Shown here: positions 1-64,000 of the stretch, piece after piece | Layout of the letters: every line of letters begins with the position of its first letter | Numbering within the stretch: the first letter of the stretch is position 1 | NCBI GenBank assembly: GCA_044868105.1 | Contig: JBIOWC010000196.1 | Location: 198 to 64,197 of the forward strand | Direction of reading: 5' to 3' | Source of the DNA: Blastocatellia bacterium | GTDB taxonomy: Bacteria; Acidobacteriota; Blastocatellia; UBA7656 | DNA length: 64,000 nt | The notes under the pieces: generated by a model | What the model saw: the letters and a program-made list of their open reading frames with translations, nothing else | The model's database searches: none | Told to the model about the DNA's origin: nothing | Translations under genes and position numbers: made by a program

Positions 1-2184
1 AAACCGGTTAATGCCGTCGCCTTTTCACCGGATGGAAAATATGTGCTGACGGGAAGCGATGACCATAGCGCGCGTTTATGGAATGTTAAAACGGCTAAGG
101 AAGTACGCCAATTCAGAGGGCATACCAGTCCGATTAACTCCGTCGCTTTTTCGCCTGACGGCCGATTGGTTTTAACCGGAAGCGGCGAAGCTTTTAAGCT
201 GCATAACGATAACCAAGCGTGCTTATGGGATACCCTGAGCGGTAAACAATTGCGGAGTTTTCCGGCGCTTTCGCCCTCGGTCAGCAGTGCAATATTTTCT
301 CCGGACGGCCAGTATGTTCTCACCTGTAATAGCGCCGGGCTGGTTGGCAAAGCCCACAACGCTGTACAGATGTGGAGTGTGCAAACGGGAAAAGAGGTCA
401 GGCGATTTAGCGGTCTTTCGACGTCCGTCAATGCCGTGGTGATGTCGCCTGATGGCAAGTATGTGTTTGCCGGGGGCGATGATTACCTCACCATGGTATG
501 GGACGCTTCAACGGGTAAGGAATTATGTCGTCTATTATCGTTCCAAAATGGCGACTGGGTCGTCGTGGATTCCGTCGGACGCTTCGATACCAACAATCTT
601 GAAGAGGTCAAAGGATTACATTGGATTATGCCTGATGATCCGCTGCGCCCTTTGCCGCTTGAGATTTTTATGCGCGATTACTATGAACCCCGCTTGTTAC
701 CGAGAATCCTGCGCGGCGAGCGCTTTAGCGAACCGAAAAGACTTTCCGAGGTGAACCGTGCCCAACCAAAGGTTGAGATTGTCGGCATCGAAAAATCGCC
801 AGACTCATCCGATTCGGTAACCGTTACCGTAAAAGTATCCCGGTCATCAGAAACGTTTGGCATCGGCGATAAGCGCATAAAACGCGAGACCGAAGTCTAT
901 GATTTGCGATTGTTTCGCAACGGGCAAATCGTCGGGCAATTTCCGGAGTATGAAAATTCCTCTCTGGTTTCTCGTCAAGCCATGTCATTCGCAGAAGAGT
1001 TAATGGTTTGGAGAAAAAACTCGCAGATCAATCTCAACCCGGGTGGCAGTAGAACCATTAAATTTGAAAAGGTGAAACTGCCCCGCACAAGCGATTCCGG
1101 CGAGCTAGAGTTTTCCGCTTATGCGTTTAATGACGATCGTATAAAAAGCCCGTTGTCCCGGATGACGTATGAAAATCCGGAATCGGCATCACCCGTGAAA
1201 GGGCGCGCCTATGTGGTAATGGTAGGAGTCAATGCTTACGAAAATTCCGATTGTGATTTGGCATTTGCAGCCAATGATGTGCGACAGATGCGAAATACGT
1301 TTGTCAAAAAAATCAAAGAAAACGGACAGTATGAAGAGGTAGTCGAAATCCCCCTTACCTCAGATTATGAAGAGAGCGCCAACGGGATTCACCGAGTCAC
1401 CCAACAGCTAGCGACCAAACGTAATATCAAAGCGGTTTTAGATTTGCTTGGCGGTAAACCGCTTGATGAAAAAGTAGCAAAAGGACTACCCAACGTCGAA
1501 AAGATAAGACCGGCGCAACCGGACGATTTGGTCTTGATATTCTTTTCCGGTCATGGCTACGCCGACGAAAAAGGCAATTTTTTTATTGTCCCTTATGATG
1601 TTGGCAAAGGTCGGGTCTGCGCTTTAACGGATGATCTCTTAAATCATTCGATAAACAGTGAAGAGTTAAGCGCCTGGCTTAAATATATAGACGGAGGAGA
1701 AATGTTGATGATTGTGGATACCTGCTATGCGGCGGCGGCGGTCGAGAATAAGCTTTTCAAGCCCGGTCCGATGGGCAGTCGCGGACTCGGGCAATTGGCT
1801 TATGATAAAGGCATGAAAATTCTGGCATCCACACAGGAGGATAATATCGCTGGAGAGATCCGCACGGTTGGGAAAGCGCTGGTCGAACAAGGGTTGTTAT
1901 CTTATGTGCTCACCAGAGAGGGAATAGAAGAAGGCTTGGCTGATTTCAAGCCGAAGGATGGTGTGATTACCATCAGTGAATGGCTGTTATATAGTGTTGA
2001 GCGCGTGCCGCAAATATATAAGGCTAAGTTACAGGAACTCGCTCAACGAGACCAAGACAATAAAGCCAATCCACTTAAACAACAAAGCGGAAAACCCGCC
2101 ATAGAAGTTAATGAGCCTATACAGCAACCTTCATTATTTGATTTCACGAGGAATCGCAAAGACCAGGTATTATTCAAGAAGTGA
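1..2184 (+). CDS. WD40-repeat protein fused to a caspase-like (peptidase C14) domain; 5'-partial because the reading frame is open to window position 1
   Basis: Frame 1 stays open from nt 1 (KPVNAVAFSPDGKYVLTGSDDHSARLWNV...). The N-terminal half has repeated WD40 units (SPDG..V(L/F)TGS, LWD, MWSV). The C-terminal half has a caspase His/Cys dyad context (LIFFSGHGYADEKGNFFIV, then MLMIVDTCYAAAAV). Confidence 0.75.
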   Translation, partial: KPVNAVAFSPDGKYVLTGSDDHSARLWNVKTAKEVRQFRGHTSPINSVAFSPDGRLVLTGSGEAFKLHNDNQACLWDTLSGKQLRSFPALSPSVSSAIFSPDGQYVLTCNSAGLVGKAHNAVQMWSVQTGKEVRRFSGLSTSVNAVVMSPDGKYVFAGGDDYLTMVWDASTGKELCRLLSFQNGDWVVVDSVGRFDTNNLEEVKGLHWIMPDDPLRPLPLEIFMRDYYEPRLLPRILRGERFSEPKRLSEVNRAQPKVEIVGIEKSPDSSDSVTVTVKVSRSSETFGIGDKRIKRETEVYDLRLFRNGQIVGQFPEYENSSLVSRQAMSFAEELMVWRKNSQINLNPGGSRTIKFEKVKLPRTSDSGELEFSAYAFNDDRIKSPLSRMTYENPESASPVKGRAYVVMVGVNAYENSDCDLAFAANDVRQMRNTFVKKIKENGQYEEVVEIPLTSDYEESANGIHRVTQQLATKRNIKAVLDLLGGKPLDEKVAKGLPNVEKIRPAQPDDLVLIFFSGHGYADEKGNFFIVPYDVGKGRVCALTDDLLNHSINSEELSAWLKYIDGGEMLMIVDTCYAAAAVENKLFKPGPMGSRGLGQLAYDKGMKILASTQEDNIAGEIRTVGKALVEQGLLSYVLTREGIEEGLADFKPKDGVITISEWLLYSVERVPQIYKAKLQELAQRDQDNKANPLKQQSGKPAIEVNEPIQQPSLFDFTRNRKDQVLFKK

Positions 2185-2329
2185 ACCTGATATCGGAGAC
2201 GAACTGCACATTTGGAAAGCTTGAAAGGATATGGCGCAAAGCGCCCTCCTCTTTGACGGGCAAATTAGCCTCCGTTATCTTGGCGATGCCTGAAGCTAGA
2301 ACCGCTGGCTCATCGGAATACTGAAAGGT

Positions 2330-2700
2330 GGGCGCAGGGGGCAAAGCTCGTGATGGAAAACCACCAGGCTCACGGTCCTGATTCCCAAAGACTGCGGGAA
2401 CCGTTAGGCTCGTAATGGAAAACCACCGGGCTCACCATCAGGGCTCAACTTCCCCGCTGATCGGGCGGAGGCGGCCGGTGAACGCGGATTTTTAAGAGTC
2501 AAGCATCTACCTTGATCGCAAGGGTCAAGCATCCGCGTTGATGGTGAGGGTTAAGCATCCGCGTTGATCGGCACCATCAGCCTGATCAGCGGGGAAGCCC
2601 CAAGGTGAACCCCCGACTCGCTGATTTTCCCTGAGCCCGCTCACCTTTACTCCCACCGCTCGCTAATTTTTCCTGAGCCCTCGCGGCCTCTTCAAAGAGC
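2330..2700. repeat. Repeat-dense non-coding region (several direct, tandem and inverted repeat families) downstream of the WD40-caspase gene
   Basis: Direct repeats GCTCGTGATGGAAAACCACCAGGCTCAC (2346-2373) and GCTCGTAATGGAAAACCACCGGGCTCAC (2408-2435). Three tandem ~23-bp units GTCAAGCATC(TA/CG)C(CT/GT)TGAT(C/G)G (2498-2570). Inverted pair TTCCCCGCTGATC / GATCAGCGGGGAA (2450-2462 / 2584-2596). Direct repeats CTCGCTGATTTTCCCTGAGCCCGCTCACC / CTCGCTAATTTTTCCTGAGCCCTCGCGGCC (2608-2688). Confidence 0.6.
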
Positions 2701-2781
2701 ACTCCGCCGAAGCGCAGCACCAGGGTTCTTGCGGCCACCCCTTATAACCAATCGCCATTCGCCATAGTCACGCGATTTAAC

Positions 2782-4791
2782 TTGAGCGTGGGTGACGTAT
2801 TGACTATGCTAGCTGCGCGATTTATGGCAAAGATTTCCTCGCGACTACGATTCTTGACTGAGATAAGCGAATGGTTATCCCGTAGCATCGCCAAACCATC
2901 AGCAGCAAAACCACGTCGTAAACAATGGCTCATCATCTGTGTCAGTATTTTTCTCATCGGGGTCGGTGTGCGCTTGTTGCACTGGCAAGACCTCACGGTT
3001 GAGCTTCAGCAGCAAGAAGAGATGATGCCCGGTCTGGCAAAACATTACAAACAAGAAGCCAAACAGATGCTCGACGAGGGCTACCTCCTTTATCCGGCAA
3101 GCCCGGTTGACCCGGGCGATGCGCGACTCATCTTGCATCCGCCGGGATATGCGTTTTTGATGGCCATCATTTTTCGGCTTTCCGGCGCAATTGATTCGCC
3201 GATCAGGCTGGCGCAAATCATCGGTGACTCACTTGCAGCGGTGTTGATTTTTTTCATTGCTGCAGAATTGTTTCGCCAAGCGATTGCCGTGCTTGCCGGA
3301 TTTCTGGTCGCCTTGTCGCCGCATTTTGCTCACTACTCGCTCTGGCTTTCACCCGATACCTTGCCGGTCTTACCGATATTGATTGCCGCATGGCTTATCA
3401 TTAAAGCGAGCCAGCGACCACGCCTCCCGACGGTCATTCTTGCCGGGGCTATGCTCGGATTATCCTGCTGGCTGCGCGCCAATGCCCTGTTGATTGCCCC
3501 GTTTTTTGCGGTCGCCGTTTTTTTTACCATTGAGCGCAGTAAACGCCTGCTCTATCCTGTCGCGCTGGTTGGCGCGATGGTCGTGGTGATTTCGCCAATC
3601 ACCATTCGCAATTGGATTCTCTATCATCACTTCATTCCAGTTTCGATAGCCGGAGGTGAAAACCTGGTGGTCGGTATTGCCGATGTTGATAAAGAAAAGC
3701 GTTTCGGGATGCCGGCATCGGATGATGAAGCTTCTGACAAAGATGCCGAGTGGCACAACCGCCCGGATTATGCGGTGAGCCTCTGGTCGCCCGATGGCAT
3801 TGAACGCGACCAGTATCGTTACCGGCGCGGGCTTGAAGTCATTCGCGCCAACCCCCGCTGGTTTTTAGGCGCGATGGCTAAACGCGCTATCTTTATGTTG
3901 CGCTATAACGATGCAATTCCTTCGACCTGGCCCTTCAATACGGCTAACGTGCCGTTGGTTGCTGCTGAACCCTCGGTCGGGCAAGCCCCCCTAAGCTTTG
4001 CGGACCAACAACCCACCTGGTCAGCCGATGCCAATCAATTACTGGCTGAAGGAGAACAACTGGCGAAAGCGGCTGAACTAGCCAGCGACGCAAGTGGGCT
4101 CGCGCTACGCGGTGACGGCTCGGCATTTGGAGATCAGTTTCAATCCACAAAGCTTGCGGTTGAACGGCACACCGATTACGCCATCACCTTTTCGGGAAAA
4201 GTCGTGCAGGGTGAAATGGGCATCAAAGTAACCGACGTGAACCGACGCATCACTCTCGATTCGATAATTTTTGCGCAAGACGAAAAAGTAAAGCAGAACG
4301 CTACAAATGGAGAGAGCGAGCCAGCCAAGCAAACGCGCACCCTGTTGTTTACCAGTGGCAACCGTTCGGAAGTGCGTCTGGTGATAAGCAACGATAGAGC
4401 CGATGCCAGGCATCCCGAAATTCGCATCGCAGAGGTTAAATTGTTCAATCTCGGGCCAACTCCCTATCGCTGGACGCGCTATCCGCGTTTGCTGGTTCGC
4501 GCCATTCAGAAAAATATTTTTCAGACGAAATTTTTATTGCCGTTGGTGATTGTCGGTGTGGCGTTGTTGATTTGGGCGCGGGCGCGAAAGTCATTGATTT
4601 TTTTACTCACCGTGCCAACTTACTATATGCTCATCCATTCAGCGTTAAGCACAGAGTATCGTTACATTCTCGCCATTCATTATTTCTTCTTTATCATCGC
4701 CAGCGTGACGCTGTGTTGCTTAAGCCTCGCCGTCAAACAAAGCGCAACCTATTCGCTGAACAAATTCAAAGCTGTCAAAAGCTCGTCCTGA
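2782..4791 (+). CDS. Polytopic membrane glycosyltransferase, family 39 (ArnT/PMT-like) architecture, with a long C-terminal soluble region and a terminal TM segment
   Basis: The 669-aa ORF has more than 10 predicted hydrophobic helices in its first ~300 aa. GT39-like N-terminal loop motifs are present (DEGYLLYPASP..., HPPGYAFLMAIIFRLSG). A hydrophilic ~250-aa domain follows, then a final hydrophobic stretch. Confidence 0.5.
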   Translation: MSVGDVLTMLAARFMAKISSRLRFLTEISEWLSRSIAKPSAAKPRRKQWLIICVSIFLIGVGVRLLHWQDLTVELQQQEEMMPGLAKHYKQEAKQMLDEGYLLYPASPVDPGDARLILHPPGYAFLMAIIFRLSGAIDSPIRLAQIIGDSLAAVLIFFIAAELFRQAIAVLAGFLVALSPHFAHYSLWLSPDTLPVLPILIAAWLIIKASQRPRLPTVILAGAMLGLSCWLRANALLIAPFFAVAVFFTIERSKRLLYPVALVGAMVVVISPITIRNWILYHHFIPVSIAGGENLVVGIADVDKEKRFGMPASDDEASDKDAEWHNRPDYAVSLWSPDGIERDQYRYRRGLEVIRANPRWFLGAMAKRAIFMLRYNDAIPSTWPFNTANVPLVAAEPSVGQAPLSFADQQPTWSADANQLLAEGEQLAKAAELASDASGLALRGDGSAFGDQFQSTKLAVERHTDYAITFSGKVVQGEMGIKVTDVNRRITLDSIIFAQDEKVKQNATNGESEPAKQTRTLLFTSGNRSEVRLVISNDRADARHPEIRIAEVKLFNLGPTPYRWTRYPRLLVRAIQKNIFQTKFLLPLVIVGVALLIWARARKSLIFLLTVPTYYMLIHSALSTEYRYILAIHYFFFIIASVTLCCLSLAVKQSATYSLNKFKAVKSSS

Positions 4792-4794
4792 AAC

Positions 4795-5733
4795 TTACCC
4801 CGTGGCGCTTGCGCACTGTAACGGCGTAAAGGGAACGAAGGCCTTTTCGCGTTCCAGTTTTTCTAAAATCACCTCGGCATGGGCGGCCTCGCGAATTAAA
4901 GATTTGAGCGTTGCAATTTGCCTGGCGGTTTCCAATTCGCATTGTAATTCGGCAAAAATTTGTGTCCGCTGCGCTCTTGAGAGGTGACCTTTGACGCGCT
5001 CGATTTGGGTGACCACCCCTTGCTGACCAACTTGCACCAGGCGGAAAAAGCTCATGAGGATTTCGAGAAGGCGTTCCAACTGAGGGTTCAACAACCTCTT
5101 TTCACTAAAGAGTAGCAATCCGCTGCCGTGATGGCGCGCTTCGTCTTTCAGGATATTTTCAAATACTTGTTTGAGCGCTGCGCTGTGGCACCCCTTCATC
5201 AGGGCGTTGTAATGCTTGATTCCCCAACCTTCGAGGATGACCTGGACGACATAAGTCAAGGTGGTTTTATCTTCGTGTTGCAAAATTTCACTGAGCAGTT
5301 GAATGAACGGCTGGTGCAGGCAATCGGCAATCGCGTCTTGCGCGGTGAATTTTGCAAGCCAACTGAAATGCGTCGCTTCGTCTGCAGCAAACAAACTATA
5401 GAGCATCTTCTCTTGAGTGGTTTCGGCAAGCAGACACATCTTCGGCGCGAAATACATTCCGCATTTTTCAATGTAATAAGATTCAGCCAACAGGCTGGCG
5501 CTGCACGCTCGCAATATTTTTTCTCGCTCTTCATCGCTTGATTGTTGGAATATCGCAACCCTGTTCAAACGGAACTGCTCGGCCGGCCAAAAGGCCTGAG
5601 AGGTCAGGTCGCCAGGCGTTTGAAAAGCCGTTTTACTTTTCAACGCGGATGCGAGAATGGGGTTGAGAAGATGCGCTGCGCCGGAGTCGGGTGAATCAAG
5701 ACGGGGTTCAATTTGAATGGTTGCTTCGGTCAT
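4795..5733 (-). CDS. Ferritin-like di-iron carboxylate protein (AurF/desaturase-like oxygenase fold), last gene of the oxygenase operon
   Basis: 312 aa with two E...EXXH half-sites (LLAESYYIEKCG / ADEATHFSW and VILEGWGIKHY / KDEARHHGSG). The 36-bp gap to the upstream SDR gene suggests co-transcription. Confidence 0.55.
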   Translation of the reverse strand: MTEATIQIEPRLDSPDSGAAHLLNPILASALKSKTAFQTPGDLTSQAFWPAEQFRLNRVAIFQQSSDEEREKILRACSASLLAESYYIEKCGMYFAPKMCLLAETTQEKMLYSLFAADEATHFSWLAKFTAQDAIADCLHQPFIQLLSEILQHEDKTTLTYVVQVILEGWGIKHYNALMKGCHSAALKQVFENILKDEARHHGSGLLLFSEKRLLNPQLERLLEILMSFFRLVQVGQQGVVTQIERVKGHLSRAQRTQIFAELQCELETARQIATLKSLIREAAHAEVILEKLEREKAFVPFTPLQCASATG

Positions 5734-5769
5734 TGGGTCAGCTATTTCTGTTAGGGCAGAGTCAAACTC

Positions 5770-6630
5770 TTATGTCTCACCCGAAAAAATCTTTTTGTAC
5801 ACCGAAGAAAAAACTACGGTTTGCAAAGCTTCGGGCAAAGCGCGTTTTGCTGCGTAAACACTTTTTGCATCCTTGCCGCACCGCACCCGCAAGGGCATCC
5901 GTTTCATAGAAGCGAGTCGCATCACGGCACGAATAACCGGCGCCGGTGAGTTGCCTGTTCCCATCGCGCGCTGCTCACGGTAACGCCGGTAAGCTTCACT
6001 TTGCTTTCGATAAACCGAATGTTCATCAAAGCAGTGCGCGCCCCAGACCAGTTTTTCGGCAAAGCCGGTGCGAAAAGCGCCCGGTTCAACCAGGGCAACT
6101 TGTACGCCGTGCGGGCGAAGTTCGTGATATAACCCTTCGGAAAAACCTTCGACGGCAAATTTGCTGGCACAGTACAGCGTTGACATCGGCATCGCCGTAT
6201 AGCCCAGCACAGACGAAAGGTTGATAATGCGCCCGCGCGCTTTTCTAATTTGCGGCAACAGGCTGCGGGTCACGGCAACCAGGCCGAAAAAATTGACTTC
6301 CATCTGCGCGCGAATCTGTTCGTCGGATAAATCTTCGACAGCGCCAAACAAACCATAACCGGCGTTGTTGACCAGACAATCTAATTTGCCATCGAAATGT
6401 TTTTCAATAAACTCGAAGGCGGTTTGGCGTTCCGCTTCGCTTGTCACATCCAGGGAAAGCAAAAATAACCGTTCGGCATGCGCAACCATCTCCTCTTTGA
6501 AAATCTCGCGACGCGCTGGCGCCTTGCGCATCGTCGCAATAACCGTCCAGCCATCGCGTAGAAATTCCGGCACTAACAAACGACCAAATCCCGATGAGCA
6601 GCCGGTTATCAAAACGGTTTTGTTATTCAT
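5770..6630 (-). CDS. Short-chain dehydrogenase/reductase (SDR) family oxidoreductase
   Basis: N-terminal TGCSSGFG Rossmann motif, NNAG, catalytic S...YCASK tetrad context, 286 aa. Confidence 0.85.
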   Translation of the reverse strand: MNNKTVLITGCSSGFGRLLVPEFLRDGWTVIATMRKAPARREIFKEEMVAHAERLFLLSLDVTSEAERQTAFEFIEKHFDGKLDCLVNNAGYGLFGAVEDLSDEQIRAQMEVNFFGLVAVTRSLLPQIRKARGRIINLSSVLGYTAMPMSTLYCASKFAVEGFSEGLYHELRPHGVQVALVEPGAFRTGFAEKLVWGAHCFDEHSVYRKQSEAYRRYREQRAMGTGNSPAPVIRAVMRLASMKRMPLRVRCGKDAKSVYAAKRALPEALQTVVFSSVYKKIFSGET

Positions 6631-6646
6631 GCCTTTCCTCTAAAGC

Positions 6647-7486
6647 TTAACGCAGACGTTTGCCAACGGCGCCTTGCTTGACCGCCGGACTGCCGATTTT
6701 TTGTCCCCACCGGGCTAGGGGTTTTATCAAGCGGTCAACGATGAAACCCTTTATTGCGTATTGAAATGGCATCCGCAGCGTCATGCGGGCAAGGCACGCG
6801 AGTTCCAACCCTTGTTGCCAACCGGGATTCGCGCTTTGAAAAAAAGCGATTTTCGGATTCGTCTCAACCAGCGATGCTGAAATATTCGCCACCCCGGTTT
6901 TCAAATGACACGCCGCTTCCTGCGGATGAATCAACCCGCTGGCCGCGTCATATTCACCTGGATAAAGCAGCGAATAAAATCTATTCATCAGTGTTTTTTT
7001 ATCTTCAGGCGTTGGCTTATTAAAACGCGGGTAATAGTCAGTGAAATTATTCGCCATCATCAGGTAGGTTTTGTAACCCTTGCTGATTAATAACCAGTAG
7101 AGCGGTGAAGCAGGTCGCCGCAATTTTTCTTTAAAGAGATACCCAAGAAACGCTTTGCCGAGCGTGCGCTGTCCCCAGAACGATTTTTCCAGCACCGTGT
7201 CGCCGCTGAAGATGGCGCGATATTCTTTGCCGCCCAGCTCGACGCTGAGTTTCATTATTGTAGAAAAGCCTTGAACCTGTTGGTTGCGCTCGTCGAGTAA
7301 AAGAATTACGTCATGCTTTTTCGCGAGGTCTTTTAAGAATTGTTCGCGGGTCACCGGCTCATAATAGTTCTGCATCAATTCAAACATGCGCATTTTGTGA
7401 GCCAGTGTGAGCTTTGTAGCAGGCACCACCTGAGCTTTCAATTTGCCATTCGCACGACGAGTTGAATCACTATTTTGCTTATTCAT
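6647..7486 (-). CDS. Hypothetical protein, possibly a GNAT-fold acyltransferase; function uncertain
   Basis: 279-aa soluble ORF, translationally coupled to its neighbours (16-bp gap to the SDR, 4-bp overlap with the Rieske gene). I recognise no catalytic motif with confidence. The size and context resemble N-acyltransferases found in lipid-tailoring clusters. Confidence 0.3.
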   Translation of the reverse strand: MNKQNSDSTRRANGKLKAQVVPATKLTLAHKMRMFELMQNYYEPVTREQFLKDLAKKHDVILLLDERNQQVQGFSTIMKLSVELGGKEYRAIFSGDTVLEKSFWGQRTLGKAFLGYLFKEKLRRPASPLYWLLISKGYKTYLMMANNFTDYYPRFNKPTPEDKKTLMNRFYSLLYPGEYDAASGLIHPQEAACHLKTGVANISASLVETNPKIAFFQSANPGWQQGLELACLARMTLRMPFQYAIKGFIVDRLIKPLARWGQKIGSPAVKQGAVGKRLR

Positions 7487-8565
7487 TTTGCTTCTCGCTC
7501 AAGATAATTTTGTGCCCGGACGCTGGGAATAACTTTCAGACGCGGCGGCTCGCTCTTGGGTTCGCTGTCCAACGGCAAGCCCCAATCCAGGGTTGTTTGC
7601 CCTTCTGCGTGTTGAATGAATTGAATGATGGCGGCATCGGCTTTAATCGGTGTACGCAGATTAAATTTAATGGTTTTGAAAATCAGCGTGTCGCCTTTTG
7701 CAAAATAGGCGCCGACAATGCGGGTCAGGACGAGCAACACCAAGCTGAACAATTTGCCGAATAAACCTTGCCGTTTTTTGGTCAGCAAGATGGTTTGTCC
7801 CTCACTCTGCCCGTCTTTTGTTGGTCGCAGAGCAAACATAATATGAAAGTGTAAGAAATCAGGTCCCACGGTCACCGTACCGGTGCTGGCAAAAAAATAG
7901 CAGAGGTCATAGGTCAAACGCTGGCGATAAAAATGCCCGAGAAAGCGCGTCCACCAGCGCGACTGGGGAATCGCTGTGGTATTGGTAAATTTGATGCAGC
8001 TCTGGCTGATGATAGTCGGCTCAAGATTTAAATCAACTGGAAGATGATGAACCGAATTGAAATGCTGTGCGTCAATGGCGTTAATCATCATGACATTCGG
8101 ATGACAGGCTTTGACGAAGCGGTTAGCAAGCCGGTAATCACAGGCGGGAGTTTCAAGTTCGGGCACGAACGGCAACGGGTGCGCCGGCCCCTGCCCGGCC
8201 CAAATCCAAATCAAGCCATACGCTTCTTCAACGCGCCAGGTTTGCAGTTGCGGAACGAACGAACAATTGTCCTGGCAGGGAATCTCCAGGCAACGACCAT
8301 CGCTATTGTATTTCCAGTAATGAAACAGGCAACGAATCGCTTCACCTTCGATTTTGCCTTCGGCAAGATGTGCGCCCATATGCGGACAAAAAGCATCCAT
8401 TGCGTAAACGCGCCCGCTTTCTCCGCGATACAAAACCAGCTCGCGCCCGAAAAAATTGCAGGCTCGCGGGCGCGGGTGTTTAAGCTGGCGTGAAGGCATA
8501 ACCCAATACCAACCTTCAATAATTTTTTCAGCGTTGTTGAAGGTTCGCGTGTTTGTCCGTGTCAT
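7483..8565 (-). CDS. Rieske [2Fe-2S] non-heme iron oxygenase (PAO/KshA-like single-component alpha subunit)
   Basis: Rieske ligands CPHMGAHL ... CLFHYWKY (CXH-X(15-17)-CXXH). The mononuclear-iron motif DAQHFNSVHH follows. The C-terminus is hydrophobic, suggesting a membrane-associated tail. 360 aa. Confidence 0.8.
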   Translation of the reverse strand: MTRTNTRTFNNAEKIIEGWYWVMPSRQLKHPRPRACNFFGRELVLYRGESGRVYAMDAFCPHMGAHLAEGKIEGEAIRCLFHYWKYNSDGRCLEIPCQDNCSFVPQLQTWRVEEAYGLIWIWAGQGPAHPLPFVPELETPACDYRLANRFVKACHPNVMMINAIDAQHFNSVHHLPVDLNLEPTIISQSCIKFTNTTAIPQSRWWTRFLGHFYRQRLTYDLCYFFASTGTVTVGPDFLHFHIMFALRPTKDGQSEGQTILLTKKRQGLFGKLFSLVLLVLTRIVGAYFAKGDTLIFKTIKFNLRTPIKADAAIIQFIQHAEGQTTLDWGLPLDSEPKSEPPRLKVIPSVRAQNYLEREAK

Positions 8566-8622
8566 GATGCGCTCGCTTGCCTGATTGATAACACGCCCGG
8601 AAGTGTTTGTAGCGTTAGTCTC

Positions 8623-9066
8623 TCACAGTTCATCTATTGTGACAACGTCGAATTGTTGTTTGACTATGGCGACAAAAATCTCCGGCAAGTTAGCCGCATC
8701 GCCAGATAAGTTATCGCAGAAATACAGGCGGTCTTCTTCGATTGCCCGGTAGACATCAGGTTTTTTGCCATCTCGTTGATTTGCCAAATGCAGATTGTAT
8801 AGGTTGCAGGCTGAATTGTAAGCAACCTGAAAGGGCAATTTCTTGACCCGCACCTCGGCCACTTTTAAATCCATCGCCGGGATGCGGATTTTGAATTCAA
8901 GGCCTATTTCACCTTTAAGAAAAACTGCATCTTGTGGAAAAGACCGAGAAAATTCTTCGCCAGAAAAGCCAATCACTAAACCATACCGTGTATTTTTAAC
9001 ATACGAGGTATGCCATTTCGTACAGCCTTTACAATGTTTTTGGCTTGTAATGAATGGGTACAGCAC
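8623..9066 (-). CDS. Hypothetical protein (first ORF of the oxygenase operon; start uncertain)
   Basis: 147-aa ORF, 57 bp upstream of the Rieske gene on the same strand. Only a CxxC pair is seen near the N-terminus (HCKGCTKWH); no other recognisable motif. Confidence 0.3.
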   Translation of the reverse strand: MLYPFITSQKHCKGCTKWHTSYVKNTRYGLVIGFSGEEFSRSFPQDAVFLKGEIGLEFKIRIPAMDLKVAEVRVKKLPFQVAYNSACNLYNLHLANQRDGKKPDVYRAIEEDRLYFCDNLSGDAANLPEIFVAIVKQQFDVVTIDEL

Positions 9067-9184
9067 AGCTATTTTTTGAAATATCGTGAATTATCCGATT
9101 CAGAGTGATATGCGTTTTGAGGCATCTGAATTGCTCATGCCATTTATCATTCGAATAAACCAGATTGAGGTGGAGGAAAAAATA

Positions 9185-9823
9185 ATGACCAGAGCAAATC
9201 GCATCATCGCTTTTTCTTTAGTTGCTGCCATTTTATTAACTGGCTTTGCAATCGGACGTTTCACGCAATCGGCCAGCACCAGCGCGGCCGATGAAACAAC
9301 CCCGGTCACGAGTACCGTACAACCCACGAATGAAACGACAACCTCTGAGGCGTCAACCCCTGCGGCGACAACCAAGGAACGCGATTTTTATTTAAGCGAT
9401 TTCAAGGTCGGATACACGGATGGCTATAACGCGGGCGTGTCAGGTCAAAACGCGGCGGTGCCGGAAACCTCGCGTCCGGGTTACAACGACGGCTACAAAG
9501 AAGGCTACACCGATTCCCTACAAGCGCAGGCTAAAACCGAAACGCCAGGGGTTACGGTTGCGTCGCAAGCCGGCACCCGAGAACGAGTGGTCTATCGCAC
9601 GGTTGACCGCCCGGTCTATCGCACCGTGTCGCGTCCGGTCTATGTCACGCCGCGTAAGCGAGGTTCCAAATTAAAAACCGCGCTGACGATTGCGGCGCCA
9701 GCGGCAATTGGCGCAGGTATCGGGGCTATATTTGGTGGTAAAAAAGGCGCCGGTATTGGGGCGCTGCTCGGCGGCGGCGGCGGCGCGATTTACCATTTAA
9801 GGAAGAATCGTTATCGCGATTAA
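9185..9823 (+). CDS. Secreted or membrane-anchored repetitive protein (Thr-rich linker, triple R-x-VYRTV-x-RPVY repeat, Gly-rich C-terminus)
   Basis: The ATG at 9185 is preceded by GGAGG. A signal/anchor helix follows (IIAFSLVAAILLTGFAIG). The linker is T/S-rich. The repeats are RVVYRTVDRPVYRTVSRPVYV. The tail is GAGIGAIFGGKKGAGIGALLGGGGG. An intrinsic terminator follows at 9857-9882. Confidence 0.55.
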   Translation: MTRANRIIAFSLVAAILLTGFAIGRFTQSASTSAADETTPVTSTVQPTNETTTSEASTPAATTKERDFYLSDFKVGYTDGYNAGVSGQNAAVPETSRPGYNDGYKEGYTDSLQAQAKTETPGVTVASQAGTRERVVYRTVDRPVYRTVSRPVYVTPRKRGSKLKTALTIAAPAAIGAGIGAIFGGKKGAGIGALLGGGGGAIYHLRKNRYRD

Positions 9824-9856
9824 TCGCTTGTGTGAATAAGTTCGGTTGAGATGAAA

Positions 9857-9882
9857 AGCTCGGGTGCATCCGAGCTTTTTTT
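9857..9882 (+). terminator. Rho-independent terminator
   Basis: AGCTCGG-GTGCAT-CCGAGCT hairpin followed by TTTTTTT, 34 bp after the stop of the 9185-9823 gene. Confidence 0.7.
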
Positions 9883-10007
9883 ATCTCCGCACCTCACTTA
9901 CAAAGAATAATTGCTCATCAGCTTTTAATCTTTTGCCTTACCCTCAAGCTTGTGTGTTATGATGCAAACAAACAAAGTTAAAGCTGCCAGTAGAGGTGGG
10001 GAAGCTT

Positions 10008-11294
10008 ATGTCACACGGCAGAAAGTTCAGACAGAGTAGGCGGATTCCTGAAACCGAGCGTTTCTTGTTCGAGCAAAAGTTGACCGGTCGTTATTCACGC
10101 ACTCTTGACCGCACGGATGTCATCAACTTGATCAGAGGCGGTGAAGACACGCATCTGGAATTTAAGATTCGCCTGGTCAATACCGAAAAAATTACTGCTG
10201 AGATTGTCGCCATGGCAAATTCCGGCGGCGGCGCCATGATGTTCGGCGTCAACGACCAGCGCCGCATCGAAGGCCTGGACGACCCCGAATACGTCGAAGA
10301 CCAACTCATCGAAATATGCCGCAATCAAATTAAACCCGCGCTTTTGCCGCGCATTGATAAAGTCTTTTTCGATAACGGCGACCGCATTGTTGTCTTGCAG
10401 GTTGATGACCGTCGCGCTCCGCACGCAACCCCCGACAATCGCTATTTTGTTCGGGTTGGCTCCACCAAACGCGAAGCCGCTGCCGATGAAATCGCTGCCC
10501 TGTTTGCCAAATCGCGTATCCTTGGATACGAAGATTCGCCGCAGGTTCAAGTTGCGGTTGAAGAGATTGATGAAGCATTGGTGTGGAGTTACTTGCGCGA
10601 CCTGGAGGGTGAACTGTTCCGCGAACCTGCGGGTTTTCCGACCGCCCAAGCCCTGCATGATTTATATCTGGCAAAAGAGTACGCTGGCGGCATTAGACCA
10701 ACCCTGGCGGGCGTGTTGCTCTTTGGTCGCAGTGCCGCTGTACAAAAGGCGGCTCCGCAAAGCGCCATCTATTTAACGCGCTATTCGGGTACCACGCTCG
10801 ATTCGCCGGTGGTTGAAAAGAGTGAAGCCTCGGGCAATTTGAGCGTCATGTTTGACCGCGCCCTGGCCTTCATCAAGCGCTATATTGATGTTTGGGATGC
10901 AAAACCACCGAAGTCCCAGAACGGGCAACCAGAGCCGATTTCAGCCCGCGCTAACTATTCGCGCGAAGTAATCATTGAAGCATTGACCAATCTTTTGGTG
11001 CATCGGGATTATTCGATGATGAATTCGCCTTCGCGTATTCTGGTATTCGATGACCGCATCGAACTCATCAATGCCCGGCGAACCAATGGACTGACCCGTA
11101 AATCCGTCGAATATGGTGTGACGGCGCAACCTAATCCGCGCCTTCATCATATCTTCACAGAAGCTGAATACGGGTGCGTATCCTCGCTTCGCGGGATTCC
11201 GGCTTTACGCCGCGCACACTTCGCATTTGCCAAACGCGAGCCGCGCATTTCGCTTCTCAATGACGAATTTCGTTTGGAACTCAACGGAGTTTGA
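10008..11294 (+). CDS. Putative ATP-dependent DNA-binding regulator with AlbA_2 (Schlafen-like 'divergent AAA') and HATPase_c_4 domains (RecG-like C-terminal family)
   Basis: EDTHLEFK motif and the AEIVAMANSGGG hallmark of AlbA_2. The C-terminal IIEALTNLLVHRDYS motif is typical of HATPase_c_4. A SD (GAGGTGGGG) precedes the ATG at 10008. Confidence 0.7.
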   Translation: MSHGRKFRQSRRIPETERFLFEQKLTGRYSRTLDRTDVINLIRGGEDTHLEFKIRLVNTEKITAEIVAMANSGGGAMMFGVNDQRRIEGLDDPEYVEDQLIEICRNQIKPALLPRIDKVFFDNGDRIVVLQVDDRRAPHATPDNRYFVRVGSTKREAAADEIAALFAKSRILGYEDSPQVQVAVEEIDEALVWSYLRDLEGELFREPAGFPTAQALHDLYLAKEYAGGIRPTLAGVLLFGRSAAVQKAAPQSAIYLTRYSGTTLDSPVVEKSEASGNLSVMFDRALAFIKRYIDVWDAKPPKSQNGQPEPISARANYSREVIIEALTNLLVHRDYSMMNSPSRILVFDDRIELINARRTNGLTRKSVEYGVTAQPNPRLHHIFTEAEYGCVSSLRGIPALRRAHFAFAKREPRISLLNDEFRLELNGV

Positions 11295-11297
11295 ACC

Positions 11298-11603
11298 ATG
11301 CGATGGCGAGGTTTTATATGCCTGGCATTTTTATTTGTCGCTTGCCATCAACCGGCGCAAATGCAATCTGTACACCAACCACCGACAACGAATCGAGAAG
11401 CCGCGCAACCCTGTGTGAATTTGAATGTGGCAAGTCTTGAAGAATTAAAAGCGTTGCCGGAAATTGGTGACGCGCTCGCCGCCCGCATCATTGATTACCG
11501 CGAACGTCACGGCAATTTTCGCCGCCCGCAAGAGGTCATCATTATCGAAGGCTTTACTGAAAAGAAATACCGTACGATTGCTGACCGCCTTTGCGTTGAA
11601 TGA
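11298..11603 (+). CDS. comEA: ComEA-family helix-hairpin-helix DNA-binding (competence) protein
   Basis: Signal peptide, then NLNVASLEELKALPEIGDALAARIIDYRERHGNFRRPQEV, the canonical ComEA HhH module. 101 aa. Confidence 0.8.
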   Translation: MRWRGFICLAFLFVACHQPAQMQSVHQPPTTNREAAQPCVNLNVASLEELKALPEIGDALAARIIDYRERHGNFRRPQEVIIIEGFTEKKYRTIADRLCVE

Positions 11604-11619
11604 ATAACCGGTTCAATCC

Positions 11620-11850
11620 TTAATTCATCGAACAGGAGCCGGCGCCACGCGGATCGCCGCAACTGCCGCAAGGCGCCACTGACATTTCGCGTTGAACGGA
11701 ACCCGCGCCTTTACTGACCGCAGCAAAAACCGAGAGTTGTTTTTCAAGTTTTGCGCTCTTGCATTGCGGGCATTCAACCTTTGTTGACTCGCGAACCAGG
11801 AGTTCAAAATGATTTTTACAGCTTTGACAAACGTACTCGAAAATCGGCAT
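11620..11850 (-). CDS. FmdB-family zinc-ribbon regulatory protein
   Basis: MPIFEYVCQSCKNHFE...CPQCKS at the N-terminus (CxxC-X-CxxC) and a C-terminal Cys cluster (CGSCGDP..GSCS). 76 aa. Confidence 0.75.
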   Translation of the reverse strand: MPIFEYVCQSCKNHFELLVRESTKVECPQCKSAKLEKQLSVFAAVSKGAGSVQREMSVAPCGSCGDPRGAGSCSMN

Positions 11851-12191
11851 TCGATTTCACTCCTAAAAAGATTTTGTTGAGGGGAAACATAATCTACGCC
11901 GAGTGCACCAGGCAAGGTATTTCGCTACTCCATCGGTAAGCCCATTCTTCAATCAGCGTCGCACAGGTTTCGGTAAGCAGAGGAAACCCTGTATCAAAGA
12001 AAAAGTTTAACTTCCGAGTCGGCGGAAAGAGCAGATAGGGCAGCAAAAAAATCCGGTTAATTCATCTTCTCCGCCTCATTCGAGGTTAATTCCTTTGTTG
12101 GCAGCTTGCTTTCTTGACGAGACTGTAAAGACCGCCATCCCAATCACTGCTCACTCGCAATTCATTAATCGGTGCGCTAAAGTAACTGCAC

Positions 12192-13307
12192 GTGATGAGC
12201 AACACCAACCCACCCAATCCGATCTTAGTTGAAATCCGGCGCGGGGCAATTGTTGAAGCCGTGCATCGCGGCGCCATTGTCGCGCTTGAACCTGACGGCA
12301 ACCTCATTGCGGCGCTTGGCAACATTGATTTAATGACTTCAACGCGCTCGGCAATTAAACCGATTCAGGCAATCCCTTTTATCACCAGCGGCGCGGCTGA
12401 CCGCTTCAACGTCACCGGACGTGAACTCGCTGTGGTTTGCGCTTCGCATGACGGCGAACCTTTTCACACCGAAACCGTCGCGTCCTTACTTGATAAAATC
12501 GGGCTGAATGAAAGCGATTTGCGATGTGGCGCGCATCCGCCCTATCACGAAGCAACCGCCAGGCAACTTGAGCGCGACGGCATAAAGTTCACCCAGCTTC
12601 ACAACAACTGTTCAGGCAAACACGCGGGAATGCTGGCAACCTGCGTACATCGCGGGTTATCTACGGATGATTACACGGCAAAAGAGCATTCCGTTCAGCA
12701 GGAAATCATTGCTATCTTCAAGCGCCTTGCGGGGCTGGATGAACCTATCGCCATCGCAGTTGACGGTTGCAGTGCGCCGACCTTCGGGGTGCCGCTTCGT
12801 TCACTCGCGCTCGCATTTGCGCGGCTCGTTGAAGCTTCGGCCAACCACAACCGCGTAGATGAAAGCGGCTCCGGTAGCCAGTTTCAAGTTGAGCACCTAT
12901 CGCCACAACTCGCCGAAACGGCGCGCCGTGTGATGTACGCCATTGCCGCCAGACGAATTGTGGCAGCGATAACCGCGCATCCTGAAATGGTCGCTGGCAG
13001 CACCCGGCTCGACACCGATTTAATGCGTGTGGCGCGCGGTTCATTGATTTGCAAAGTCGGCGCCGAGGCGGTCTATTGCCTAGGCGTTTTGCCCTGCGCA
13101 ACCTATCCGCGCGGCCTGGGCATTGCCATCAAGATGGATGACGGCGCCTATAGAGGGATGAATCCCACGATTATCGAAACCCTTGCGCAACTCGAGGTTT
13201 TCGACAAAGCGCAGCAAGCGGAATTAACTGGCTATCATCAACCAACGGTGACGAATCACCGCGGCTTGAGAGTCGGCGAGATTCGCGCGGTATTTGAATT
13301 GAGATAG
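12192..13307 (+). CDS. L-asparaginase II family protein (Asparaginase_II, PF06089-type)
   Basis: The NNCSGKHAGML motif and overall similarity to the Rhizobium-type asparaginase II fold. 371 aa. Confidence 0.7.
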   Translation: MMSNTNPPNPILVEIRRGAIVEAVHRGAIVALEPDGNLIAALGNIDLMTSTRSAIKPIQAIPFITSGAADRFNVTGRELAVVCASHDGEPFHTETVASLLDKIGLNESDLRCGAHPPYHEATARQLERDGIKFTQLHNNCSGKHAGMLATCVHRGLSTDDYTAKEHSVQQEIIAIFKRLAGLDEPIAIAVDGCSAPTFGVPLRSLALAFARLVEASANHNRVDESGSGSQFQVEHLSPQLAETARRVMYAIAARRIVAAITAHPEMVAGSTRLDTDLMRVARGSLICKVGAEAVYCLGVLPCATYPRGLGIAIKMDDGAYRGMNPTIIETLAQLEVFDKAQQAELTGYHQPTVTNHRGLRVGEIRAVFELR

Positions 13308-13447
13308 GGGATAGGATTTAGGACGTAGGGTTTGGAGTTAGGCATTGTATGTTGCCTTGCAACAGGCTCCAGAAGCCAATTACAAGGTAATAGTTTCGCA
13401 CTCTACATCCGGAATCCTACCTCCTAAATCCTAAATCCTAATTTCTG
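13308..13447. repeat. Palindromic intergenic element, copy A: inverted heptamer-repeat arms flanking a conserved core
   Basis: Left arm GATAGGA-TTTAGGA-CGTAGGG-TTTGGAG-TTAGG. Right arm CCTACCT-CCTAAAT-CCTAAAT-CCTAAT (reverse-complementary heptads). The core contains AACAGGCTCCAGAAGCCAATTAC...TAG...CTCTACATCC, which is shared with copy B. Confidence 0.7.
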
Positions 13448-13453
13448 ACGATT

Positions 13454-14578
13454 ATGAATCAAGAAATTCGTTCCCTCTTTCCGGTTACGGAAAAATTTAT
13501 CTACTTCAATCACGCGGCGGTTTGCCCGCTGTCCACTCGTGCGCGCGATGCGATGACCTGGTTGGTTGATGATGTCACCATCAATGGCTCGTTCCATTTT
13601 TTCGATTGGTGCGACAGGTATGAAGCGGTCAGGGCGCAAGCGGCGCGACTGGTAAACGCTAACCCGAGCGAGATGGCCTTCATGAAAAACACTTCCGACG
13701 GGCTTTCGACTGTAGCCAACGGCCTCCCTTGGCGCGCCGGCGATAATGTCATCACCACGAATGTTGATTTTCCGTCAAATGTCTATCCCTGGATGCGCTT
13801 GCAACAAGAACAAGGCATTGAGATGAGAATGGTCGCTGAACGCGACGGACGTATTGATGCCGATGACGTCATTTCAATGATTGATGAACGTACGCGCATC
13901 GTGAGCCTCAGTTGGGTGCAATTTTCGAGCGGTTTTCGCGCTGACCTTGCGACCATCGGTAAAGCTTGTCGCGCGCGCGACGCGATTTTTATGATTGATG
14001 CGATTCAAGGACTCGGCGCGCTTAAACTGGATGTTGCGCGCGATTATGTAGATGCGTTTGCTGCCGACGCGCACAAGTATTTGCTGGGTCCCGAAGGGGT
14101 GGCATTGTTCTACGTTTCCGAACGCATCCTTGAGCGCATCAAACCTACGGTTGTCGGTTGGATGTCGGTCAATGATTTCACCAATCATCTGGATTACCGA
14201 TTGAGTTACCGCCCCGGAGCGCTCAGATACGAATGTGGCACGGTCAATACCGTAGGCATTTACGGATTGGGCGCCGCAATTGACCTGTTTTTAGAGGTCG
14301 GCTTAGAAAAGATTGAAGAACATATTTTGGATTTAAGCGATTATCTTGCCGGACGATTAGAAGAGAAAGGCTATCGCGTTTATGGTTCGCGCAAGCACTC
14401 CGAGATTTCGGCAATCGTGACCTGCACGCATGAACGTTACACCCCAAAAGCGCTTTATCAACGGCTTCATGAAAAGAACATCATTACGGCGCCGCGGGTC
14501 GGACGGCTGAGAATTTCGCCACACTTTTATAACACCCGCGAAGAGATTGACGCCTTGATTGAGGCGTTGCCAGAGTAA
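13454..14578 (+). CDS. Class V aminotransferase (PLP-dependent; cysteine desulfurase / isopenicillin-N epimerase-like)
   Basis: PLP-lysine context ADAHKYLLGPEGVALFY. Fold-type I aminotransferase spacing. 374 aa. Confidence 0.8.
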   Translation: MNQEIRSLFPVTEKFIYFNHAAVCPLSTRARDAMTWLVDDVTINGSFHFFDWCDRYEAVRAQAARLVNANPSEMAFMKNTSDGLSTVANGLPWRAGDNVITTNVDFPSNVYPWMRLQQEQGIEMRMVAERDGRIDADDVISMIDERTRIVSLSWVQFSSGFRADLATIGKACRARDAIFMIDAIQGLGALKLDVARDYVDAFAADAHKYLLGPEGVALFYVSERILERIKPTVVGWMSVNDFTNHLDYRLSYRPGALRYECGTVNTVGIYGLGAAIDLFLEVGLEKIEEHILDLSDYLAGRLEEKGYRVYGSRKHSEISAIVTCTHERYTPKALYQRLHEKNIITAPRVGRLRISPHFYNTREEIDALIEALPE

Positions 14579-14598
14579 GTTTACAAAATCCGAAATTA

Positions 14599-15537
14599 TT
14601 GGAATTTCCCCTCTGGTTCACAACGGCATTGCCGGAAATTAAACAATCAAGTTTCCCGGCCTCCGCGCTCACCTTCTATAATGCTGGGGTGAGCCATAAA
14701 CACAAGCCTGAGCATTTAGTGCAGTTCAACGTCATCAACCCGAAATCCGTGCTCAATCCTTCGAGTATGGGTGGCTTTACGCTGAACCCATACGTCAGTT
14801 GCACAGTTGGCTGTTCCTACTGTTATGTACCGCATATGCGCCACAAACAATTGGAGACCAGAAAATGGGGGGCCTATGTTGACATTAAAGAGGGCGCTGT
14901 GGAATTGCTCGACCGTCAACTTGCGCGGTTGCGAAAGCCGACGACGATCTTTATGTCAACGGCGACCGATCCGTATCAGCCGGTTGAAGCGCGCTACGAG
15001 ATTACGCGGCGCATGCTGGAAGTCTTCCGACGCCATCCGCAACATGCTTTGTATATTCTTACTAAACAAGCGCTGGTTGAGCGCGACGTTGATCTGCTCA
15101 GACAACTGCCGCGCGTCGCCGTCGGCATGAGTATAGCGGTTATGGATGATCGCCTGGCACAACTGATTGAGCCGTGGGCTCCGATTACCAGTGACCGCCT
15201 TGCGCTCATCAAACGTTTATCCGGGCAGGGCATTCCAACTTATCTGCTCTGGGCACCTGCGATTGTACCCGTCGCCCTGAGCGAGACGTTTATTCGCTCG
15301 GCGGTTGAAGCAATTGTTGCAAGTGGCGCCGGCGCTTTGTCCATCGACACCATGAATTATCGTTCCAGCCAATCAGCGGGGCTGTTTCGCAGGTTGAGAC
15401 GTGAGGGACATGTGGCCGCCAACAAAGCCCAGACCCTCAGGATTCGCGCTGAGGCTGATCGCCGGGAGTTGGGTCGCCGGCTTGCGCTGGTTGAACCTGC
15501 GACAATCGAGGAAATGGCTCCCTTGTTGCCTTTCTAA
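14599..15537 (+). CDS. Radical SAM protein, SPL/DNA-photolyase-like (SplB COG1533 type); the true start is probably internal
   Basis: The LNPYVSCTVGCSYCYVP motif gives the CX3CX2C radical-SAM cluster in the SplB-like context (NPY.GC...C.YCY). An alternative start lies at about 14767. Confidence 0.6.
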   Translation: MEFPLWFTTALPEIKQSSFPASALTFYNAGVSHKHKPEHLVQFNVINPKSVLNPSSMGGFTLNPYVSCTVGCSYCYVPHMRHKQLETRKWGAYVDIKEGAVELLDRQLARLRKPTTIFMSTATDPYQPVEARYEITRRMLEVFRRHPQHALYILTKQALVERDVDLLRQLPRVAVGMSIAVMDDRLAQLIEPWAPITSDRLALIKRLSGQGIPTYLLWAPAIVPVALSETFIRSAVEAIVASGAGALSIDTMNYRSSQSAGLFRRLRREGHVAANKAQTLRIRAEADRRELGRRLALVEPATIEEMAPLLPF

Positions 15538-15644
15538 AGGCTCAGGTTCATCAGGTGAGCTGATTATTTGAAATTTAATAGTATTCTAATTTTGTGTTGC
15601 CGAATCGATTTGCTGTTCTATAAAGTTTTAGGACAAATCAAGGT

Positions 15645-15989
15645 ATGGGAGAAAATTCGACAAATCTTGCTGCCGAGCTTACCGTCTTCCACCAAGACGA
15701 AGGCGACTACACGAGCCGCACCATATACATCTCCGTCGATGGCAAGAAAATCGCCAGCGTAAAATCGGGAGCTTCCGTCACCGTGGAGATCACGCCGGGT
15801 AAGCACATTCTTCAAGCGGACAATACTTTCACGAAGAAGCGAGAACCCTTTGAAGCGCATCCCGGTGAAAAACTGCGTTATGTGACCCGCAATCGTATCG
15901 GCTTCGGCTCATCGCTAATCAGCATTCTCGGCGCGGGACCGGTCTACCTCATTTTGCAGAGAGAAGCCGAAGCGGCAAGCTCAAATTAG
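15645..15989 (+). CDS. Hypothetical protein
   Basis: 114-aa ORF in an AT-rich patch. It has a C-terminal hydrophobic segment (GFGSSLISILGAGPVYLIL) and no recognisable motif. Confidence 0.3.
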   Translation: MGENSTNLAAELTVFHQDEGDYTSRTIYISVDGKKIASVKSGASVTVEITPGKHILQADNTFTKKREPFEAHPGEKLRYVTRNRIGFGSSLISILGAGPVYLILQREAEAASSN

Positions 15990-16043
15990 CACCACACAGG
16001 ATTAGGACACTAACCTAATGCTACTTGCCCGGCTCAAGGCACT

Positions 16044-16874
16044 TTGATAGAACAGGATTATTTTGAGCTTATTTTTATTATGTTTGTTTTAGGTAAGGGA
16101 AAATCCACAGGTAAAATCGTCAATAGTCTGAGTGATGATGGAGTCATCATAAGCACGACACATTATTCGGTTGAAGAGTGTAACCAGGGACTGCATTACC
16201 ATGAAAATCCGCACCTCTGTTTCCTATTTCAAGGCGAAGATATAGAGAGCCGCAATAATCTTTCCTATCGGCGAAAAACCGGAGACATTTACTTTTATTA
16301 TGCCGGAGAGACGCACGCTTCGATTTCCCGTACAGGTATTTCAAAAAATACCAATATTGAATTTGGAGAAACTTTTCTAAAGAAATATGAGGTTTCAGAA
16401 TCCCAGATTGCCAGGGCGATAAAAGACAATTTAGATGCCAGGTTCCTCATCTTAAAAATGCAGCAGGAAATGTTAATTGGCGACCGTTGCAGCCGCCTCA
16501 CGATTCAGATGCTTTTACTCAATTTAATTCACGATGCAAATCCCACCTCTAACCAATCGCCTCCGAAATGGGTACAACGATTAGCTGAGTTGCTCGATGA
16601 GAAATGGAACCAACAAGTCACCTTACATGAACTTTCAATGGCGACCGAAGTGCACCCGGTAACCATTTCAAAATACTTCAGAAAGTACTTTTCCTGTACC
16701 TTAGGAGAATACCTGCGAAAACTAAAGATTGATAAAAGTATTTCATTAATTAAAAACACACGTATGTCACTTACCGAAATTGCTCTTTATTGCGGCTTTG
16801 CCGACCAAAGCCATTTCACCAGAAATTTCAAGCACCTGACCGGCTTTTCGCCCAAAGAATTCCGCAATATCTAA
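16044..16874 (+). CDS. AraC/XylS-family transcriptional regulator
   Basis: C-terminal double HTH (LTEIALYCGFADQSHFTRNFKHLTGFSPKEFR) and an N-terminal cupin-like sensing domain. The gene is conspicuously AT-rich (about 40% GC) against a roughly 58% background. Confidence 0.85.
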   Translation: MIEQDYFELIFIMFVLGKGKSTGKIVNSLSDDGVIISTTHYSVEECNQGLHYHENPHLCFLFQGEDIESRNNLSYRRKTGDIYFYYAGETHASISRTGISKNTNIEFGETFLKKYEVSESQIARAIKDNLDARFLILKMQQEMLIGDRCSRLTIQMLLLNLIHDANPTSNQSPPKWVQRLAELLDEKWNQQVTLHELSMATEVHPVTISKYFRKYFSCTLGEYLRKLKIDKSISLIKNTRMSLTEIALYCGFADQSHFTRNFKHLTGFSPKEFRNI

Positions 16875-17025
16875 ATTCCGCAGCTCGCTAATCTCATTCT
16901 ATTTTTTCCCAGTTCCTGCCCTATACTTGCTCTCAAAGCCTGGCCTGATAATGGGCTGCTGCCGTTCTGCAGCGCAGGTTACCATTGCAGAACTGGCTCA
17001 TAAAATATTTTGGGAAGCAAGTTGT

Positions 17026-18489
17026 ATGCATATCAATCTTATTCGGTCATATCGTTTTTTCACGCTAATGGCGTTGTGCTTGCTCAGCGTGCAGGGTAGC
17101 GCGGCACAGGCTCCAACCGCCAAACAAGTTGCCGCAAAAGTTGACGAGTATATGAATGCCGCCGTCAAATTCGACCAGTTCAGTGGTGCGGTTCTCATCG
17201 CAAGGGACGGCGCGCCCATCGTAAGCCGTAGCTATGGGATGGCAAACTACGAATTGAAGGTGCCGAACACGCCGAAGACGGTTTTCGAAACCGGTTCGGT
17301 TACCAAGCAATTTACCGCGATGGCGATTATGCAATTGCAGGAACGCGGGAAATTGAATGTCAATGATTCGATTTGCAAATATCTGGAAGACTGTCCGGCG
17401 GCGTGGCAATCCGTGACGATTCGTCATCTTTTGACGCACACTTCCGGCATTATGAACTATTCAAGTCTTCCCGATTGGGACGATAAAATTTCCCTGCTGC
17501 CTTACACTCGTGCAGGATTCGTGAAAGTGTTCCGCGATATACCGCTCGAATTTGTGCCGGGCGAGAAATTCAAATACAGCAATTCCGGATATTATCTGCT
17601 CGGCTTGATTATTGAACGCGCATCGGGCAAGTCATATCGGGAATTTTTGAGCGAGAACATTTTCGTGCCCTTAGGGATGAAAAGCTCGAGCTACAACGAC
17701 CCGCCTGCGCTCATCCCGAATCGCGCCACTGGTTACTATTGGGAATTAAATTCATTTATCAGCGCACCAAATGAAAATTTGGCGCTTGGCTTTGCAGCAA
17801 GTGGCATCTATACGACGATTGAAGATCTACTGCTATGGGACAAGGCGCTTTATACCGAAAAACTCGTCTCTCGTAAATCGCTGGATGAAATCTTTACCCC
17901 ATTCCTTGAGGAATACGGTTATGGCTGGCTAATCGGCAAAAAGTTTGACCGGCAGATGATAAGTCATAGCGGCAGACACAATGGTTTTAAAGCCTACATC
18001 GCCCGCTTTCCCGCCGCGCGGGTGACGGTCATCGTTTTGAGCAATAGCGACAGAACGTCTGCGACCAAGGCGGCAACTAATCTCGCCGCAATTGCCTTCG
18101 GCGCGCCCTACAAGCTGCCCATACTGCAGGGTTCGGATATGCTATCAGCAGCCATCGCGGAAAAAGGTATCGAGGCTGCTATGCGGCAATACCGTGAATT
18201 AAAACGCTCCCAACCAGAAAAGTATAATTTTAATGAACCGGAGCGGGCACTAAATGATTTAGGCTATGCTTTGCTCGGACGCCGAAAGGTGAAAGAGGCA
18301 ATCGAAGTTTTCAAATTGAATGTCGAGATGTTTCGGCAATCGGCCAACGCCTATGACAGTTTAGGCGAAGCTTATATGTTGAGTGGGAACAAAGAGCTGG
18401 CCATCGAGAATTATAAAAAATCGCTGGAACTTGACCCGCAAAATATCAATGCCGGCGATATGCTAAAGAAGTTACGAGAAAGCAAATAA
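17026..18489 (+). CDS. Secreted beta-lactamase-family serine hydrolase with C-terminal TPR repeats
   Basis: Signal peptide (MHINLIRSYRFFTLMALCLLSVQGSAAQA). The S-x-x-K active site is GSVTKQF, with a YSN-like motif (KYSNSGYYLL). The C-terminus has TPR-like repeats (ALNDLGYALLGRRKVKEAIEVFKLNVEMFRQSANAYDSLGEAYM...). Confidence 0.8.
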   Translation: MHINLIRSYRFFTLMALCLLSVQGSAAQAPTAKQVAAKVDEYMNAAVKFDQFSGAVLIARDGAPIVSRSYGMANYELKVPNTPKTVFETGSVTKQFTAMAIMQLQERGKLNVNDSICKYLEDCPAAWQSVTIRHLLTHTSGIMNYSSLPDWDDKISLLPYTRAGFVKVFRDIPLEFVPGEKFKYSNSGYYLLGLIIERASGKSYREFLSENIFVPLGMKSSSYNDPPALIPNRATGYYWELNSFISAPNENLALGFAASGIYTTIEDLLLWDKALYTEKLVSRKSLDEIFTPFLEEYGYGWLIGKKFDRQMISHSGRHNGFKAYIARFPAARVTVIVLSNSDRTSATKAATNLAAIAFGAPYKLPILQGSDMLSAAIAEKGIEAAMRQYRELKRSQPEKYNFNEPERALNDLGYALLGRRKVKEAIEVFKLNVEMFRQSANAYDSLGEAYMLSGNKELAIENYKKSLELDPQNINAGDMLKKLRESK

Positions 18490-18512
18490 CCTCAGCTCAA
18501 CATAAGAAAAGA

Positions 18513-18741
18513 TGATCGGTAGTCTACGAAAGTCGCATCGCTAGTGAGAACATAGCGCTTGCCGGGGTCGCAGACTTGGCGTTCTTGGCGAAAGCTTGGC
18601 GTCTTGGCGTGAAACCACCCCCGCGACCATCCCCTTTCTCGCCAAGACGCTATGCTCCGCAAAGCTCGCCAAGGAGGATAGCGCTTACCAACACGCATCG
18701 ACAGGAACTTGAGCAACACAACTTTAAGAGACTACCGAAAT
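18513..18741. repeat. About 230-bp imperfect long palindrome / structured element downstream of the beta-lactamase-family gene
   Basis: Outer inverted pair CGGTAGTCTACGAAA ... AGAGACTACCGAAAT. ATAGCGCTT(G/A)CC direct repeats. Triple CTTGGCG (18575-18611) opposed to CGCCAAG x2 (18641-18675), centred on GAAACCACCCCCGCGACCATCCCC. Confidence 0.55.
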
Positions 18742-18780
18742 TTCCTTGACCGGAAATCGCGCCAGCCTCTATGCTAACCG

Positions 18781-18885
18781 TGTATAGTGGTCGTGGTGAT
18801 TTAAAGCAAATTGCTCCACGTTAAAGATGTGCTAAATCGCAAGGAAAATTTTCAGGCCTTGTGCAAATTTAGCACAAGGCTTTTT
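18781..18885 (+). ncRNA. Candidate small RNA or leader/attenuator transcript upstream of the peroxiredoxin gene
   Basis: Putative promoter TTGACC (18746-18751) with a 17-18 nt spacer and CTATGCT. About 100 nt downstream is a strong intrinsic terminator, GCCTTGTGC-AAATTTA-GCACAAGGC + TTTTT (18856-18885). It is nested in a larger GTGCTAAAT/ATTTAGCAC inverted repeat and lies about 115 bp upstream of the prx start. Confidence 0.3.
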
Positions 18886-19000
18886 CGTTGGATGGCAGCG
18901 AAAATAAAAGCTGTTATGATTAATAGCCCATTCTTTCAAGGGTAGCCCCCTGAAAGTAGAGCTTAAAGTTCAAAATTTAATGAGAAAGGACGCAAACAAC

Positions 19001-19636
19001 ATGGCTCTGAGATTAGGAGACACAGCACCCGATTTTACTGCGGATACTACGGAAGGCACGATCAATTTTCACGAATGGCTCGGCGAAGGCTGGGGAGTTC
19101 TGTTTTCACACCCGAAAGATTTTACACCCGTTTGTACCACTGAACTTGGCGCGGCAGCACGACTCAAACCCGAATTTGAAAAACGCAATGTGAAAATAAT
19201 CGGTCTCAGCGTTGACCCGCTCGATTCTCACAAAGGTTGGGCATCAGACATCGAAGAGACGCAAGGCCAGGCGTTGAATTTCCCGGTCATCGCCGATGCT
19301 GACCGGAAAGTGTCAGACCTCTACGATATGATTCATCCCAATGCCAGCGACACCTTTACCGTGCGTTCCGTATTCGTCATCGGACCCGATAAGAAGGTCA
19401 AATTAACGCTGACTTATCCGGCAAGCACCGGTCGCAACTTCGATGAACTGCTGCGAGTGATAGATTCGTTGCAACTGACCGCCAAACACAGCGTGGCAAC
19501 CCCCGTAAACTGGAAACACGGCGAAGATGTCATCATCGTTCCGGCGCTTTCCGATGAACAGGCAAAAGAGAAATTCCCCGAAGGTTGGAAGACGCTCAAA
19601 CCTTACCTGCGCGTCGTTAAACAACCGGGAAATTAA
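19001..19636 (+). CDS. Peroxiredoxin (1-Cys Prx / Prx6 subfamily)
   Basis: FTPVCTTE peroxidatic-Cys motif. SD GAGAAAGGA lies before the ATG at 19001. An intrinsic terminator follows at 19663-19698. Confidence 0.85.
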   Translation: MALRLGDTAPDFTADTTEGTINFHEWLGEGWGVLFSHPKDFTPVCTTELGAAARLKPEFEKRNVKIIGLSVDPLDSHKGWASDIEETQGQALNFPVIADADRKVSDLYDMIHPNASDTFTVRSVFVIGPDKKVKLTLTYPASTGRNFDELLRVIDSLQLTAKHSVATPVNWKHGEDVIIVPALSDEQAKEKFPEGWKTLKPYLRVVKQPGN

Positions 19637-19662
19637 TCCCGCCAAAACGAATGAGCGAGACA

Positions 19663-19698
19663 AAAGGCTGCCGACATCGGCAGCCTTTTGTGATTTGC
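19663..19698 (+). terminator. Rho-independent terminator downstream of the peroxiredoxin
   Basis: AAAAGGCTGCCG-ACAT-CGGCAGCCTTTT hairpin followed by GTGATTTG. Confidence 0.65.
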
Positions 19699-19736
19699 GA
19701 TTTGAAAGCTGAGATTTGAAATTGAAATTTGAATAA

Positions 19737-20321
19737 CTAATCGCCGCTATCGGGCGCTTCCTTGAACTTGCGTTTGGCGAGTTGTTGCTTTACGCCTTCG
19801 GTATAGAGTTTGATAAATTCCAAAATCGAAAGGCGCTGCGGTTTGCCTTCGTAATAGAAGGTGCAAGCGTGTCCGATTTCGCGTTGCAGAAGTTTCAAAT
19901 CCAACGGGTCAAGCGGAAATTTCAAGCAGGCTTTTGGCGCGTGCGGCGATGTATATATCGAACAATGGGTGTTAAAGGGTCCTTCATCAACAAAGAAAGG
20001 ACACTCGAATTGAATCTTGCAACAGAGTCCGCAACGATTACATTCGCCTTTTTGATAGGCCTTGTAACGATGCACTAAATTATCGGGCAAGACATTTGAT
20101 AGGATGGTGCGTCGGAGGGCCGCCCAGGTGTGTAGAGAAAACGGGGCACGCGAAACCTTTTTCGCAACCGCTCTGGTCATTTGCAAATACATCCATTTGC
20201 GTGATGGCACCTCTTTGGGAAGTTGGGGGTCTGGGGCGGACGACGAGATGATATTCGTGAAAACGTGGATAACTCGCCCGCCTTTCTGTTTTTCTTGACT
20301 CATCAGATTAACCCTTTTCAA
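19737..20321 (-). CDS. YkgJ-family (UPF0153) putative zinc/iron-sulfur cluster protein
   Basis: The CNRCGLCC motif (CxxCxxCC) and additional Cys residues (CPFF..HC..C). 194 aa. Confidence 0.55.
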   Translation of the reverse strand: MKRVNLMSQEKQKGGRVIHVFTNIISSSAPDPQLPKEVPSRKWMYLQMTRAVAKKVSRAPFSLHTWAALRRTILSNVLPDNLVHRYKAYQKGECNRCGLCCKIQFECPFFVDEGPFNTHCSIYTSPHAPKACLKFPLDPLDLKLLQREIGHACTFYYEGKPQRLSILEFIKLYTEGVKQQLAKRKFKEAPDSGD

Positions 20322-20561
20322 TGTGAATTGATTGCTTGTCGTTTCGGAAGCTTGACTTAAGATTATACGAAACTTATTTGGGTAAAGCGTCTAACAACTA
20401 CGCGAAAACAGTATCATCATATTAGTGAGCAAAGCAACTTACAAGAGTTTTGATTTCCCGCCTGAAAACGCTATCTAATCAACTGGCAGTCATTTATGCA
20501 AAACCTTCTTTCTGTAAATTCAGGATTAAAAACGCTAGCTCCCGGCAAGCGGATAATAGGG

Positions 20562-20589
20562 TTGACCCGTTCATTGTTCGATTTATAAT
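20562..20589 (+). promoter_or_regulatory. Near-consensus sigma70-type promoter upstream of the M48 membrane-peptidase gene
   Basis: TTGACC (20562-20567), a 16-nt spacer, then TATAAT (20584-20589). It lies about 55 bp upstream of the start at 20643, inside an AT-rich divergent intergenic region. Confidence 0.45.
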
Positions 20590-20642
20590 CGTGACGTTCA
20601 CCACGATTTTAGCCCCTCAATCATTCACGAAAAAACCAATCG

Positions 20643-23504
20643 GTGAAACTTATGAAAGCAATCCCAGGGCGATTTTTTCGTTCGCTAACCTGTGTCTTTG
20701 GCGCTCTTTTCTGCCTGGTTTTCTTTGTTCAGGGCAATTACAGCTTAAACAAAGAGTCGGTGCGGCGTGACCTTGGATTAAATTTTCAGATTGATAAAAC
20801 CGGCAAGACGGAAATCTTCATCACTTTTTTCGCCGAGCCGCCGCCCGTCGAACGATTGCAAACGGCGCTGGCGGATTCGCTGGGCTGCGCGATTGAAAAC
20901 GCGAGCCTTGAAAAAATTGACCTCAAGGCTGACCCGGTTGATGCGGACGAAGACGAGTTCGATGAGGAGGGTTTAGACCCCGAAGACCAACCGGTTCCCT
21001 CCCAGGCGCAAAGCCCGGCCTTGCAATCCGCAGCGACAGAGTCGCCAAGCTCAATAACCTGCTACTGGGTATTTAAAGCGACAGCCGTTGCTTTCACCCA
21101 ACGGGGATTTTATTTTGCAGGCGCCATCCGTGTCGCGCCACTCCTTGAATTATTCAAAGCTTATGACATAAAAACTTTAACCGTTACCGTCATGCATCCG
21201 CGTTGGGGATCAGCCGATTGCACGACCGGCGAATCGGTATTCGGCAAAGGCGACCTCGGTTATCACCTCTACCGCCTTTCAGTTGATCATCCGTCATTGC
21301 CGACCATCAACATTGGCTTCGGTTACCAATCGTCGGCCTTCATCCTGCCGTTGGCGCTGACCGTCGCTTTTCTGATTCTGCCTGTCGTCCTGGTAAGCTT
21401 GCTGCGCTGGATGGTTTTACGCGCTCACGGTGACGCCCAGTACACGGCATGGGTGCGTTTGTGGCAGACGACCAGTTGGGTTTCAATTCTGGTCTGGGTC
21501 GGGTGGAGTTTTATTTTTTCATTCCGCTCGATGCTCGAAATATTCAGCCTGCTTTGGTCAACTGGCACGTCGGTCTTGCACGCAGGATTTAATATCGCCA
21601 TCTATCTTATCCCGCCCATTCTGGTCGTTGGAATCTGTTACGCCTTGATGCTCTCGGTGCACACACGTTTGCGCGGCATCATTTTTACCTGGAAAGATAT
21701 GGCGCGGCAGGTCTTGTTGGAACAGGTTGCTGGCATCATCCTTGTGCTTTTCGTTACCCTCGGCATCACCAATATTTTTACGGCGCCACGACGCGGCCTG
21801 TTGTGGTTAGTCGCCGCCTTTGCGAGCGCCTCAATCGTTGCCCAATTGAAAAAGCGGGGGTTGAACTTAAAGCCCTTTGCTCTGGAAGTCGGTGATTTGC
21901 GCGACCGAATATTTGAGCTGGCACAGCGTTGCGGCGTCAAATTGAAACAGGTCTATGTGCTGCCGGAAGATCAATTCAAAATGGTTAATGCGATGGCCAG
22001 CAATCAAGACCACATCATTTTGACCAACGCGCTGCTCACCAATTTAACCAAGCCTGAGGTAGATGCGGTGGTCGGCCACGAATTGGGGCATCTGAAACAC
22101 AATCACCCAAAAACCCTGGGGATGATTTTTGTTGGCGGAATTATGTTCTTGCAAATTGGTTCCGGCCTGGTCGAGGCCTTGCTGCGGGTAGATTTCGCCT
22201 TCAGCCTGTGCGTCCTGGTCTATTTGCTGACGACCAACTTCCTCTCGCGCAAGTTTGAATATACGGCGGATATGCATTCCGCTTATTTGATGGGCGATGC
22301 GCGCCCCTTGATTGCGGCGCTGACCAAAATGAATCGGCTGATGTTGCTACCCGTGAGCAGCAACAAAATGCATGAGTTGATTTCAACTCATCCGACGACC
22401 GCCAACCGCGTAGAAGCGTTGGCGCGTTTTGGCAACATTCCCGCCGAAGAGTTAAACGCCTTAGTCAGCGAATCTCCCGCGTCAGATGAACCGGCAACGG
22501 CGGCCTATCAAGCGCTCGCTGCTACTGAAGGCTATGACCTCGCGCCGATTGTGGCGAACGAAAGCCGAATTTTTTCTTCGGATTTCAAAAAGCGGCTATC
22601 AGCGCGCGTCACCTGGTTGATGATTGGCGCCCTGGTTCTGGTGCCGGCGCTGGTGGCTCTGGTCGCGCAAATTTTAAACATCAGTGGAGTGATGAAGTGG
22701 ATGGTGTATGGCGCAGGTTTTCTTGCGGCGCTCGCAGCCTTCTTTTGGGTAGCCAACGTGCCTCCGGTCTGGGGCTGTCAAGCGCTGATGAAAAAATGGC
22801 GCGAAAAATTAGAAAATGAAGGAATTTTTCCCGAAGCCTGGCAAGGAATTTTCGTCGGTCTATCGCCTTCACCTGAACTGATGACTTACGAAAATAATAC
22901 CGACTGGGATATTGGCTATCTCTTCCTTAACCGCGACCGACTCTGTTATGTCGGCGAGCAGGCCCGCTTTGCTTTGCGCTCGGACCAGGTTGTTGAAATC
23001 AAGCTGATGAATGATTCGCTCGGCTGGTTAAAGTACGAGCGCGTCCACATACATTGGTTCGACGCTGAGAAAAATGCCGTTAAGACTTTGAATATCCATT
23101 CCTGCGCGGCACGTTCAATTCTGGATGGCAATCGCCAATCGCGCGAGCTGGCGCAAAAACTGCGCGCCTGGAAAAGTCCTGCGACCCTAGGCCCGGAGCT
23201 TCAACCGCGGCTCGCTGATTTGCCCACGCCGAAGCTTGGCGAAGTCACCGGCACGCCTACAGGGCAATCCCTGGCACGAGGGAAATGGCTAATCAATTCT
23301 CTCTACCTGACGGGGATGGCCGCCGTTGCCGCCTTATTTTCGCAGTTATCATTTAATCCTCAAAAAGGTGGCGCAGCGCTCTATGTGGTAAGCGTCACCT
23401 GGTTGCTTTCTTACCTTCAGGCTCTGCCGGTGCTTGCCCGCAACCGAAAACAGAGAATGAAAGCCAAGCAACAAGCGCTCGCTTATTCCCAACCGGGAAG
23501 TTAA
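20643..23504 (+). CDS. Large polytopic membrane protein containing an M48 (HtpX/Ste24-like) zinc-metallopeptidase domain with N- and C-terminal extensions
   Basis: VVGHELGHLKHNH (HEXXH) followed by EYTADMHSA (third zinc ligand, ExxAD). Multiple TM blocks lie on both sides. 953 aa. A near-consensus promoter sits about 55 bp upstream. Confidence 0.65.
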   Translation: MKLMKAIPGRFFRSLTCVFGALFCLVFFVQGNYSLNKESVRRDLGLNFQIDKTGKTEIFITFFAEPPPVERLQTALADSLGCAIENASLEKIDLKADPVDADEDEFDEEGLDPEDQPVPSQAQSPALQSAATESPSSITCYWVFKATAVAFTQRGFYFAGAIRVAPLLELFKAYDIKTLTVTVMHPRWGSADCTTGESVFGKGDLGYHLYRLSVDHPSLPTINIGFGYQSSAFILPLALTVAFLILPVVLVSLLRWMVLRAHGDAQYTAWVRLWQTTSWVSILVWVGWSFIFSFRSMLEIFSLLWSTGTSVLHAGFNIAIYLIPPILVVGICYALMLSVHTRLRGIIFTWKDMARQVLLEQVAGIILVLFVTLGITNIFTAPRRGLLWLVAAFASASIVAQLKKRGLNLKPFALEVGDLRDRIFELAQRCGVKLKQVYVLPEDQFKMVNAMASNQDHIILTNALLTNLTKPEVDAVVGHELGHLKHNHPKTLGMIFVGGIMFLQIGSGLVEALLRVDFAFSLCVLVYLLTTNFLSRKFEYTADMHSAYLMGDARPLIAALTKMNRLMLLPVSSNKMHELISTHPTTANRVEALARFGNIPAEELNALVSESPASDEPATAAYQALAATEGYDLAPIVANESRIFSSDFKKRLSARVTWLMIGALVLVPALVALVAQILNISGVMKWMVYGAGFLAALAAFFWVANVPPVWGCQALMKKWREKLENEGIFPEAWQGIFVGLSPSPELMTYENNTDWDIGYLFLNRDRLCYVGEQARFALRSDQVVEIKLMNDSLGWLKYERVHIHWFDAEKNAVKTLNIHSCAARSILDGNRQSRELAQKLRAWKSPATLGPELQPRLADLPTPKLGEVTGTPTGQSLARGKWLINSLYLTGMAAVAALFSQLSFNPQKGGAALYVVSVTWLLSYLQALPVLARNRKQRMKAKQQALAYSQPGS

Positions 23505-23611
23505 GGCAAATCAATTGAGGGTTGCAAACGCTTGTTCTATTTGGCCGCAAAAGTTATCCTCAATTTCGCTGCAACCAATTGTCAAAAGCCCATCCGCTTC
23601 GGAGATTGAGG

Positions 23612-24070
23612 ATGTCCGTAAAAACGAAATATTGTTCGGAGTGCGGTCAAAAAATAAACCCTCGTCGCGCCAGGGTTTTGCCTTTACGTCTGCTTTGTCC
23701 CATTTGCAAGCCGCGCTTTTCCGCATTTCGTTTTGCGTGGTTTATGAGCTTCGTTGTCTGCCTGGTCAGTAGCTTTCTTATCGGGCGTTATACAGCGCCC
23801 GCCGAATCATTCAACTTTATTGGCACGCCTATCGAATTAGCAGCGCCCGTCTATCCCAATCAAATCAAACCCGAGCCCGCCCCAGCCCTGGTTAACGAAG
23901 ACCTTATCACCAGTTGCGGCGCGCCTACGAAAGCCGGTCATCCGTGCCGTCGCAAAGTTCACGGCTGGGGATATTGTTGGCAACATCGCGACAAGTTGGG
24001 CAAGAAACCTTTACCGAAAGAGCCTGAGCTGTTGAACAAAATCGAGAAAGCCGGAATTGTCGTGCAATAA
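23612..24070 (+). CDS. Membrane-anchored double zinc-ribbon protein (hypothetical)
   Basis: N-terminal ribbon CSECGQ..CPICKP, then a TM helix (FAWFMSFVVCLVSSFLIG). A C-terminal Cys/His cluster follows (HPCRRKVHGWGYCWQH). Only 18 bp separate it from the downstream kptA. Confidence 0.5.
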   Translation: MSVKTKYCSECGQKINPRRARVLPLRLLCPICKPRFSAFRFAWFMSFVVCLVSSFLIGRYTAPAESFNFIGTPIELAAPVYPNQIKPEPAPALVNEDLITSCGAPTKAGHPCRRKVHGWGYCWQHRDKLGKKPLPKEPELLNKIEKAGIVVQ

Positions 24071-24087
24071 TTTTGCTGTAGAATTTT

Positions 24088-24627
24088 ATGCGAAAAGAGT
24101 TAGTCAAGGTCAGCAAATTTTTAAGCCTGGTGTTAAGGCATCAACCGGAAAAAATCGGCCTCACGCTTGACGAAGCAGGATGGGTTGAGGTCACTGAACT
24201 GCTGCACGCCTGTCATGAAAACGGCTTCGTCATCACCCGCCCGGTGCTTGAAGAAGTTGTGCAAACGAATGATAAAAAGCGCTTCGCCTTCAGCGAAGAC
24301 GGTTTGAAAATCCGCGCCAGTCAGGGTCATTCAATCGAAGTGGAACTGGCTTATGCGCCCCTCACGCCGCCTGAAATTTTGTATCACGGCACGGCGACGC
24401 GATTTTTGGATTCGATAAAAGCGCAAGGCTTGTTAAAAGGCCAGCGTCACCACGTGCATCTTTCCGGCGACCAAGAAACCGCCACCCGTGTCGGCGCGCG
24501 TCACGGCAAACCGCTGGTGTTAATTATCGAATCCGGTCGCATGCATGCAGCTGGGTTCCCCTTTTACCAATCCGAAAACGGCGTCTGGCTCACCGACCAC
24601 GTGCCCAGTACTTACATTCGCTTTTAA
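24088..24627 (+). CDS. kptA: RNA 2'-phosphotransferase (Tpt1/KptA family)
   Basis: Canonical KptA N-terminal [25 protein letters not shown]...GWV and an HHVHL core. 179 aa. Confidence 0.85.
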
Positions 24628-24700
24628 TTCAGTTGCCAGTTGGTGGCGCAGCACTTTCATATTGCTGTTGGCGCGGCGAATCTCTAGAATTCTAAGCTTT

Positions 24701-25777
24701 ATGGACAATCTGGTTCTTGCCAATCTTTTCTATCGCAAAACGCGAACCATTACGACGGCGGCGGGCGTAGCGCTCGGCGTGGCGCTTGTGGTTTTAACCG
24801 TCGGCATCGTCAACGGATTTTTGAATGAACAGGGACGGCGCAATTCTGCGGTCACCGCCGAAATCATCTACTTTTCGCAAGGCGGCATTTTGAATCTCTC
24901 GCCGAGACTGGAAATTAAACAAGAGGTTTTGGAGCAGATTCGCAAAATCGAAGGCGTGACGGAAGTCGTCCCGCTCGGTCAACTCACGCAAGAAAACCGC
25001 AGCATCAATGGTATCGAGTACGAACCGTTCACGCGGGTTTCAGGCATGCGCGTCGTCGAAGGCCGGCCGTTTCAAGCGGCCGACGAAGCCATTGTTGACC
25101 GCGTGCTTGAGCGCGAACGAAAACTTAAACTTGGCGATGAAATCGAAGTCATCGGCAGAAAATTTCGCGTCGTCGGCATTTACGAACCCGAATCTTTTGC
25201 GCGCATTAAAATTCCGCTTTCAACCCTGCAAACCTATCTCAATCGGCCGGGGCTCTGTTCGCAAATCCTCATTAAAGTTAAAGACCCGAATACGCAGGAA
25301 GCGATTGCCCAACGCATCAAACAACAATTTCCCGATAGCGATATTCAACTGACTCGCGATTTGCCGATTTTATATGCTCGCGGCACTCCCGCTTTGCAAA
25401 CTTTTTTGCGCGTCGTCATCGGGCTTGCCATCGTCGTCAGTTCCCTGGTTATTCTGCTGGCCATGTACACCACGGTCGTTGAACGCACCCGTCAGATAGG
25501 TGTGCTCAAAAGTCTCGGCGCGTCGAAAGGCTGGATTGCCGGAGAGATTGAAAAAGAGGCGTTGCTGATTAGCTTAATCGGCGTGCTGTCGGGATTTCTC
25601 TTATCGCTTATCGGCGAACTGATTATTCAGCGCTTCTCATCCGTGAAAGTCGAACTCCAGCCGCTCTGGTTTTTGTACACCTTTATCATCGGGCTTGCCG
25701 CCGGTTGTCTTGGGGCTTTATACCCGGCAATTCGCGCCGCCAATCAAGACCCCGTCAAGGCTTTGAGTTACGAATAA
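24701..25777 (+). CDS. ABC-transporter permease of the FtsX/MacB type (MacB periplasmic core domain plus FtsX 3-TM module), with no adjacent ATPase
   Basis: An N-terminal TM (TAAGVALGVALVVL), then a ~220-aa periplasmic domain, then three C-terminal TM helices with FtsX-like spacing. The ending ...AIRAANQDPVKALSYE is typical of the family. Confidence 0.75.
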   Translation: MDNLVLANLFYRKTRTITTAAGVALGVALVVLTVGIVNGFLNEQGRRNSAVTAEIIYFSQGGILNLSPRLEIKQEVLEQIRKIEGVTEVVPLGQLTQENRSINGIEYEPFTRVSGMRVVEGRPFQAADEAIVDRVLERERKLKLGDEIEVIGRKFRVVGIYEPESFARIKIPLSTLQTYLNRPGLCSQILIKVKDPNTQEAIAQRIKQQFPDSDIQLTRDLPILYARGTPALQTFLRVVIGLAIVVSSLVILLAMYTTVVERTRQIGVLKSLGASKGWIAGEIEKEALLISLIGVLSGFLLSLIGELIIQRFSSVKVELQPLWFLYTFIIGLAAGCLGALYPAIRAANQDPVKALSYE

Positions 25778-25784
25778 AGAAAAA

Positions 25785-25834
25785 GGCAAAAGGTAAATGG
25801 GAATTTTCCCGGTTCACCTTTTGCCCTTTGTATT
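25785..25834. terminator. Bidirectional terminator hairpin between convergent genes (FtsX-type permease on + and the secreted protein on -)
   Basis: GGCAAAAGGT ... ACCTTTTGCC 10-bp stem enclosing a second GGGAA/TTCCC hairpin. T-rich tracts flank it on both strands. Confidence 0.55.
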
Positions 25835-25852
25835 GCCCGACGACTGACGCGC

Positions 25853-26938
25853 TTATTTCACGGCTGCTACCAGTTCATTAATTCTGAGTTTGACGGCGCT
25901 GGCAAATCCTGCGACTTCTTCATCGCTTGCGCCGGCGGCTTTAAATGCATCCTGCAATTGTTCGGGCGTCAGTTTCCCGATGATACCGGCAAACCATTTG
26001 ACATGGGCAATCGGCATTTTCTCCAAGACCCCGGACATCACGCCGCCATAAGTGAAATCAATCTTTTTCTTGCCCACTCGCTCAATGAATTTCTGTTTCG
26101 AGTAATCTTTCACATCCCATTTATTGTGCTTGAAGACCGAGCCGCTTTTGCCTAATGAGCCGCCCCAGTCTGCCGTAATGTACCATTCATTGATGGTCGA
26201 GCCATCGGCATCATACATGCCTAAGACTTCATTGTTATCTTCTTTGGTGTCCCAGTTGTTCAGCAGCATGATGAGCATCACGAGTCCTGAAAATTCTTTG
26301 GTGTTGCTAAACGGATTCGATACCCAGGACCAGGGTTTGTTGCGGCGGGCGATATTTTCCGGGCGTTTTTCAAACATCGCATTTTTGAATGAGCCATCTT
26401 TCCCGACATAAGGTTTGGCGCGGTCTAAACCTTTCACGCCGTTAATCTGACCAGAGGCGACAAAATAACTCTCTTCAACCATATAGCCGCAAGCCCAGAC
26501 GATGCGACTGCAAGCGACTTCGGCATGGACTTCTTCGGCAAATTTGACATTCCACTTGACGCCGTTGGCATCGGTAACTTTGATTTTGGGATTGGTTCCC
26601 GATGAATCTTCTTTATCGAAGGTGAAGGGCGCTTTAGGCGCTTGTTCTTCGCTGCCAATGCCCCAATACAAGTTGAGCGACGAGACGTCGCCCCGGTCTT
26701 GAAATAACGCCGGTTTGCCGGTGGCAACCGGGGCTTTCATGGGCATTGCCGGAGCAGATTCCACGGCCGGTTCAGACTTTTTGCTTTCTTTAGCAATTTT
26801 TTTATTCTCTTTTTTATCCTCATTTTTCAGTTTGTTCTTTTGCGCAGCATTCGCGCTAAAACCGGCTGGTGCAAAAATGTTGGTCAGCCCTAATAACACC
26901 ACGAGCAAAAACGTAAACGATGGTTTTTTATTGAACAT
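25853..26938 (-). CDS. Secreted hypothetical protein with a Lys-rich low-complexity N-terminal region
   Basis: Signal peptide (FTFLLVVLLGLTNIFAPAGFSANA). The low-complexity region is KNKLKNEDKKENKKIAKESKKSE. The globular domain contains MLIMLLNNWDTKEDNN and ITADWGGSLG, a faint atypical-kinase-like pattern that is unconfirmed. Confidence 0.45.
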   Translation of the reverse strand: MFNKKPSFTFLLVVLLGLTNIFAPAGFSANAAQKNKLKNEDKKENKKIAKESKKSEPAVESAPAMPMKAPVATGKPALFQDRGDVSSLNLYWGIGSEEQAPKAPFTFDKEDSSGTNPKIKVTDANGVKWNVKFAEEVHAEVACSRIVWACGYMVEESYFVASGQINGVKGLDRAKPYVGKDGSFKNAMFEKRPENIARRNKPWSWVSNPFSNTKEFSGLVMLIMLLNNWDTKEDNNEVLGMYDADGSTINEWYITADWGGSLGKSGSVFKHNKWDVKDYSKQKFIERVGKKKIDFTYGGVMSGVLEKMPIAHVKWFAGIIGKLTPEQLQDAFKAAGASDEEVAGFASAVKLRINELVAAVK

Positions 26939-27419
26939 TTATATTTCCTCCATTGTCGAATCTTAAGCGCAGCGATTCTACAAGTAATTTAATAAATCTC
27001 AAAGAGTAAGGTGAAAAACGGTTTCTAAAAACGAACCGTCACAATACGGCGATTACGGTATTCCCTTTTCGTCAGCAGACCAGGCGCCTGAGGTGACCTC
27101 CTGCGCGGCTTTCTTTGACTAGTGGCAATCACCGGAAATTCATGTCGCGTCCGGTTACTTTAAGGATGAACGCCAGGTGATGAAGAGCGTTTACCCTTTA
27201 TTGCCGAGGTGGCATATAACGATGCGAGCAATCGGATGTTGGTTCTGTCAACTCATCCTTCATTCACCGAATCGGCACACAAAGTTGAATGCCGAAAGGA
27301 GAAAGTTGCTGAACCTCGCGCCATATTACTGCCTGCAGAGAATGTTTTTTCGGGGTTCAGGCAGCGCCGGCATCCAGCGAAAGCGCCGCCTGGTCAGCAG
27401 CAGTTTGCTTGACGAATGT

Positions 27420-28697
27420 TTACAGGGTGGGATTTTCGCTTTGAGATTTCAGGCGATAGAGCAGTTCGCCAGCTTTTGGAACAAATAAAATCCCTTCGTC
27501 TTCGCGCCCTTGCCACTCTTCAAGAGTGATTTGATTCGGATTTAAATAATCAAGCCCGACACGCCGACAGCGGGCTTCGGAAATCTGTGTGGCAAGCGTC
27601 ACCTTAATGCGCGGCGTTTCCGTTCCAGTCGCCGCATCGTAGGTGCCCAGGCCGCGCAGATGGGTGCTATGCGCCAGCACGCCGCCGGGATAATCTTTGA
27701 ATCGTTGCCATTGTTTTTGAAAATAATCGCGCACATGATAGCCAATTTCATCAATCAGCACGCCGTGCGTATAACTGATTTCATTGATATGGGGCGCGTA
27801 AATAATGATTTCGCCACCATCGGCAATCACCGGTTCCAGTTTGTACATGCCCTTGGCCGCCGTCCAAATATCTTCGTACATTTGCGGCATCACCGAGAGC
27901 GCTCGCTTAAAGGGTTTCTCAACCCAGCGAATATGTAAGCGCGCCGAAAGTTCTGCGGCTCGCGCATAGGCTTCTTCGGGCAGACCGATGAAAAGACCGG
28001 CTAAGGCTTCGCCTTTGACCACCAGCGAAAAACAGAGTTTGGGTTTATGGATTAATGATGCGGCGCGATCAATAACCCGGCGCACCGGCGTATAGGGCGA
28101 GCCGATGACCGAATAACTGGTAATCATCGCGCCGAGCCAATGCGAAAAATTAATCACCTCTGCGCCGCCGATGCCGGGAAAGAAATATTTATTGCCGCCG
28201 GAAAAACCGACAACTTCATGCGGGAAGGTTGGCCCGCAAATTATCAGTTGGTCGTAATCTAAAATTAAGCGATTGAGTCGCACATCAACCGCTTCGCGCA
28301 TCAAGCCGTCGGTCAACTCGGCGATTTCGTGAGCTTTGATTTCGCCAAGACTCACAAACGTTTCCGGGCTGTCCCAACGGTGATTGAAAACGCCCACCTT
28401 CGCGTAACGCCCGGCGCGCGCTTCGGCCGTCACACCCAGCAATTGATTGATGGCCGGTTCTGAAAGAGGCTGGTGGGTGCCGAGGGCGATGAGGTAATCC
28501 AACTGCGCGACCCGCCGGTTGAGCAAGTCAAAAAAGAGGCGAAACATCAAAGGAATCGGCGCGGTGCGGGTTCTGTCGGGAATGATAATTAACACACGCC
28601 GATGGTCGAGCAGCAGGCTTTCGAGCGCCGTCGCCATTAACGCTTTTGTCTCGGCTTCCGAAAGGAAGCCATCTTCGCTGCCTTTGCCAATCACCAA
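27420..28697 (-). CDS. LarA-like (lactate racemase N-terminal domain, DUF2088) family protein
   Basis: IIPDRTRTAPIP, LIALGTHQPL and GFSGGNKYFFPGIGG motifs match the LarA nickel-pincer enzyme family. 425 aa. Confidence 0.65.
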   Translation of the reverse strand: MVIGKGSEDGFLSEAETKALMATALESLLLDHRRVLIIIPDRTRTAPIPLMFRLFFDLLNRRVAQLDYLIALGTHQPLSEPAINQLLGVTAEARAGRYAKVGVFNHRWDSPETFVSLGEIKAHEIAELTDGLMREAVDVRLNRLILDYDQLIICGPTFPHEVVGFSGGNKYFFPGIGGAEVINFSHWLGAMITSYSVIGSPYTPVRRVIDRAASLIHKPKLCFSLVVKGEALAGLFIGLPEEAYARAAELSARLHIRWVEKPFKRALSVMPQMYEDIWTAAKGMYKLEPVIADGGEIIIYAPHINEISYTHGVLIDEIGYHVRDYFQKQWQRFKDYPGGVLAHSTHLRGLGTYDAATGTETPRIKVTLATQISEARCRRVGLDYLNPNQITLEEWQGREDEGILFVPKAGELLYRLKSQSENPTL

Positions 28698-28776
28698 GGG
28701 ATCTCTTCTCCTTCAATCGTCACCGTCAAGTACGACTCAGTACGGGAAAGTTTAATCAGCAACCATCAACGCCTGG

Positions 28777-29709
28777 CTATCTGTCTTCTGCTGCAACGAC
28801 CGGATTGCGCAGCGTGCCCAGTTTTTCGATGGTCACTTCAAACACATCACCGGCTTTTAAGAGCACCGGCGGTTTGCGAAAAATGCCTACGCCTTCGGGC
28901 GTGCCTGTCGCAATCACATCACCCGGTTCAAGCGTGATGCCTTGCGAAATGTAGGATACCAGATAGGCAATTTTAAAAATCATCTTCGCGGTATTTGATG
29001 ATTGCATCACCTCGCCGTTCAAACGCCCTTCGATGTTGAGCGCTTGCACATCTTCGATTTCATCGCGCGTCGTAATCAGGGGACCGAGCGGCGCAAAGCT
29101 ATCAAGCCCCTTGCCGCGCACCCATTGCCCGTCACCGAATTGTAAATCGCGAGCACTCACATCGTTAATCAATGAATAACCGAAAACAAAATTCAGCGCC
29201 TCCGCTTCGCTTACCCGTTTGGCGCGACGACCGATGATGACCGCGAGTTCCGCTTCGTAGTCCACCTGAGCGCTGATGGTCGGCAGCACAATGGGCGCGT
29301 TGTGCGCGCTCAAGGCATTCGGCAGTTTATTAAAAATAAGCGGCGCGGCGGGCGGTTCCGACCCGCCTTCAATCGCGTGATCGGCATAGTTGCGCCCGAT
29401 GGCGAGCATCTTACCCGGAATGACCGGCGGCAAAAACTCGACGTCGTCAACGGCAAAAGCCAGCCCTTCATCTAGCAAATTTTCGTCGGCCTGCGCTTCA
29501 TTGACCAGGGCGCTGATTTCCATAAGCGCCTCGTCGCCGCCGCCGATAATTTCCATCATATCGTTGCTTTCAAGCAACCAGCTTGAAGCCTGTCCGCTTG
29601 TCGGGCTCAAAGCCCGCACCAGCGCCGCAAGGTCCAGCAATTTTTCTTCTCTGAGAATGCCAATGCGTCGCCTGTTTGATTCAGCGATTTTAAATTGTGC
29701 GAGTTTCAT
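28777..29709 (-). CDS. Fumarylacetoacetate hydrolase (FAH) family protein (2-keto-4-pentenoate hydratase / oxaloacetate decarboxylase-like)
   Basis: FAH C-terminal domain motifs: NYADH, VDYEAELAVIIG, FGYSLINDVSARDLQ, GKGLDSFAPLGP. SD AGAGGA precedes the ATG. Confidence 0.85.
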   Translation of the reverse strand: MKLAQFKIAESNRRRIGILREEKLLDLAALVRALSPTSGQASSWLLESNDMMEIIGGGDEALMEISALVNEAQADENLLDEGLAFAVDDVEFLPPVIPGKMLAIGRNYADHAIEGGSEPPAAPLIFNKLPNALSAHNAPIVLPTISAQVDYEAELAVIIGRRAKRVSEAEALNFVFGYSLINDVSARDLQFGDGQWVRGKGLDSFAPLGPLITTRDEIEDVQALNIEGRLNGEVMQSSNTAKMIFKIAYLVSYISQGITLEPGDVIATGTPEGVGIFRKPPVLLKAGDVFEVTIEKLGTLRNPVVAAEDR

Positions 29710-29728
29710 TTCAGTGTTCCTCTCAAAT

Positions 29729-29918
29729 CAGGAATTAGGAGTTAGGATGTAGGAATTAGGATATAGGAGTTGGGGAGGTAGAGGATTTAATGTTTCACCC
29801 GCCTGTTGACTTGAAACAGGCTCCAGTAGCCAGTTACGAGACCGTAGCAGTTCTACTTCATCCCTTCCGTATGCTGTATCCTAATTCCCATTTCCTAATT
29901 CCTATATCCTACATCCTA
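29729..29918. repeat. Palindromic intergenic element, copy B (same family as 13308-13447)
   Basis: Left arm AATTAGG-AGTTAGG-ATGTAGG-AATTAGG-ATATAGG-AGTTGGG... Right arm CCTAATT-CCCATTT-CCTAATT-CCTATAT-CCTACAT-CCTAG. The core AACAGGCTCCAGTAGCCAGTTAC...TAG...TTCTACTTCATCC is about 75% identical to copy A. Confidence 0.7.
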
Positions 29919-30857
29919 GCTAGCGGTTTCAAGTCGGCGACGTTGAAATTCGTCAAAGGTCACGGCCAGCACGATGACGGCGCCGATGATGACCTGTTGC
30001 GTAAACGACGAAATGCCGAGCAGATTCGCGCCGTTTGCCAGTACGCCCATAATCAACGAGCCGATAATTGTACCAATAACGGTTCCTTGCCCGCCGGCAA
30101 GTGAGCCGCCCCCGATGACGACGGCGGCGATAACGCGCAGTTCATAACCCTCGCCCGCGGTTGGTTGCCCGGTTACGAGCCGCGCCGATTCAATAGCTCC
30201 TGCCAAACCGGCAAGCGCCCCGAGAATGACGTAGAACATAATTTGATAACGCGAAACGCGAACCCCTGCGTAACGCGCCGCTTCGACATTACTGCCGATG
30301 GCATAACAATAACGACCCGCCTGGGTGCGGGTAAGCAAAAAATGGATGACCAGCGCGACCACCAGAACAATCAGTAGCGGCACAGGAAACACGCCAAACA
30401 GGTTGCCTTCGGCGAGATAACCGAAACTGTTTGGCAAACCGACAACCGCCGTGCCATCGGTGATGAGTAAAGCGACGCCGCGATAAATTCCCATCGCCCC
30501 CAGCGTGACAATAAACGGCGGGATTTTGAGCATCGCCACCGCCGTTCCGTTAATGATTCCAAACATCGCGCCCGCCGCTATACAGACCAGGATTCCCAAA
30601 AGCACCGGAGCGCCAGCGACCATCGAGAGCGCGCCAAGCACAGCGGTCAACGCCATCATCGAACCGACCGACAGGTCTATGCCGCCTGCGACCATCACCA
30701 TCGTCATGCCGATTGCCATGGTGGTAATCACTGCCGTCTGCCGCGCGACCCCGGCAAGGTTACCGGCGGAAAGAAATTTTGGCTCAAGCACGGCAATCAG
30801 AGTGCAGAGCGCCAGCAAGCTGACAAAAGGTAGAAAGCGTTTAATCCAATCCGACAT
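29916..30857 (-). CDS. Sugar ABC transporter permease (RbsC/branched monosaccharide type)
   Basis: 313 aa with about 10 TM helices. The conserved loop IPPFIVTLGAMGIYRGVALLITDG is typical of the ribose/xylose permease family. Confidence 0.85.
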   Translation of the reverse strand: MSDWIKRFLPFVSLLALCTLIAVLEPKFLSAGNLAGVARQTAVITTMAIGMTMVMVAGGIDLSVGSMMALTAVLGALSMVAGAPVLLGILVCIAAGAMFGIINGTAVAMLKIPPFIVTLGAMGIYRGVALLITDGTAVVGLPNSFGYLAEGNLFGVFPVPLLIVLVVALVIHFLLTRTQAGRYCYAIGSNVEAARYAGVRVSRYQIMFYVILGALAGLAGAIESARLVTGQPTAGEGYELRVIAAVVIGGGSLAGGQGTVIGTIIGSLIMGVLANGANLLGISSFTQQVIIGAVIVLAVTFDEFQRRRLETAS

Positions 30858-31022
30858 GGTTTCCTCTTGAGGGTTATTCAGCCTCGTTAGGCGAACGCCC
30901 GCTCATCCGTTTCATCCATTTCATCCGAGAACAAATTTTCAATCTTCGCTTGTACGTCGTTAGCTTTTAGGGCGAACACTGAAGGGCGGTGATTTCCCTG
31001 GCGCTTATTCATTTTTAGCAAC

Positions 31023-32561
31023 TTAAACTTCAGATGAAAACTCAGGCTCTGCATGCTTGACCTCTTCAACCGCCGCATAGCGCAACACCTCTTCCTGAGT
31101 AGTCTTGCGCGCTTCAAGTTCTGCAACTAAACGTCCGCGTCGCATGACGAGAATGCGGTTTGCCATGCCAAGCAACTCCGGCAAGTCCGATGAAACCATC
31201 ACCACTGCGGCGCCCGCTTCGGTCAATTGATTGATGGCGCGATAAATTTCGGCGCGCGCCGCCACATCAACGCCGCGTGTCGGTTCATCAAGCAGAAAGA
31301 CTTGCGAACCGGCAAATAGCCAACGCCCCAATAAAACTTTCTGTTGATTGCCGCCGCTCAGTCGCGCCACAGTCTTCGCCGGGTCAGGCGGGCGAATATG
31401 CAGTTTATCAATATACTGGCGAGCCGTTTCCTGCTCGCGTTTGTGACTGAGCCGCCAACCCTTAATCAGCGCGCGAACATTGGCAAGGGTGAGATTGTGC
31501 GCCAGCGACAGGTTAAGACACAGACCTGTATGCTTGCGGTCTTCCGTCAGTAAACCTAACCCCTGGGAGACGGAGCGCGCCGGTTGCCCCATAGAAAGCG
31601 GCGACCCATTTAAACGGATTTCGCCGCCGTCGGCCAGTCGCGCGCCGAAAATTGTTTCGACCAATTCCGTGCGTCCGGCTCCGGCGAGTCCCGCAATACC
31701 CACCACTTCACCAGCGCGCACGTTAAAGGTCACCTCGGCAAATTTTCCGGCCAGCGTCAGCCGCTCAACGCTCAATCGCAGTTCACCGACTTGAGTTTGG
31801 CGGGGCGGAAATATCTCTTTGAGTTCACGACCGGCCATGTAACGGATCACTTCATCTATTGAAAGTTCGCCCCAGGCGCCTGAATAGACCGCTTGCCCGT
31901 CGCGCAAGATGGTCACCCGGTCGGCAATCGCATCGAGTTCTTCAAGGCGATGCGAGATATAGATGATGGCGAGCCCGCGCGATTTGAGGTCACCAATCAA
32001 GCGAAACAGTTCTTCTACTTCGCGGGTGGTTAGCGAAGAGGTTGGTTCATCCATCACCAGGATGCGCCGGGCTTCCAAAGTGGCGCGCATAATTTCGACC
32101 ACTTGACGGTGCGCGGCACTCAACCGTCCGACGATGGCTTGCGGGTCAAGATTGAAGCCGTATTCCGAGAGCAAGCGGGCCGCCTGGTCATTCAATTTGC
32201 GCCGATTGATAACAGCGAGCGGCGTGAAACTGAGGGGTTCACGCCCAAGAAAAATATTTTCCGCGACCGTGAGATGCGGCGCGAGCGCGAGTTCCTGATA
32301 AATCATGGCGATACCTTCAGCGAGCGCCGCTGCCGGGTGAGCCAGTCGCGTGGGACGGCCTTCAATTAAAATCTCACCGCCATCGGGCTGATAAACGCCC
32401 GCGAGAATTTTCATCAAGGTGGATTTGCCCGCGCCGTTTTCACCGACGAGCGCATGAACTTCGCCCGCCCCGGCCGACAGATTGACCTCAGTGAGAACGG
32501 TATTTCCGGCAAATGATTTGGTAATGCGGCGCATTTCCAGCGCCGGTGTAATTGAAGTCAT
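31023..32561 (-). CDS. Sugar ABC transporter ATP-binding protein with duplicated ATPase domains (RbsA/MglA/XylG type)
   Basis: Two Walker A sites (GENGAGKST; GLAGAGRTE), the LSGGNQQK signature and Walker B LLDEPT. 512 aa. Confidence 0.9.
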
Positions 32562-32597
32562 GGATGATCTTTAAAAATCAAAAAATATTTTCTAAAA

Positions 32598-32782
32598 GCC
32601 CCGAAGGGGCGAGATTCAATAGCTTAGGGCAACGCCCGGAGAAATGCAGGTCTCGGTTCTCAAGCCCTGAAAGGGCGACATTAGCTACCCCGATTTATTT
32701 CGCCCTTTCAGGGCTTTTCGTTTTCATGCCCGACATTTCCCGGCGCGATACGCCGGGCTATTGAATTGCGCCCTTTCAGGGC
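32598..32782. repeat. Cluster of REP-like 13-nt palindromic hairpins (GCCCTGAAAGGGC and variants) in both orientations
   Basis: GCCCCGAAGGGGC (32598-32610), GCCCTGAAAGGGC (32664-32676), GCCCTTTCAGGGC (32702-32714), GCCCTTTCAGGGC (32770-32782), plus CCCGGCG-CGATA-CGCCGGG (32739-32757). All lie in the 308-bp spacer between the SUKH-like gene and the ABC ATPase start. Confidence 0.65.
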
Positions 32783-32869
32783 TTCGCTCAACTTTATAAA
32801 ACCGAACAAGGCTACTTACTTTCGGTGATTGAACATTCGCAATGCAGCGACCGGATTCATCATATGCGA

Positions 32870-33532
32870 TTAAATATTCTGTTCGACCCACAAAAAAAAG
32901 GGATCGTTAGAATTAGCATCATCCATTTTTGAAGGATACTTCACGATTTCATCAGCCAATTGGGGAATAGTAACGGAAAACGTATTTCTTACCCAATCCT
33001 GATAGGCGATGTTTGGATATACGAAGGTTTCATCAGCCGAATCCACATTGGGTGGTTTGTTGAAATTTTCGCTCCAACAAATCTCATCGTAACCGATGGC
33101 TAAGAGTCGCAGAAAATCAATAGGATCATCTGCCAATACACACACTAAGTCAGAGCCAGATCCCGACCCAAGATGCACTATTCTCTGTTTGTCATCGTTG
33201 TCTAACCAAAAAGCTGCCCTTGATCCATCGGCGCCAGTTTTTGCAAAAACACACAAGCGATTTAGTACTTCCGGTTTTTCATGACCAAACCAGTGCTTTA
33301 AGTTGCTATTGCCTTCTGCAAGGAACTCGATATTAGTTCCTACTGGCCTTTCGTATTCAGCCCATTCTGTTTTGAGCTTATTCTCCAAGAAGAGGTACCC
33401 GATTCGTCGGCCATCATTTGTAATGATAAACAGACCGTTACTTTCGATCCACGAAAACAGTAGTTCAAGAGGTTTCGGAATATACATATTTGGAAGCAGG
33501 GTACTAGCGAGTTCATCATATAGTGTTGCCAT
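32870..33532 (-). CDS. SMI1/KNR4 (SUKH-1)-like protein, a putative orphan immunity protein; a low-GC insertion inside the ABC transporter operon
   Basis: 220 aa. The N-terminal LPNMYIPKPLELLFSWIESNGLF resembles the SUKH 'LP..Y..fl...NGG' signature. GC is about 41-42%, against about 58-60% for the flanking transporter genes. Confidence 0.45.
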   Translation of the reverse strand: MATLYDELASTLLPNMYIPKPLELLFSWIESNGLFIITNDGRRIGYLFLENKLKTEWAEYERPVGTNIEFLAEGNSNLKHWFGHEKPEVLNRLCVFAKTGADGSRAAFWLDNDDKQRIVHLGSGSGSDLVCVLADDPIDFLRLLAIGYDEICWSENFNKPPNVDSADETFVYPNIAYQDWVRNTFSVTIPQLADEIVKYPSKMDDANSNDPFFLWVEQNI

Positions 33533-33575
33533 CGGTTAAATCCCGCTTGCTGTACATTAGATTTGACGAAGTTTT

Positions 33576-34529
33576 TTACGGCGCTTTAAGCAGCTTCTGC
33601 ATGTCGTCCGTATTGATATTTTCTTTGGTCAGTAGCTTCACGCCGGTATCGAGCACGCGCGGCGGCGTCTGTCCGTTGAGTTTAGCAACCAGACTTTTCA
33701 CGCCTTCGTAGCCCATCTTAAAAGGGTCTTGCAAAACCAGCGAATCAATCGCGCCGCCGTTTAAATCGTCAATTAAATTGGGACTGGAATCGAAACCGAC
33801 CAGCACAACTTTACCCGCGAGTCCTTTTTGTTTGATGGCCTGCACAGCGCCCACCGTCGAAGATTCATTGGACGCAAAGAAGCCATTTAAATCAGCGTTC
33901 GCCGTCAAAATATCGGTCGCGCGGTCTAAGGATTTCGCGCGGTCGGCATCGCCATATTGAAAAGCGACAATTTGAATGCCGGGATATTTCTGTTTGATGG
34001 TTTCCTGAAAACCTTGCTCGCGCTGGTCTGTGGAAACCGACCCGGCCTTGACGCCGAGTATCGCGACTTTCCCTTTGCCGCCCAGTTTTTCAGCCAGGCG
34101 TTCAGCCGCGACCACGCCGCCTTGATGATTATCCGTCGCCACATAGTTCAGATAATTTTCGGTGCTGATGCCGGAATCGAATATGGTTACGGGGATGCCT
34201 TCTTTGCTGGCGCGTTCAACGACCGGAACCAGCGCTTCGCCGTGTGACGGAGCGAGCACGATGCCATCAACCCGCCTATTTATAGCGTCTTCGACAATAT
34301 TGATTTGCCCAGTGTAATCGGTCTCTTGAGCCGGGCCTTTCCACATCACTTCGACATTTAATTCTTTGCCAGCCGCTTCCGCGCCGGCGTGAACCGTTTG
34401 CCAGAAGAAATGCGACACCCCTTTGGGGATGACGGCAATGACTCTTTTGCCGCCGCCTTCGCGACGACAGGCCGGGGCAAACAGGCAAACGAGAATGAGC
34501 ATTAACAGCATAAGTTTTAATCTATTCAT
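33576..34529 (-). CDS. Sugar ABC transporter periplasmic substrate-binding protein (RbsB / LacI-type PBP family)
   Basis: Signal peptide plus a type-I periplasmic binding fold ([46 protein letters not shown]). 317 aa. Confidence 0.85.
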
Positions 34530-34774
34530 AATTCCTCTTTAGAGCGCGTCTTAGGAGATGGTGACGATGCCTTGTCCATTCTCCATTGTCGGACAGAAGA
34601 AAATACCTGCGAAAAACCCTGAAAAAACCTTAAGCAATTTACCATTAAATCACGGTCTTTGACTTACCATTAAATCGCCGTCTTTGACCGCTTCCTCAAC
34701 CTCGGCAATGGGTTTCTCTGCTTCTCTGGTTTTTCAAAAATCGCGCGAACAGTAGTGCAAACGGCCAATGAATA

Positions 34775-36097
34775 TCAAGCGACCCAGAGCAGTGGTTGGC
34801 GAATGAAGAAATTGCGAATCACCTCTTCGACGGTTGAATCGGCAGGCAGAGTTTTCCAGAGTTTAAGATAGTCGCCACATTCAAACGCCAAACCGGCAAA
34901 CAACAAACTGCTTTGTCGCATCGGCCACTCCCTGTCATACATTACATCGGGCGCGAGCCGCCAACTTTTCTTATCCCTGATATAGGGAACCATAAACTGC
35001 ATCGCCCGGCGCATCCCGCGACCATCTGCGAGCTCAAATTGCCACAAATTATCTGCGGTGGTCGAAAGGATCTGGCACAGGCCAGCCATCGCCTCAAGGT
35101 TGAACAGCGAGTAGCCATAAGGTTTCGTGCGTCGCATCTCCTGCGGGAAACTGCCGTCGGCGGCCATCTGATTGGGTAACAACACGGTCTTGAACCGCCG
35201 ACGGCAATCATCCAGCAGTTCCCGGTTGCCAATCAGATGGGCGAACCCGGCGACCTGCAGGACCCAACAAGTCGCATGATTGTTCTTCGCGTCGCGCTCT
35301 TCAAGACCGTAAGGATGGGTGGTCATCCAATTCAGGTAATCGGCAAACCATTGTTTAATCAATTTCACTTCCGCAGCCGATAAGACGCGCGCCGGTTCTA
35401 ATACTTCAATGGCTCGCGCCACTTCAACCAGGTGAAGGGTATCAATAATGCCGGTGCCGCGCCCCGTCACCCGGCCCTGTATGGCCTGCGCATATTTGAG
35501 GTGGGGATTCATGCGTGTGTGCGGGTCAACAAACCAGGCCCGCAGATGTTGCGCTGCGTTCTTGGCGTAGCGCAGGTCGCGGGTAATCTTCCACGCGGCA
35601 ACCAGTGCCGGAACCTGCACGCTCAGACGCATCAAATAACGACGATGGTCTGTAAAATTGTCCGGGTTCGACCGGCCGTCGCGTTGAATGTAAGGACCCT
35701 GCGGGTTATTGGGGTCGGGCCACCAATAATCGCCTTCGGAAAAAAAATCTTGCGCGCCGCCAGCGCTACGCGGACTCCTGGATGCCGTAACCGTAATCGG
35801 TTTTTCCGACAGGTATTGATTGGCGGCTCGCAATACCCGCGCCCGCTCAAACGCCACCAGGTCGAAATGGTTTTCTTGAGCCAACGCCGAAGCGGGTAAC
35901 AGCAACATCGTACTCACCAAAAGGCCCAGTAGAAAAGCAGTAGTGAAGGAGTGAAGAGGTGACTGCGATTTAAGAGACCTGTGGTCAATGGCGGTCTGGC
36001 CTATTAAAAACAGCTGACCACAAGCCGTTTGAGAATGGACAAAATACTTGCTCACCCCTTCTCCCTTTCTTGATTTCTGGGCGGCGCCCCTGCTCAA
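34775..36097 (-). CDS. Alginate-lyase-family (PF05426-like) polysaccharide lyase domain protein; paralog of 57036-58289
   Basis: KNNHATCW (the NNHxxW motif of AlgL-type lyases) and WFVDPHTRMNPHLKYAQAIQG. There is a 4-bp overlap with the upstream dehydratase gene. Confidence 0.5.
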   Translation of the reverse strand: MSRGAAQKSRKGEGVSKYFVHSQTACGQLFLIGQTAIDHRSLKSQSPLHSFTTAFLLGLLVSTMLLLPASALAQENHFDLVAFERARVLRAANQYLSEKPITVTASRSPRSAGGAQDFFSEGDYWWPDPNNPQGPYIQRDGRSNPDNFTDHRRYLMRLSVQVPALVAAWKITRDLRYAKNAAQHLRAWFVDPHTRMNPHLKYAQAIQGRVTGRGTGIIDTLHLVEVARAIEVLEPARVLSAAEVKLIKQWFADYLNWMTTHPYGLEERDAKNNHATCWVLQVAGFAHLIGNRELLDDCRRRFKTVLLPNQMAADGSFPQEMRRTKPYGYSLFNLEAMAGLCQILSTTADNLWQFELADGRGMRRAMQFMVPYIRDKKSWRLAPDVMYDREWPMRQSSLLFAGLAFECGDYLKLWKTLPADSTVEEVIRNFFIRQPLLWVA

Positions 36098-37821
36098 TGA
36101 ATTTCCGGCTCAGGGGTTTCCGCGCCGTCGTGTAGAAAATCGAAATCACAACCTTCGTGCGCCTGGGTCACGTGCGTGGTGTAGAGGGCGCTGAAGCCGC
36201 GCGCGTATCTCGACACCGGCGGACGCCACGCGGCGCGGCGTTCTGCGAGTTCTGCGTCGCTCACCTGTAAGTGTAACCTTCGACCCGGCACGTCCATCTC
36301 TATCACATCGCCATCGCGCACCAGCGCCAGCGGGCCGCCAACGTAAGATTCCGGCGCAACGTGCAGGACGCAGGCTCCGTAAGAGGTGCCGCTCATGCGC
36401 GCATCGGAAATTCGCACCATATCGCGCACGCCGCGCTGCAACAGTTTTTGCGGAATCGGCAACATCCCCCACTCCGGCATGCCCGGTCCGCCGATGGGTC
36501 CGGCGTTTTGCAATACCAGGACCGACGTCTCATCTACGGCGAGCGCTTCATCGTCAACGCGCGCGGCAAGGTCATTATAGTCCGTAAAAACCACGGCTCG
36601 CCCCGCGTGTTTCAGTAAACGGGGTTCGGCCGCCGTCGGTTTGATGACCGCGCCGTCGGGCGCCAGATTGCCGTACAAAATTGCCGTGCCGCCTTTTGAG
36701 GAAACGGGATTGGCGAGCGAGCGAATCACCTCGCCGTTAAACACCTTCGCCGTTTCCAGGCCGTCGCCAAGCGGCTTACCGGTAACCGTCAGGCAATCCA
36801 GGTTGAGTAATTCTTTCATCTCTCCCATCAGGGCGCGGAGGCCCCCGGCGTAATAAAAATCTTCCATCAGGTAAGCGCCCGACGGACGCAGATTGGCAAT
36901 CATCGGCGTATGTTGAGAGATGGCATCGAATTTCTTGAGTTCAAGCTTCAGCCCGGCGCGACCGGCGAGCGCAACCAGATGAATAATGGCGTTGGTCGAA
37001 CCTCCGATTGCCATATCAACAGTGATGGCGTTTTCAAAAGCGGCTTCGGTCAAAATATCGCGCGGTTTCAAATCGTCCCAGACCAGGTCAACAATGCGTC
37101 GCCCACAAGCGGTCGCCAGGCGTTGATGATTGGCATCTACTGCGGGAATGGATGAAGCGCCCGCCAGCGTCATTCCCAGGGCTTCGGCAATCGCCGTCAT
37201 CGTTGAAGCCGTCCCCATGGTCATACAATGACCGGCCGAACGCGCAATGCCGTTTTCCATCTCGGCCCATTCGCAATCGCTGATATTTCCGGCGCACTTT
37301 TCCGCCCAGTATTTCCACATGTCGGTGCCGCTACCGAGCACCTCGCCGTTCCAGTTGCCGCGCAACATCGGTCCTGCCGGTAAATAGATCGCTGGCAAAT
37401 TCATGCTGATGGCGCCCATCAAAAGTCCGGGTGTGGTTTTATCGCAACCGCCCATGAGCACCACGCCATCAACCGGCTGACTGCGCAATAACTCTTCGGT
37501 TTCCATCGCCAGGAAATTGCGATACATCATCGGGCTGGGCTTCATGTAGGTTTCATTGACGGGCATTGCCGGGAGTTCGACGGGAAAGCCCCCGGCTTGC
37601 CACACGCCGCGTTTGACTTCCTCGGCGCGGGTGCGGAAATGGCTGTGGCAAGTCGTCAAATCGCTCCACGTGTTGACGATGGCGATGACCGGTTTGCCGG
37701 CAAAATCGCTCGCCCCATAGCCCATCTGTTTGGCGCGAGCGCGATGACCGAACGAGCGCAAATCGCTGACCCCGAACCAGCGATGACTGCGCAACTCTTC
37801 AGGATTTTTTTTTCGTGACAT
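36094..37821 (-). CDS. IlvD/EDD-family dehydratase (sugar-acid dehydratase, e.g. arabonate/xylonate/galactonate type)
   Basis: CMTMGTASTM [Fe-S] ligand region, SGAYLMEDFYYAGG, and family-typical length. The start was chosen at the ATG at 37821, which is preceded by GGAG. Confidence 0.85.
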   Translation of the reverse strand: MSRKKNPEELRSHRWFGVSDLRSFGHRARAKQMGYGASDFAGKPVIAIVNTWSDLTTCHSHFRTRAEEVKRGVWQAGGFPVELPAMPVNETYMKPSPMMYRNFLAMETEELLRSQPVDGVVLMGGCDKTTPGLLMGAISMNLPAIYLPAGPMLRGNWNGEVLGSGTDMWKYWAEKCAGNISDCEWAEMENGIARSAGHCMTMGTASTMTAIAEALGMTLAGASSIPAVDANHQRLATACGRRIVDLVWDDLKPRDILTEAAFENAITVDMAIGGSTNAIIHLVALAGRAGLKLELKKFDAISQHTPMIANLRPSGAYLMEDFYYAGGLRALMGEMKELLNLDCLTVTGKPLGDGLETAKVFNGEVIRSLANPVSSKGGTAILYGNLAPDGAVIKPTAAEPRLLKHAGRAVVFTDYNDLAARVDDEALAVDETSVLVLQNAGPIGGPGMPEWGMLPIPQKLLQRGVRDMVRISDARMSGTSYGACVLHVAPESYVGGPLALVRDGDVIEMDVPGRRLHLQVSDAELAERRAAWRPPVSRYARGFSALYTTHVTQAHEGCDFDFLHDGAETPEPEIH

Positions 37822-37838
37822 AGCTTTCTCCAACCCTC

Positions 37839-39152
37839 TCAAGCAAGTTGATTTTGCTCGGCGGTCTTTAACACAACTTTATCGGTAATCAGAAACCAGT
37901 AAGCGAACATTCCAATGACCAGCACCACACCGGCAACCCCGAAAGCCAGCGCGAAAGAATTTGTTTTATGGGCGATAAAACCTGTGAGAGCAGGCGCAAT
38001 GATGCCGCCGATGTTGCCGCCGAAGTTCTGTATGCCGGTGACCGTCCCGACGATCTTTTTATCGCAAACGGCTTGGGTGAGCGTCCAGGTATTGGGCGAG
38101 CACATCCCCAAGCCGCACAGCGAAATGGTCAGCAACCAAACAGCGGTCATTTTATCCTCGACCATTCCGGCTGGCACAATCAAGCTGCCAATGGCGAGCC
38201 CGATGATGATGAGAATCTTGCGAACCTTGATCTCTTGGTAACCGCGCCGCACCAGCCAATCGCTCAGGATGCCGGTTAAGACGATGATGCCAGACATCGG
38301 CAGATAAGGAATCGAACTGTAAAGGGCCAGTTCTTTCGGGGTGAATTGGCGCTCGATTGACAAATAACCCGGCAACCAGGTGGTAAAAAGGAACCAGACA
38401 TAATCGTAAGCGAAAAAGCCTAAAAAGACCCCAAACACGCTGCGATACTTGAGGAGTTTGAAGCTCTCAAAAAACGCCAGGTTTTTACCGGTTGCAGTAG
38501 CCCGCTCGCCCGTAACCGGGGTTTCCCATTTCCCTAAAAATTTCATCCAGGGCAGCAGCCAGATCAGCGGAATGAAGCCGGTTACCAGAAAGAAAAGTTT
38601 CCAATTACGATGGGTTAAAAAATACAATCCGCCAATCGAGTTGATCAGCGCAGTGCCAAAACGCACCCCCGTAAGATAGATGCCGGTTACCGTGCCGCGC
38701 TCGCGCTGTTGAAACCAATTGGCGACGGCCCGGGCGCTGGCCGGGAAAGTGACCGCTTGTCCGGGTCCGAGTGCGACGCGTAGCCCAATCAGCGAACCCA
38801 TGCCGGTGGCCAAACCGGTTAATCCGGAAGCCAGCGACCAGAAGATGAACCCCAGTGAATAAGCCCGCCTTACGCCAAATCGGTCAACCAGCCAGCCCGC
38901 GGGCACCTGCATGAAGGAATAGACCCAGAAGAATGCCGAAAGGATGATGCCAATGTCAGCTTTAGACAGATTGAGGTCTTGACTCATAAATGGCGCCGCC
39001 ACACTCAAGGCGCCGCGATGCGCATAGCTGATTAACATGGCAATGAAAAGCAAGGCTAACAACCACCAGCGTTGCGGCGAGTGTTGAAGCGCCGGCCGGT
39101 CGTCGGGTTGATGCACGGCATCAAGGACGATGTTCGCTTGCGGGGTTGTCAT
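37839..39152 (-). CDS. MFS transporter, anion:cation symporter (ACS) family (hexuronate/galactonate/glucarate-type)
   Basis: 12 TM helices. The ACS-family N-terminal motif is LALLFIAMLISYAHRGALSVAAP. The start was trimmed to the ATG at 39152 (SD AAGGGA), which avoids a 73-bp overlap with the upstream gene. Confidence 0.8.
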   Translation of the reverse strand: MTTPQANIVLDAVHQPDDRPALQHSPQRWWLLALLFIAMLISYAHRGALSVAAPFMSQDLNLSKADIGIILSAFFWVYSFMQVPAGWLVDRFGVRRAYSLGFIFWSLASGLTGLATGMGSLIGLRVALGPGQAVTFPASARAVANWFQQRERGTVTGIYLTGVRFGTALINSIGGLYFLTHRNWKLFFLVTGFIPLIWLLPWMKFLGKWETPVTGERATATGKNLAFFESFKLLKYRSVFGVFLGFFAYDYVWFLFTTWLPGYLSIERQFTPKELALYSSIPYLPMSGIIVLTGILSDWLVRRGYQEIKVRKILIIIGLAIGSLIVPAGMVEDKMTAVWLLTISLCGLGMCSPNTWTLTQAVCDKKIVGTVTGIQNFGGNIGGIIAPALTGFIAHKTNSFALAFGVAGVVLVIGMFAYWFLITDKVVLKTAEQNQLA

Positions 39153-39168
39153 GGCTTTCCCTTTAACA

Positions 39169-40095
39169 TTAATCGGCGGACAAAAACGGTTGCCACACAT
39201 CAAGTAGGGTTTGTAGTTCGGCTCTCTCTTCGGCTCGCACATTGACCAGGGGCGGACGCACTGCGCCGCCCGCGAGGCCGGCCATATCCATCAGCGCTTT
39301 CATTGCTGATACTTCATAGCCTTTGCGTCGCGCCCGCAAAGCGTAAAGCGGAATGACACAGCGGTGCATCAAGTCCGCAAGTTCATCCGTGCGACCGCTC
39401 GATGCTGTTTCATGCAGCTTGAGCGAAAGACGCGGCGCAACGGTCGCAATGCTCGACGTGTAGGCGCGTATGCCAATGCTGTAATAACCCGGCACGGCGT
39501 CATCGCCCGCGCCACCTATCCACGCCAGCCGCTGACCAACGCGGTTCATAATCATCTGATAGCGCCGCATATCGCCTTGCCCGTCTTTCCAGGCGATGAG
39601 GGTCGGAAGGCTCGCCAGTCGCTCGACCATCATTGGAGAACAGTTCACCCAGTCGCGGCTGTAAATGAGCATACCGAGTCCGGTCGCCGCGCCAATCGCC
39701 TGGTAGTAGGCAAACATGCCGTCGTCATCAGCCTGCGGATAATAAGGCGGCAGCGCCAAAATCCCGTCTGCACCGGCTTCGGCCGCCGCGCGCGCCATTT
39801 CAATGGCCAGTGGCTGATTGAAACCGACGCCGGCAATCACCGGGGCGCGACCTTTGATGGTGTCCACGGTTATCTTGATAACTTCGAGGTGCTCGGCAGG
39901 CGTCAGCGAATACATCTCGCCCGTGCCGCCTGCGGCAACCACCGCGCAGACGGAATGCTCAATGAGCTTCGTCAAGTTATCGCTGAGGCCCGCTGCGTCA
40001 AGCGATAAATCATTTTTGAAAGGCGTGACCGGGAAAGCAATCACGCCTGAAAATCGGCTGCGTAGTTCTTCGGGTTCCATCTGGGGTTTCATCAT
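39169..40095 (-). CDS. DapA-family class I aldolase/dehydratase (5-dehydro-4-deoxyglucarate dehydratase KdgD-like or 2-keto-3-deoxy-sugar-acid aldolase)
   Basis: GVIAFPVTPF, AAGGTGEMYSLT and the Schiff-base lysine context of the DapA fold. 308 aa. Confidence 0.7.
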   Translation of the reverse strand: MMKPQMEPEELRSRFSGVIAFPVTPFKNDLSLDAAGLSDNLTKLIEHSVCAVVAAGGTGEMYSLTPAEHLEVIKITVDTIKGRAPVIAGVGFNQPLAIEMARAAAEAGADGILALPPYYPQADDDGMFAYYQAIGAATGLGMLIYSRDWVNCSPMMVERLASLPTLIAWKDGQGDMRRYQMIMNRVGQRLAWIGGAGDDAVPGYYSIGIRAYTSSIATVAPRLSLKLHETASSGRTDELADLMHRCVIPLYALRARRKGYEVSAMKALMDMAGLAGGAVRPPLVNVRAEERAELQTLLDVWQPFLSAD

Positions 40096-40144
40096 CTAGC
40101 GATTCAATTCGTCTTTTTATGGGTACTGCTTCAACCGTTTTCAC

Positions 40145-40969
40145 CTAGGCCTTCACGCCGCCGTTGACCGTCCAGCCGCCATCAACAACAATCGTTTGTC
40201 CGGTGATGTAGTCGCTCGCGTCCGAGGCCAGTAAAACCGTGGCGCCCGCTAAATCCGCAGCCGTGCCGGGGCGACCCAGCGGAATGGGCGCAACGGCGCT
40301 CTCATAAAGCGCGGCATCGGAAAAGACTGCGTCGGTCATCTTTGTCCAGAACCGGCCGGGCGCAAGAGCATTCACACAGATGTTATCGCTCGCCCATTCG
40401 ACGGCAAGACTGCGCGTCATTTGGCGCATCCCGCCTTTGCTGATGGCATAAAGCGCAATGTTGGGCACAATGATTTCAAAGGCCACCGAACCGACATTGA
40501 TGATTTTGCCTTTGCCCTGCCGGCGCATAATGCGCGCCGCTTCCTGACAGGCAAAAAACGCTCCCCGCAGATTGACGGCCATCAATTTGTCCCAATCGTC
40601 TTCGGTAAATTCGTCAGCCGGTTGGCGTATGTTGATGCCCGCGGCATTGACCAATATATCCAGGCGCTCGAAACGCGCCGCGGTTATCTGCACCATGGTT
40701 TGTATCGCGGTCACATCGCTCACGTCCGTAGGCAAGACAAAAGACTCACGCCCGACGGCGCGAATCAGCGAGGCGGCTTCTTCGAGTTCGCTCGCGGTAC
40801 GCGCGGCCAGCGCAACATCGGCTCCGGCGTGCGCCAGCGCCAGCGCCATCCCTAACCCTAAACCGCGACTGCCGCCCGTCACCAGCGCCACGCGCCCATC
40901 CAAGCGCAGGCTCGGCATCACAAATTCCGTTGCCATCGTTGGGTTACTGCTCATAAATAAGTTCCTCAA
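40145..40969 (-). CDS. SDR-family oxidoreductase (sugar / 2-keto-3-deoxy-sugar-acid dehydrogenase-like)
   Basis: TGGSRGLGLG Rossmann motif, NAAG, YAISK. 274 aa. It overlaps the upstream ADH gene by 4 bp. Confidence 0.85.
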   Translation of the reverse strand: MRNLFMSSNPTMATEFVMPSLRLDGRVALVTGGSRGLGLGMALALAHAGADVALAARTASELEEAASLIRAVGRESFVLPTDVSDVTAIQTMVQITAARFERLDILVNAAGINIRQPADEFTEDDWDKLMAVNLRGAFFACQEAARIMRRQGKGKIINVGSVAFEIIVPNIALYAISKGGMRQMTRSLAVEWASDNICVNALAPGRFWTKMTDAVFSDAALYESAVAPIPLGRPGTAADLAGATVLLASDASDYITGQTIVVDGGWTVNGGVKA

Positions 40970-42018
40970 GATTGGCTTGGCAACAACACGGCTTTGATGT
41001 CATTGCCTTGCGCTGACATCATGCGGCGAAAGGCCTCGACTCCCTCAACCAAAGGAAAGGTCTTAATCCAACTCATCGCATCCACCCGCCCCGTTGCCAG
41101 AAGGTTTACGGCAACTTTGAGTTCATCAAGCGAAGCCGCATAACTTCCCTGCACTCTTCTTTCCGTAAGGGTTACATCGTAAGAATCCAGGGAGATGGTG
41201 TTTTCGTGCGTGCCAATCCACACGGTAATACCGCCGGGACGCGTCGCGGCTATCGCTTGTTGCTTGGACACGCCGCTGCCGACAGCATCCACCACAATAT
41301 CCGCGCCTTCGCCTCGGGTAAAGGTATCTACCTCGCCAAGAAAATCTTCGTAGCTTGAATTGATAATCTGTTTTGCGCCGAGCGCGCTGGCCACACTCAA
41401 ACGGTCTTGAAGCAAATCGGCAACAGCGGTTTCGGCAGTGGTCAAACATTGAAACGCCTGTTGGCAAAGCAGACCAATCGGTCCCGCGCCAACGATGACC
41501 ACCCGGCTGGGAATGAGTTGCCAGGTCAGCCCGACAACATGAACGCCATTCGCCAAAGGTTCGGCTAAACTCGCTGCCGCCGCCGGCAACCCGTCGGGCC
41601 AAGCCACCAGGCATTTTTCAGGAACCGTGACAAACTCGGCAAAGCCGCCCTGCCGGTTCATGCCAAATAGCTGGCGATTGGCGCACAGGTGCGTGTTGCC
41701 GCGCATGCAGCGCACACATTTGCCGCAGCCAAACAACGAGTGCGATACCACACGCTGGCCGCTACTGAACTGGTGAATCTGGGGGCCGACGGCTTCAATC
41801 ACGCCGCAGAATTCATGCCCCATCACCAGCGGCGGCACCCGTCGCGGGCTGCGTTTTCTAAAGGCTTCAAGTTCGCTGCCACAAATGCCGCAAGCTTCAA
41901 CGCGCAGCAAGACTTCGCCGGCGCCCGGCTCAGGCCGGTTTTGGTCAGCAATCTCCAATTGGTCAAATGCAGGATAAAGTAAGGTTTTCATAAGGCAAAT
42001 CGCGCAACAATCACACAA
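40966..42018 (-). CDS. Zinc-binding medium-chain alcohol dehydrogenase (sorbitol / L-idonate dehydrogenase-like)
   Basis: GHEFCGVIEAVG zinc motif, structural-zinc Cys cluster (CGKCVRCMRGNTHLC) and GAGPIG NAD motif. Confidence 0.85.
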   Translation of the reverse strand: MCDCCAICLMKTLLYPAFDQLEIADQNRPEPGAGEVLLRVEACGICGSELEAFRKRSPRRVPPLVMGHEFCGVIEAVGPQIHQFSSGQRVVSHSLFGCGKCVRCMRGNTHLCANRQLFGMNRQGGFAEFVTVPEKCLVAWPDGLPAAAASLAEPLANGVHVVGLTWQLIPSRVVIVGAGPIGLLCQQAFQCLTTAETAVADLLQDRLSVASALGAKQIINSSYEDFLGEVDTFTRGEGADIVVDAVGSGVSKQQAIAATRPGGITVWIGTHENTISLDSYDVTLTERRVQGSYAASLDELKVAVNLLATGRVDAMSWIKTFPLVEGVEAFRRMMSAQGNDIKAVLLPSQS

Positions 42019-43430
42019 AAATAGACCACCGCACCAATGGCCAAGGCCACGGCAAAGATTTTATTCGGTCGAAGAATGGAACGCGCTTCCGCAGAGAGCA
42101 AGTTCGGCAACACCACATACATCGCCACCAGCGCGCCGAGCCCTTGCAGCGGCAGTAAGAGCACGCCTTCAATAAACGCGGCTGATTGAATGAGCTTCAC
42201 GGGGCCACCGCCGAGCGCATAGGTCACCAGAAAATTGATCGCCAGCAGTCCGACGAGAAAGAGCCGAAACTGTGTCGTCCATGCCAGCCGTCCGAATTTC
42301 GGCAGACAAATTCTTGAGCCGTCTGAAAGCAACCGCGGCCAGCCCGCCAGTTGCCCAATCAGCGTGCTAAAGAGCGCCGTACAACCTGCAAGGATGAAAA
42401 GGATTTCGCCGCTTCGGCCCCATTGTGCGCCAAAGATAGCCGCCAGGTCAAAAGCCACGCTCGGCCCGTCGGGAACCACTTTGCGAGGACCAAGAATCAT
42501 CGCCCCGGCGGTCATAAAACTGAGGGTTGCGGCCAAACCGATAAACAGCGCGGTCGTCGCATCCGCGTAAACCACCCGACACCATCCGTGGACTTTGGTG
42601 GCGGTCTCCGTGGTCATCTGTTTGAGCGCTTCAACATCGGCGGCCTGACCATAGGGGCGGTCGTGCGCCATGCCGTATCCGGCTCCGAGCACCCAGTAGG
42701 TGTACCAGACCTGTGAAGCAAATCCGCCTCCGGCCCAACCCATAATCGGCGCCAGTTCATGCCAGGTGTTATTGCCAATTCGCCCGGTAGCAATTGCCCA
42801 ATCGGGAATGTCAGGCACCTGAAATCCAAAAAGCCCTTTCAGGAAGGCGCCAAGTTCAGGCGAAGATTTCAACGCCACATAACCTACCCCGCAAATCATG
42901 ATGGTGACCAGAATGCTCATCACCCGCTTTAAAGCATCAAATTTCCCCGACCACACGACGGCCACCGCCAGGGCTGCCAAAATCCAGCTCCAGGCGTAGG
43001 CCGGTAGCCAGGGGAACAAGGCATGAACAAAGGTGCCGCAGGCTACGGCCAGGCCTCCTGTCGAAATCGTCGCGGCAAAAGCTTGCGCCAATAAAACCAC
43101 CCACACCGCCCAGTTCTTCGCTCCCGGCAGACGGCTGAACATATCCATCATGCCTTCGCCCGTGCAGACCGTGTAACGCGCCCCGGCCATCCCCATCCAA
43201 TACTTCAGGAAGATGGCCGTAGCCGGAACCCACAACACCGCCGTTCCCAGAACGGCGCCAAATCGCGTTGACAAAATCACCTCGCCGGAACCGATGGCTT
43301 CGCCCATCCAGACAAACGCCGGGCCAATCATCATCACCAGAGCCAGGCCGCGCGGCGCAACGGGGACGGTCGGCAAAGAAGCGGGTTTCGTTTCAAGGTC
43401 TGCTTTTATCGTTTTCTGTTGTTCTATCAT
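41988..43430 (-). CDS. Divergent Nramp-superfamily-like membrane transporter (the canonical DPGN metal site is not conserved)
   Basis: 480 aa with 11-12 TM helices. IGPAFVWMGEAIGSGE aligns to the Nramp GPGFL...DPGN region but with DPGN replaced. RYTVCTGEGMMD resembles the Nramp GxATGKdLAE segment. Confidence 0.4.
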   Translation of the reverse strand: MIEQQKTIKADLETKPASLPTVPVAPRGLALVMMIGPAFVWMGEAIGSGEVILSTRFGAVLGTAVLWVPATAIFLKYWMGMAGARYTVCTGEGMMDMFSRLPGAKNWAVWVVLLAQAFAATISTGGLAVACGTFVHALFPWLPAYAWSWILAALAVAVVWSGKFDALKRVMSILVTIMICGVGYVALKSSPELGAFLKGLFGFQVPDIPDWAIATGRIGNNTWHELAPIMGWAGGGFASQVWYTYWVLGAGYGMAHDRPYGQAADVEALKQMTTETATKVHGWCRVVYADATTALFIGLAATLSFMTAGAMILGPRKVVPDGPSVAFDLAAIFGAQWGRSGEILFILAGCTALFSTLIGQLAGWPRLLSDGSRICLPKFGRLAWTTQFRLFLVGLLAINFLVTYALGGGPVKLIQSAAFIEGVLLLPLQGLGALVAMYVVLPNLLSAEARSILRPNKIFAVALAIGAVVYFCVIVARFAL

Positions 43431-43767
43431 TGAACAGGCCAGGGCGCATATCTTTTTCTGCGATGCGCCGCTTTCTCATGAAAAAGTGTTGAAGATTTGT
43501 CGCCCGTAGAGGTGTCATATATAACACGCGGATGGTTTATACAAAAGCTTTTGCGCTTCTCGTCTTTCAACCGGGGTACTGCACTAATGAAGCCAGCGCT
43601 TTTGTGGGCATGGTGTCTTTTGTGGTCTTTGTGAGAAATCCGCGTTGCAAGCTTGACTCTCTTCATTATCAAGAAAGGTTCTTGCAAAGTGCACGAAGCT
43701 CACCAAGCTCACCATGATTTTTCTTGCCCCCAGCCGCCCGGCAACGGTTGCCGCTGTTTTTTTACGC

Positions 43768-44877
43768 TCAAGCGATATGCGCGCCTTGGGTTTCCACATA
43801 CACCGCATATAGCGACTGGCTGGCGGTGATGAACAAACGATTGCGTTTCGCGCCGCCGAAACAGATATTGCTGGCGGTTTCCGGAAGCAGAATCTGCCCG
43901 ATGCGTTCGCCTTCCGGGGTGAAGACGTGAACCCCGTCAAAGCCGGCGCCGGCCCAGCCGCCACTCGCCCAGATATTGCCATCCACATCTGCCCGTATGC
44001 CATCCGAACCGCCCGCCAGCTCTCCGTCCCTGGTCTTCAATTTCATTGTCGTGAAGACCCGTCCGTTGCTCAATCGCTTTCCATCCGTCACCTCCCAAAC
44101 CTTGATGTGGCGCGGCGCTTCTCCGTTTGGCGCAACACCCGTGTCAACGATATAGAGTTTTTTATAATCGGGCGAAAAACATAGCCCGTTGGGCTTATAG
44201 AGTTCGTCCGTAACTAAATCTACCTTTGCCGTCTTGGCGTCAATGCGATAGACGGCTTCCTTGATGTAGAGTTCACCTTTGTTGCCTTCATAGGCCTTCA
44301 TCGTGCCGTAGCCGGGGTCGGTAAACCATATGCCGCCATCCGGGTGAACGACGATGTCATTGGGCGCATTGAACGGTTTGCCCTGCCATTTGTCTGCGAG
44401 TACGGTGATGGCGCCGCCCGGTTCGTAGCGCACGACGCGGCGCGTCCCGTGTTCGCAGGAGAGTTGCCGCCCTTGGTAATCAAAGGTGTTGCCGTTGCTG
44501 TTATTGGCTGGGTTGCGAAAGGTGCTGACATGCCCATCTTCGGCCAGCCAGCGACATTGAAGGTTATTCGGGATGTCGCTCCAAACCAAATATTGCCCAT
44601 TGCCATTCCACGCCGGCCCTTCAGCCCATAACATCCCGGTGTGTAGCCGCTGAATCGCGGTGTTGCCGATTTTGTATTTCTCGAACCGCTTATCGAGCAC
44701 CACAATATCCGGGTCAGGGTAGCGCACCGGCGGCGCTCCCTGCTCGTAGTTGCGTTGCTGCGCGAAATTTGTAGCCGCGAAAGCCGTCGCCGCCGTACTG
44801 GCTACAAAGGCGCGCCGGCTCAGCTTCGTTGATGAATTTAAGTTGAGATTTTCTGATAGTTGTTTTTTTCGTCTCAT
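43768..44877 (-). CDS. SMP-30/gluconolactonase/LRE-family sugar lactonase (Tat-exported)
   Basis: Twin-arginine leader SRRAFVASTAATAFAA. Six-bladed propeller lactonase motifs (EGPAW, NGQYLVWSDI, NDIVVHPDGGIWFTDP, PNGLCFSPD). Confidence 0.8.
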   Translation of the reverse strand: MRRKKQLSENLNLNSSTKLSRRAFVASTAATAFAATNFAQQRNYEQGAPPVRYPDPDIVVLDKRFEKYKIGNTAIQRLHTGMLWAEGPAWNGNGQYLVWSDIPNNLQCRWLAEDGHVSTFRNPANNSNGNTFDYQGRQLSCEHGTRRVVRYEPGGAITVLADKWQGKPFNAPNDIVVHPDGGIWFTDPGYGTMKAYEGNKGELYIKEAVYRIDAKTAKVDLVTDELYKPNGLCFSPDYKKLYIVDTGVAPNGEAPRHIKVWEVTDGKRLSNGRVFTTMKLKTRDGELAGGSDGIRADVDGNIWASGGWAGAGFDGVHVFTPEGERIGQILLPETASNICFGGAKRNRLFITASQSLYAVYVETQGAHIA

Positions 44878-45065
44878 AGCTCTCTCGGTCTTTCCCGTGT
44901 CCTCCAGTTACATACTTTTTGTCAGTGCTCATCTATCATTGCGCCCCAGTCGTTGTCCATGGACAAGGAAGAAAATTGCCGGCGTCAGCCCGGCGACCGT
45001 GCGCCTCAACGCCGCCTTGAATTAAGGCGAGGCGCTTTACCAATAAGCGGCGGCTCTTTTTGCCT

Positions 45066-45172
45066 TTTGTGCCGTTTGTGAAATTTGTGAGCTGGGTGAG
45101 ACATCTGCATTGGGAAAGCGAATCTCTCGCGATTGCAAAAATGGTTCTCACAAATTTCACAAACGGCACAAA
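45066..45172. repeat. 26-bp perfect inverted repeat with a 55-nt spacer, between the TonB-dependent receptor 3' end and the lactonase/sugar-acid operon 5' end
   Basis: TTTGTGCCGTTTGTGAAATTTGTGAG (45066-45091) and CTCACAAATTTCACAAACGGCACAAA (45147-45172), followed on + by a T-rich run (GATTTTTG). Confidence 0.7.
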
Positions 45173-45228
45173 GATTTTTGTCCTGCAAATAACCCGCATC
45201 ACTGGTAAAACGCCACGCGTGAACCGGC

Positions 45229-48200
45229 TCAAAAAACAATCTTCGCTCCGATTTGTACATTGCGCGGCAGGTTGTTCTGGCTCGTCACCTTGCCGAAGTT
45301 TGAACTCGTCGGGTCGGTATTGGGGTCGCCGAACTGCGGGTGATTGAAGGCATTGAGGAATTCGCCGCGCAGTTGAAATTTCACCTTTTCGGTTATCGAA
45401 AAGTTCTTGATAACCGAAAGGTCCCACAGATTGAGCGGTTGACGACGGAAGCCGGTCAGGCGCGACGGGAAGACGCGCACATTATTGACCAGTCTGATGC
45501 GTTGGTCGGCGCGCTGTTTCGCAGGGTCTACGACCCCATTGGTCTGCACCGCCGCATCGCTGAAATAGAACCCGCTGGTATCAAAGGTTCCCTCTACGGT
45601 GTTGCCGGTGATGTCGGCGCGCAGCTTACTGGGGTCGCCATTGAAATAGACATTGCGGTCGCTGAGGTCAATGGGGCGACCGCTCTGCCATTGATAAATG
45701 CCTTGCACCTGCCAGCCGCCGATGAAGGCATCAACCAGGCCGTTCCAATCGGCGCCCAACTTGCGCCCCCGGCCAAACGGCAATTCCCAGATGCCGCTCA
45801 CCACGACGCGATGCGGAATGTCATCCGAGCCGATGCGCCGCTCGTACGTCGTATCCGACTCGTTCAGGAAGGTCACCTCTTCAATCACCTTCGACCAGGT
45901 GTAGTTTCCAAGCAACGTAAAGCCACCGGTGAAGCGCCGTTCGATGCGAAATTGCGCGCCGTGATAGATGGCCGTGCCATCGTCACGCCGCGTCCGTATG
46001 CGACCGAACTGCGGGAAGGGGCGCAGCAGTTGTTGCCGTTGGATGGTTGAGCCGTTGAAGTTGGTGCCTGGCAGTAACCCTTGGAAGGGGTTTTTGACGT
46101 TGGCGGTCAGGGCGTTATTGGTCGCATCATCGCGCACCGAACTGGTTGACAGATATTGGCGCGGGATGGCGTTTGTCACGATGTTGTCATTCGAGGCATT
46201 GCCGGTCGTGATGGCGTAAGCGCGGTTGCCGATATAGGCCGCCTCGACCAGCCATTCGCCCGGCAGTTCACGTTGAAGGCTCAATTCCCAGCGCGCCGTC
46301 TGCGCGTTATCTCTATCGGTCGGGTAAAAGTCAAGGTCCCGGCCGAGAAAGGTCGCCAGCCCCAGGGTCGCGCCCGGCGGCTCGGCAACGCCCGTCGGGA
46401 AGGGGTTGAAGAGATTGCCGCAGCTCGCGCAAGCCGGCGCAAACGTCAGCCCGGCATTCAAGGTCGGCACAATGTTGGTCGCTTGCGAGAAACCCGTCTG
46501 CATGACGCCGTCAATGACGAAAGGCGCCGTGTAGATGCCGAAGCCGCCGCGCGCGACCGTCTTATCATTTACCTGATAAGCAAAACCGACGCGCGGTTGG
46601 AAATTGTTCTTGTCGGCCACCCAGAACCCCCGATTGCGTTTGTCGGCAAAAAGCAAGCCGCCTTTCACACTGAAACCGCTCACCGGAATTTCGGGAATCG
46701 GGTTTGCCGCGTAGGCAGCTTTTGCCGCCGTTTCTATGGGGCTGCTGGCGGTTTCATCAAAACCGCGAAGGTTGCGGTCGAATCGTTCTGTGGTCGCGCC
46801 TTCGACCTCATAGCGCAGACCGAGATTCAAGGTCAGTTTGCGACTGACCTTCCAATCATCGTGAAAGAAGAGGCCGCTATAGAGGGTTTGATTCGAGCGC
46901 GCCGCGTTGCGGTCAATAAATCCGCCGGTCGGCAGTCCCAGTAAGAAGGAGGCGAATTCCTGACCGATGGCCGCAGCAGTTGAGTTATCGAGCGGGCCGC
47001 GCGTGAAGTTGGTGCTGAAGTCGTAGCGTCCGGCCGCGTGAGCCGCGGGACTGCTGTTTTCCCTGTAGGAGCGGAAATCGTAGCCCATCTTGAACGAGTG
47101 GCTGGCGACAATTTTAGTCAGCGTCGGTTGCACCGAGTAGATATTGTGCGTGCGGATGTCGCCGCGACTGTCGCCGATGTTGGAAAAGCTGCCCGCAGGA
47201 AATTCAAAACGCGGCAGATATTTTCCGGTGCCGAAAAAGCCTACCGATTGCGGCGAGAAACCGAGACTCGCAGGCTCGAAGGTGCCTTCGTGCTGACGGA
47301 CGTTGGTTTCGAGAAACCGCGAAAAGCCGAGGCGAAAATCTAAAATCATGGTCGGCGAAAAGGTGTACACGTGGTCGTAGCTGAAGCCATCGTTTTTACG
47401 CGTCAGGAAATTGCCCGTCGATAGCAGGCCATTGACCTCGCCCGACCAGTTGCTGCGCGCCTCTAAGCGATTGTTATGCGTATAGCGGAAATAAAATTTC
47501 TGTTTGTCGCTGACCGTCTGGTCAAAGCGATAACTTTCGGAATGGAAGCGGTCGGTGCGCGGTTGTCCGCTGATGAAATTGTTGCGCCCCTGTGAATCGC
47601 CCGGCTGGTTGGGCAACGGGTAATATTTCAGATAAGCCAGGGCAATCGGGCTCAGCAGGTTTTGCGGAATCTTATTGCCGGGGAAAGGGTCGCGGCGTAT
47701 GCGTGAGCCTTCTGCCCGGGCGGTGAACGGGTTATAAATCTGGAAACTGGCGTTAACGGCGAGCAGCGCCGACAGGTCGCCGTTGCGCTCGGCTTCGGTC
47801 GGAACCGTAAACAGCGCCGGCTCCGGGAAGACATCTTTCAGGCGCTCATAGGCAAAGAAGAAGAAACTGCGGTCGCGCCCGTTATAGATTTTCGGAATAT
47901 AGATGGGACCGCCGAGGGTCGCGCCGTAGCGGTTGTAACGCAGCGGGTCGCGGTCGGCTTTGCCATCCTTGTCCTTGTCGCGCGCCGGGTTGGCCGCCAG
48001 ATTGGTGCGATTGATAAAGAAGTCATTGGCCGAGAGCACATCATTGCGGACAAATTCATAGACCGTGCCGTGCAGACTGTTGGTGCCGCTGCGCAAGGCG
48101 ACATTGACGGCCGCGCCCGCCCCGTGTCCTTGCTGGGCATCGAAACTCGCGGTCTCGACTTTGAACTCCTGCACGGCGTCGGCCGGCGGAATAAAGGCAA

Positions 48201-48852
48201 CGCGATTGCCGCCGCTGCCGTTATCGTCGGTGTTGGGCACGCCGTCGAGCGTGAATTCGTGACCGCCGACTCGCGGCACCCCGTCCGAAATGAAATCCGA
48301 ACTCCCGTTATTATCGAAGGGTCGCGAAAATTTGAGGTCGCCAACGTAGCCGATGCCCGGCGCCAGCCTGGTCAGCGTGAACGGGTTGCCGTCCGAAAGC
48401 GGCAATTCCGAGATGCGCCGCCGGTCAATGACCTGCCCTGCTGATGCCGAGCTGGATTCGAGAAGCGGCGCCGACGCGACGACGCTGACGGTCTGCTCGA
48501 CGCCGCCCACTTCAAGCGCCAGGTCGAGGGTTAATTTATCGCCGACGCGCACCTCGATGCCCTGGTTGACGAATTTCTTAAATCCTTGCGCCTCGACCGT
48601 CACCGAATACTTGCCCGGCACCAGATAAAATACCGAATAGTTGCCGTCCCCGTCCGAGTTGACCGCGGTCGAGGTATTCATGTTGATATTGGTAATCGTG
48701 ATGCGCGCGCCGGCCACAACGGCGCCGGTGGCATCGCTGACGCGCCCGGTAATTGAGCCGCGCGATTCCTGAGCGGCAACGGTCGCGAGCAGTAGTTGCG
48801 AACCGAGCGCGACCGCAAGCAAGCAGCTAATGGTTTGATGTCTCCTTTTCAT
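45229..48852 (-). CDS. TonB-dependent outer-membrane receptor with an N-terminal carboxypeptidase-regulatory-like (CarbopepD_reg) domain
   Basis: Signal peptide, then GSITGRVSDATGAVVAGARITITN...GDGNYSVFYLVPGKYSVTVEAQGFK (the CarbopepD_reg fold). A plug domain and a long beta-barrel follow, ending in a C-terminal aromatic residue (..IGAKIVF). 1207 aa. Confidence 0.9.
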   Translation of the reverse strand: MKRRHQTISCLLAVALGSQLLLATVAAQESRGSITGRVSDATGAVVAGARITITNINMNTSTAVNSDGDGNYSVFYLVPGKYSVTVEAQGFKKFVNQGIEVRVGDKLTLDLALEVGGVEQTVSVVASAPLLESSSASAGQVIDRRRISELPLSDGNPFTLTRLAPGIGYVGDLKFSRPFDNNGSSDFISDGVPRVGGHEFTLDGVPNTDDNGSGGNRVAFIPPADAVQEFKVETASFDAQQGHGAGAAVNVALRSGTNSLHGTVYEFVRNDVLSANDFFINRTNLAANPARDKDKDGKADRDPLRYNRYGATLGGPIYIPKIYNGRDRSFFFFAYERLKDVFPEPALFTVPTEAERNGDLSALLAVNASFQIYNPFTARAEGSRIRRDPFPGNKIPQNLLSPIALAYLKYYPLPNQPGDSQGRNNFISGQPRTDRFHSESYRFDQTVSDKQKFYFRYTHNNRLEARSNWSGEVNGLLSTGNFLTRKNDGFSYDHVYTFSPTMILDFRLGFSRFLETNVRQHEGTFEPASLGFSPQSVGFFGTGKYLPRFEFPAGSFSNIGDSRGDIRTHNIYSVQPTLTKIVASHSFKMGYDFRSYRENSSPAAHAAGRYDFSTNFTRGPLDNSTAAAIGQEFASFLLGLPTGGFIDRNAARSNQTLYSGLFFHDDWKVSRKLTLNLGLRYEVEGATTERFDRNLRGFDETASSPIETAAKAAYAANPIPEIPVSGFSVKGGLLFADKRNRGFWVADKNNFQPRVGFAYQVNDKTVARGGFGIYTAPFVIDGVMQTGFSQATNIVPTLNAGLTFAPACASCGNLFNPFPTGVAEPPGATLGLATFLGRDLDFYPTDRDNAQTARWELSLQRELPGEWLVEAAYIGNRAYAITTGNASNDNIVTNAIPRQYLSTSSVRDDATNNALTANVKNPFQGLLPGTNFNGSTIQRQQLLRPFPQFGRIRTRRDDGTAIYHGAQFRIERRFTGGFTLLGNYTWSKVIEEVTFLNESDTTYERRIGSDDIPHRVVVSGIWELPFGRGRKLGADWNGLVDAFIGGWQVQGIYQWQSGRPIDLSDRNVYFNGDPSKLRADITGNTVEGTFDTSGFYFSDAAVQTNGVVDPAKQRADQRIRLVNNVRVFPSRLTGFRRQPLNLWDLSVIKNFSITEKVKFQLRGEFLNAFNHPQFGDPNTDPTSSNFGKVTSQNNLPRNVQIGAKIVF

Positions 48853-48975
48853 AGATTGCCTCCCTGGGTGAACGGAGTTCGGGCTGCGCCACCCGAACTT
48901 CTCCTCCGGATGTACTGCATAATGGTTCGGCGCGACGCTTCGCCTATACCTGCTGCGTCGCCCGTTTTTCCGAGC

Positions 48976-49920
48976 CTATTCAATCCTTGTTTGGTTTCGT
49001 TCGCTGAGCGCGCGGGCAACCGGCGCGAGGCGCTCCTGTTGCCCGACGGATAAATCTGAAAGATAAGGCGGAACCGCGCCGGTCCGGGCTATCCCTGCGC
49101 CTTCGGTTGCAAAATGTAGGACCTTCGCCGGACTCCAGGCGTCGCGCAAATCTTCAAGCGGTAGAAAGTGAGCGCGCAAGATTTCGGCTTGCTCGAAATC
49201 CCCCGCCGCACAAGCCTCAAATAACGCCTGACTGAGTCGCGGCCCAAGGCAGCCCGAACCGGTGGTGAAACCGGCCAACTGCCAGTCGCGCAGATGCACG
49301 ACCGCCGGGCGTTCGCCAATGCCGCTCAGAATAAATCGCCGGTCAACCCGTCTCAGCAAAGCTTCAAGATAAGCATCGCGTCGCGGGTCGTGGCGCACTA
49401 CCGCATACTTGATGGCCGCGCATACTCCGTCTTCAACCAGCCGCGCGACCATATCAAGGCCCGCTTCTTTATCCGTGCCGAGGTTGTTTTCCTCTTTCAG
49501 ATAAACCATCAGTTGGGTCTTAGCGGCTGCGGCAAATTCTCGGTAACCCAGCTCCAGGCCTGCTATGTCGCGCGGGTCGTTGCACGGCAGCACCATCACG
49601 CAAGGAAATGCATAGCGGCCAATCATGGGCGCTTGATCCATCAGCCGCCCGTAAGCCGGTCCCGCACTCGGAATGGCCCATAACTCATCGTTGAATTTGC
49701 TGAGCCAGTCGAGGAGCTGCTCGTACTCGGCAAGCGTCAGGTGATACAAAAACGCATTGCCGCCGTAAATGAATCGGGTAATGCCGCCTGCGGCAATGTG
49801 ACGGACAAGCAAATCGTTCTGCTCGAAAGCAAGCGAGCGGCGCGCGCCCTGGGCTCGCGCCAGGGGTGGCACGGCAAACACGCCGCGTAAATCTTCTGCT
49901 TGTACAGGTGTGGTTTTCAT
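48976..49920 (-). CDS. DapA-family (dihydrodipicolinate synthase-like) class I aldolase
   Basis: LRGVFAVPPLAR...LLVRHIAAGGITRFIYGGNAFLY parallels the DapA-family N-terminal barrel. 314 aa. Confidence 0.5.
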   Translation of the reverse strand: MKTTPVQAEDLRGVFAVPPLARAQGARRSLAFEQNDLLVRHIAAGGITRFIYGGNAFLYHLTLAEYEQLLDWLSKFNDELWAIPSAGPAYGRLMDQAPMIGRYAFPCVMVLPCNDPRDIAGLELGYREFAAAAKTQLMVYLKEENNLGTDKEAGLDMVARLVEDGVCAAIKYAVVRHDPRRDAYLEALLRRVDRRFILSGIGERPAVVHLRDWQLAGFTTGSGCLGPRLSQALFEACAAGDFEQAEILRAHFLPLEDLRDAWSPAKVLHFATEGAGIARTGAVPPYLSDLSVGQQERLAPVARALSERNQTRIE

Positions 49921-49933
49921 CTAGCGCCTCTTC

Positions 49934-52357
49934 TCATCGGAATAAAATTTGATACGGCTTTCCGGCCCTCAGCTTCAACCGCAGCGCGCCATCCGTCAGC
50001 TTAGATACCGGAAGACTTTTGCCGTCTTCTAAGACGCGTTCAATCTGTTGACCAGGTGGTGGGCGGAGTTTCTGCTCAAGGCTTACCTGAGGGCGCAACC
50101 TGGCAGTCGTCGCTTTGCCCGCTGCCCACTGCAAATCAACTTCAATTGCCCCGCGCGCCCGCAGTCCGTTGATTGACCCTGCGGCCCAGGCCGTCGGTAG
50201 CGCCGGAAGCAATTGCAGTTCTCCCGCCTGGCTTTGCACGAGCATCTCAGCCATACCGGCGGCGCCGCCGAAATTCCCGTCAATCTGAAAGGGCGGGTGA
50301 TTATCCAGCAGATTCGCAAGCGTTGATTTGGCGAGCAGCGCCACCAGGTTTTCATGCGCTAAATTCCCTTCTTCCAGTCGCGCCCAGAAATTAATTATCC
50401 AGGCCCGGCTCCACCCCGTGTGCCCGCTTCCGGCTTGCAGGCGGCGTTCCAGCGATAGGCGCGCGGCGTGTGCCAGTTCCGGCGTGCCGCGCAAGGTAAT
50501 TTGATTGCCCGGGTGCAGCGCGAACAGGTGCGAGATGTGGCGATGTCCGGGGTCGGCTTCGTCATAATCTTCAAGCCATTCCTGCAACTGCCCGTGTTTG
50601 CCGATGCGCAGCGGCGCCAGGCGCTCTAAAGCCGTGGTCGCGCGCGCCCTGAACGCTTCATCAATACGGAGCAGGCGGCTCGCTTCGACGACGCGGCTCA
50701 AGAGCGCCTGCGCAATCTCCGTATCCATCGTCGGTCCCATACACAATTTGACCGCCGCGCCATCCGGCGCCAGATAGCGATTTTCAGGCGAAAGCGACGG
50801 ACCGGTTATTAAATGTCCCTGGCTATCGGTGACCAGGTAATCGAGCAAAAATTCGGCGGCCTCTTTCATTACCGGGTAAGCCCGGCGCGCCAGAAATTCG
50901 CGGTTGCGCGTGAAATCATAATGCTCCCATAAATGTAAACTGAGCCAGGCCCCGCCCATCGGCCAAAGCCCTGCGTGAACGCCATCAATCGGCACGGCGT
51001 GCCCCCACAAATCCGTGTTGTGATGGATGACGAAGCCGCGCGCCCGGTAAAGATTTTTAGCAACCCGTCGCCCATCTTCGCGGGCCTGGTCGAGCAGATC
51101 GAATAACGGCGTGTGGAGCTCTGAAAGGTTGCCAACTTCGGCAAGCCAGTAGTTCATCTCGGTGTTGATATTGATGGTGTACTTGCTGTCCCAAGAGGGA
51201 CTGAGTTGCGCGTTCCACTTGCCTTGCAGATTTGCCGCCATGGCCCCCGGACGACTGCTTGAGATGAGCAGGTAACGCGCGAACTGAAAATATAGCGTTT
51301 CAAGCCCCAGGTCGCTTGCGCCCTCGGCGACCCGGCGCAATCGTTCGTCGGTCGGAAGCTCCAGGTTGGGCGCCGCAAGATGAAAGGTAAGGCGACGAAA
51401 GAGACGCTGATAATCGGCAACATGAGCGGCGCGCAGTTGGGCGTAAGGCTTGCGCGCGGCGGCAAGGTAGGCGTCACATTTTTCGGCCGGCCGCGCTGAG
51501 CGAAAATTGGTCGCCGCCGCAAAGATGAGCGTCGCCGCATCGGCGGTTTCGACTTTCACTTCGCTGCCCGTAACAGAGAGTCGCCCCCCTTCGGGAATCA
51601 CTTTGACTACACCTTGAAATTTGACGCCGACCTTGCGCTCAAGCTCGTGGCGTTCACCGCGCGCAATCGCTTCACCGCGAATTACCAAGCGGTCAGGCTT
51701 TGCCGTATCGGTCTGACTATCTTGTTCGCGGGTGAGCGTGGTCGAAAAACTGAGGCCGCCCGGCCGGTCACAGGTCAGGCGCATGACGATGACTTGATCA
51801 ACCGCCGAGGCAAAAACTTCGCGGCTAAATTGCGCTTCTTTGCAGCGGTAGGTTAGGCGTGCGATGCCGGTGTCGAGGTCTAACTGGCGAAGATAATCGC
51901 GCGCCTCTTCCTGACCCTGGAAACGCAGGAGCCAATCGCCGAGCGGTTGATACGGCGGCAGGCGCTTGGGAATCGCAATGAGAGTTCGCTCAGCGAGCGC
52001 CTCGGCCTCTTGCGGTTTGCCCGCAAAGAGCAGCCGCCGCACTTCGGCAAGCTGAGCTGCGCCTTCGGGGTTCAGGCGGTCACGTTTTTCTCCCGCCCAG
52101 ATGGTCTCTTCGTTCAATTGCAGGCGCTCGTTTTGAAGGCCCCCGAAGACCATCGCCGCCAGTCGCCCGTTGCCAATCGGCAGCGCCTCATTCCAGTTGG
52201 CGGCCGGCTGGCGATACCACAATCGCAGGGGTTGAGGAGTGGCCGTCAAGGCCGTAGTCGCGGTTGTCAATAGATGCCAAAGAAAAACGCCGGTAAATAA
52301 ACGCGGCAGAAAATTTTGGTTAAGGAGCGTCATCAAGGGCAGCGATTTTTTTCTCAT
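49934..52357 (-). CDS. Glycoside hydrolase family 95 (alpha-L-fucosidase / alpha-1,2-fucosidase-like)
   Basis: The N-terminal signature [30 protein letters not shown] is characteristic of GH95. 807 aa with a signal peptide. Confidence 0.8.
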
Positions 52358-52624
52358 GAAGGCGTCTCCCTGGGATTAGTCGAGGAGTAGAATTCGCCGC
52401 TATGCGGCGCTTGAATTTAGCCTGGTCTTTCAAGGCTGGGAACGCTGCATCGTTCAACAGGTTTCGTTGCTGACCCGACGCCACAATCTATCAATCAACG
52501 CGCAACCGGGCCTTAAAAGACCCAGCTCACTTCGTTTTGCGGCTCGTTGTATGTTGGTCCGCCGGCGGTTGATGCAAAAGCTTTGCTCCTTCCAGTCCTT
52601 TCAACTTAACGGCCGCTTGATGAT

Positions 52625-53896
52625 TCAGAATTTAATCACTTGTCCTGCTTCGATGGCTTGATTGGCAAGCAGCACAGACCGGGCGGCATTGTAACCGACC
52701 TGGAAATTCACTTCGGCCTGCTTACCCGAACGGATGCAGGAAACGAAAGACTCTAATTCCCGATAGACCGCGCTCGCCCGTTGTCGGTTTGGGGTCTCGA
52801 CTTGCGTCCCTGCTTGCTGACTCGGTTGTGAAGCTTTCATGGTTTCGCCGGTCGCGGTGATGACGGTCGCGCCATCGGCTTTAACGAGTTCGGGGGATTC
52901 TTTCTCGCGAAAATAGAGCGCTTGATTCCACCCCATTTCAATGGTGCCTTCGGTGCCCATAATAACCATCTTCTCGCCGTCATGCGCATTGGTTGTCGTC
53001 GAAGTAAACATCGCTTTTTGACCGGCGGGATAGCTGTAGACGACTGTCACATTATCGTAAGTTTCGCGCCCGTCTTTCCAGTAATCTATGCCCCCGAGGC
53101 CGGTCACCGAAGCCGGCGTTGAATCATAAATCAGGTTGACGATTTCAATCATATGGGCGCCGAGTTCGGCCATCAGTCCCTGCGAATAGCGTTTGTACAT
53201 GCGCCAGTTGATTAAGTGTTCAAGGTCCTCGTAGCCCCAGGGGCGCGGGTCGAAATCGCTTTTCGGAACCGGTCGCCGCCAGTTGCCATTGCGATGCCAG
53301 TGGCAGCGAATGTGTGTGACCTTGCCGAGCGCTCCGTCTCGCGACATCGCCAGGACTTTATGAATCACCGGGTCAAAGCGGTGCTGATGGCCGACCTGCG
53401 CGACCAGCTTGGATTGCGCGCGCGCGGCTTTGAGCATCTGTTCGCCTTGCGCAACTGAATAAGCCATGGTCTTTTCAACAAAGACATGTTTACCGGCGCT
53501 GAGCGCGGCGAGGGCGATCTCAGCATGCAGATGAAGCGGCGTGGCAATGACGACTGCATCCACATCTTTGCTGGCGATGAGCTTGCGATAATCGTTAAAG
53601 GTTTTCGGCGCGCCGCCCGCAAGCCCAACGGCTTTTTTCAAATTCGGTTCAAAGATGTCGCAGATTGCCGTGATGCGCGCATTCGTTACGGTTGCCAGAT
53701 TCCGTGTGAGTCCACTGCCCTGACCGCCGACGCCGATAAGGCCCACTTGAACCTGCTCGTTGGCGCTCGGCGCGGCCACCAAAACCTTTTCGCTTGCGGC
53801 GGTGAGCATCAACCCGGCCGCGCCGAGGGTTGTGGTCTCCAGAAAATTGCGTCTTGAGAACTTCTCTTGGTTTTTTGACATAACGGCTTCCTTCAA
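52625..53896 (-). CDS. Tat-exported Gfo/Idh/MocA-family oxidoreductase (periplasmic sugar dehydrogenase-like)
   Basis: Tat motif SRRNFLETTTLGAAGL, then Rossmann VGLIGVGGQG and the Gfo/Idh/MocA N- and C-terminal domains. It overlaps the upstream apbE by 4 bp. Confidence 0.85.
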   Translation of the reverse strand: MKEAVMSKNQEKFSRRNFLETTTLGAAGLMLTAASEKVLVAAPSANEQVQVGLIGVGGQGSGLTRNLATVTNARITAICDIFEPNLKKAVGLAGGAPKTFNDYRKLIASKDVDAVVIATPLHLHAEIALAALSAGKHVFVEKTMAYSVAQGEQMLKAARAQSKLVAQVGHQHRFDPVIHKVLAMSRDGALGKVTHIRCHWHRNGNWRRPVPKSDFDPRPWGYEDLEHLINWRMYKRYSQGLMAELGAHMIEIVNLIYDSTPASVTGLGGIDYWKDGRETYDNVTVVYSYPAGQKAMFTSTTTNAHDGEKMVIMGTEGTIEMGWNQALYFREKESPELVKADGATVITATGETMKASQPSQQAGTQVETPNRQRASAVYRELESFVSCIRSGKQAEVNFQVGYNAARSVLLANQAIEAGQVIKF

Positions 53897-54960
53897 AAAT
53901 TCACTCTTCGAGTGCCCAGGCGGCCATCCGCCTGGCGATAAAAAATCAACGCCCGCGTCGCCTGGCGCGTACTTAAAAAGGCCTGAGCTTTTTCAAGGCC
54001 TAAGACCATCAGGGCTTTTGAGAAGACCTCAGCATCCACGCCGCGCGGCGTGATAAGGGTGGCGCTCAAGAGGCCTTCGACCGGGTAGCCGGTGCGCGGG
54101 TTCATAATGTGACAATAGGTTTTCTCGCCGATTTCAAAAGATTTTTCATGGCAACCGGAGGTCGAGATGGATTGGTCTTTGAGTTCGAGAGTCGCCATCT
54201 GGCGCGAACGATTGGTCGGGTCACTGACCTCGACTTTCCACGCCGCTTGGTCAGGTGGCGTACCGATGGCGCAAATCGAACTGGTGCCTGCGGTGATGAG
54301 GGCTGAGCGCACGCCGCCCTCGCGTAAAATCTCGGCCGCTTTATCTACGGCATAACCTTTCGCAATGCCGCCCAAATCCAGTTCTACGCCTTCACGGTCA
54401 AAGCGAACCGAATGCTTGGCGTCGTTCAGTTTGACATGCTGATAACCGACGCGCGCCATCACAGAGGTTAACTCTTTCGGCTCCGGCACACGCCCCTGGC
54501 CTTTGAAAAACCCCCAGGCTTTCATCAGCGGCCCGACCGTGATGTCGAACGCGCCGTCGGTTGCGCGACTACAGTTCAGAGAGAATTTCAACAAATCGAA
54601 CAACTCTTTTTCGCAAGTGACCTCCCGGTGTGCGGCGTTGCGATTCAAGTAGGTGAGGTCGCTGGTTTCCGAGTAATTACTCATTTGATTATCCAGCCGT
54701 TCAATCTCTTCAAAAGCGGCTTCAGCGGCTTCGGCCAGGCGCGCGCGACTTTCGCCATAGGCGACAATCTCGAAGGTTGTCCACATCAACCGCCGCGACT
54801 GCTCATATCTGACGAGTTGCGCTTGCCGCGCCGCTAACTGAAACGGCAATCCGTTAACCAATAAGCTGATGAATAAAACCGAGACCTTCATCATAGTTTT
54901 TAACGACGCGCTGATTTTTTGCGCCCGAGTAGGTCGCTTGCACACGGCCCGTCTGGCCAC
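53893..54960 (-). CDS. apbE: FAD:protein FMN transferase (ApbE family), probably periplasmic
   Basis: LDLGGIAKGYAVDKAAEIL motif of the ApbE family. An internal alternative start (MMKVSVLFISLLVNG, at 54894) would give a signal peptide. Confidence 0.8.
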   Translation of the reverse strand: MARRAVCKRPTRAQKISASLKTMMKVSVLFISLLVNGLPFQLAARQAQLVRYEQSRRLMWTTFEIVAYGESRARLAEAAEAAFEEIERLDNQMSNYSETSDLTYLNRNAAHREVTCEKELFDLLKFSLNCSRATDGAFDITVGPLMKAWGFFKGQGRVPEPKELTSVMARVGYQHVKLNDAKHSVRFDREGVELDLGGIAKGYAVDKAAEILREGGVRSALITAGTSSICAIGTPPDQAAWKVEVSDPTNRSRQMATLELKDQSISTSGCHEKSFEIGEKTYCHIMNPRTGYPVEGLLSATLITPRGVDAEVFSKALMVLGLEKAQAFLSTRQATRALIFYRQADGRLGTRRVNF

Positions 54961-55018
54961 CCGAAGTAATCCCTCGTCTGTTCAACTGTCGTCTGAATAC
55001 ACCCTGGGCGCGTCATCG

Positions 55019-56965
55019 TCAAGTAAGACCATTCGATAATTTGGAAAACCTGCCAATAAAGCCGCCGCCGGCGCGTAAGTCAATCGTCAAAACGGTTGTC
55101 GCATTGACAGTGGCCTGCTCCAGGTTGACCGCCGCTGCGTCGTCCGGTTTATCGCGCACGAGCAGGGCTTGATACTTGGTCTTATCGAGGAATGAAAGCG
55201 CCACTTGAATGGTCTTTGCCGTTGCCCCATTGAGCACGGCGAGAAACCACCGGTCACCCTGGCGTCGAGCAAAAGCGGCGATTTCGCCAATTTCACAAAC
55301 CGGCAGCGCCAGGGTTTCATCCCAGACGCTCGGCAAACTTTTAATCATCTCGACCGCCGGATTCTCTAAAATATTTTTCGGGTGCGCGCCGTAAATGAGT
55401 ACCGGTGAGGTGAAGATGGCCGCCGTGGCAATCTGATGCGCCCAGGAAGTTTCCCGCCGGCGCTCGCCGAAATGCACAGGCGTGTAATCGGCGTGCCCGG
55501 CGAGCAGTCGTGTGAACGGCAACGTCGTATTGTGAACTGCCCGGGTTTGCATGTTGCGATATTCCAAGCCGCGAAGGCCTTCGCGGGTCATTTCATTTGG
55601 AAAGGTGCGCGCTTCGCCCGCGGGTTTATTCGCGCCATGAAAATTAACCATGATGCGGTGCCGGGCCGCGTCTTTGAGCATCGCTTGATAGAGGTCAATA
55701 ATCTCTTTCGCTTCGTGGTCAAAAAAATCTATCTTCGCGCCGACCACCCCAACCCGGTTGCAAAGCTCAAAAAAGTTCTGCCGCGCCGCGGCGCTTCGGA
55801 GTTCCTTGCTGTGTTTCCAAAACCACACGCCGACCTGTTGTTGCCGCGAATGCGCAACCAATTCGCGCATCTCATCTTCGCTCCACTTCTGCCAGAAGCC
55901 TTCGACGATGTTGTATTGAAAGCCCAATTTGCCCGCGAGGCTGGAGAAATTTTTCATCTCTTCAAGCGTGTTCTCGCCCCCATCGAGATATTTCCACACC
56001 GCCCGACCGGGCTTGACCCAATCGGTATGCAAGCCTTCAGGAAATAGTTGTTTGTCGGGTGGCGGCGAAACGTTGTGAACGATGTCGCAGTTGACCAGCG
56101 CATTCAAATCCGCACCGACCATCACCACCCGCCAGGGGGTGATAATCGTGCCGCTAATCACCGCCGGGCGCGACAACCGCTCAACATCGCTTTCGTAACG
56201 CAGCCTGAACGGATAACTGACCGGTTGCGCGTGTCCGAGTTGCGTTTGAAAACCCCCTTGCCCATCGGCGCGCAGTCCCATGCCGCTATAGCCTGCGAGC
56301 GCCGCTTCGGTGATTGCGGCATAGCCGACACCATTTGGCAGTTTGATGGTTAAAGGCGGCGCAGCCCATTCGCCGTTTTTTACATCGGCCATCGCTTTGC
56401 GCATGTGAATGCCTTCGTAATGTCCCTCAAAATCGTGATACCAGACGGTACTTCCGGGGGCAATCATAAAACCGGTCGCTTCATCCGGCAGGCGCTCTCC
56501 TTCACCCGGAATAACCTGGCGAAAAGCAATGCCGTTGTTGAAGGCGCGCACCTCAATGGTAAACCGCGTCTGGCTCGCTTTATGGAGCACAGAAATCTTC
56601 GCGCCGCTGGCGCGGTTGACGGCTTCGCTGTGGACGCCACGCCAGGGGTATTTTTCATTCACGTGGTAGGTCTCTCGTTTACCGAGTTCAACGTCGTAAC
56701 CGAGATTGACATTGTTGAGGAGAAGGCCGAGGGCTGAGGGTTCAATCACGGCTTTGCCGTTGAATAGAATTCGATAACCGAGTTGCGACGCGGCGCGCCA
56801 GAGCAGTTCAAATTGCACCTTGCCGTCGGGGCTGGCAACTGTGATGGGGTTCGCGGCCAAGATTTTGAACGAAGGCCGAGCGAGTACCCCGATGGGCGCG
56901 GCAAATGTGGCGGCCAGAAAGCTGCGACGCGAAGGGATTCGTGGGTGTCGTTGGTTTTTTCTCAT
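55019..56965 (-). CDS. Glycoside hydrolase, GH97-like (alpha-glucosidase / alpha-galactosidase family), Tat-exported
   Basis: Tat leader SRRSFLAATFAAPIG. The TIM-barrel segment GVVGAKIDFFDHEAKE ... VNFHGANKPAGE resembles the GH97 GiKvDFmdR / HG..KPtG motifs. 648 aa. Confidence 0.5.
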   Translation of the reverse strand: MRKNQRHPRIPSRRSFLAATFAAPIGVLARPSFKILAANPITVASPDGKVQFELLWRAASQLGYRILFNGKAVIEPSALGLLLNNVNLGYDVELGKRETYHVNEKYPWRGVHSEAVNRASGAKISVLHKASQTRFTIEVRAFNNGIAFRQVIPGEGERLPDEATGFMIAPGSTVWYHDFEGHYEGIHMRKAMADVKNGEWAAPPLTIKLPNGVGYAAITEAALAGYSGMGLRADGQGGFQTQLGHAQPVSYPFRLRYESDVERLSRPAVISGTIITPWRVVMVGADLNALVNCDIVHNVSPPPDKQLFPEGLHTDWVKPGRAVWKYLDGGENTLEEMKNFSSLAGKLGFQYNIVEGFWQKWSEDEMRELVAHSRQQQVGVWFWKHSKELRSAAARQNFFELCNRVGVVGAKIDFFDHEAKEIIDLYQAMLKDAARHRIMVNFHGANKPAGEARTFPNEMTREGLRGLEYRNMQTRAVHNTTLPFTRLLAGHADYTPVHFGERRRETSWAHQIATAAIFTSPVLIYGAHPKNILENPAVEMIKSLPSVWDETLALPVCEIGEIAAFARRQGDRWFLAVLNGATAKTIQVALSFLDKTKYQALLVRDKPDDAAAVNLEQATVNATTVLTIDLRAGGGFIGRFSKLSNGLT

Positions 56966-57035
56966 ACCTTTTTCCTGAAAATTATTAAAAAAATGGCCCT
57001 GCCTGATTTCAACCCGGGTTTTGAAACCTGCGTTT

Positions 57036-58289
57036 TCACGCTTTCCCCTTGGTCTTTGGAAAGAGCAAATGGCTGCGCTCGGCGGCCTTCATTTCCGGCA
57101 GTTTCGCCAGTAAGGATTGATAGGGGTTATCGCTATATTTACTTGCGGCGCGCCGCAGCAGCGGGAATAACATCTGCGGCGGCCATTCGCCGAGTTGTTG
57201 ATACGGCCATTTCAGTTCGCCCATAGCAAACGGGATAAGAAAATCGAGCGCCCGTCGAATGCCGCGCCCATCGCGGGTTTGAAACTGCCACAAGTCCATA
57301 CCGACGCTTTCACCCAGGGCGGCGAGCTGCATCAAGCCATCAAGATTGCCGACACTGTAGCTCCAGGCTTTGGTGCGCGCCAGTTCCAGCGGTTGCCGAC
57401 CGTCGGGCTCAACTTGCAGGGCGATGCGTTTCGCTTTGGCGGTTTGCAAAATCCGCGTCGCAAGGTCGCGCTTGCCGAGAAAGAGCGCAAAGGAGGCCGT
57501 CTGTAGGTCATAATAAGTTCCGTGATTATTCTTGGCGGCGGCTTCGTCGCGTCCGTTTTTGCTCTCCAGCATCCACTCAAGGAATTTGGCGAACCAATGT
57601 TCAACGCCCTGTTGGTCGGCGCTTGTCCAGTTTTTAGAACCGGCAAGTAAGCCGATGGCGTCAACGACGCGCGTCAGGCCGCGCGTTTCAATGAGGCCAA
57701 TGCCGCGCCCGGTGTTGATGCCGGGGATGCCTTGCGCATATTGCAGATTCGCATTCATGCGGGTGGCCCGGTCGAGAAACCAGGCGCGCAGCAAGACCGC
57801 CGCTTTCGCCGCGTATGCTTCATCGCCTTTGAAGTAGTAAGCGAGCGCCAGGGTTTCGACTGCGGTCACCATTTTGTCGAGGCTTTGATGGTCGGAAATT
57901 TTGTTGATTTCAGGATTGCGTTCGCCGTCGCGCCGTAGGTAAGGCCGCCCGTCGGGAGTTTGCGGATTGCGCCAGAAATAGGGCGCTTGACTCATATAAT
58001 CGTGTTTATCGCCGCTCGGCGGGGTGGCGGCTTTCGTAACCACAGAGAAGCGTTCTGCGGCGAGCGCGTTTTGCGCTTCGCTTTCAAGTTTCGCAAGCGC
58101 CGGCGCCAGGCTTTTATCGCCGGCGCGCGCGCTCTCTCTTACCGCTTCAAGATGCTTGGCGTTGAGCAGAAAAATTCGCAATTGATGTGCTCGCACGACC
58201 GAAGCCGTGGGGGTGCGTTGAGAGGGGGCTGAAAGCGCCACCAGCAGAATCAGTAGACCGGTCTGTAACAGACATCCGATGGTTTTCAT
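57036..58289 (-). CDS. Alginate-lyase-family (PF05426-like) protein; paralog of 34775-36097
   Basis: KNNHGTYY and RAWFLDRATRMNANLQYAQGIPG align with the paralog's KNNHATCW / RAWFVDPHTRMNPHLKYAQAIQG. Signal peptide from the ATG at 58289 (MKTIGCLLQTGLLILLVALSA). Confidence 0.5.
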   Translation of the reverse strand: MKTIGCLLQTGLLILLVALSAPSQRTPTASVVRAHQLRIFLLNAKHLEAVRESARAGDKSLAPALAKLESEAQNALAAERFSVVTKAATPPSGDKHDYMSQAPYFWRNPQTPDGRPYLRRDGERNPEINKISDHQSLDKMVTAVETLALAYYFKGDEAYAAKAAVLLRAWFLDRATRMNANLQYAQGIPGINTGRGIGLIETRGLTRVVDAIGLLAGSKNWTSADQQGVEHWFAKFLEWMLESKNGRDEAAAKNNHGTYYDLQTASFALFLGKRDLATRILQTAKAKRIALQVEPDGRQPLELARTKAWSYSVGNLDGLMQLAALGESVGMDLWQFQTRDGRGIRRALDFLIPFAMGELKWPYQQLGEWPPQMLFPLLRRAASKYSDNPYQSLLAKLPEMKAAERSHLLFPKTKGKA

Positions 58290-58498
58290 ATCCGATTGGT
58301 AAACCGACTTCTCCTTTGACCACGATTTTCCGTCAATCCGCAAAAGGATGAAGAAGCGACAAGCTCAAAGGGTGAAGAGGCGATTGGGAAAAACCATCCA
58401 AACAATTTCTCAATCTTGATTCGCAAATCCCTCTGGTCGAAGAAGTGAATGACCATCGAATCGTCAGCTCTTCATTTTTTTCTTGTGCGCTGGCGACG

Positions 58499-59818
58499 CT
58501 AGACCTGGTCGCGCTCTCTTCGGCGCACGAAGAGTTCATCCTGTTTTGGTTCTGCGTCGCATTCAATGGCAATGGTCGTGATGGGCTCATCCGGCGCGCG
58601 CTCCGGTAGCCCCATAAACTGCACGCGATACTGATCCTGTTTAAATGCGACCTTCTGCCCGCTCGCCAGCAAACTTGCGGATTTGACTTTGTTCAGTAGT
58701 CCGGCGATAGCGACTGTACTGCCGGGCCAAAAATGGACGTGCAGGTAAAGCGTGTTGCCCTTGCGCGAGAAACTGCCAAAGCGGCAGCGGCGCGGCTGAC
58801 AACGGTCAGCGCCATAAAGCGAGCCACCGTTTTTATCCATCCACGCGCCAACGGTGGTGAGGATGCGCAGGGATTCTTCGGGCACTGAGCCATCCGCTTT
58901 CGGCCCGATGTTGATGAGGTAGTTGCCGCCATCATGCGCGCAAGTGATGAGGTTGCGAATCACCTGTTTCGGCGTTTTCCAGGCGTCATCGTTTTGGTGA
59001 TAACCCCAACTGTCGTTCATCGTCATACAGGATTCCCAGGCTTTGCCGCCTTCGGCCGCTTCGATGCGCTGTTCGGGGGTGGCAAAATCGCCGGGCAGTT
59101 TGTTGCGATTGTTGACAATAATGTCGGGCTGCAACTCGAAGACCATATGATTCATCTTCTCAGACTCCCAACCCTTGGCGTCCAGCGGCCACGAGACGTC
59201 GTACCAGAGAATGTCTATCTTGCCGTAATTGGTCATCAGTTCGCGCAGTTGCGTGTGAATGTAATCCACAAAACGCCGTCGCGCCGCTTCATCTTCGGCG
59301 CAGCGGGCGCCATCCGGGTGATGCCAGTCCATCAGCGAATAATAAAATCCCACGCGCAAGCCTTCGGCGCGCGCCGCTTCGACATACTCTTTCACCAGGT
59401 CGCGACCGGCAGCTTGTTTAGGAGCGCAGTAGGAGGTGGTTTTGGTGTCAAAGAGGCAGAAGCCTTCGTGATGCTTGGTCGTCATCACCATATACTTCAT
59501 GCCGGCGCGGCGCGCCAGACGTGCCCACTCGCGCGCCGCATTCGGTTTCGGTTTGAACTGTTTTGCCAGTTGCGCGTACTCCGTAACCGGAAGGCCTTCC
59601 ATCTCCATCACCCATTCGTGGCGCCCGACGACGCTGTAGAGCCCCCAGTGGATGAACATGCCAAACTTGGCCTCGTGCCACCATTGCAGGCGGCGAGCCC
59701 GGTCGCTTTGTTCGTCAGGGCTTGGTCGCGCCGCTGCAGTAGATAAATCGGCGGCGGCAAGCGCCGCCCCCGCTCCGAGTAATTTGAGATAATCACGTCG
59801 GGATAGGTCTTTGTGCAT
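58499..59818 (-). CDS. Glycoside hydrolase family 29 alpha-L-fucosidase (Tat-exported)
   Basis: Tat leader SRRDYLKLLGAGAALAAA. GH29 motifs WWHEAKFGMFIHWGLYSV, MKYMVMTTKHHEGFCLFDT and FYYSLMDWHHPD. Confidence 0.9.
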   Translation of the reverse strand: MHKDLSRRDYLKLLGAGAALAAADLSTAAARPSPDEQSDRARRLQWWHEAKFGMFIHWGLYSVVGRHEWVMEMEGLPVTEYAQLAKQFKPKPNAAREWARLARRAGMKYMVMTTKHHEGFCLFDTKTTSYCAPKQAAGRDLVKEYVEAARAEGLRVGFYYSLMDWHHPDGARCAEDEAARRRFVDYIHTQLRELMTNYGKIDILWYDVSWPLDAKGWESEKMNHMVFELQPDIIVNNRNKLPGDFATPEQRIEAAEGGKAWESCMTMNDSWGYHQNDDAWKTPKQVIRNLITCAHDGGNYLINIGPKADGSVPEESLRILTTVGAWMDKNGGSLYGADRCQPRRCRFGSFSRKGNTLYLHVHFWPGSTVAIAGLLNKVKSASLLASGQKVAFKQDQYRVQFMGLPERAPDEPITTIAIECDAEPKQDELFVRRRERDQV

Positions 59819-59860
59819 GGTAATTTGTCGCTCTCCTTACTTAAGAAGTTAATCCTCAAC

Positions 59861-62800
59861 TTAGAAGTTAATCCTCAACGAGCCTTGCATAATGCGCGGC
59901 GAGCGGGCCGAAATGGGCGCGCCAAACCGCGTATTGGTCTGTTTGCCAGCGGCATCGAAGGTCATCGCTCCATCAATGTCGCGGAAATTCACCCGGTTGA
60001 AAAGATTGTAAGTCTCCCAACGAAATTGCAAACGATGCCGCTCACCAAGCGGAATATTTTTGAAAAATGCCAGGTCGGTATTGAACGACGCCGGAAGACG
60101 AATCGAGTTCCTCCCCAGATTGCCAATGGCCCCGGCAGTTGTGGGCTTGACGAAACACGAGGTATCAATCAGGTACTCGGTTCCGGTCGGGTCGCGCAGA
60201 TAGGTTTTCTGATTCGGGTCACAAATCAGATTCGGACGGGCATTGATTGAACCGCCGGTGAAGTCTGTGATATTCGTCGCTCCCGCCGTCCCGGCAAAGG
60301 TCCAGTTCAACCCGGTGCCGGTGCCAAAGACTTTCGGTTTGCCGCTCGCATAAGAGGTGGTGCCGGAAATTTGCCAGCCATCGAAGAGCGCTTTGACGAA
60401 GCCCTTTTCCCACAGTCGGCTGAGCCCCGGCAGGTCCCAGATGTAGTTAATGGTAAAAATGTGCGGCTGATCGAAGTCCGCCGGCCCATAATTGAACGCC
60501 CGGTAAGGTCGCCCATTAAAAACATCCGAAGAATCGTCATTGGCATAATCAAAGGTCTTTGACCAGGTATAGGCAATGCCATACTGAAAGCCATGCGTAT
60601 AGCGGCGATTGACCTGAACCTGTAGCCCGTTATAGTTCGAGGAACCGGCGTAGACGACGGTGGTGATCGCCCCGTAACCTTGATAGGGTCGCAGGAAATT
60701 ATCGGCCAGGGCTCCGGTTTGATTCGGTCCGTTTATGCCGACCGCCGCAAACGGATTGCGATTTTCCGGGTGCAGATTCAGGAATTTCGCGCCGTCGGGA
60801 ACCTGATTAATATCGCGGCGCTCTCCGAGGTGTCGGGTGAGCGAGCCCACATAACTGACCTCCATCACCGTCTGCAAACCGATATCCTGTTGAATGCCGA
60901 ACGAGAAGTTGTAAGTTGTCGGGGTATGCGAGTGGCTCTCAACCGCATTGATTGAACTCGGCGAATTGAGCGCCGTGCCGACCAGATTAACCAGGTTGTC
61001 GATGTTGCCAAAATCAATTGTCAGATTGGTCTGAAACGGTTGGTTGTTGACCAGGTTGCCGCCCGTCGTGCCGCCACCGGCGCGCGGCGCATGATAGACG
61101 CCGCCCATCGCGCGTAGCACGGTCTTCCCTTTACCCAAAATGTCCCAGGCTAAACCGAAGCGCGGTTCCCAATCAATCGGCTGAACATCTTTGAAACCTT
61201 TGGGCGTACCCGATTCACCGGCTAGCGCTAGTCCATTATTCGGGTCGCCGCTTCCTAAAACGAAAGTGCCAACCAAGTTGGTGTTGGTAAACAGTTGCCC
61301 GGTACGCGGGTCCTGGGCGCGACGGTTAGCGGTTGCACAAGCCGCGGTCGCCGGCGTGCCGCCGACGCAGAACGGACGATAGAGCAGTTGCGCTTTGGCC
61401 GGGTCAAAGCGCACCGGATCAAAGTTTGAGGCCAGGTCATCGCGCTGTCGCCATTGCGTGTGATAGCCCAGGCGCAAGCCATAATTCAAGGTGAGTTGTC
61501 GGTTCACTTTCCACTGGTCCTGCGCGTACCACTGCAAAAGGACAATCTCCAGATTGGTAAAGGGACGTGAATTCGATTCCTGATAACTTCTGAAATTACC
61601 GGTGAGCGCATTTGCATAAGCATAGCCGGTGTTGCCAAGAGAGGCCGAGAAGGCGCTATCGGTGCCGCTGAAATTGAAGACTCCGGACCATTGCCCGCCC
61701 GGCGCTTCGCCGTTCAGCACCCGTTCATAATAGGCGCCGAATTTATAACTGTGCTCGCCGCGCGTGATGGACAGGTTATCGGCAAACGAAGGGCGAATAT
61801 AGTCATTGCCGGTTTCGCCCCAGCGGTCAAGCCAGTTGATGTTGGCCGGCGTACCTTGAACGCCGCTCCAATTGGTCGCTCTGGGGATGGTGCCGAGCCG
61901 GTTGTTATCGGGGAAGAGTTGCGGCGCCGTATAGTTCAAGGCGCTGCGTTGCAGGCGTTCAATCTCGCCATCGGAAGGCACAAAGCCTTCGGAATCATGG
62001 CGCATCCCAAAATTGAATTCATTAACCATCGTTGGACTGAAGATATGCACCCAGTTGGCCGACCAGCCATTGTCTTTGTAAAGGTAATGCGAACTGATGC
62101 CCCAGCGGTTTTCATCATTGCCGGGCCAGCCCGAAGTTCCGGTGCCCTCGTTATCCGATGTCCACCATTGCGCCTTCCAATAGATGCTGTCTTTATTCGA
62201 TGGCTTCACATCAAAACGAATCACCTGACTGCGTTTGGGAACATCAACCGGGCTTTGCACCACATAATTAAACGCCCCGCCGGTTGCGGTGCGCCCGCCG
62301 GGCGTATTGGGTAAGGGAAAATAATTGAGCAACGCTTGCCCGCTCTTATTAATGCGGGATTGCGGAATGATATTCAAGCCAAGGGGATTGGCGGCCGTGG
62401 CGCGCGACGGGTCGCGAAAACAGGCGCTTTGGTCGGTGGCGCTGCAGTTGCCCGTGCTAATCAACGGGTCGCGAACAAAAACTTTCGCGCCGGTCGAATT
62501 CACCGACTGCGAGAAATCGCCGGCGCGTTCGAGCGCTGTCGGCATCGTGACAAAACGCGGGTCTTGCGGCGTAATCTGGTGGGGTCTTTCATAGGAATAA
62601 AAGAAGAAGAGTTTATCTCTGGTCTTGTTGGGAAAGAGTTTCGGGACTTGCACCGGGCCGCCGAAATTCAGTCCCCAGATGTTGTGCCGATAGAGCGGCC
62701 GCCCGAGCCCCGCTTTGTTATTGAAAAAAGGCGCCGCGTTGAGCGCTTCGTTGCGAATGAAGTAGTAGCCGGAGCCGGCGTAGTGGCGATTGCCGCCTTT

Positions 62801-63547
62801 CGAGACCAGATTAATCAGCGCGCCGCCATTGTTGCCGTACTCTGCGTCATAGTTATTGCGCAAGACCTTGACTTCGGCGACCGCATCCTGATTGATCGTC
62901 ATACTCAATTTGTTTGAGCCGCTCGGTTCACTGGCATTCAATCCATCAACCGAAGCGACGGTGGAGCGGCCGCGTTGCCCGGAAATGTTCGGCAGGTCGG
63001 TGCCGAAGCCTTCGCCCACCGCTTCGATGTCGTCGTTATTCGAGGTTCCGGGTATCAGCCTGAGGAGCGAGGTCACATCGCGTCCTTTGGTCGAAATCAA
63101 GGCAATCTGATCGGCCGTCAACCGCGCCGTCAGGTCGCTTGATTGGGTTTCGATTCTTGTCCCTTCAGTGGTGATGCTGACCGTTTCGCTCACCTGTCCG
63201 GGTTTGAGTTCGAGATGACCAAGCGCCAGAATTTCGTTGGCGCTCAAAACAATTCTCTTTTGTTCGAGCGTCTGAAAACCCTGCTGTTCGATTATCACCG
63301 TATAGGTGCCTGGTTGAATTGCCGCGAAACTGAATCTCCCCTCATCGTTTGCCGTAAGCCCACGCACATTGCCCGTTTGTTCGTTGACCAGCTTGATGGT
63401 AGCTCCGGCAATAATAGCCCCCGAAGCATCAACGACGGTGCCGGAGATGGTGCCGGTAACCGTTTGACTGAAGGCCGCGCTCGCAGGCAGTCCGACCATC
63501 AGCAACGCCATGAAAACTGTTAAGCAGTTTTTCCTGAAATAAGCCAT
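59861..63547 (-). CDS. TonB-dependent outer-membrane receptor with N-terminal CarbopepD_reg domain (second copy in the locus)
   Basis: Signal peptide, then GTISGTVVDASGAIIAGATIKLVNEQTGNV...PGTYTVIIEQQGFQ, plug and barrel. The C-terminus is ...GSLRINF. 1228 aa. Confidence 0.9.
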   Translation of the reverse strand: MAYFRKNCLTVFMALLMVGLPASAAFSQTVTGTISGTVVDASGAIIAGATIKLVNEQTGNVRGLTANDEGRFSFAAIQPGTYTVIIEQQGFQTLEQKRIVLSANEILALGHLELKPGQVSETVSITTEGTRIETQSSDLTARLTADQIALISTKGRDVTSLLRLIPGTSNNDDIEAVGEGFGTDLPNISGQRGRSTVASVDGLNASEPSGSNKLSMTINQDAVAEVKVLRNNYDAEYGNNGGALINLVSKGGNRHYAGSGYYFIRNEALNAAPFFNNKAGLGRPLYRHNIWGLNFGGPVQVPKLFPNKTRDKLFFFYSYERPHQITPQDPRFVTMPTALERAGDFSQSVNSTGAKVFVRDPLISTGNCSATDQSACFRDPSRATAANPLGLNIIPQSRINKSGQALLNYFPLPNTPGGRTATGGAFNYVVQSPVDVPKRSQVIRFDVKPSNKDSIYWKAQWWTSDNEGTGTSGWPGNDENRWGISSHYLYKDNGWSANWVHIFSPTMVNEFNFGMRHDSEGFVPSDGEIERLQRSALNYTAPQLFPDNNRLGTIPRATNWSGVQGTPANINWLDRWGETGNDYIRPSFADNLSITRGEHSYKFGAYYERVLNGEAPGGQWSGVFNFSGTDSAFSASLGNTGYAYANALTGNFRSYQESNSRPFTNLEIVLLQWYAQDQWKVNRQLTLNYGLRLGYHTQWRQRDDLASNFDPVRFDPAKAQLLYRPFCVGGTPATAACATANRRAQDPRTGQLFTNTNLVGTFVLGSGDPNNGLALAGESGTPKGFKDVQPIDWEPRFGLAWDILGKGKTVLRAMGGVYHAPRAGGGTTGGNLVNNQPFQTNLTIDFGNIDNLVNLVGTALNSPSSINAVESHSHTPTTYNFSFGIQQDIGLQTVMEVSYVGSLTRHLGERRDINQVPDGAKFLNLHPENRNPFAAVGINGPNQTGALADNFLRPYQGYGAITTVVYAGSSNYNGLQVQVNRRYTHGFQYGIAYTWSKTFDYANDDSSDVFNGRPYRAFNYGPADFDQPHIFTINYIWDLPGLSRLWEKGFVKALFDGWQISGTTSYASGKPKVFGTGTGLNWTFAGTAGATNITDFTGGSINARPNLICDPNQKTYLRDPTGTEYLIDTSCFVKPTTAGAIGNLGRNSIRLPASFNTDLAFFKNIPLGERHRLQFRWETYNLFNRVNFRDIDGAMTFDAAGKQTNTRFGAPISARSPRIMQGSLRINF

Positions 63548-64000
63548 GCTACTTCTCCTTTCACAAGTATCCTCTTAGAGAGCCTGTCCAATTCCGGTTC
63601 AGGCAAAACGCGCGCGTGGTTCAGCTATGGCGCTTGCGCAAAGCCCTCTTCAATAAGCGCCTCGGTCTGCGCTTTTTTGTGGGATCATTTAGAGAGTACG
63701 ATTATGGATTTTGATTTCGCCGGCCGCGTTGAGTCGCGGCTTTCTCATAGCTTGAAGCTATGGGCGGACAACCAGGTCGGCGACAGTATAGTTGATTTTG
63801 TTACCGATAACAAGTACTATTTTTACCGGTAACATTACCAACAACGGGTTGCCGCCAAGCGCTACCTCGCGGCATATTTCCCCGCCACTTCCACGCCGCT
63901 TTGCAAGCCGTTTGCTGAGCATCGCCAAGCGGAGGTTTCCGGGTACCTGTCGTTGAACGGGGGTCGGGCGGCAGCTGACAACAAACTAAAGGCGATGGAG

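Follow-up and report, generated by a model that had tools for sequence, protein, structure and literature searches.

Among the accessory domains of prokaryotic caspase homologues, WD40 repeats are the most frequent, with 10.9% of 671 proteins carrying them (PMC3501461, PMC5756287), and N-terminal helices or signal peptides as well as extracellular roles have been discussed for such homologues (PMC3501461). Among the described systems, the cyanobacterial orthocaspases, such as Trichodesmium TeMC9 and the WD40-rich proteins of Gloeobacter (PMC5756287, PMC3501461), share with the gene analyzed here a C14 protease of the p20 type, a His-Cys dyad, and the fusion to WD40 repeats. In the orthocaspases, the protease is N-terminal, the WD40 repeats are C-terminal and a NACHT domain is often present, whereas in the protein studied here WD40 repeats precede an Ig-like domain and a C-terminal protease; moreover, its family is predicted to be exported and occurs mostly in Acidobacteriota rather than in cyanobacteria.

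The metacaspases of Arabidopsis are eukaryotic and regulated by Ca or by pH, and the paracaspase MALT1 has Arg specificity. AtMC9 and AtMC4 (PDB 8A53 and 6W8R) and GSU0716 from Geobacter (3BIJ) are built as a single domain or as p20-linker-p10, without propellers or an Ig-like domain. MALT1 (PDB 3UO8), the top Foldseek match, likewise pairs a caspase-like with an Ig-like domain, but its Ig3 domain follows the protease, and the protein, which acts as a scaffold in the cytoplasm, contains a death domain but no WD40 repeats. In Craspase (type III-E Cas7-11, the TPR-CHAT protein Csx29, and the substrate Csx30), a clan-CD protease is also mounted on a repeat scaffold and has a dedicated partner. 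DUF4384 domains are often fused to proteases and make up one group among the C-terminal domains of the Csx30 proteins, which are CHAT protease substrates (bioRxiv 10.1101/2022.08.17.504292); the same domain type adjoins relatives of the protein described here. Craspase differs in being cytoplasmic and RNA-guided and in using a CHAT rather than a C14 protease, and the DUF4384 link was seen in relatives, not in the DNA studied. Prolyl oligopeptidases (S9), tricorn, and the secreted clan-CD gingipains belong to other catalytic families and offer an analogy of mechanism only. No paper describing the WD40-Ig-caspase family was found.

Domain architecture of the gene at the window edge

The stretch of DNA analyzed (64,000 nucleotides, the window) begins within a gene whose product, judged from the size of its relatives, would comprise approximately 1,200 aa. 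Its 3' part (1..2184; this and all features below are on the plus strand) is an open frame of 727 codons plus stop, running from position 1 to the TGA at 2182-2184, with the 5' end outside the window. A short GC hairpin 49 nt past the stop codon (2233..2245) is a weak terminator-like site, assigned by consensus match only. The product was 100% identical to a database protein (P0001, 764 aa) from a 64,980-bp NCBI contig; this protein reaches 37 aa further upstream, into the preceding WD40 blade. The source contig adds at most 980 bp beyond the window, compared with approximately 1.4 kb needed for the rest of the gene. Other database proteins were at most 56% identical to the window product in a protein database search, and in a genome scan the best match among the GTDB species genomes, which do not include the source genome, was 51% identical. 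The GC content of the gene is 47.9% versus 53.2% for the window; horizontal transfer as an explanation of the low value was rejected, since the flanking 12 kb spans 46% to 54%.

The first 181 aa (1..543) form four WD40 blades (Pfam WD40, 107 bits) with the cores VAFSPDG, VAFSPDG, AIFSPDG, and VVMSPDG at aa 6, 48, 97, and 146, followed by a closing β-hairpin segment. Counting blade cores thus gave four blades in the window instead of the at least seven of the original prediction, which was right in placing further blades upstream of position 1: P0001 extends into the preceding one, and the relatives have 14. The four correspond to blades 11–14 of the double propeller of full-length relatives, for which the alignment consensus also contains 14 blades. 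The structure model of one relative (P0003; pLDDT 85, pTM 0.82) comprised an N-terminal helix and 14 four-stranded blades. Its best Foldseek match was the 14-repeat double propeller 2YMU (38% identity), and further double-propeller matches were Aip1 and Apaf-1. According to this model, the 14 blades of the relatives are two seven-bladed WD40 propellers in tandem.

The region between the WD40 repeats and the caspase domain (544..1200) had no Pfam match. AF2 predicted its secondary structure with high pLDDT as closing β-hairpins, a short helical linker (EIFMRDYYEPRLLPRIL), and an Ig/FN3-like β-sandwich (aa ~257-391). Foldseek assigned the Ig-like region to FnIII-like and Ig-like modules with a probability of 0.99, and many of its columns are nearly invariant in an alignment of the family (A1). 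This domain of approximately 210 aa (helical linker plus Ig-like β-sandwich, aa ~182-400) had been overlooked in the original prediction.

The remainder of the protein (1204..2181) is a Peptidase C14 (caspase/metacaspase-like) domain, the C-terminal tail of which (QQPSLFDF) is conserved. The C-terminal 327 aa matched PF00656 with 25.4 bits (E 1.3e-5), a narrow margin over the gathering score of 21.4 bits, and the domain has the caspase-haemoglobinase α/β fold. The intact His/Cys dyad predicted behind the WD40 repeats was recovered: His518 (in SGHG, 1552..1554) and Cys575 (in IVDTCYAA, 1723..1725) were invariant in alignments A1, A2, and A5 and aligned to SGHG and DSCHSG of AtMC4, respectively. 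The metacaspase-like motifs GvN..aaND, SsHG, and DaChS also aligned to AtMC4; this alignment was obtained from a 14-sequence profile, and a single-sequence search of PDB sequences with the caspase domain was uninformative. A regular expression for the D-x-C motif found it in 118 of 120 proteins, and sequences that failed a stricter His pattern displayed an HG motif when printed, with one ambiguous exception (P0094). From this motif conservation, a Cys575-dependent peptidase activity is predicted.

As in metacaspase-type enzymes, acidic residues align at the S1 positions. The candidates are Asp426 of the AAND motif (1276..1278), which is the invariant D27 of alignment A2 and aligns to CVND of AtMC4, and Asp573 (1717..1719), located two residues before Cys575, which is the invariant D174 of A2 and aligns to the Asp of AtMC4 DSC. 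Caspases carry a Gln at the latter position. On the basis of metacaspase structures, we take Asp426 to be part of the S1 pocket, and acidic residues at the S1 positions are presumably linked to P1 specificity. From the conservation of the two acidic positions in the metacaspase S1 pocket, the protease would be expected to cleave after Arg or Lys. A loop behind the catalytic Cys (1732..1779; AAAVENKLFKPGPMGS followed by RGLGQ, also given as NKLFKPGPMGSRG) was modeled with a pLDDT below 50 (model residues 404-419), yet its residues F-K-P-G-P-M-G-S-R-G are nearly invariant. This flexible, K/R-containing segment is a candidate active-site loop and might conceivably serve in autoprocessing.

Relatives, their N-termini, and adjacent genes

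The window gene is a further member of a large group from soil Acidobacteriota that has been annotated automatically as 'caspase family protein / WD40 repeat protein'. At 50% identity, the family comprises at least 1,850 clusters, mostly from Acidobacteriota (representatives counted at E ≤ 1e-30 to the Ig plus caspase module), and 501 family loci were identified in GTDB species-representative genomes. Acidobacteriota lineage labels, counted from record titles, were carried by 55 of the 80 loci listed. Several paralogues per genome occur, as exemplified by three loci on CAWDRU010000002.1.

Full-length relatives have approximately 1,200 aa (homologues 1,100-1,250 aa) and are arranged in the order signal peptide, short low-complexity linker, 14 WD40 blades, Ig-like domain, and C-terminal caspase. 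Signal peptides were assigned heuristically, from hydrophobicity and cleavage-site features rather than with a trained predictor. Of 119 homologues, 97 had a strong hydrophobic core, the uncharged stretch measuring 15 aa in the median (a separate heuristic pass gave 96 of 119); 91 homologues had K/R before the core and 95 a small-x-small site after it. The closest relative (P0002) gained a signal peptide once its ORF was extended. These signal-peptide-like N-termini would place the relatives outside the cytoplasm; by extrapolation from proteins of at most 56% identity, the window copy is also likely to have a signal peptide and to be located in the periplasm or at the cell surface.

An NTPase or effector had been expected upstream of the window. 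In every full-length relative examined, this place was taken instead by the signal peptide, the linker, and ten more WD40 blades, and a NACHT, NB-ARC, or effector domain was detected in none of them. The upstream part of the relatives thus adds only more WD40 repeats, an outcome that the original prediction had itself named as counting against a conflict system. Longer variants add only WD40 repeats or a DUF4384-like segment; a scan of their N-terminal extensions for NTPase or effector domains yielded WD40 repeats and a sub-threshold DUF4384 match.

An adjacent partner gene was present in 22 of 80 related loci (about a quarter) and absent from the other 58. The neighbor census gave 10 Pkinase, 8 Peptidase_C14, and 5 CHAT domains, and the partners were membrane Ser/Thr kinases whose DUF4384-like domain is extracytoplasmic, secreted proteins of the DUF4384-like type, and TPR-CHAT proteins or other caspases that are exported. 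Signal peptides occur on the neighboring proteins, including the CHAT and C14 proteins, and a single TM segment precedes the C-terminal domain of the kinases. Cyclase-like single-pass neighbors also end in an extracytoplasmic C-terminal DUF4384-like domain. A DUF4384-like HMM matched kinases and secreted neighbors in 12 of the 80 loci and, in addition, the N-terminal extension of two WD40-caspase family members; in L082 and L083, such a module was present in an adjoining kinase/cyclase or small secreted gene. Three loci (L001, L056, and L066) were tight, overlapping operons with kinases, and that of L001 consisted of a kinase, the WD40-caspase, and a DUF4384 protein. Partners were enriched at the adjacent position (Ser/Thr kinases, p 0.005; TPR-CHAT, p 0.008; other C14, p 0.012) in tests that ignore shared ancestry. 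Among the 58 partnerless loci, 23 share a housekeeping synteny block with UvrD and an HhH/polymerase-X-like gene. The block of UvrD, HhH (polymerase-X-like), and FHA-GAF-SpoIIE genes, found in ~23 Pyrinomonadaceae loci, was rejected as a functional neighborhood, being ordinary synteny of related genomes.

In the window itself, the genes downstream of the WD40-caspase gene are metabolic, and the 64 kb as a whole are rich in envelope and polysaccharide-utilization genes. The PMT_2 glycosyltransferase gene (2782-4791) and the other downstream genes compared (seven ORFs to 11,294) were absent beside relatives, with one weak SDR match as the sole exception. No paralogue, kinase, or DUF4384-like domain was found in any frame anywhere in the 64-kb window, the upstream side of the gene lying outside it; a TPR-CHAT or other caspase partner was likewise absent from the window, and no CRISPR genes were seen there.

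Proposed role and alternative explanations

We consider it about 60% probable that the gene encodes an exported WD40-Ig-caspase of approximately 1,200 aa that functions in regulated proteolysis or signaling in the cell envelope and not as a cytoplasmic NLR-like switch. A Sec-type signal peptide would direct the protein to the periplasm or cell surface, where the double propeller would provide a platform for recruiting protein partners or substrates, and the C-terminal clan-CD C14 (metacaspase/orthocaspase-type) protease would cleave after Arg or Lys. The envelope role would be tied to the adjoining partners, namely kinases and cyclase-like proteins with DUF4384-like domains, secreted DUF4384-like proteins, and exported TPR-CHAT or C14 proteins. 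Regulated proteolysis or signaling in the envelope appears most likely because many relatives have such partners next door; as 58 of the 80 loci and the window are without one, the signaling role may be confined to a part of the family.

The original prediction pointed to a cytoplasmic NLR/STAND-type death or conflict protein, in which the missing N-terminus would be a NACHT/NB-ARC or effector domain, the detection of an invader would fall to the WD40 repeats, and the caspase would act as the executioner. Bacterial metacaspase-NACHT-WD40 architectures do exist (PMC3501461), but their domain order is opposite to that found here, and each N-terminus read among the 119 best homologues, which are mostly full-length, consisted of a signal peptide and WD40 repeats without an NTPase. 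The proximity of some relatives to genes for TPR-CHAT proteins and other caspases is the part of this prediction that stood, although these CHAT and C14 neighbors themselves carry signal peptides. The window gene gave a weak match to the generic 'caspase' model of PADLOC (27 bits), with no match to a system-specific PADLOC model accompanied by partner genes, and the weak match to the NCBIfam model for EACC1-associated caspases (NF047832) reached 38.5 bits compared with a cut-off of 140. Among the neighbors of relatives, PADLOC matches were limited to kinase-domain models (for example PD-T4-6) and were due to the generic kinase fold. Conflict-system neighbors were missing on the visible side of the window, where the genes are metabolic, and in 58 of the 80 related loci. 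The predicted extracytoplasmic location is at odds with a cytoplasmic death switch, and the NLR-like explanation has largely been refuted for the relatives and is very improbable for the window gene.

Two further explanations concern the integrity of the gene and the task of the protease. That the window copy is truncated or broken (a pseudogene or assembly fragment) and yields no functional full-length protein might be suspected from P0001, which has only 764 aa and begins with MLTGSG inside a WD40 blade, at a position where relatives have V/I-LTGS, and from a source contig that exceeds the window by only 980 bp. Gene callers, however, yield such mid-blade starts at or near contig ends, and the frame is uninterrupted for 727 codons; decay is disfavored because all nearly invariant residues of the family and the catalytic dyad are intact, which renders a broken gene improbable. 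The protease might instead be exported for general degradation, in nutrient acquisition or in the turnover of envelope proteins, with the propellers as substrate filter and no signaling partner, by analogy to prolyl oligopeptidase and tricorn. This explanation is consistent with the signal peptides of the relatives, their several paralogues per genome, the lack of a partner in the window and in 58 of the 80 loci, and the richness of the window in envelope and polysaccharide-utilization genes. We nevertheless regard it as rather unlikely: caspase-fold enzymes are typically processing proteases of narrow specificity, and the enrichment of partner genes at the adjacent position, the fusion of the DUF4384-like domain into two family members, and the tight overlapping kinase operons in L001, L056, and L066 argue against it.

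For the window, the outcome is chiefly a correction: what is visible is no terminal piece of an NLR-like death or defense system, and the gene probably encodes an envelope protease with predicted Arg/Lys specificity. A more speculative and, in our view, unlikely extension is that the family represents a caspase system of the extracytoplasmic space that has so far not been described. In it, exported WD40-caspases, in many cases alongside TPR-CHAT or C14 proteins that are likewise exported, would dock on or cleave the DUF4384 modules of secreted proteins and of kinase/cyclase ectodomains, and periplasmic proteolysis would in this way switch cytoplasmic phosphorylation or nucleotide signaling. 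The missing upstream region of the window might encode a DUF4384-type partner of this kind. If true, such a system would be an envelope-side counterpart of caspase signaling. The family is large, and its apparently exported members would put caspase-fold proteases in the bacterial envelope. Their recurrent tie to DUF4384 receptor kinases and exported TPR-CHAT proteins offers a testable idea on the function of DUF4384 and on how bacterial caspase homologues may signal without killing the cell.

Caspase-like protease encoded in the window

On the + strand, an open frame (frame 1) runs from base 1 to the TGA codon at 2182-2184; the remaining two frames are riddled with stop codons. The deduced 727-aa product begins with WD40 repeats (Pfam WD40, 107 bits, cut-off 27), continues with approximately 210 aa without a Pfam match, and then enters a Peptidase_C14 domain (PF00656, 25.4 bits versus a cut-off of 21.4, E = 1.3e-5). 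The open reading frame, the caspase domain, and the catalytic dyad of the original prediction were borne out, with SGHG at nt 1546-1557 and DTCYAA at nt 1717-1734 (+ strand) as placed there. The kind of fusion, WD40 repeats with a caspase-like protease, had also been recognized correctly; of the at least seven blades claimed for the window, only four were present, with cores at aa 6 (VAFSPDG), 48 (VAFSPDG), 97 (AIFSPDG), and 146 (VVMSPDG).

The AlphaFold2 model of aa 175-727, built with 53 homologues as input, reached a mean pLDDT of 85 and a pTM of 0.88. Foldseek ranked MALT1 and procaspase-7 at the top, and the middle region of the model resembled FnIII/Ig-like modules. His518 and Cys575 were invariant in three alignments. 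From the PDB sequences, the protease-domain profile retrieved metacaspase-4 (E = 0.0037), where GvN..aaND, SsHG, and DaChS of the profile matched GIN..CVND, SGHG, and DSCHSG, respectively. The S1 pocket of metacaspases is lined by two Asp residues. Because of the motif alignment with metacaspase-4, we take D426 and D573 to be the counterparts of this pair, and their conservation points to a probable cleavage specificity for Arg/Lys. The loop FKPGPMGSRG, encoded 3' of the Cys codon, is nearly invariant in the family, yet was modeled with a pLDDT <50; it may represent an active-site or autoprocessing loop.

Missing N-terminus and full-length relatives

A single database protein, P0001, matches the window product with full identity; it is encoded on an NCBI contig of 64,980 bp, and its 764 aa reach just 37 aa beyond window base 1 on the upstream side. 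Its initial Met sits inside a WD40 blade where relatives carry Val or Ile, which suggests that the gene caller, close to a contig end, had to settle for an internal start instead of the true one. At most 980 bp of upstream DNA are available on this contig, versus approximately 1.4 kb more needed for a full-length gene; therefore, the gene was probably truncated by the assembly itself.

The next relatives share ≤55% identity and comprise 1,100-1,250 aa. Their N-termini consist of a basic stretch, a hydrophobic core, an AxA-like site, and a low-complexity linker, followed by the first blade, which begins with the motif PxLVVQLGHS. Among the 119 best homologues, a hydrophobicity heuristic for signal peptides assigned a strong hydrophobic N-terminal core to 97, with K/R ahead of the core in 91 and a small-x-small site behind it in 95. 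The median uncharged stretch of this predicted core was 15 aa, which by length fits a signal peptide and not a membrane anchor. The closest relative (P0002) appeared to be N-terminally truncated; extension of its ORF at its locus, L081, yielded MRVPKLLRLCGACALVALAVQPCDRVAQA, with a signal peptide that the gene call misses.

The family consensus contains 14 WD40 blades. In the model of a further homologue (P0003, pLDDT 85, pTM 0.82), an N-terminal helix and a disordered linker precede 14 four-stranded blades, a beta-sandwich, and the caspase domain. Its best structural matches were tandem seven-bladed propellers, namely 2YMU (38% identity), Aip1, Utp proteins, and Apaf-1.

Partner genes at related loci and surroundings in the window

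The ORFs flanking 80 related loci (best of 501) were clustered. A block of UvrD, HhH (polymerase-X-like), and FHA-GAF-SpoIIE genes, common to approximately 23 of the 80 loci, was considered as a functional neighborhood and read instead as synteny of related Pyrinomonadaceae genomes. A Pfam census of 94 immediate neighbors, taken from loci outside this block plus two block members, gave Pkinase (10), Peptidase_C14 (8), CHAT (5), and Peptidase_S8 (4); a partner gene was located ≤500 nt away in 22/80 loci. In a test that ignored shared ancestry, the adjacent position was enriched over the remainder of the 10-kb flanks in Ser/Thr kinases (10/136 versus 13/589, p = 0.005), TPR-CHAT proteins (p = 0.008), and other C14 proteins (p = 0.012). 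The TPR-CHAT and C14 neighbors also have signal-peptide-like N-termini, and the kinases are predicted to combine a cytoplasmic kinase domain, a single hydrophobic segment, and a C-terminal domain.

This C-terminal domain and small secreted neighbors matched DUF4384, mostly below the Pfam cut-off; a local HMM of the DUF4384-like segment matched kinases and secreted neighbors of 12 loci. The same HMM detected the segment within the N-terminal extensions of two of the WD40-caspases themselves (L003 and L056), a fusion that supports a functional link between WD40-caspase and DUF4384-like domain. The module of Ser/Thr kinase-TM-DUF4384-like, WD40-caspase, and secreted DUF4384-like genes, in which stop codons frequently overlap the next start, occurs in L001, L003, L043, L044, L047, L054, L056, L059, L061, L064, L065, and L074. 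All four closest relatives are located in such partner clusters: in L081 (1144-19729), two paralogous TPR-CHAT genes lie upstream of P0002 (55% identical to the window product); in L082 and L083, a cyclase-like-DUF4384 gene and a DUF4384 gene both lie downstream; and L001 contains a tight kinase/WD40-caspase/DUF4384 operon (6036-12787). Downstream of P0002, L081 is rich in mobile elements (IS110, rve, and IS240 transposase genes).

No DUF4384-like domain, kinase, or second caspase domain was found in any frame of the 64-kb window. Just downstream of the caspase gene, a weak hairpin and a repeat-rich spacer of approximately 600 bp (2185-2781) follow, the latter with a 28-nt direct pair (2346-2373 and 2408-2435, 93% identical), three tandem 26-nt units (2494-2571), a 47-nt inverted repeat (2449-2495 and 2551-2597, 81% complementary), and a 29-nt pair (2610-2638 and 2652-2680). 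Neither the 26-nt unit nor the 28-nt pair occurs elsewhere in the window. Beyond the spacer lie genes for a PMT_2 glycosyltransferase, a ferritin-like protein, an SDR, and a Rieske protein, none of them recurrent beside relatives. The gene at 9996-11294 (+ strand), the sole one nearby with any link to nucleic-acid sensing and not adjoining the caspase gene, has a 432-aa product that carries a Schlafen AlbA_2 domain and weakly matches HATPase_c_4. In an unusually long 953-aa protein (20643-23504, + strand), Peptidase_M48 is limited to aa 417-594, with no domain assigned to the remainder.

Two large genes for CarboxypepD_reg/outer-membrane beta-barrel (TonB-dependent-like) proteins (45229-48852 and 59861-63547, - strand) enclose GH95 (49934-52357, - strand) and GH97 (55019-56965, - strand) genes in what looks like a polysaccharide-utilization cluster (45229-63547). 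An Acido-Lenti-1 small RNA (32739-32783, + strand; Rfam 41.5 bits versus a gathering score of 37) fits an Acidobacteriota origin and, together with these proteins, makes the remainder of the window look like acidobacterial chromosome. ARAGORN detected no tRNA gene in the entire 64 kb.

Distribution and interpretation of the family

A search with the Ig+caspase module, stripped of the WD40 repeats, retrieved 1,850 cluster representatives (50% identity, E ≤1e-30); the module nearly always forms the C-terminal part of a protein of 1,100-1,900 aa. When each species was represented by a single genome, 501 loci were found; going by their record titles, 55 of the top 80 carry Acidobacteriota labels (Pyrinomonadaceae, Blastocatellia, and others), and Planctomycetota, Gemmatimonadota, Armatimonadota, and several Proteobacteria are among the remaining ones. 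Multiple copies occur in some genomes. Several metagenome-assembled records with close family members (L002, L015, L027, L042, L056, L059, L072, and L075) are titled 'uncultured Clostridia', 'Enterobacteriaceae', or 'Heliomicrobium', although their best relatives are acidobacterial; such titles may be placeholders or reflect mis-binned contigs. Members are named 'caspase family protein' (NCBI) or 'WD40 repeat protein / uncharacterized caspase-like protein' (JGI), and a literature search retrieved no paper on this particular WD40-Ig-caspase family. WD40 is the commonest accessory domain of prokaryotic caspase homologues (10.9% of 671), for which N-terminal helices as possible signal peptides and potential extracellular roles were discussed already in 2012 (PMC3501461). 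Cyanobacteria are known to have orthocaspases whose WD40 repeats are C-terminal (PMC5756287), Ser/Thr kinases frequently adjoin prokaryotic WD40 genes (PMC5587647), and one bacterial Ser/Thr kinase family has a C-terminal DUF4384 (bioRxiv 10.1101/2025.01.12.632604).

On the best-supported reading, the window gene product is a caspase-like protease with a double propeller; it would be exported, act in the envelope, and probably be specific for Arg/Lys. The NLR-like model, in which an upstream NTPase or effector would specify a cytoplasmic death system, is very unlikely: none of the full-length relatives examined showed a NACHT, NB-ARC, or effector domain, longer variants gain only extra WD40 repeats or a DUF4384-like segment, and the export signals of the relatives contradict a cytoplasmic role. 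Two rivals concern the protein and the gene copy, respectively: a plain degradative exported protease, and a truncated pseudogene rather than a gene cut by the assembly. For part of the family, the genetic coupling to DUF4384-bearing receptor kinases and other exported clan-CD proteases suggests a role of an exported WD40-caspase in regulated proteolysis or signaling, and this family-level module, rather than the single window gene, is the part worth following up.

Follow-up and report, generated by a model that had tools for sequence, protein, structure and literature searches.

Long palindromes of paired heptamer arrays with an exchangeable centre behind stop codons in a Blastocatellia genome

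The window, i.e. the whole stretch of 64 kb of DNA analysed here, contains two long imperfect palindromes with arms of tandem heptamers of the TTAGGAN type. Copy A (13305-13442, + strand) fills the spacer between the genes of an asparaginase II (12192-13307) and a class-V aminotransferase (start codon 13454), both on the + strand. Copy B (29728-29918) lies between the genes of an ABC permease (29916-30857) and an FAA-hydrolase (start 29709), both on the - strand, and an earlier note on this DNA had rightly placed both copies between same-strand genes. In copy A the TAG of the first heptamer doubles as the stop codon of the asparaginase II gene (13305-13307); in copy B it doubles as that of the permease gene (cta at 29916-29918, - strand). 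On the other side the 3' arm of copy A stops 11 nt short of the aminotransferase start codon, and the purine-rich arm of copy B is found 19 nt upstream of that of the FAA-hydrolase.

The 5' arm of copy A (13305-13346, + strand; TAGGGGA TAGGATT TAGGACG TAGGGTT TGGAGTT AGG) is followed by a type 1 core block of 47 nt (13349-13395, + strand), which holds the 23-mer AACAGGCTCCAGAAGCCAATTAC at 13361-13383 with a GGCT/AGCC mini-hairpin. Next come an inner right segment TTCGCACTCTACATCCGGAAT (13396-13416, + strand), which pairs loosely with an inner left segment, and the 3' arm (13417-13442, + strand; CCTACCT CCTAAAT CCTAAAT CCTAAT), the reverse complement of the 5'-arm heptamers. The inner right segment is similar to the TTCAT/CATTC inner arms of the elements at three of the fetched loci (L011, L136 and L008). 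Copy B consists of a purine-rich arm on the + strand (29728-29778; CAGGAAT TAGGAGT TAGGATG TAGGAAT TAGGATA TAGGAGT TGGGGAG), a type 1 core block (29803-29849, + strand, antisense to the flanking - strand genes) with the 23-mer AACAGGCTCCAGTAGCCAGTTAC at 29815-29837, and a pyrimidine-rich arm (29873-29918, + strand; TATCCTA ATTCCCA TTTCCTA ATTCCTA TATCCTA CATCCTA).

Tandem Repeats Finder places period-7 arrays of 4-6 copies at 13413-13441, 29726-29771 and 29877-29918 of the window. Such arrays of more than about two units occur at these two loci only in the 64 kb, the other two rows being 2.1-copy runs of 15 nt. AGG(A) is present in all arm units of both copies. Most units (TAGGATT, TAGGAAT etc.) contain only GG instead of G3+, and in this they differ from the Xanthomonas arrays discussed below: the four-tract G-quadruplex stressed for the Xanthomonas/Nostoc subtype is not applicable, so that the hairpins are not filed under a G4 subtype and fit with the AGG/CAGG units of the Geobacter type.

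The predicted folds of both copies are stable, with a minimum free energy (MFE) of -62 kcal/mol for copy A (z = -7.2) and -78 kcal/mol for copy B (z = -7.1), and none of 200 shuffled sequences was as stable. The arms are complementary at 82% over 28-39 nt. Pairing runs through the heptamer consensus (5/7 positions) in multiple registers, several of which, shifted by 7 nt, pair almost equally well. The proposal that the whole asparaginase-aminotransferase spacer is one structured palindromic element is supported. Two arrays that are built on one consensus will pair automatically. MFE values and G-U counts gave equal average stability of sense and antisense folds, with no consistent bias, so that nothing points to selection at the RNA level rather than at the DNA level. 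Five elements of type 2, compared with RNAalifold, have a common architecture with weak covariation (6 of 41 pairs compensatory, covariation term +4.2).

An intra-operon terminator, one of the roles suggested earlier, can be set aside in its canonical form, because there is no U-tract behind the 3' arm of the stem, and a consensus terminator scan found none formed by the arms. The sequences that follow the stem are AATTTCTGACG in copy A and TGATTTGAGAGG in copy B (sense strand). No Rfam family reached its gathering score for copies A and B or for the elements of loci L004, L005 and L008. The best match, MIR2118 with 26.7 bits against a gathering score of 85, is a generic long-hairpin match spanning all of copy B; at permissive thresholds there was one further match at chance level, and nothing for the core.

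By sequence comparison, the centre at both window loci is a module of approximately 40-47 nt (CTTGAAACAGGCTCCAGNAGCCNNTTAC...) in the lineage of the window. Copies A and B are identical at 35 of 47 core positions and at 21 positions of the 23-mer, and overall they have 76% of columns in common. With 3 mismatches allowed, the core pattern occurs in exactly two places in the 64 kb, none being expected from 100 shuffles. A covariance model of the core, applied to the window, scores copy A with 61.8 bits and copy B with 60.4 bits, the next match reaching 11 bits. This confirms the earlier observation of a second, related copy at 29729-29918 with about 75% of the core.

Further copies of the core were found elsewhere, giving five armed copies (A, B and, from soil metagenomes, L004, L005 and L008) and one bare copy without arms in a Blastocatellia MAG (L002), which matches the L008 core at 29 of 33 positions as counted by eye. 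The core occurs at four or more unrelated loci in several genomes. Its 23-mer is nearly invariant among copies that are strongly diverged elsewhere, and takes the form of an imperfect palindrome AACAGGCT-N5-AGCCWGTT that is perfect in L002.

The core scans of genome contigs and metagenomes required an exact match of 19-20 nt and returned only a handful of type 1 cores: one relevant match (L002) and two chance matches in coding regions of Clostridia among the genome contigs, three true relatives and four chance matches among the metagenomes. A scan of viral contigs found no core. With BLAST, copy B had no match among phages, and among plasmids its arms only were matched, by heptamer arrays in Nostoc, Kovacikia and Sulfurovum. 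The covariance model of the core detected no further copies in the window or in approximately 1.3 Mb of fetched loci, except for a weak match to a bare core in L011 (2678-2722, E = 0.45) inside a 120-bp spacer that corresponds to 36 bp in the window. A close-relative locus orthologous to L005 (L140) is without the element.

The core is oriented oppositely relative to transcription in the two copies, since the genes flanking copy A are on the + strand and those flanking copy B on the - strand. The earlier note makes no mention of this. A structured cis-regulatory RNA or a small RNA gene that functions through the conserved core would explain why this core is conserved across loci and contains small hairpins (GGCT/AGCC, and TTAC.../...GTAA variants). 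We nevertheless consider such an RNA extremely unlikely: the orientation relative to transcription is inconsistent, the inner hairpins lack a common register across the six sequences, the Rfam searches returned nothing for the core even at permissive thresholds, and no promoter or terminator was found. The sRNA or attenuator of the earlier note, taken as strand-specific, is likewise not supported, given both core orientations to transcription and sense and antisense folds without consistent bias. Most likely the conserved core is a passenger or recognition module and not a strand-specific RNA.

At one orthologous locus (L004 and L008) the flanks are colinear with 85-87% identity, and the centre is inverted with 81% identity. 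This raises the question of an invertible switch (inverton), with the arms as recombination sites and the core as switched cargo, e.g. a promoter. The inverted centre between colinear outer arms is what such a switch would produce, as is the opposite orientation of copies A and B relative to their operons; inverted repeats do surround a segment found in both orientations. The 13-15% difference between the flanks however means that L004 and L008 come from different organisms and do not represent two states of one population. Moreover, inverted repeats of 40-50 bp can invert without a dedicated system, the core has no sigma-70-like promoter on either strand, and no invertase or recombinase is encoded nearby in the window. 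We therefore regard a switch as very improbable. ECF-type (TGAAAC...CGT) and sigma-54 readings of the core, made by eye, were rejected: their spacing is wrong, and conservation is highest in what would have to be the spacer. Another rejected candidate is an ORF of 13 codons in copy A, which is without conservation in copy B or L008.

Relatives of both window loci were reached through protein homologues. Down to a protein identity of 75%, all related genomes that were examined have a heptamer hairpin at the permease/FAA-hydrolase junction, and its heptamer type and centre turn over completely between relatives. Spacers of 162-174 bp with hairpin z values from -5.3 to -7.5 were found in L135, L136 and L137, and arms of the type (CAGTAGG)n with an MFE of -89.7 in L143-145, at 75% identity. 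Like the window elements, the hairpins of L011 and L135-137 start at a stop codon between same-strand genes. The outer arms consist of TTAGGAN in the window, AGGAGTC in L004/L005/L008 and TCAGAAT in L135/L136; no unit is common to orthologous sites, and the stems are variable microsatellite arrays. The persistence of the hairpin while its sequence was completely replaced speaks for selection, or else for some active mechanism that regenerates it. The earlier note had named as evidence against its own reading a lack of further copies together with a loss of arm pairing in homologous spacers of relatives. As described, copies were found in three soil metagenomic loci and, without arms, in the Blastocatellia MAG, and related genomes keep the hairpins in homologous spacers, so that neither outcome applies.

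The asparaginase/aminotransferase junction behaves differently from one relative to the next. The window, L011 and L136 have the hairpin; in L012 and L141/L142 the two genes overlap by 4 nt, and in L013/L014 a 22-bp spacer retains GAATTC and 1.5 heptamers. The aminotransferases of L014 (no hairpin) and L136 (hairpin) are 98.4% identical. CWGAATTC, which is palindromic and part of the arm repeat, occurs at both ends of the filled L136 site and once in the empty L014 site. The element at this junction is hence dispensable in close relatives, and any function is not an essential one.

Presence and absence of the hairpin beside a 98.4% identical protein, with CWGAATTC doubled at the filled site, resemble the trace of a non-autonomous mobile element (MITE- or REPIN-like), in which the whole palindrome or its core of approximately 40 nt would have been moved in trans and would serve no host function. 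The same core at four or more unrelated loci of several genomes, its two orientations, the bare module in L002, and elements of types 1 and 2 with common inner arms at different loci fit this reading too, and there are precedents: IS1397 inserts into the loops of REP elements, and the Nostoc SDR elements reportedly sit inside heptamer repeats. A candidate mover would be a transposase encoded elsewhere, for instance of the RAYT/Y1 kind or one directed at the apices of hairpins. However, GAATTC is self-complementary and lies within the arm repeat, so that hairpin collapse between direct copies explains the CWGAATTC pattern equally well, and the "empty" sites of L013/L014 still keep 1.5 arm heptamers. 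The outer arms vary by locus and lineage, so there is no fixed terminal inverted repeat (TIR), and the permease/FAA-hydrolase junction stays occupied through complete sequence turnover. The Pfam search revealed no transposase, recombinase, RAYT or Y1 domain among the approximately 40 ORFs of the window, and the flanks fetched for the Blastocatellia loci contained no transposase either. The copy density in the sampled DNA is low as well; there are two inverted pairs in the 64-kb window and two in approximately 32 kb of GCA_040754075.1. On balance we consider a mobile element of this kind unlikely.

As to the MITE-like unit of the earlier note, Correia, Nezha and RUP elements do resemble the window elements in their length of 100-200 bp, terminal inverted repeats, non-coding intergenic nature and presence/absence polymorphism among strains. 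They differ in that here no defined TIR consensus, unambiguous target-site duplication (TSD) or parent IS was found. The arms are microsatellites specific to their locus, their outer parts vary from copy to copy instead of forming TIRs common to all, and there is no clean TIR/TSD boundary. The ORFs of the window include no transposase, and a MITE-like classification is not supported.

Hairpins of this general kind are widespread, and the statement that the element matches nothing known did not survive a comparison with the literature. Inverted pairs of tandem heptanucleotides (GGGAATC) lie beside stop codons in Xanthomonas, and pairs with other heptamers occur in Geobacter metallireducens (PMC4692102, PMC2700814). 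The Xanthomonas arrays are intergenic, on average 28 nt past the upstream ORF, mostly between co-directional ORFs and under-represented between divergent genes; they are transcribed, with 70-75 inverted pairs and about 185 arrays per genome (PMC4692102). In the fetched DNA (1.4 Mb, 271 arrays) we counted 26 pairs in the order AGG..CCT and 0 in the order CCT..AGG. Metagenomic contigs contain many inverted heptamer pairs, in all of which the purine-rich arm is the 5' one, and the hairpins usually begin within approximately 10 nt of the stop of a long ORF. Their heptamers include TCAGRAK, CAGTAGG and GGGAATC, as compared with TTAGGAN in the window, and arrays of the TTAGGAG type stand at stop codons in Sulfurovum, Nostoc and Kovacikia. 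With this genome, the known range of inverted pairs at stop codons covers Gammaproteobacteria, Desulfobacterota, Acidobacteriota and unidentified organisms from metagenomes; cyanobacteria and Campylobacterota have yielded single arrays of that type.

Such hairpins could also be a neutral by-product, i.e. slippage-prone heptanucleotide microsatellites at stops that become paired when template switching occurs at a fold-back, and that are retained because they do no harm. This would be in agreement with the extensive turnover of length and sequence, the frequent collapse, the absence of strand bias and the weak covariation, and the fixed 26:0 polarity could reflect a directional mutational mechanism. 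No regulatory role was found for the Xanthomonas arrays, and heptamers are the over-represented size of simple sequence repeats (SSR) in bacteria (PMC4692102). Against this, a long near-perfect palindrome is as a rule unstable in bacteria, but the same junction holds one in five lineages down to 75% protein identity; the 23-mer is nearly invariant amid strong divergence, and both the placement at stop codons and the under-representation between divergent genes point to constraint. We judge a purely neutral origin rather unlikely.

Among the known systems the GGGAATC/(GGGANTN)n arrays of Xanthomonas campestris and X. axonopodis (Rehm et al. 2015) come with tandem 7-nt units and a conserved RGGA core on opposite strands, in convergent order and near the stop between co-directional ORFs, and their length and sequence vary among related species while the site is kept, all as in the window elements; the GGGGA(C/T)T arrays of Nostoc PCC 7120 are grouped with them (PMC4692102). 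The hairpins described here likewise have tandem 7-nt RGGA- or TCAGRAK-like units in convergent, stem-forming arrays close to the stop of co-directional genes. They differ from the Xanthomonas type in their host, a soil acidobacterium, in a conserved, exchangeable centre of 40-60 nt and in the low copy number in the sampled 64 kb. In Geobacter metallireducens eight pairs of MTYCTGA x5 sites occur, e.g. between proB and proA, under the name "class 3 putative global regulator binding sites" (Aklujkar et al. 2009, PMC2700814). MTYCTGA, taken from the published consensus, is the complement of the TCAGRAK arms in L011, L135, L136, L004, L005 and L008, and like the window elements these sites are opposite-strand pairs inside operons. 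They were read as putative DNA sites of an IHF/HU-type protein, and no conserved centre, inversion or analysis of orthologous sites was reported (PMC2700814).

The TAACTGA repeats of Beggiatoaceae, cyanobacteria and Bacteroidetes, for which a post-transcriptional role was proposed (MacGregor 2015, PMC4679880), are also intergenic heptamer arrays that abut the boundaries of coding regions in several phyla. In contrast to the window elements they are direct repeats (one inverted case in 170 sets) upstream of start codons, and their heptamer is unrelated (PMC4679880). The window module may also be set beside the SDR elements of Nostoc, which belong to another phylum, have other sequences and measure 21-27 nt, as against a module of approximately 40 nt at the apex of an inverted pair. 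In 2008 Elhai et al. reportedly described cyanobacterial STRR heptamers as intergenic and these SDR elements of Nostoc punctiforme as small conserved modules that lie, in either orientation, within heptamer arrays or palindromes of many loci.

Another reading is a multi-site binding platform for a protein. At the DNA level this would be a nucleoid or "global regulator" protein of the IHF/HU type, as put forward for the Geobacter pairs; at the RNA level a CsrA-type protein or the ribosome would recognise the repeated AGGA/AGGAG motif, which is Shine-Dalgarno-like and could be hidden or exposed depending on its pairing with the CUCCU-rich arm. Such a platform would agree with the 7-nt units, repeated to either side of the centre with AGGA invariant, and with the annotation of the Geobacter pairs as regulator sites (PMC2700814). 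The imperfect palindrome of the 23-mer, perfect in L002, is typical of a dimer binding site, and the polarity, we infer, keeps the Shine-Dalgarno-like arm away from the downstream start codon. On the other hand, no candidate protein was identified, the heptamer differs at orthologous sites (TTAGGAN, TCAGRAK, CAGTAGG), which is hard to fit to one specific DNA-binding protein, and a spacing of 7 nt does not phase the sites on one face of the helix. We regard a binding platform as quite unlikely.

A parallel is also offered by the REP/BIME/REPIN family. In E. coli, REP/BIME elements stabilise mRNA within operons and have species-specific sequences at shared sites; REP elements affect the stability of the upstream mRNA and translation termination at the RNA level. 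Like them, the window hairpins are extragenic palindromes that follow stop codons within operons or at operon ends, with species-specific sequence at partly conserved positions (concerted evolution). REPs are nevertheless units of 20-40 nt with a fixed sequence, a conserved GTAG, hundreds of copies and a tie to RAYT, whereas the window stems are microsatellite arrays without a fixed unit and do not form a short fixed-family palindrome with a GTAG-type tetranucleotide.

Local alignment scores support concerted evolution in the hairpins themselves. Copies A and B of the window score 45 against each other, compared to 15-22 for their orthologues; the two elements of L136 score 70, compared to 46-52 to the orthologues in GCA_040754075.1 (L011, L137). 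Elements are thus closer within one genome than to their orthologues, which is indicative of concerted evolution. The near-identical pair at the permease/FAA-hydrolase junction of L135 and L136 scores 160, and type 2 centres are common to both junctions and three genomes. Each window copy belongs to a kind of long imperfect palindrome that had been noticed before and is functionally unexplained. What is new compared to the Xanthomonas and Geobacter hairpins is a conserved middle module of approximately 40-47 bases that has been swapped in, in either orientation. We read the AACAGGCTCCAG core as a lineage-specific module that replaced the hairpin centre at both window loci. Arms and core have not moved as one fixed unit: the arms are locus- or lineage-specific and the core is an exchangeable centre.

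At slightly less than even confidence, we tentatively favour a REP-like stem-loop between cistrons that is transcribed together with them and evolves through slippage and through recombination mediated by its arms. The arms would grow and shrink, and would stay homogeneous, by slippage during replication of the 7-nt repeats and by template switching from arm to arm. Since arms of different loci resemble each other and are inverted, they could support ectopic recombination or gene conversion, by which a centre could be copied from one hairpin to another in either orientation, or be inverted or collapsed; no transposase would be needed for the centre to spread. We infer gene conversion as the spreading mechanism from the similarity pattern. 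The element would be transcribed with the operon and act at the RNA level in the manner of REP/BIME, an analogy that draws on what is established for E. coli. A very stable stem-loop just past the stop codon might block 3'-5' exonucleases, or alternatively cause a partial stop or a decoupling of transcription and translation, and the genes on the two sides of the hairpin would then be expressed at different levels.

The hairpins offer three handles on the wider class: a hairpin kept at an orthologous junction, the strict 5'-purine/3'-pyrimidine polarity, and a centre whose exchange and inversion record recombination among hairpins. Should the RNA-level role be true, they would represent in several under-studied phyla what REP elements are elsewhere, and would matter for operon annotation and the prediction of expression. 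If it is not, they would provide a clean system for studying birth, homogenisation and collapse of palindromic microsatellites.

Any mechanism has to explain the polarity of 26:0. A more speculative reading, which we consider improbable in its two parts taken together, treats the module of approximately 40 nt, CTTGAAACAGGCTCCAGNAGCCNNTTAC(N8-10)GG, as a new ultra-small mobile DNA at the hairpin apex and, separately, the polarity as an enzymatic footprint. The hairpin, through its single-stranded apex or its inverted arms, may be the target of such a module, which would enter in either orientation. On both strands the purine-rich, TTAGG-like strand always runs 5'->3' toward the centre, much as in two telomere-type arrays fused head to head, and a dedicated directional enzymatic process, not ordinary slippage, could build heptamer arrays at DNA hairpins or breaks. 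Unpaired arrays have a weak orientation bias relative to stop codons (29 vs 15), a count that is confounded by stop codons within the repeats.

The spacer between the L-asparaginase II gene and the class-V aminotransferase gene on the + strand (junction A) is filled by a palindrome at 13305-13442 (copy A), whose left arm, as read from the sequence, consists of 4-5 TAGGNNN-type heptamers, and whose right arm (CCTACCT CCTAAAT CCTAAAT CCTAAT) carries their reverse complements. The ~60-nt centre between them contains AACAGGCTCCAGAAGCCAATTAC. Copy B (29728-29918) separates a gene for an ABC permease from an FAA-hydrolase-family gene, both on the - strand (junction B), and follows the same plan with longer arms. 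Both copies are identical in 76% of the aligned columns, and in the core block (type 1 core) they agree at 35 out of 47 positions. Within the 64-kb window Tandem Repeats Finder reported period-7 arrays exceeding about two units at these two loci only, the other two period-7 rows being 15-nt runs of 2.1 copies; the core pattern with up to three mismatches matched only copies A and B in the window, where chance would be expected to give none. Each copy forms a single long hairpin (z = -7.2 and -7.1 compared to dinucleotide shuffles). The earlier note's description of 13305-13442 as inverted heptamer repeats around a conserved core is accurate, and the element is real.

The arms are complementary to 74-84%, and this in several registers offset by 7 nt, which indicates that pairing arises from the shared heptamer consensus and not from position-by-position complementarity. 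Covariation was weak in an alignment of five elements with the different centre found in relatives (type 2). Neither strand was consistently more stable upon folding, the elements matched no Rfam family, the cores contained no sigma-70-type promoter, and no stem-plus-U-tract terminator built from the arms was found. In both copies the gene that is transcribed into the element has the TAG of the first heptamer as its stop codon. As the core has the same direction on the + strand in both copies, it is sense in copy A and antisense in copy B.

Junction A differs among the fetched loci of relatives. The two genes overlap by 4 nt in L141/L142 and in L012 (aminotransferase identity to the window 76% and 84%, respectively); a 22-bp spacer is present in L013 (88%), keeping GAATTC and 1.5 heptamers, and in L014 (86%), keeping GAATTC; and a heptamer hairpin of 160-170 bp with a type 2 centre occurs in L011 (81%) and L136 (86%). 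The type 2 centre, as seen in L011, is unlike the one of the window and made of GATGAAC-type inner heptamers. The aminotransferases of L136 (filled) and L014 (empty) are 98.4% identical, so that the element at junction A is polymorphic at about the species level. Such presence and absence speaks for one of the main rival explanations, a MITE- or REPIN-like element mobilised in trans, and against it stands that none of the about 40 window ORFs, which belong to ordinary metabolism and transport, encodes a transposase, a recombinase or a Y1 domain; we regard this explanation as unlikely.

Beyond the junction itself, the aminotransferase gene is directly followed by an AhpC/1-Cys peroxiredoxin gene in L011, L013 and L136, and radical-SAM, AraC-type regulator and beta-lactamase/TPR genes intervene in the window (14599-18489). 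The radical-SAM gene 3' of the aminotransferase gene encodes 632 aa in L012 (2611-4509) and 312 aa in the window (14599-15537); given this difference in length an intein insertion is possible in L012, where a faint intein-splicing match was obtained.

At junction B the palindrome has been retained across deep divergence, as a hairpin starting at the stop codon is present in every relative examined. L135, L136 and L137 possess TCAGRAK-like arms and type 2 centres (z -5.3 to -7.5). The more distant L143-145, with 75% protein identity, possess (CAGTAGG)n/(CCTACTG)n arms (MFE -89.7 kcal/mol; L143 9748-9976, L144 3497-3725, L145 2313-2541) around a centre of ~150 nt that is related to neither type 1 nor type 2. 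The AACAGGCTCCAG core is absent from the junction B hairpins of L135-137 and L143-145. It follows that the hairpin is old and has persisted while its sequence turned over completely; the type 1 core came later and replaced the centre at both junctions in the lineage of the window. The turnover speaks for, and the persistence against, another main rival explanation, that the palindrome is a neutral mutational by-product, which we judge to be rather improbable. A further array, (AGTGAAT)n, starts in L143 (10910-10938) where the FAA-hydrolase gene has its stop codon.

The module of ~40-47 nt that has replaced the centre is also found on its own and in either orientation. An exact core scan over one genome per species returned one match in a relevant context, the Blastocatellia MAG locus L002, in which the core lies without heptamer arms in a spacer of 45 bp, flanked by two genes of the same strand, and agrees with L008 in 29 out of 33 nt (counted by eye). 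The metagenome scan returned three true relatives, the soil contigs L004, L005 and L008, with the core as in the window and arms of other heptamers (AGGAGTC/AGGAGAC). L004 and L008 are orthologous loci with colinear flanks (85-87% identity) and colinear outer arms, whereas the inner ~80-116 nt are inverted between them (81% identity). The type 1 element of L008 and the type 2 element L136-A have their inner arms (GCAGAAG ... TTTYCATTCTG) in common, so that only ~40 nt are specific to type 1, and this is the part standing alone in L002. With the covariance model of the 47-nt block (R1), neither the window nor about 1.3 Mb of other fetched DNA yielded additional copies, except for a weak core-like sequence, GCCTTGAAAGAGGCTCCTGTAG, in L011 (2678-2722, - strand; E = 0.45). 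It may represent a decayed bare module; the spacer holding it measures 120 bp, and its counterpart is 36 bp long in the window (5734-5769) and 14 bp long in L141.

Elements of one genome are more alike than orthologues. The local alignment score is 45 between the two window copies versus 15-22 for orthologues, and 70 between the two L136 elements versus 46-52 for the orthologues from GCA_040754075.1 (L011, L137); a score of 160 is reached by L135/L136, a near-identical pair. Judged by these scores, the elements evolve in concert within genomes.

That the element is a heptamer-microsatellite palindrome placed at a stop codon, and a member of a widespread class, is well supported. A scan for three TYAGGAN units gave at least 120 stretches in viral-labelled metagenome contigs, a Sulfurovum replicon contains (TTAGGAG)n arrays with the stop codon supplied by the first unit, and Nostoc and Kovacikia plasmids carry related arrays. 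In all fetched DNA (1.4 Mb, 271 arrays) an AGG-array was followed by a CCT-array within 250 nt in 26 neighbourhoods, e.g. L015 8971-9047, L017 3397-3476, L121 7073-7183 and L130 9438-9506, and the reverse order occurred 0 times. Since an inverted repeat is identical on both strands, this means that the purine-rich arm is always 5' and the CCT-type arm 3'. These hairpins have short, unrelated loops and usually start about 10 nt or less from the point where a long ORF stops. In Sulfurovum mangrovi (NZ_CP087125.1, L138 1478-1545) an array of perfect TTAGGAG units, about nine and a half in number, begins within the stop codon of the gene for the DNA polymerase III delta subunit, upstream of rpsF-ssb-rpsR and without an inverted partner. 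Unpaired intergenic (AGGCAAA)n/(TTTGCCT)n-type arrays in related Blastocatellia contigs (L141 6288-6326, L142 4258-4295, L143 3689-3739, L137 3287-3322) indicate that several heptamer families coexist in this clade.

In Xanthomonas, about 185 (GGGANTN)n arrays were reported per genome, 70-75 of them convergent inverted pairs (Rehm et al. 2015, PMC4692102). They are intergenic, on average 28 nt past the upstream ORF and mostly between co-directional ORFs, are transcribed, and vary in length among species at conserved sites, with no role identified (PMC4692102). Geobacter metallireducens possesses eight pairs of five tandem heptanucleotides with the consensus MTYCTGA (Aklujkar et al. 2009, PMC2700814), the complement of TCAGRAK, on opposite strands, e.g. 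between proB and proA (PMC2700814). These pairs were proposed as binding sites of an unknown global regulator (Aklujkar et al. 2009, PMC2700814); that our elements are a protein-binding platform we consider very improbable. TAACTGA direct repeats were described upstream of start codons (MacGregor 2015, PMC4679880). The Xanthomonas and Geobacter reports mean that the arm architecture was already known, though unexplained, and the earlier note's proposal of an element of unknown kind was too strong, as the class is known. A limited literature search, in which absence is not proof, returned no report of such arms in Acidobacteriota or of a conserved exchangeable centre. New within the known class are the host phylum, the conserved centre and the evolutionary behavior; if new biology emerges, it could be from the polarity rule and the invading centre.

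Mechanistically, slippage together with template switching from arm to arm could keep the arms repetitive and complementary, and recombination via similar inverted arms might allow centres to spread, flip and collapse. At the operon junction the transcribed stem-loop may then act similarly to REP/BIME elements, affecting the stability of the mRNA, the read-through of transcription or the termination of translation. This function of the hairpin at the RNA level, suggested by analogy, is the weakest step, and the whole package of classification, slippage and recombination, and REP/BIME-like RNA role is held tentatively, at a little short of an even chance.

Other repeats occur in the window. A 308-bp spacer between two - strand genes contains a cluster of Acido-Lenti-1 RNA motifs (32597-32783): one match above the gathering score (32739-32783, + strand, 41.5 bits), in keeping with the Blastocatellia-type Acidobacteriota host indicated by homologues of the window's proteins, and three sub-threshold copies (32597-32638, -; 32690-32715, +; 32663-32713, -), jointly forming nested inverted repeats of AAGCCCTGAAAGGGCG hairpins. 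At 45066-45172, downstream of the gene for a 1207-aa outer-membrane beta-barrel protein (45229-48852, - strand) and about 57 nt from its stop, a perfect 26-nt inverted repeat (TTTGTGCCGTTTGTGAAATTTGTGAG / CTCACAAATTTCACAAACGGCACAAA) with a 55-nt spacer has an internal 9-nt periodicity. A 47-nt inverted repeat (2449-2597, 81% complementary) surrounds three tandem 26-nt units (2494-2570) in the long spacer from a WD40-repeat gene to a PMT_2 glycosyltransferase gene. In the related contig L141 (18525-21125), a PRTase-CE gene precedes two small ORFs, with a gene for a reverse transcriptase (RVT_1) after them, an arrangement resembling a retron- or defence-type cassette.

Follow-up and report, generated by a model that had tools for sequence, protein, structure and literature searches.

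The core of the region is a self-contained regulatory module that consists of an AraC-type regulator gene, a conserved 22-nt box, a -10-like promoter element and a hydrolase gene. Its two genes encode, in order, a regulator of the AraC type, whose gene is AT-rich, and a secreted peptidase that resembles penicillin-binding proteins and ends in a TPR tail; comparison with other genomes indicates that the pair is one member of a conserved regulator-plus-hydrolase set with a common 22-base control site. We consider it probable that a ligand-sensing AraC regulator, its box, the promoter and an exported D-peptidase-like hydrolase operate together as a regulatory module. An AraC regulator directly upstream of a secreted S-x-x-K hydrolase had been recognized in the initial annotation of the window (the whole stretch of DNA analyzed, 64,000 nucleotides) and was confirmed by Pfam, by the motif S91-V-T-K94 and by a Sec signal peptide. 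That annotation had also treated positions 15540-18741 as one unit; the span instead contains three mutually unrelated elements, namely a small conserved gene, the module of AraC and hydrolase genes, and a hairpin.

The pair was found together in at least four differing genomic contexts at identities of 78-86%, and contigs of identical length in the hydrolase and AraC hit lists suggested that both homologs are present on at least 18 further contigs. DNA homology with locus L002 is limited to positions 16021-16933 and 16992-18490, with different flanks, and on a JGI contig the pair has flanks of a third kind. When three other module copies are compared at the DNA level, similarity stops precisely at the stop codon of the hydrolase, as is seen for L012. 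On the upstream side, a conserved small protein gene of 114 aa (15645-15989, plus strand; 11 homologs at 60-82% identity) lies within the originally annotated coordinates and outside the module: homology with L096 is confined to this gene, and that with L002 begins later, at 16021. No close relative with the same flanking genes was found, and the location of the module does not appear to be conserved among relatives. A neighbor-joining tree contained coherent clades of AraC-linked hydrolases. Only 3 of about 80 metagenome loci with S12-TPR homologs had an AraC neighbor, which implies that the enzyme family does not need this regulator.

The regulator gene (16080-16874, plus strand, with its start at ATG 16080 and not TTG 16044) encodes a 264-aa protein of the AraC/XylS family with an N-terminal cupin sensor and two C-terminal HTH motifs (Pfam HTH_18, 3.6e-19), a length that is kept in about 120 AraC homologs. 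Its AlphaFold model (pLDDT 91) comprises a beta-barrel (residues 2-95), a helical linker and the HTH region, and the top Foldseek matches were ToxT, Rns, CsvR, RhaR and BgaR. With these regulators and RhaS it shares the fold and the order of cupin, helical linker and two HTH motifs, although sequence identity to solved AraC/XylS regulators is only 11-16%. Residues H39, H41, E77 and H79 are invariant across the family and H45 is present in at least 90%, which suggests a metal-type cupin site in the sensor; this domain might sense a small ligand, upon which the hydrolase would be switched on. The DNA-binding domain is nearly invariant within the family, which matches the invariance of the box.

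The box (CGCTAATCTCATTCTATTTTTT, positions 16886-16907, plus strand; family consensus GGCTAATCTCATTCTATTTTTT) begins 11 nt past the AraC stop codon in the window. To our knowledge its sequence is new. The window contains a single match at one mismatch, compared to none in 100 shuffles, and with leave-locus-out matrices the box was the top match in every locus (33.1 bits in the window, the next best being 8.7). Of 14 modules (11 loci), 13 have it 3' of the AraC stop codon, with the box core 15-22 nt past the stop in 11 of the 14; the distance is 56 nt in L014 and 33 nt in L050, and the first copy in L092 is a module with no clear box. Among hydrolase loci lacking the AraC gene, no box of at least 18 bits was found in the 1.5 Mb scanned. 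Located 14 nt past the box is a promoter -10/-7 element (TATACTTG, 16922-16929, plus strand), in which TATACT agrees with TATAAT at five of six positions, and which is one mismatch away from TAnnTTTG, the sigma-A -7 consensus of Flavobacterium (PMC9723704). With at most one mismatch, this motif occurs 14-15 nt past the box at 12 of 14 sites, other offsets being represented by zero or one site each. The transcription start is predicted at about 16935-16940, the -35 position is occupied by CTATTT (a poor consensus match, as read from the sequence), and folding of the leader revealed no notable structure (z = 0.1). The distance from the box to the hydrolase start codon is 132 nt in the window versus 60-70 nt elsewhere because of a ~60-nt insertion in the leader.

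From this arrangement we infer that the AraC regulator uses the box as its operator and that the box overlaps the -35 region of an activator-dependent hydrolase promoter. The regulator would bind the box, the box would take the place of a -35 element, and the geometry would be that of a class II, activator-dependent promoter; binding, the transcription start and activation rather than repression are all put forward here as predictions. The layout resembles class II activation by MarA, SoxS and Rob, with an asymmetric site of ~20 bp over the -35 region just 5' of the target gene. It departs from known AraC/XylS regulators in that the regulator gene lies 5' of its target on the same strand, and in that the box is at a fixed distance from the regulator's own stop codon.

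The hydrolase gene (17026-18489, plus strand) is co-oriented with the AraC-family ORF directly 5' of it and encodes a secreted serine hydrolase of 487 aa, the length also of the database copy (P0001). Its start is ATG 17026; TTG 16927 was rejected because it is upstream of the predicted transcription start. Pfam, motifs and AlphaFold place the protein in MEROPS S12/PF00144, a grouping whose enzymes include esterases, beta-lactamases and amidases, and it groups with DD-peptidase-like S12 enzymes. The match to PF00144 (named 'Beta-lactamase') was 9.5e-71, and the C-terminal TPR_2 match was 1.1e-09 (38.1 bits against a cut-off of 27). The N-terminus (MHINLIRSYRFFTLMALCLLSVQGSAAQA, followed by P; signal peptide 17026-17112) reads from sequence as a Sec signal peptide and appears as a low-confidence helix (residues 4-23) in the AlphaFold model (pLDDT 89), in which the catalytic domain extends to about residue 357 and seven C-terminal helices (residues 369-485, positions 18130-18480) form about three TPRs and a cap. 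The motifs S91-V-T-K94, Y184-S-N186 and H314-S-G316 (487-aa numbering) are invariant in 24 homologs. TPR on a beta-lactamase fold had been called unusual, a view at odds with the TPR Pfam matches in 98 of the best 120 hydrolase homologs; in 49 of 80 metagenome loci the alignment extends through this tail, at identities down to 41%.

The nearest solved structures were Pab87 (2qmi), 3tg9, Flp, LACTB, ClbP, alkaline D-peptidase and R61. By sequence, the best matches among solved structures were Pab87 (1e-37), 3tg9, Flp and alkaline D-peptidase; the fold search ranked them likewise, with Foldseek matches to S12 D-peptidases at 1.5e-23 and 29-30% identity. The enzyme is closest to the D-stereospecific peptidases (Pab87, alkaline D-peptidase and R61). 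It has the catalytic fold and the SxxK, YxN and HxG motifs of Pab87/CubicO, ADP, R61 and DAP, and like Pab87 and DAP it has an extra C-terminal domain. Unlike that of Pab87, this domain is a helical repeat of three TPRs, and none of the solved structures spans both hydrolase domains (TMq about 0.6). It differs further from Pab87 and the S12 D-peptidases in having a signal peptide and in that its activity is predicted from sequence and fold, and the CubicO-specific YAEAF/L, FFYLN and C-terminal ERY are missing when its sequence is compared with those described (PMC2651629). Pab87 cleaves D-amino-acid peptides and muropeptides (PMC2651629). We propose that the enzyme is exported and cleaves peptides as a D-stereospecific peptidase or amidase, and is not a beta-lactamase, that candidate substrates would be D-amino-acid-containing or peptidoglycan-derived peptides, and that the TPR tail may be a peptide- or protein-binding module. 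A class C beta-lactamase was considered and found no support, given an NCBIfam score of 106 bits against a cut-off of 415 and a third motif of HSG and not KTG. AmpR-AmpC systems share the superfamily fold, the SxxK and YxN motifs, export and an adjoining regulator gene with the pair described here, but AmpC lacks the TPR tail, and AmpR is LysR-type and divergently transcribed whereas the regulator here is AraC-type and co-oriented.

All 10 AraC genes found by the regulator search were followed on the same strand by a hydrolase gene with a signal-peptide-like N-terminus. The same order and strand were observed in 14 of 14 modules, with a signal-peptide-like N-terminus in every one except the last, whose hydrolase runs past the end of the locus so that its N-terminus is unreadable. 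As such, among the modules examined the 264-aa AraC subfamily appears always to lie upstream of a signal-peptide hydrolase. The partner types were S12-TPR, S12, CBM9-S12, S41, M13, aspartyl protease and amidohydrolase.

At the 3' side of the module, the palindrome placed at 18513-18741 by the initial annotation is real: an imperfect palindrome or hairpin of 223 nt was located at 18516-18738 by repeat search and folding, and it folds better than shuffled sequence (z = -3.7 and -3.6 for RNA of the two strands, -4.2 for DNA). Its nested arms of 27, 16 and 22 nt are 74%, 81% and 86% complementary, with four copies of CTTGGCG in the left arm and CGCCAAG in the right. Its proposed role as an integration or termination scar did not hold up, given that module homology stops at the hydrolase stop codon, that the hairpin has no T-run, the actual intrinsic terminator following 115 nt later at 18854-18882, and that five stronger hairpins of the same design occupy other intergenic regions of the window, making it the weakest of six (at least six such hairpins are present). 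Like the other five it sits between co-directional genes, but it has no sequence similarity to them; its arms are built of CTTGGCG heptamers, and one of the five consists of Acido-Lenti-1 copies. Searches for the palindrome found neither a second copy within the window nor a counterpart in the plasmid collection, Rfam gave no match at threshold, and it is not conserved beside the module in L002 or L012. The palindrome thus adjoins the module without belonging to it, and represents a type of intercistronic hairpin that is common in this genome and unrelated to the module. As a long imperfect hairpin just past a stop codon it resembles REP/BIME elements of enterobacteria and the Acido-Lenti-1 RNA motif of Acidobacteria.

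The initial annotation had suggested an AT-rich patch that resembles inducible resistance cassettes for a beta-lactamase or esterase, with the palindrome as a possible integration scar; that the region is a recently acquired island of this kind, ending at the palindrome, we now regard as very unlikely. In its favor, the AraC gene does hold the lowest-GC 800 bp of the window (0.396, z = -3.3) and the ~40% GC reported for the gene was borne out (0.406-0.408). The pair also occurs in different flanks across genomes, named hosts of ~50%-identical regulators are low-GC Bacteroidota, and S12 D-stereospecific peptidases reportedly figure in work on resistance to non-ribosomal peptide antibiotics. However, the AT-rich stretch is not the whole of 15540-18741: it is confined to the AraC gene plus the control region 3' of it (about 15950-16930, GC 0.41), and the 114-aa ORF has a normal GC of 0.525. 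The local background is 0.50 (0.505 over bases 1-34000 and 0.563 over the rest) and not the 58-60% assumed. The hydrolase is indeed near 50% GC (0.484-0.485, GC3 0.554), but host codon usage applied to its amino-acid sequence predicts just these values, so the composition is native and no anomaly. For the AraC gene, host codon usage predicts a GC of 0.445 (observed 0.408) and a GC3 of 0.533 (observed 0.436); its AT bias includes a synonymous part. The same deficit is found in orthologous modules of other mid-GC hosts (0.356 in L002, 0.386 in L007) whose regulators are 75-83% identical, and not in low-GC hosts, which implies a stable property of the gene that long predates this genome. AT-richness accordingly seems to be a stable trait of the regulator-box-promoter unit and not a mark of recent transfer of the pair. 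No tRNA, flanking direct repeats, integrase or transposase was found around the module, the palindrome is unlinked to it, and on known plasmids the regulator family had no close counterpart (the sole hit being 29.7% identical). Of the cassette, the regulator-plus-hydrolase arrangement stands, recurring as a unit with box and promoter between the genes; the beta-lactamase is unsupported, in view of the class C score and HSG motif. About half of what the annotation had named as evidence against its island was found, namely a low-GC regulator in relatives and a DD-peptidase-like enzyme, but not a conserved location.

An unlikely alternative, in our judgment, is a housekeeping DD-carboxypeptidase/endopeptidase of the AmpH or PBP4* kind that trims peptidoglycan and has the AraC gene as a mere neighbor. 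AmpH was the best NCBIfam match (3.8e-33), R61 DD-peptidase and FmtA/Flp are among the structural neighbors and the protein is exported; but at 114.6 bits the AmpH match falls far short of its cut-off (266), the enzyme family is patchy with many paralogs (for example, two to three adjacent PF00144 genes in L007, L092 and L095), in this clade a ligand-sensing regulator and a conserved box accompany the enzyme in tight linkage, and the same regulator family drives the non-cell-wall peptidases M13, S41 and aspartyl protease. It is about equally doubtful that the box is an alternative sigma element, a site for some other regulator or an element at the 3' end of the AraC mRNA and not the operator of the adjacent AraC. 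A 3'-UTR element would likewise account for its fixed position 15-22 nt from the AraC stop, a T-run lies at its end, and the operator role is predicted from sequence comparison. The T-run, though, as read from the sequence has no preceding hairpin and is hence not an intrinsic terminator; the spacing to the -7/-10 element is constant at 14-15 nt, and the box occurs only alongside this AraC subfamily. In L006 a second copy, 430 nt away from the AraC stop, precedes the start of the amidohydrolase gene by 69 nt, which indicates that the box tracks the target promoter. Within the box the two best-conserved blocks, GCTAA and TTCTA, have a spacing of 10 bp, which would fit the paired HTH motifs of one AraC monomer (MarA/SoxS/Rob). 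We think it quite unlikely that the enzyme belongs to the family VIII carboxylesterases or is some other non-peptidase amidase of the PF00144 fold, induced against an ester or xenobiotic. PF00144 covers EstB-type esterases, IS11 (7spn) and EstB (1ci8) are among the matches, and an amidohydrolase is the target of a different regulator of this family, but the esterase matches are weaker (1e-17 to 1e-25) than the D-peptidase/PBP-like ones (1e-30 to 1e-37), most partner enzymes of the regulator family are peptidases, and HxG is the third motif named for S12 peptidases (PMC2651629).

An intrinsic terminator with an 11-bp stem (six G-C pairs) and a T-run was identified by terminator scan at 18854-18890 on the plus strand, 115 nt beyond the palindrome, and the fold of 18778-18892 gave z = -2.7. 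The hydrolase transcript likely ends here, or else a short RNA with its start beyond the palindrome does.

The two genes of the module are both of known kinds: an AraC/XylS regulator (16080-16874; 264 aa, start ATG 16080) and, after a spacer of 151 nt, an S12 serine hydrolase with a C-terminal TPR tail (17026-18489; 487 aa, start ATG 17026; PF00144, "beta-lactamase family"). A 114-aa ORF (15645-15989; GC 0.525) lies upstream, and a 490-nt intergenic stretch containing a long palindrome follows the hydrolase gene. The protein lengths of 264 and 487 aa were set by homologs and database copies, and the longer TTG-started ORFs of the mechanical ORF list are probably artefacts; the alternative hydrolase start, TTG 16927, falls within the predicted promoter. 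The initial annotation had seen in this segment a resistance cassette on an AT-rich island; its observation was partly confirmed and its interpretation is partly supported.

Assignment of the hydrolase to the S12 family was based on a PF00144 match that covers positions 16-326 of the 329 in the profile and scores 239.1 bits (cut-off 27; E 9.5e-71), and on the presence of S91-V-T-K94, Y184-S-N186 and H314-S-G316, in which S91/K94, Y184/N186 and H314/G316 were invariant in an alignment of 24 homologs. SxxK, YxN and HxG are the motifs listed for S12 peptidases (PMC2651629), and in a PDB sequence search the hydrolase motifs aligned with the equivalent motifs of Pab87. The AlphaFold model (pLDDT 89) has the PBP/beta-lactamase fold, with a Foldseek probability of 1.00 to 2qmi, 3tg9, 4gdn, 4y7p and 1ikg (rmsd 2.5-3.7 A over 330-365 columns). 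Among natural proteins, the PDB sequence ranking was headed by Pab87 (2qmi, 1e-37), the Bacillus halodurans PBP (3tg9) and Flp, followed by alkaline D-peptidase, a D-stereospecific hydrolase (9s7k), ClbP and LACTB, with the AmpC enzymes only after these, near 1e-20. The fold search with the AlphaFold model returned the same order at a TMq of ~0.6, which implies that only the catalytic domain, extending to about residue 357 in the model, was matched. A low-confidence N-terminal helix of the model is read as a putative signal peptide, and the A-x-A rule is satisfied at A27-Q-A29. Pab87 itself degrades D-amino-acid-containing peptides and takes terminal D-Ala off muropeptides (PMC2651629).

Contrary to what had been suggested, profile searches did not place the protein among the beta-lactamases. 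With the NCBIfam model bla_class_C the score was 106 bits (cut-off 415), the named AmpC family models all gave 64-81 bits against cut-offs of 680-882, and all beta-lactamase-specific NCBIfam models were far below cut-off; the best NCBIfam match was AmpH, at 114.6 bits against 266. Class C beta-lactamases have KTG as their third motif, whereas the hydrolase has HSG (H314-S-G316) at the aligned position. Membership of the CubicO (Pab87) family was also ruled out. The N-terminal S12 domain is common to both, but CubicO enzymes are defined by a specific C-terminal domain and the motifs YAEAF/L, FFYLN and a C-terminal ERY (PMC2651629), whereas the hydrolase has TPRs in place of that domain, reads KFKYSN at the second motif, has no YAEAF anywhere and ends in KKLRESK. 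The name "CubicO group peptidase" that JGI uses is a generic group label.

The TPR assignment of the C-terminus was based on TPR_2 at 38.1 bits (cut-off 27), TPR_1 at 36.1 (27.8) and TPR_8 at 32.2 (25.7), seven helices at residues 369-485 of the model that correspond to three TPRs and a cap, and matches of designed consensus TPR proteins to the tail in the PDB sequence search. The combination, which had been thought unusual for this fold, is in fact common among relatives: a TPR Pfam annotation was present on 98 of the 120 best hydrolase matches, and at 49 of 80 metagenome loci the alignment ran through the tail, down to 41% identity. PDB sequence and fold searches found no solved natural structure spanning both the catalytic and TPR domains, and a literature search for published work on S12+TPR enzymes found nothing relevant.

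In the C-terminal half of the regulator, HTH_18 (69.5 bits; cut-off 33.6) and HTH_AraC (53.1 bits; cut-off 26.6) identify a double HTH. Its AlphaFold model (pLDDT 91) consists of a cupin beta-barrel (residues 2-95), a helical linker and the HTH domain, and the best Foldseek matches were full-length ToxT, Rns and CsvR, the sensor domains of RhaR and BgaR, and free-standing cupins; Pfam Cupin_2 gave a trace match only (E 0.093). Among 31 members of the regulator's subfamily of 264-aa proteins, H39, H41, E77 and H79 were invariant, with near-invariance at E42, N43 and H45, a His/Glu pattern that appears to resemble a metal-type cupin site. This subfamily is small and sharply bounded: at E <= 1e-30 a search of 1.84 billion proteins gave 166 cluster representatives, nearly all of them 260-275 aa long. 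A plasmid collection yielded a single match to the family, 29.7% identical, and a literature search turned up no relevant work on pairs of AraC regulators and peptidases.

That the regulator and hydrolase genes form a unit is evident from their recurrence in unrelated surroundings. Hydrolase homologs of 78-86% identity adjoin the same 264-aa AraC in an NCBI MAG contig (L002) and in one JGI contig, in both of which the flanking genes of the pair are entirely different from those in the window, and 18 further contigs, paired between the hydrolase and AraC match lists by their identical lengths, appear to carry both genes. DNA homology between the window and L002 comprises 16021-16933 and 16992-18490 and nothing more, and in a second relative (L012, 86.5% identical) divergence begins directly after the hydrolase stop codon. 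The regulator-hydrolase cassette of the initial annotation thus stands, but its reading as a resistance or beta-lactamase cassette is unsupported. In a neighbour-joining tree the AraC-linked hydrolases formed at least three coherent clades, separated by clades with AraC-less members (the database homolog P0021 and loci L013, L016 and L019), and in a metagenome sample chosen by hydrolase the regulator was present at only 3 of ~80 loci. The AraC link is therefore stable within clades but does not extend to the enzyme family as a whole.

When contigs were instead chosen by regulator, each of the ten AraC genes had a co-oriented hydrolase gene directly after it, and a signal-peptide-like N-terminus was found wherever the N-terminus of the partner lay within the locus. 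The partner enzymes differed: an S41 peptidase in Aquimarina (L005) and in Flavobacteriales ALC-1 (L093), S12-TPR in L007, an aspartyl protease followed by M1 and a DLH hydrolase in L094, a CBM9-S12 and an S12 in L092 (the second running off the locus end), and S12-TPR, M13 and an amidohydrolase in the three tandem modules of L006. In the last of these loci the modules occupy 3130-12585 in the order AraC to S12-TPR, AraC to M13 peptidase and AraC to amidohydrolase, and the second AraC gene begins 18 nt after the first hydrolase. No published description of such exchange of hydrolase partners within one regulator subfamily was found in a literature search. The 114-aa ORF encodes a conserved small protein with 11 homologs at 60-82% identity, one of which (L095, 8001-8357) sits at the end of a cluster with an AraC gene, three S12 hydrolases and an alpha/beta hydrolase; the AraC of that cluster is 272 aa and 30% identical to the window regulator, and the repeated nearness of the 114-aa gene to AraC/S12 genes may be more than chance.

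Alignment of the AraC-hydrolase spacers revealed one shared 22-nt box, with the consensus GGCTAATCTCATTCTATTTTTT. In 11 of 14 modules its core starts 15-22 nt past the stop codon of the AraC gene; in two others it starts 33 and 56 nt past it, the position being unclear in one; the third module of L006 has two copies ~400 nt apart, the second of them 69 nt before the amidohydrolase start. In the window the box is at 16886-16907 with one mismatch, and shuffles of the window gave 0 matches. With a leave-locus-out matrix the box was the top match in 11 of 11 loci, by a wide interval over the next site (33.1 versus 8.7 bits in the window; 39.0 versus 7.5 in L002), and no other site reached 18 bits in 1.5 Mb of fetched DNA, including ~75 AraC-less hydrolase loci. 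One helical turn separates its two most conserved blocks, GCTAA and TTCTA, a spacing that, by analogy with the known binding mode of MarA/SoxS/Rob, would suit the two HTH motifs of an AraC monomer. Box scanning and matrix scoring found no second box 5' of the AraC gene in the window, as might serve autoregulation. A literature search found no published description of the box.

At 12 of 14 sites the box is followed after 14-15 nt by TAnnTTTG (<= 1 mismatch), other offsets having 0-1 sites. In Flavobacterium this sequence is the sigma-A -7 box (PMC9723704). The window and L002 have TATACTTG as this element, and its first six bases also agree with TATAAT at 5 of 6 positions. Across the upstream DNA of the window (4.7 kb), TATAAT occurs at 0.64 per kb versus 0.04 per kb in coding DNA, whereas TAnnTTTG is not enriched (0.21 versus 0.16 per kb); this argues against Bacteroidota-type promoters being the normal type of this host, and because of it we take the window's TATACTTG to be mainly a -10 element of sigma-70-like type. 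At the -35 position the hexamer CTATTT matches the consensus poorly, and from the sequence the arrangement is read as a putative activator-dependent promoter in which the regulator's site would replace the -35 region. About 60 nt of the hydrolase leader (16934-16991) are absent from the otherwise homologous L002 spacer, and the mRNA leader at 16936-17040 has no notable predicted fold (z = 0.1). Upstream of the AraC genes, a second motif is shared 40-80 nt 5' of the start codons in L007, L006, L092 and L094 (approximately TTGTCAyAAAT, a gap of 10-13 nt, then GTGTTTTC), while the window and L002 have a different common sequence, CTCAAGGCACTTTG; these may be the regulator's own promoter. The predicted operator and fixed promoter geometry make the regulon directly testable, and the regulator offers a route to the inducer of secreted S12-TPR hydrolases, which are abundant in soil Acidobacteriota.

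The base composition of the segment was described initially as an AT-rich patch across 15540-18741 that lowers the GC of a gene pair against a background of 58-60%. As the GC of the window is uneven (mean 0.505 over bases 1-34,000 versus 0.563 in the remainder), that background belongs to the far half and not to the neighbourhood of the module. The step lies near 34,000-35,000, where GC rises from ~0.50 to ~0.56-0.59 (35,000-64,000), and the higher-GC half is nearly all one long - strand gene run. A fine profile bounded the drop at ~15,950 and ~16,930, so that it covers far less than the proposed segment. The lowest-GC 800-bp patch of the window is within the AraC gene (0.396, z = -3.3); three further patches dip to 0.41-0.43. 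The GC of each gene was then compared with an expectation built from its own amino acids and from codon usage in 19 genes nearby. By this measure the hydrolase is native in composition, given that its GC (0.484-0.485 versus 0.485 expected) and GC3 (0.554 versus 0.554) equal the expected values, and the 114-aa ORF is likewise host-like. The low GC of the pair is thus upheld for the AraC gene alone, and with it falls an island composition of the whole segment: the AraC GC was 0.406-0.408 versus 0.445 expected and GC3 0.436 versus 0.533, with ~60% of the deficit coming from amino-acid content and the remainder from AT-rich synonymous codons. A similar anomaly was seen in a 220-aa ORF with no Pfam match at 32870-33532 (- strand; GC 0.417, GC3 0.395 versus 0.549 expected).

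Recent arrival of an AT-rich island is one explanation of this bias. Searches with the flanking genes found no close relative that has the same flanks: the nearest radical-SAM homolog (72%; Blastocatellia MAG L009, the single useful relative in a scan of one genome per species) and the nearest homolog of the 114-aa protein (82%; L096) both showed no synteny on either side, and the 114-aa homologs sit in contexts unrelated to that of the window. Against a recent island, there is no tRNA in the window, direct repeats flanking the module are only short ones at chance level, and no integrase or transposase flanks the module, the neighbours being asparaginase, aminotransferase, radical SAM, peroxiredoxin and M48 protease genes. 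Moreover, the AraC bias is common to the orthologous modules of mid-GC hosts, with AraC GC of 0.356 in L002 and 0.386 in L007 compared with 0.48-0.57 and 0.44-0.55 in their respective neighbours and a host-like GC3 in both partner hydrolases, while in low-GC hosts (0.30-0.43) the GC of the regulator equals that of the host. Because of this recurrence, the low GC is an old and stable property of the regulator-box-promoter unit and not a mark of recent arrival; when one gene alone is low in GC, this may be a trait that it has had for a long time, not evidence of recent transfer. A resistance island with an odd beta-lactamase, as first described, would have pointed to a possible resistance gene from the environment, but the evidence does not bear this out and the hydrolase is not to be counted as one.

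A low-GC origin of the regulator unit is possible. The named hosts of regulators of ~50% identity are Bacteroidota, although the presence of Shine-Dalgarno sequences indicates that several of the low-GC loci are probably not from that phylum. We tentatively propose, as a joint scheme that we think rather unlikely to hold in all its parts, that the AraC gene, box and promoter are a portable unit re-used across phyla, which would place different secreted peptidases and amidases (S12-TPR, S41, M13, aspartyl protease, amidohydrolase) under one common small-molecule signal sensed by the His-rich cupin. In this doubtful scheme, the range would take in Bacteroidota (Aquimarina, Flavobacteriales ALC-1), further low-GC lineages and Acidobacteriota, the AT-richness in mid-GC Acidobacteriota would be the footprint of an origin in a low-GC lineage, and the -7 element would have drifted from TAnnTTTG to the sigma-70-like TATACT in new hosts. 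The regulon could then serve for defence against, or scavenging of, peptides that contain D-amino acids, peptide antibiotics among them.

The imperfect palindrome 3' of the hydrolase gene is real, at 18516-18738, but several lines of evidence speak against the integration or termination scar that it was taken for. It is not part of the module, as homology to L002 and L012 stops at 18490, and it is one of six similar hairpins in the window. The terminator scan found no intrinsic terminator (GC-rich stem and T-run) there, T-runs being absent, and the sole + strand intrinsic terminator of the region is at 18854-18882. The palindrome has a 10-bp perfect terminal inverted repeat (TCGGTAGTCT / AGACTACCGA), and no target-site duplication was seen in its flanks. 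No second copy was found in the 64-kb window (word size 7) or the plasmid collection, and the heptamer pattern is not enriched (4 matches versus 1.2 expected, 4 being reached in 4 of 100 shuffles); within the window and that collection a repeat family was therefore rejected. Rfam returned only sub-threshold noise from microRNA models. The whole-window scan placed the other long imperfect hairpins at 2449-2597, 13305-13440, 29730-29921, 32594-32784 and 45066-45172. All six are 119-231 nt long and lie just 3' of a stop codon between co-directional genes, with z of -4.8 to -10.2 for the other five and -4.0, the weakest, for 18516-18738 (mononucleotide shuffles), and several have arms of short tandem repeats (CTTGGCG, TAGGAnT, TTTGTG). 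The set looks like a genome-wide class of intercistronic stem-loops, and the palindrome is best seen as one more of these and not as an integration scar; it possibly affects transcript 3' ends.

Two of these hairpins, 13305-13440 and 29730-29921, have common TAGGA-type repeat arms (e.g. TAGGATTTAGGACGTAGG and TAGGAATTAGGATATAGGAG) and therefore constitute a small repeat family, whereas the palindrome has no relative in the window. The hairpin at 32594-32784 (z = -9.6) has an ABC-transporter ATPase gene on one side and an orphan gene of low GC on the other. It consists of inverted Acido-Lenti-1 copies, one above threshold at 32739-32783 (41.5 bits) and three weaker ones on both strands (23.6, 18.8 and 17.8 bits). 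The Acido-Lenti-1 match, the source names of hydrolase homologs and the L009 relative are the grounds for assigning the window to Acidobacteriota, probably Blastocatellia. Downstream of the palindrome, a match to the SAM-II riboswitch (SAM_alpha) at 18783-18855 scored 23 bits against a gathering score of 36 and was treated as chance. A promoter-like TTGACC-18-TATGCT at 18746-18775 is followed by a structured stretch and then by the terminator at 18854-18882 with its T-run (to 18890), after which there is a second promoter-like site (18892-18920); the stretch 18746-18890 could encode either a ~105-nt small RNA or a leader, 5' of the peroxiredoxin gene.
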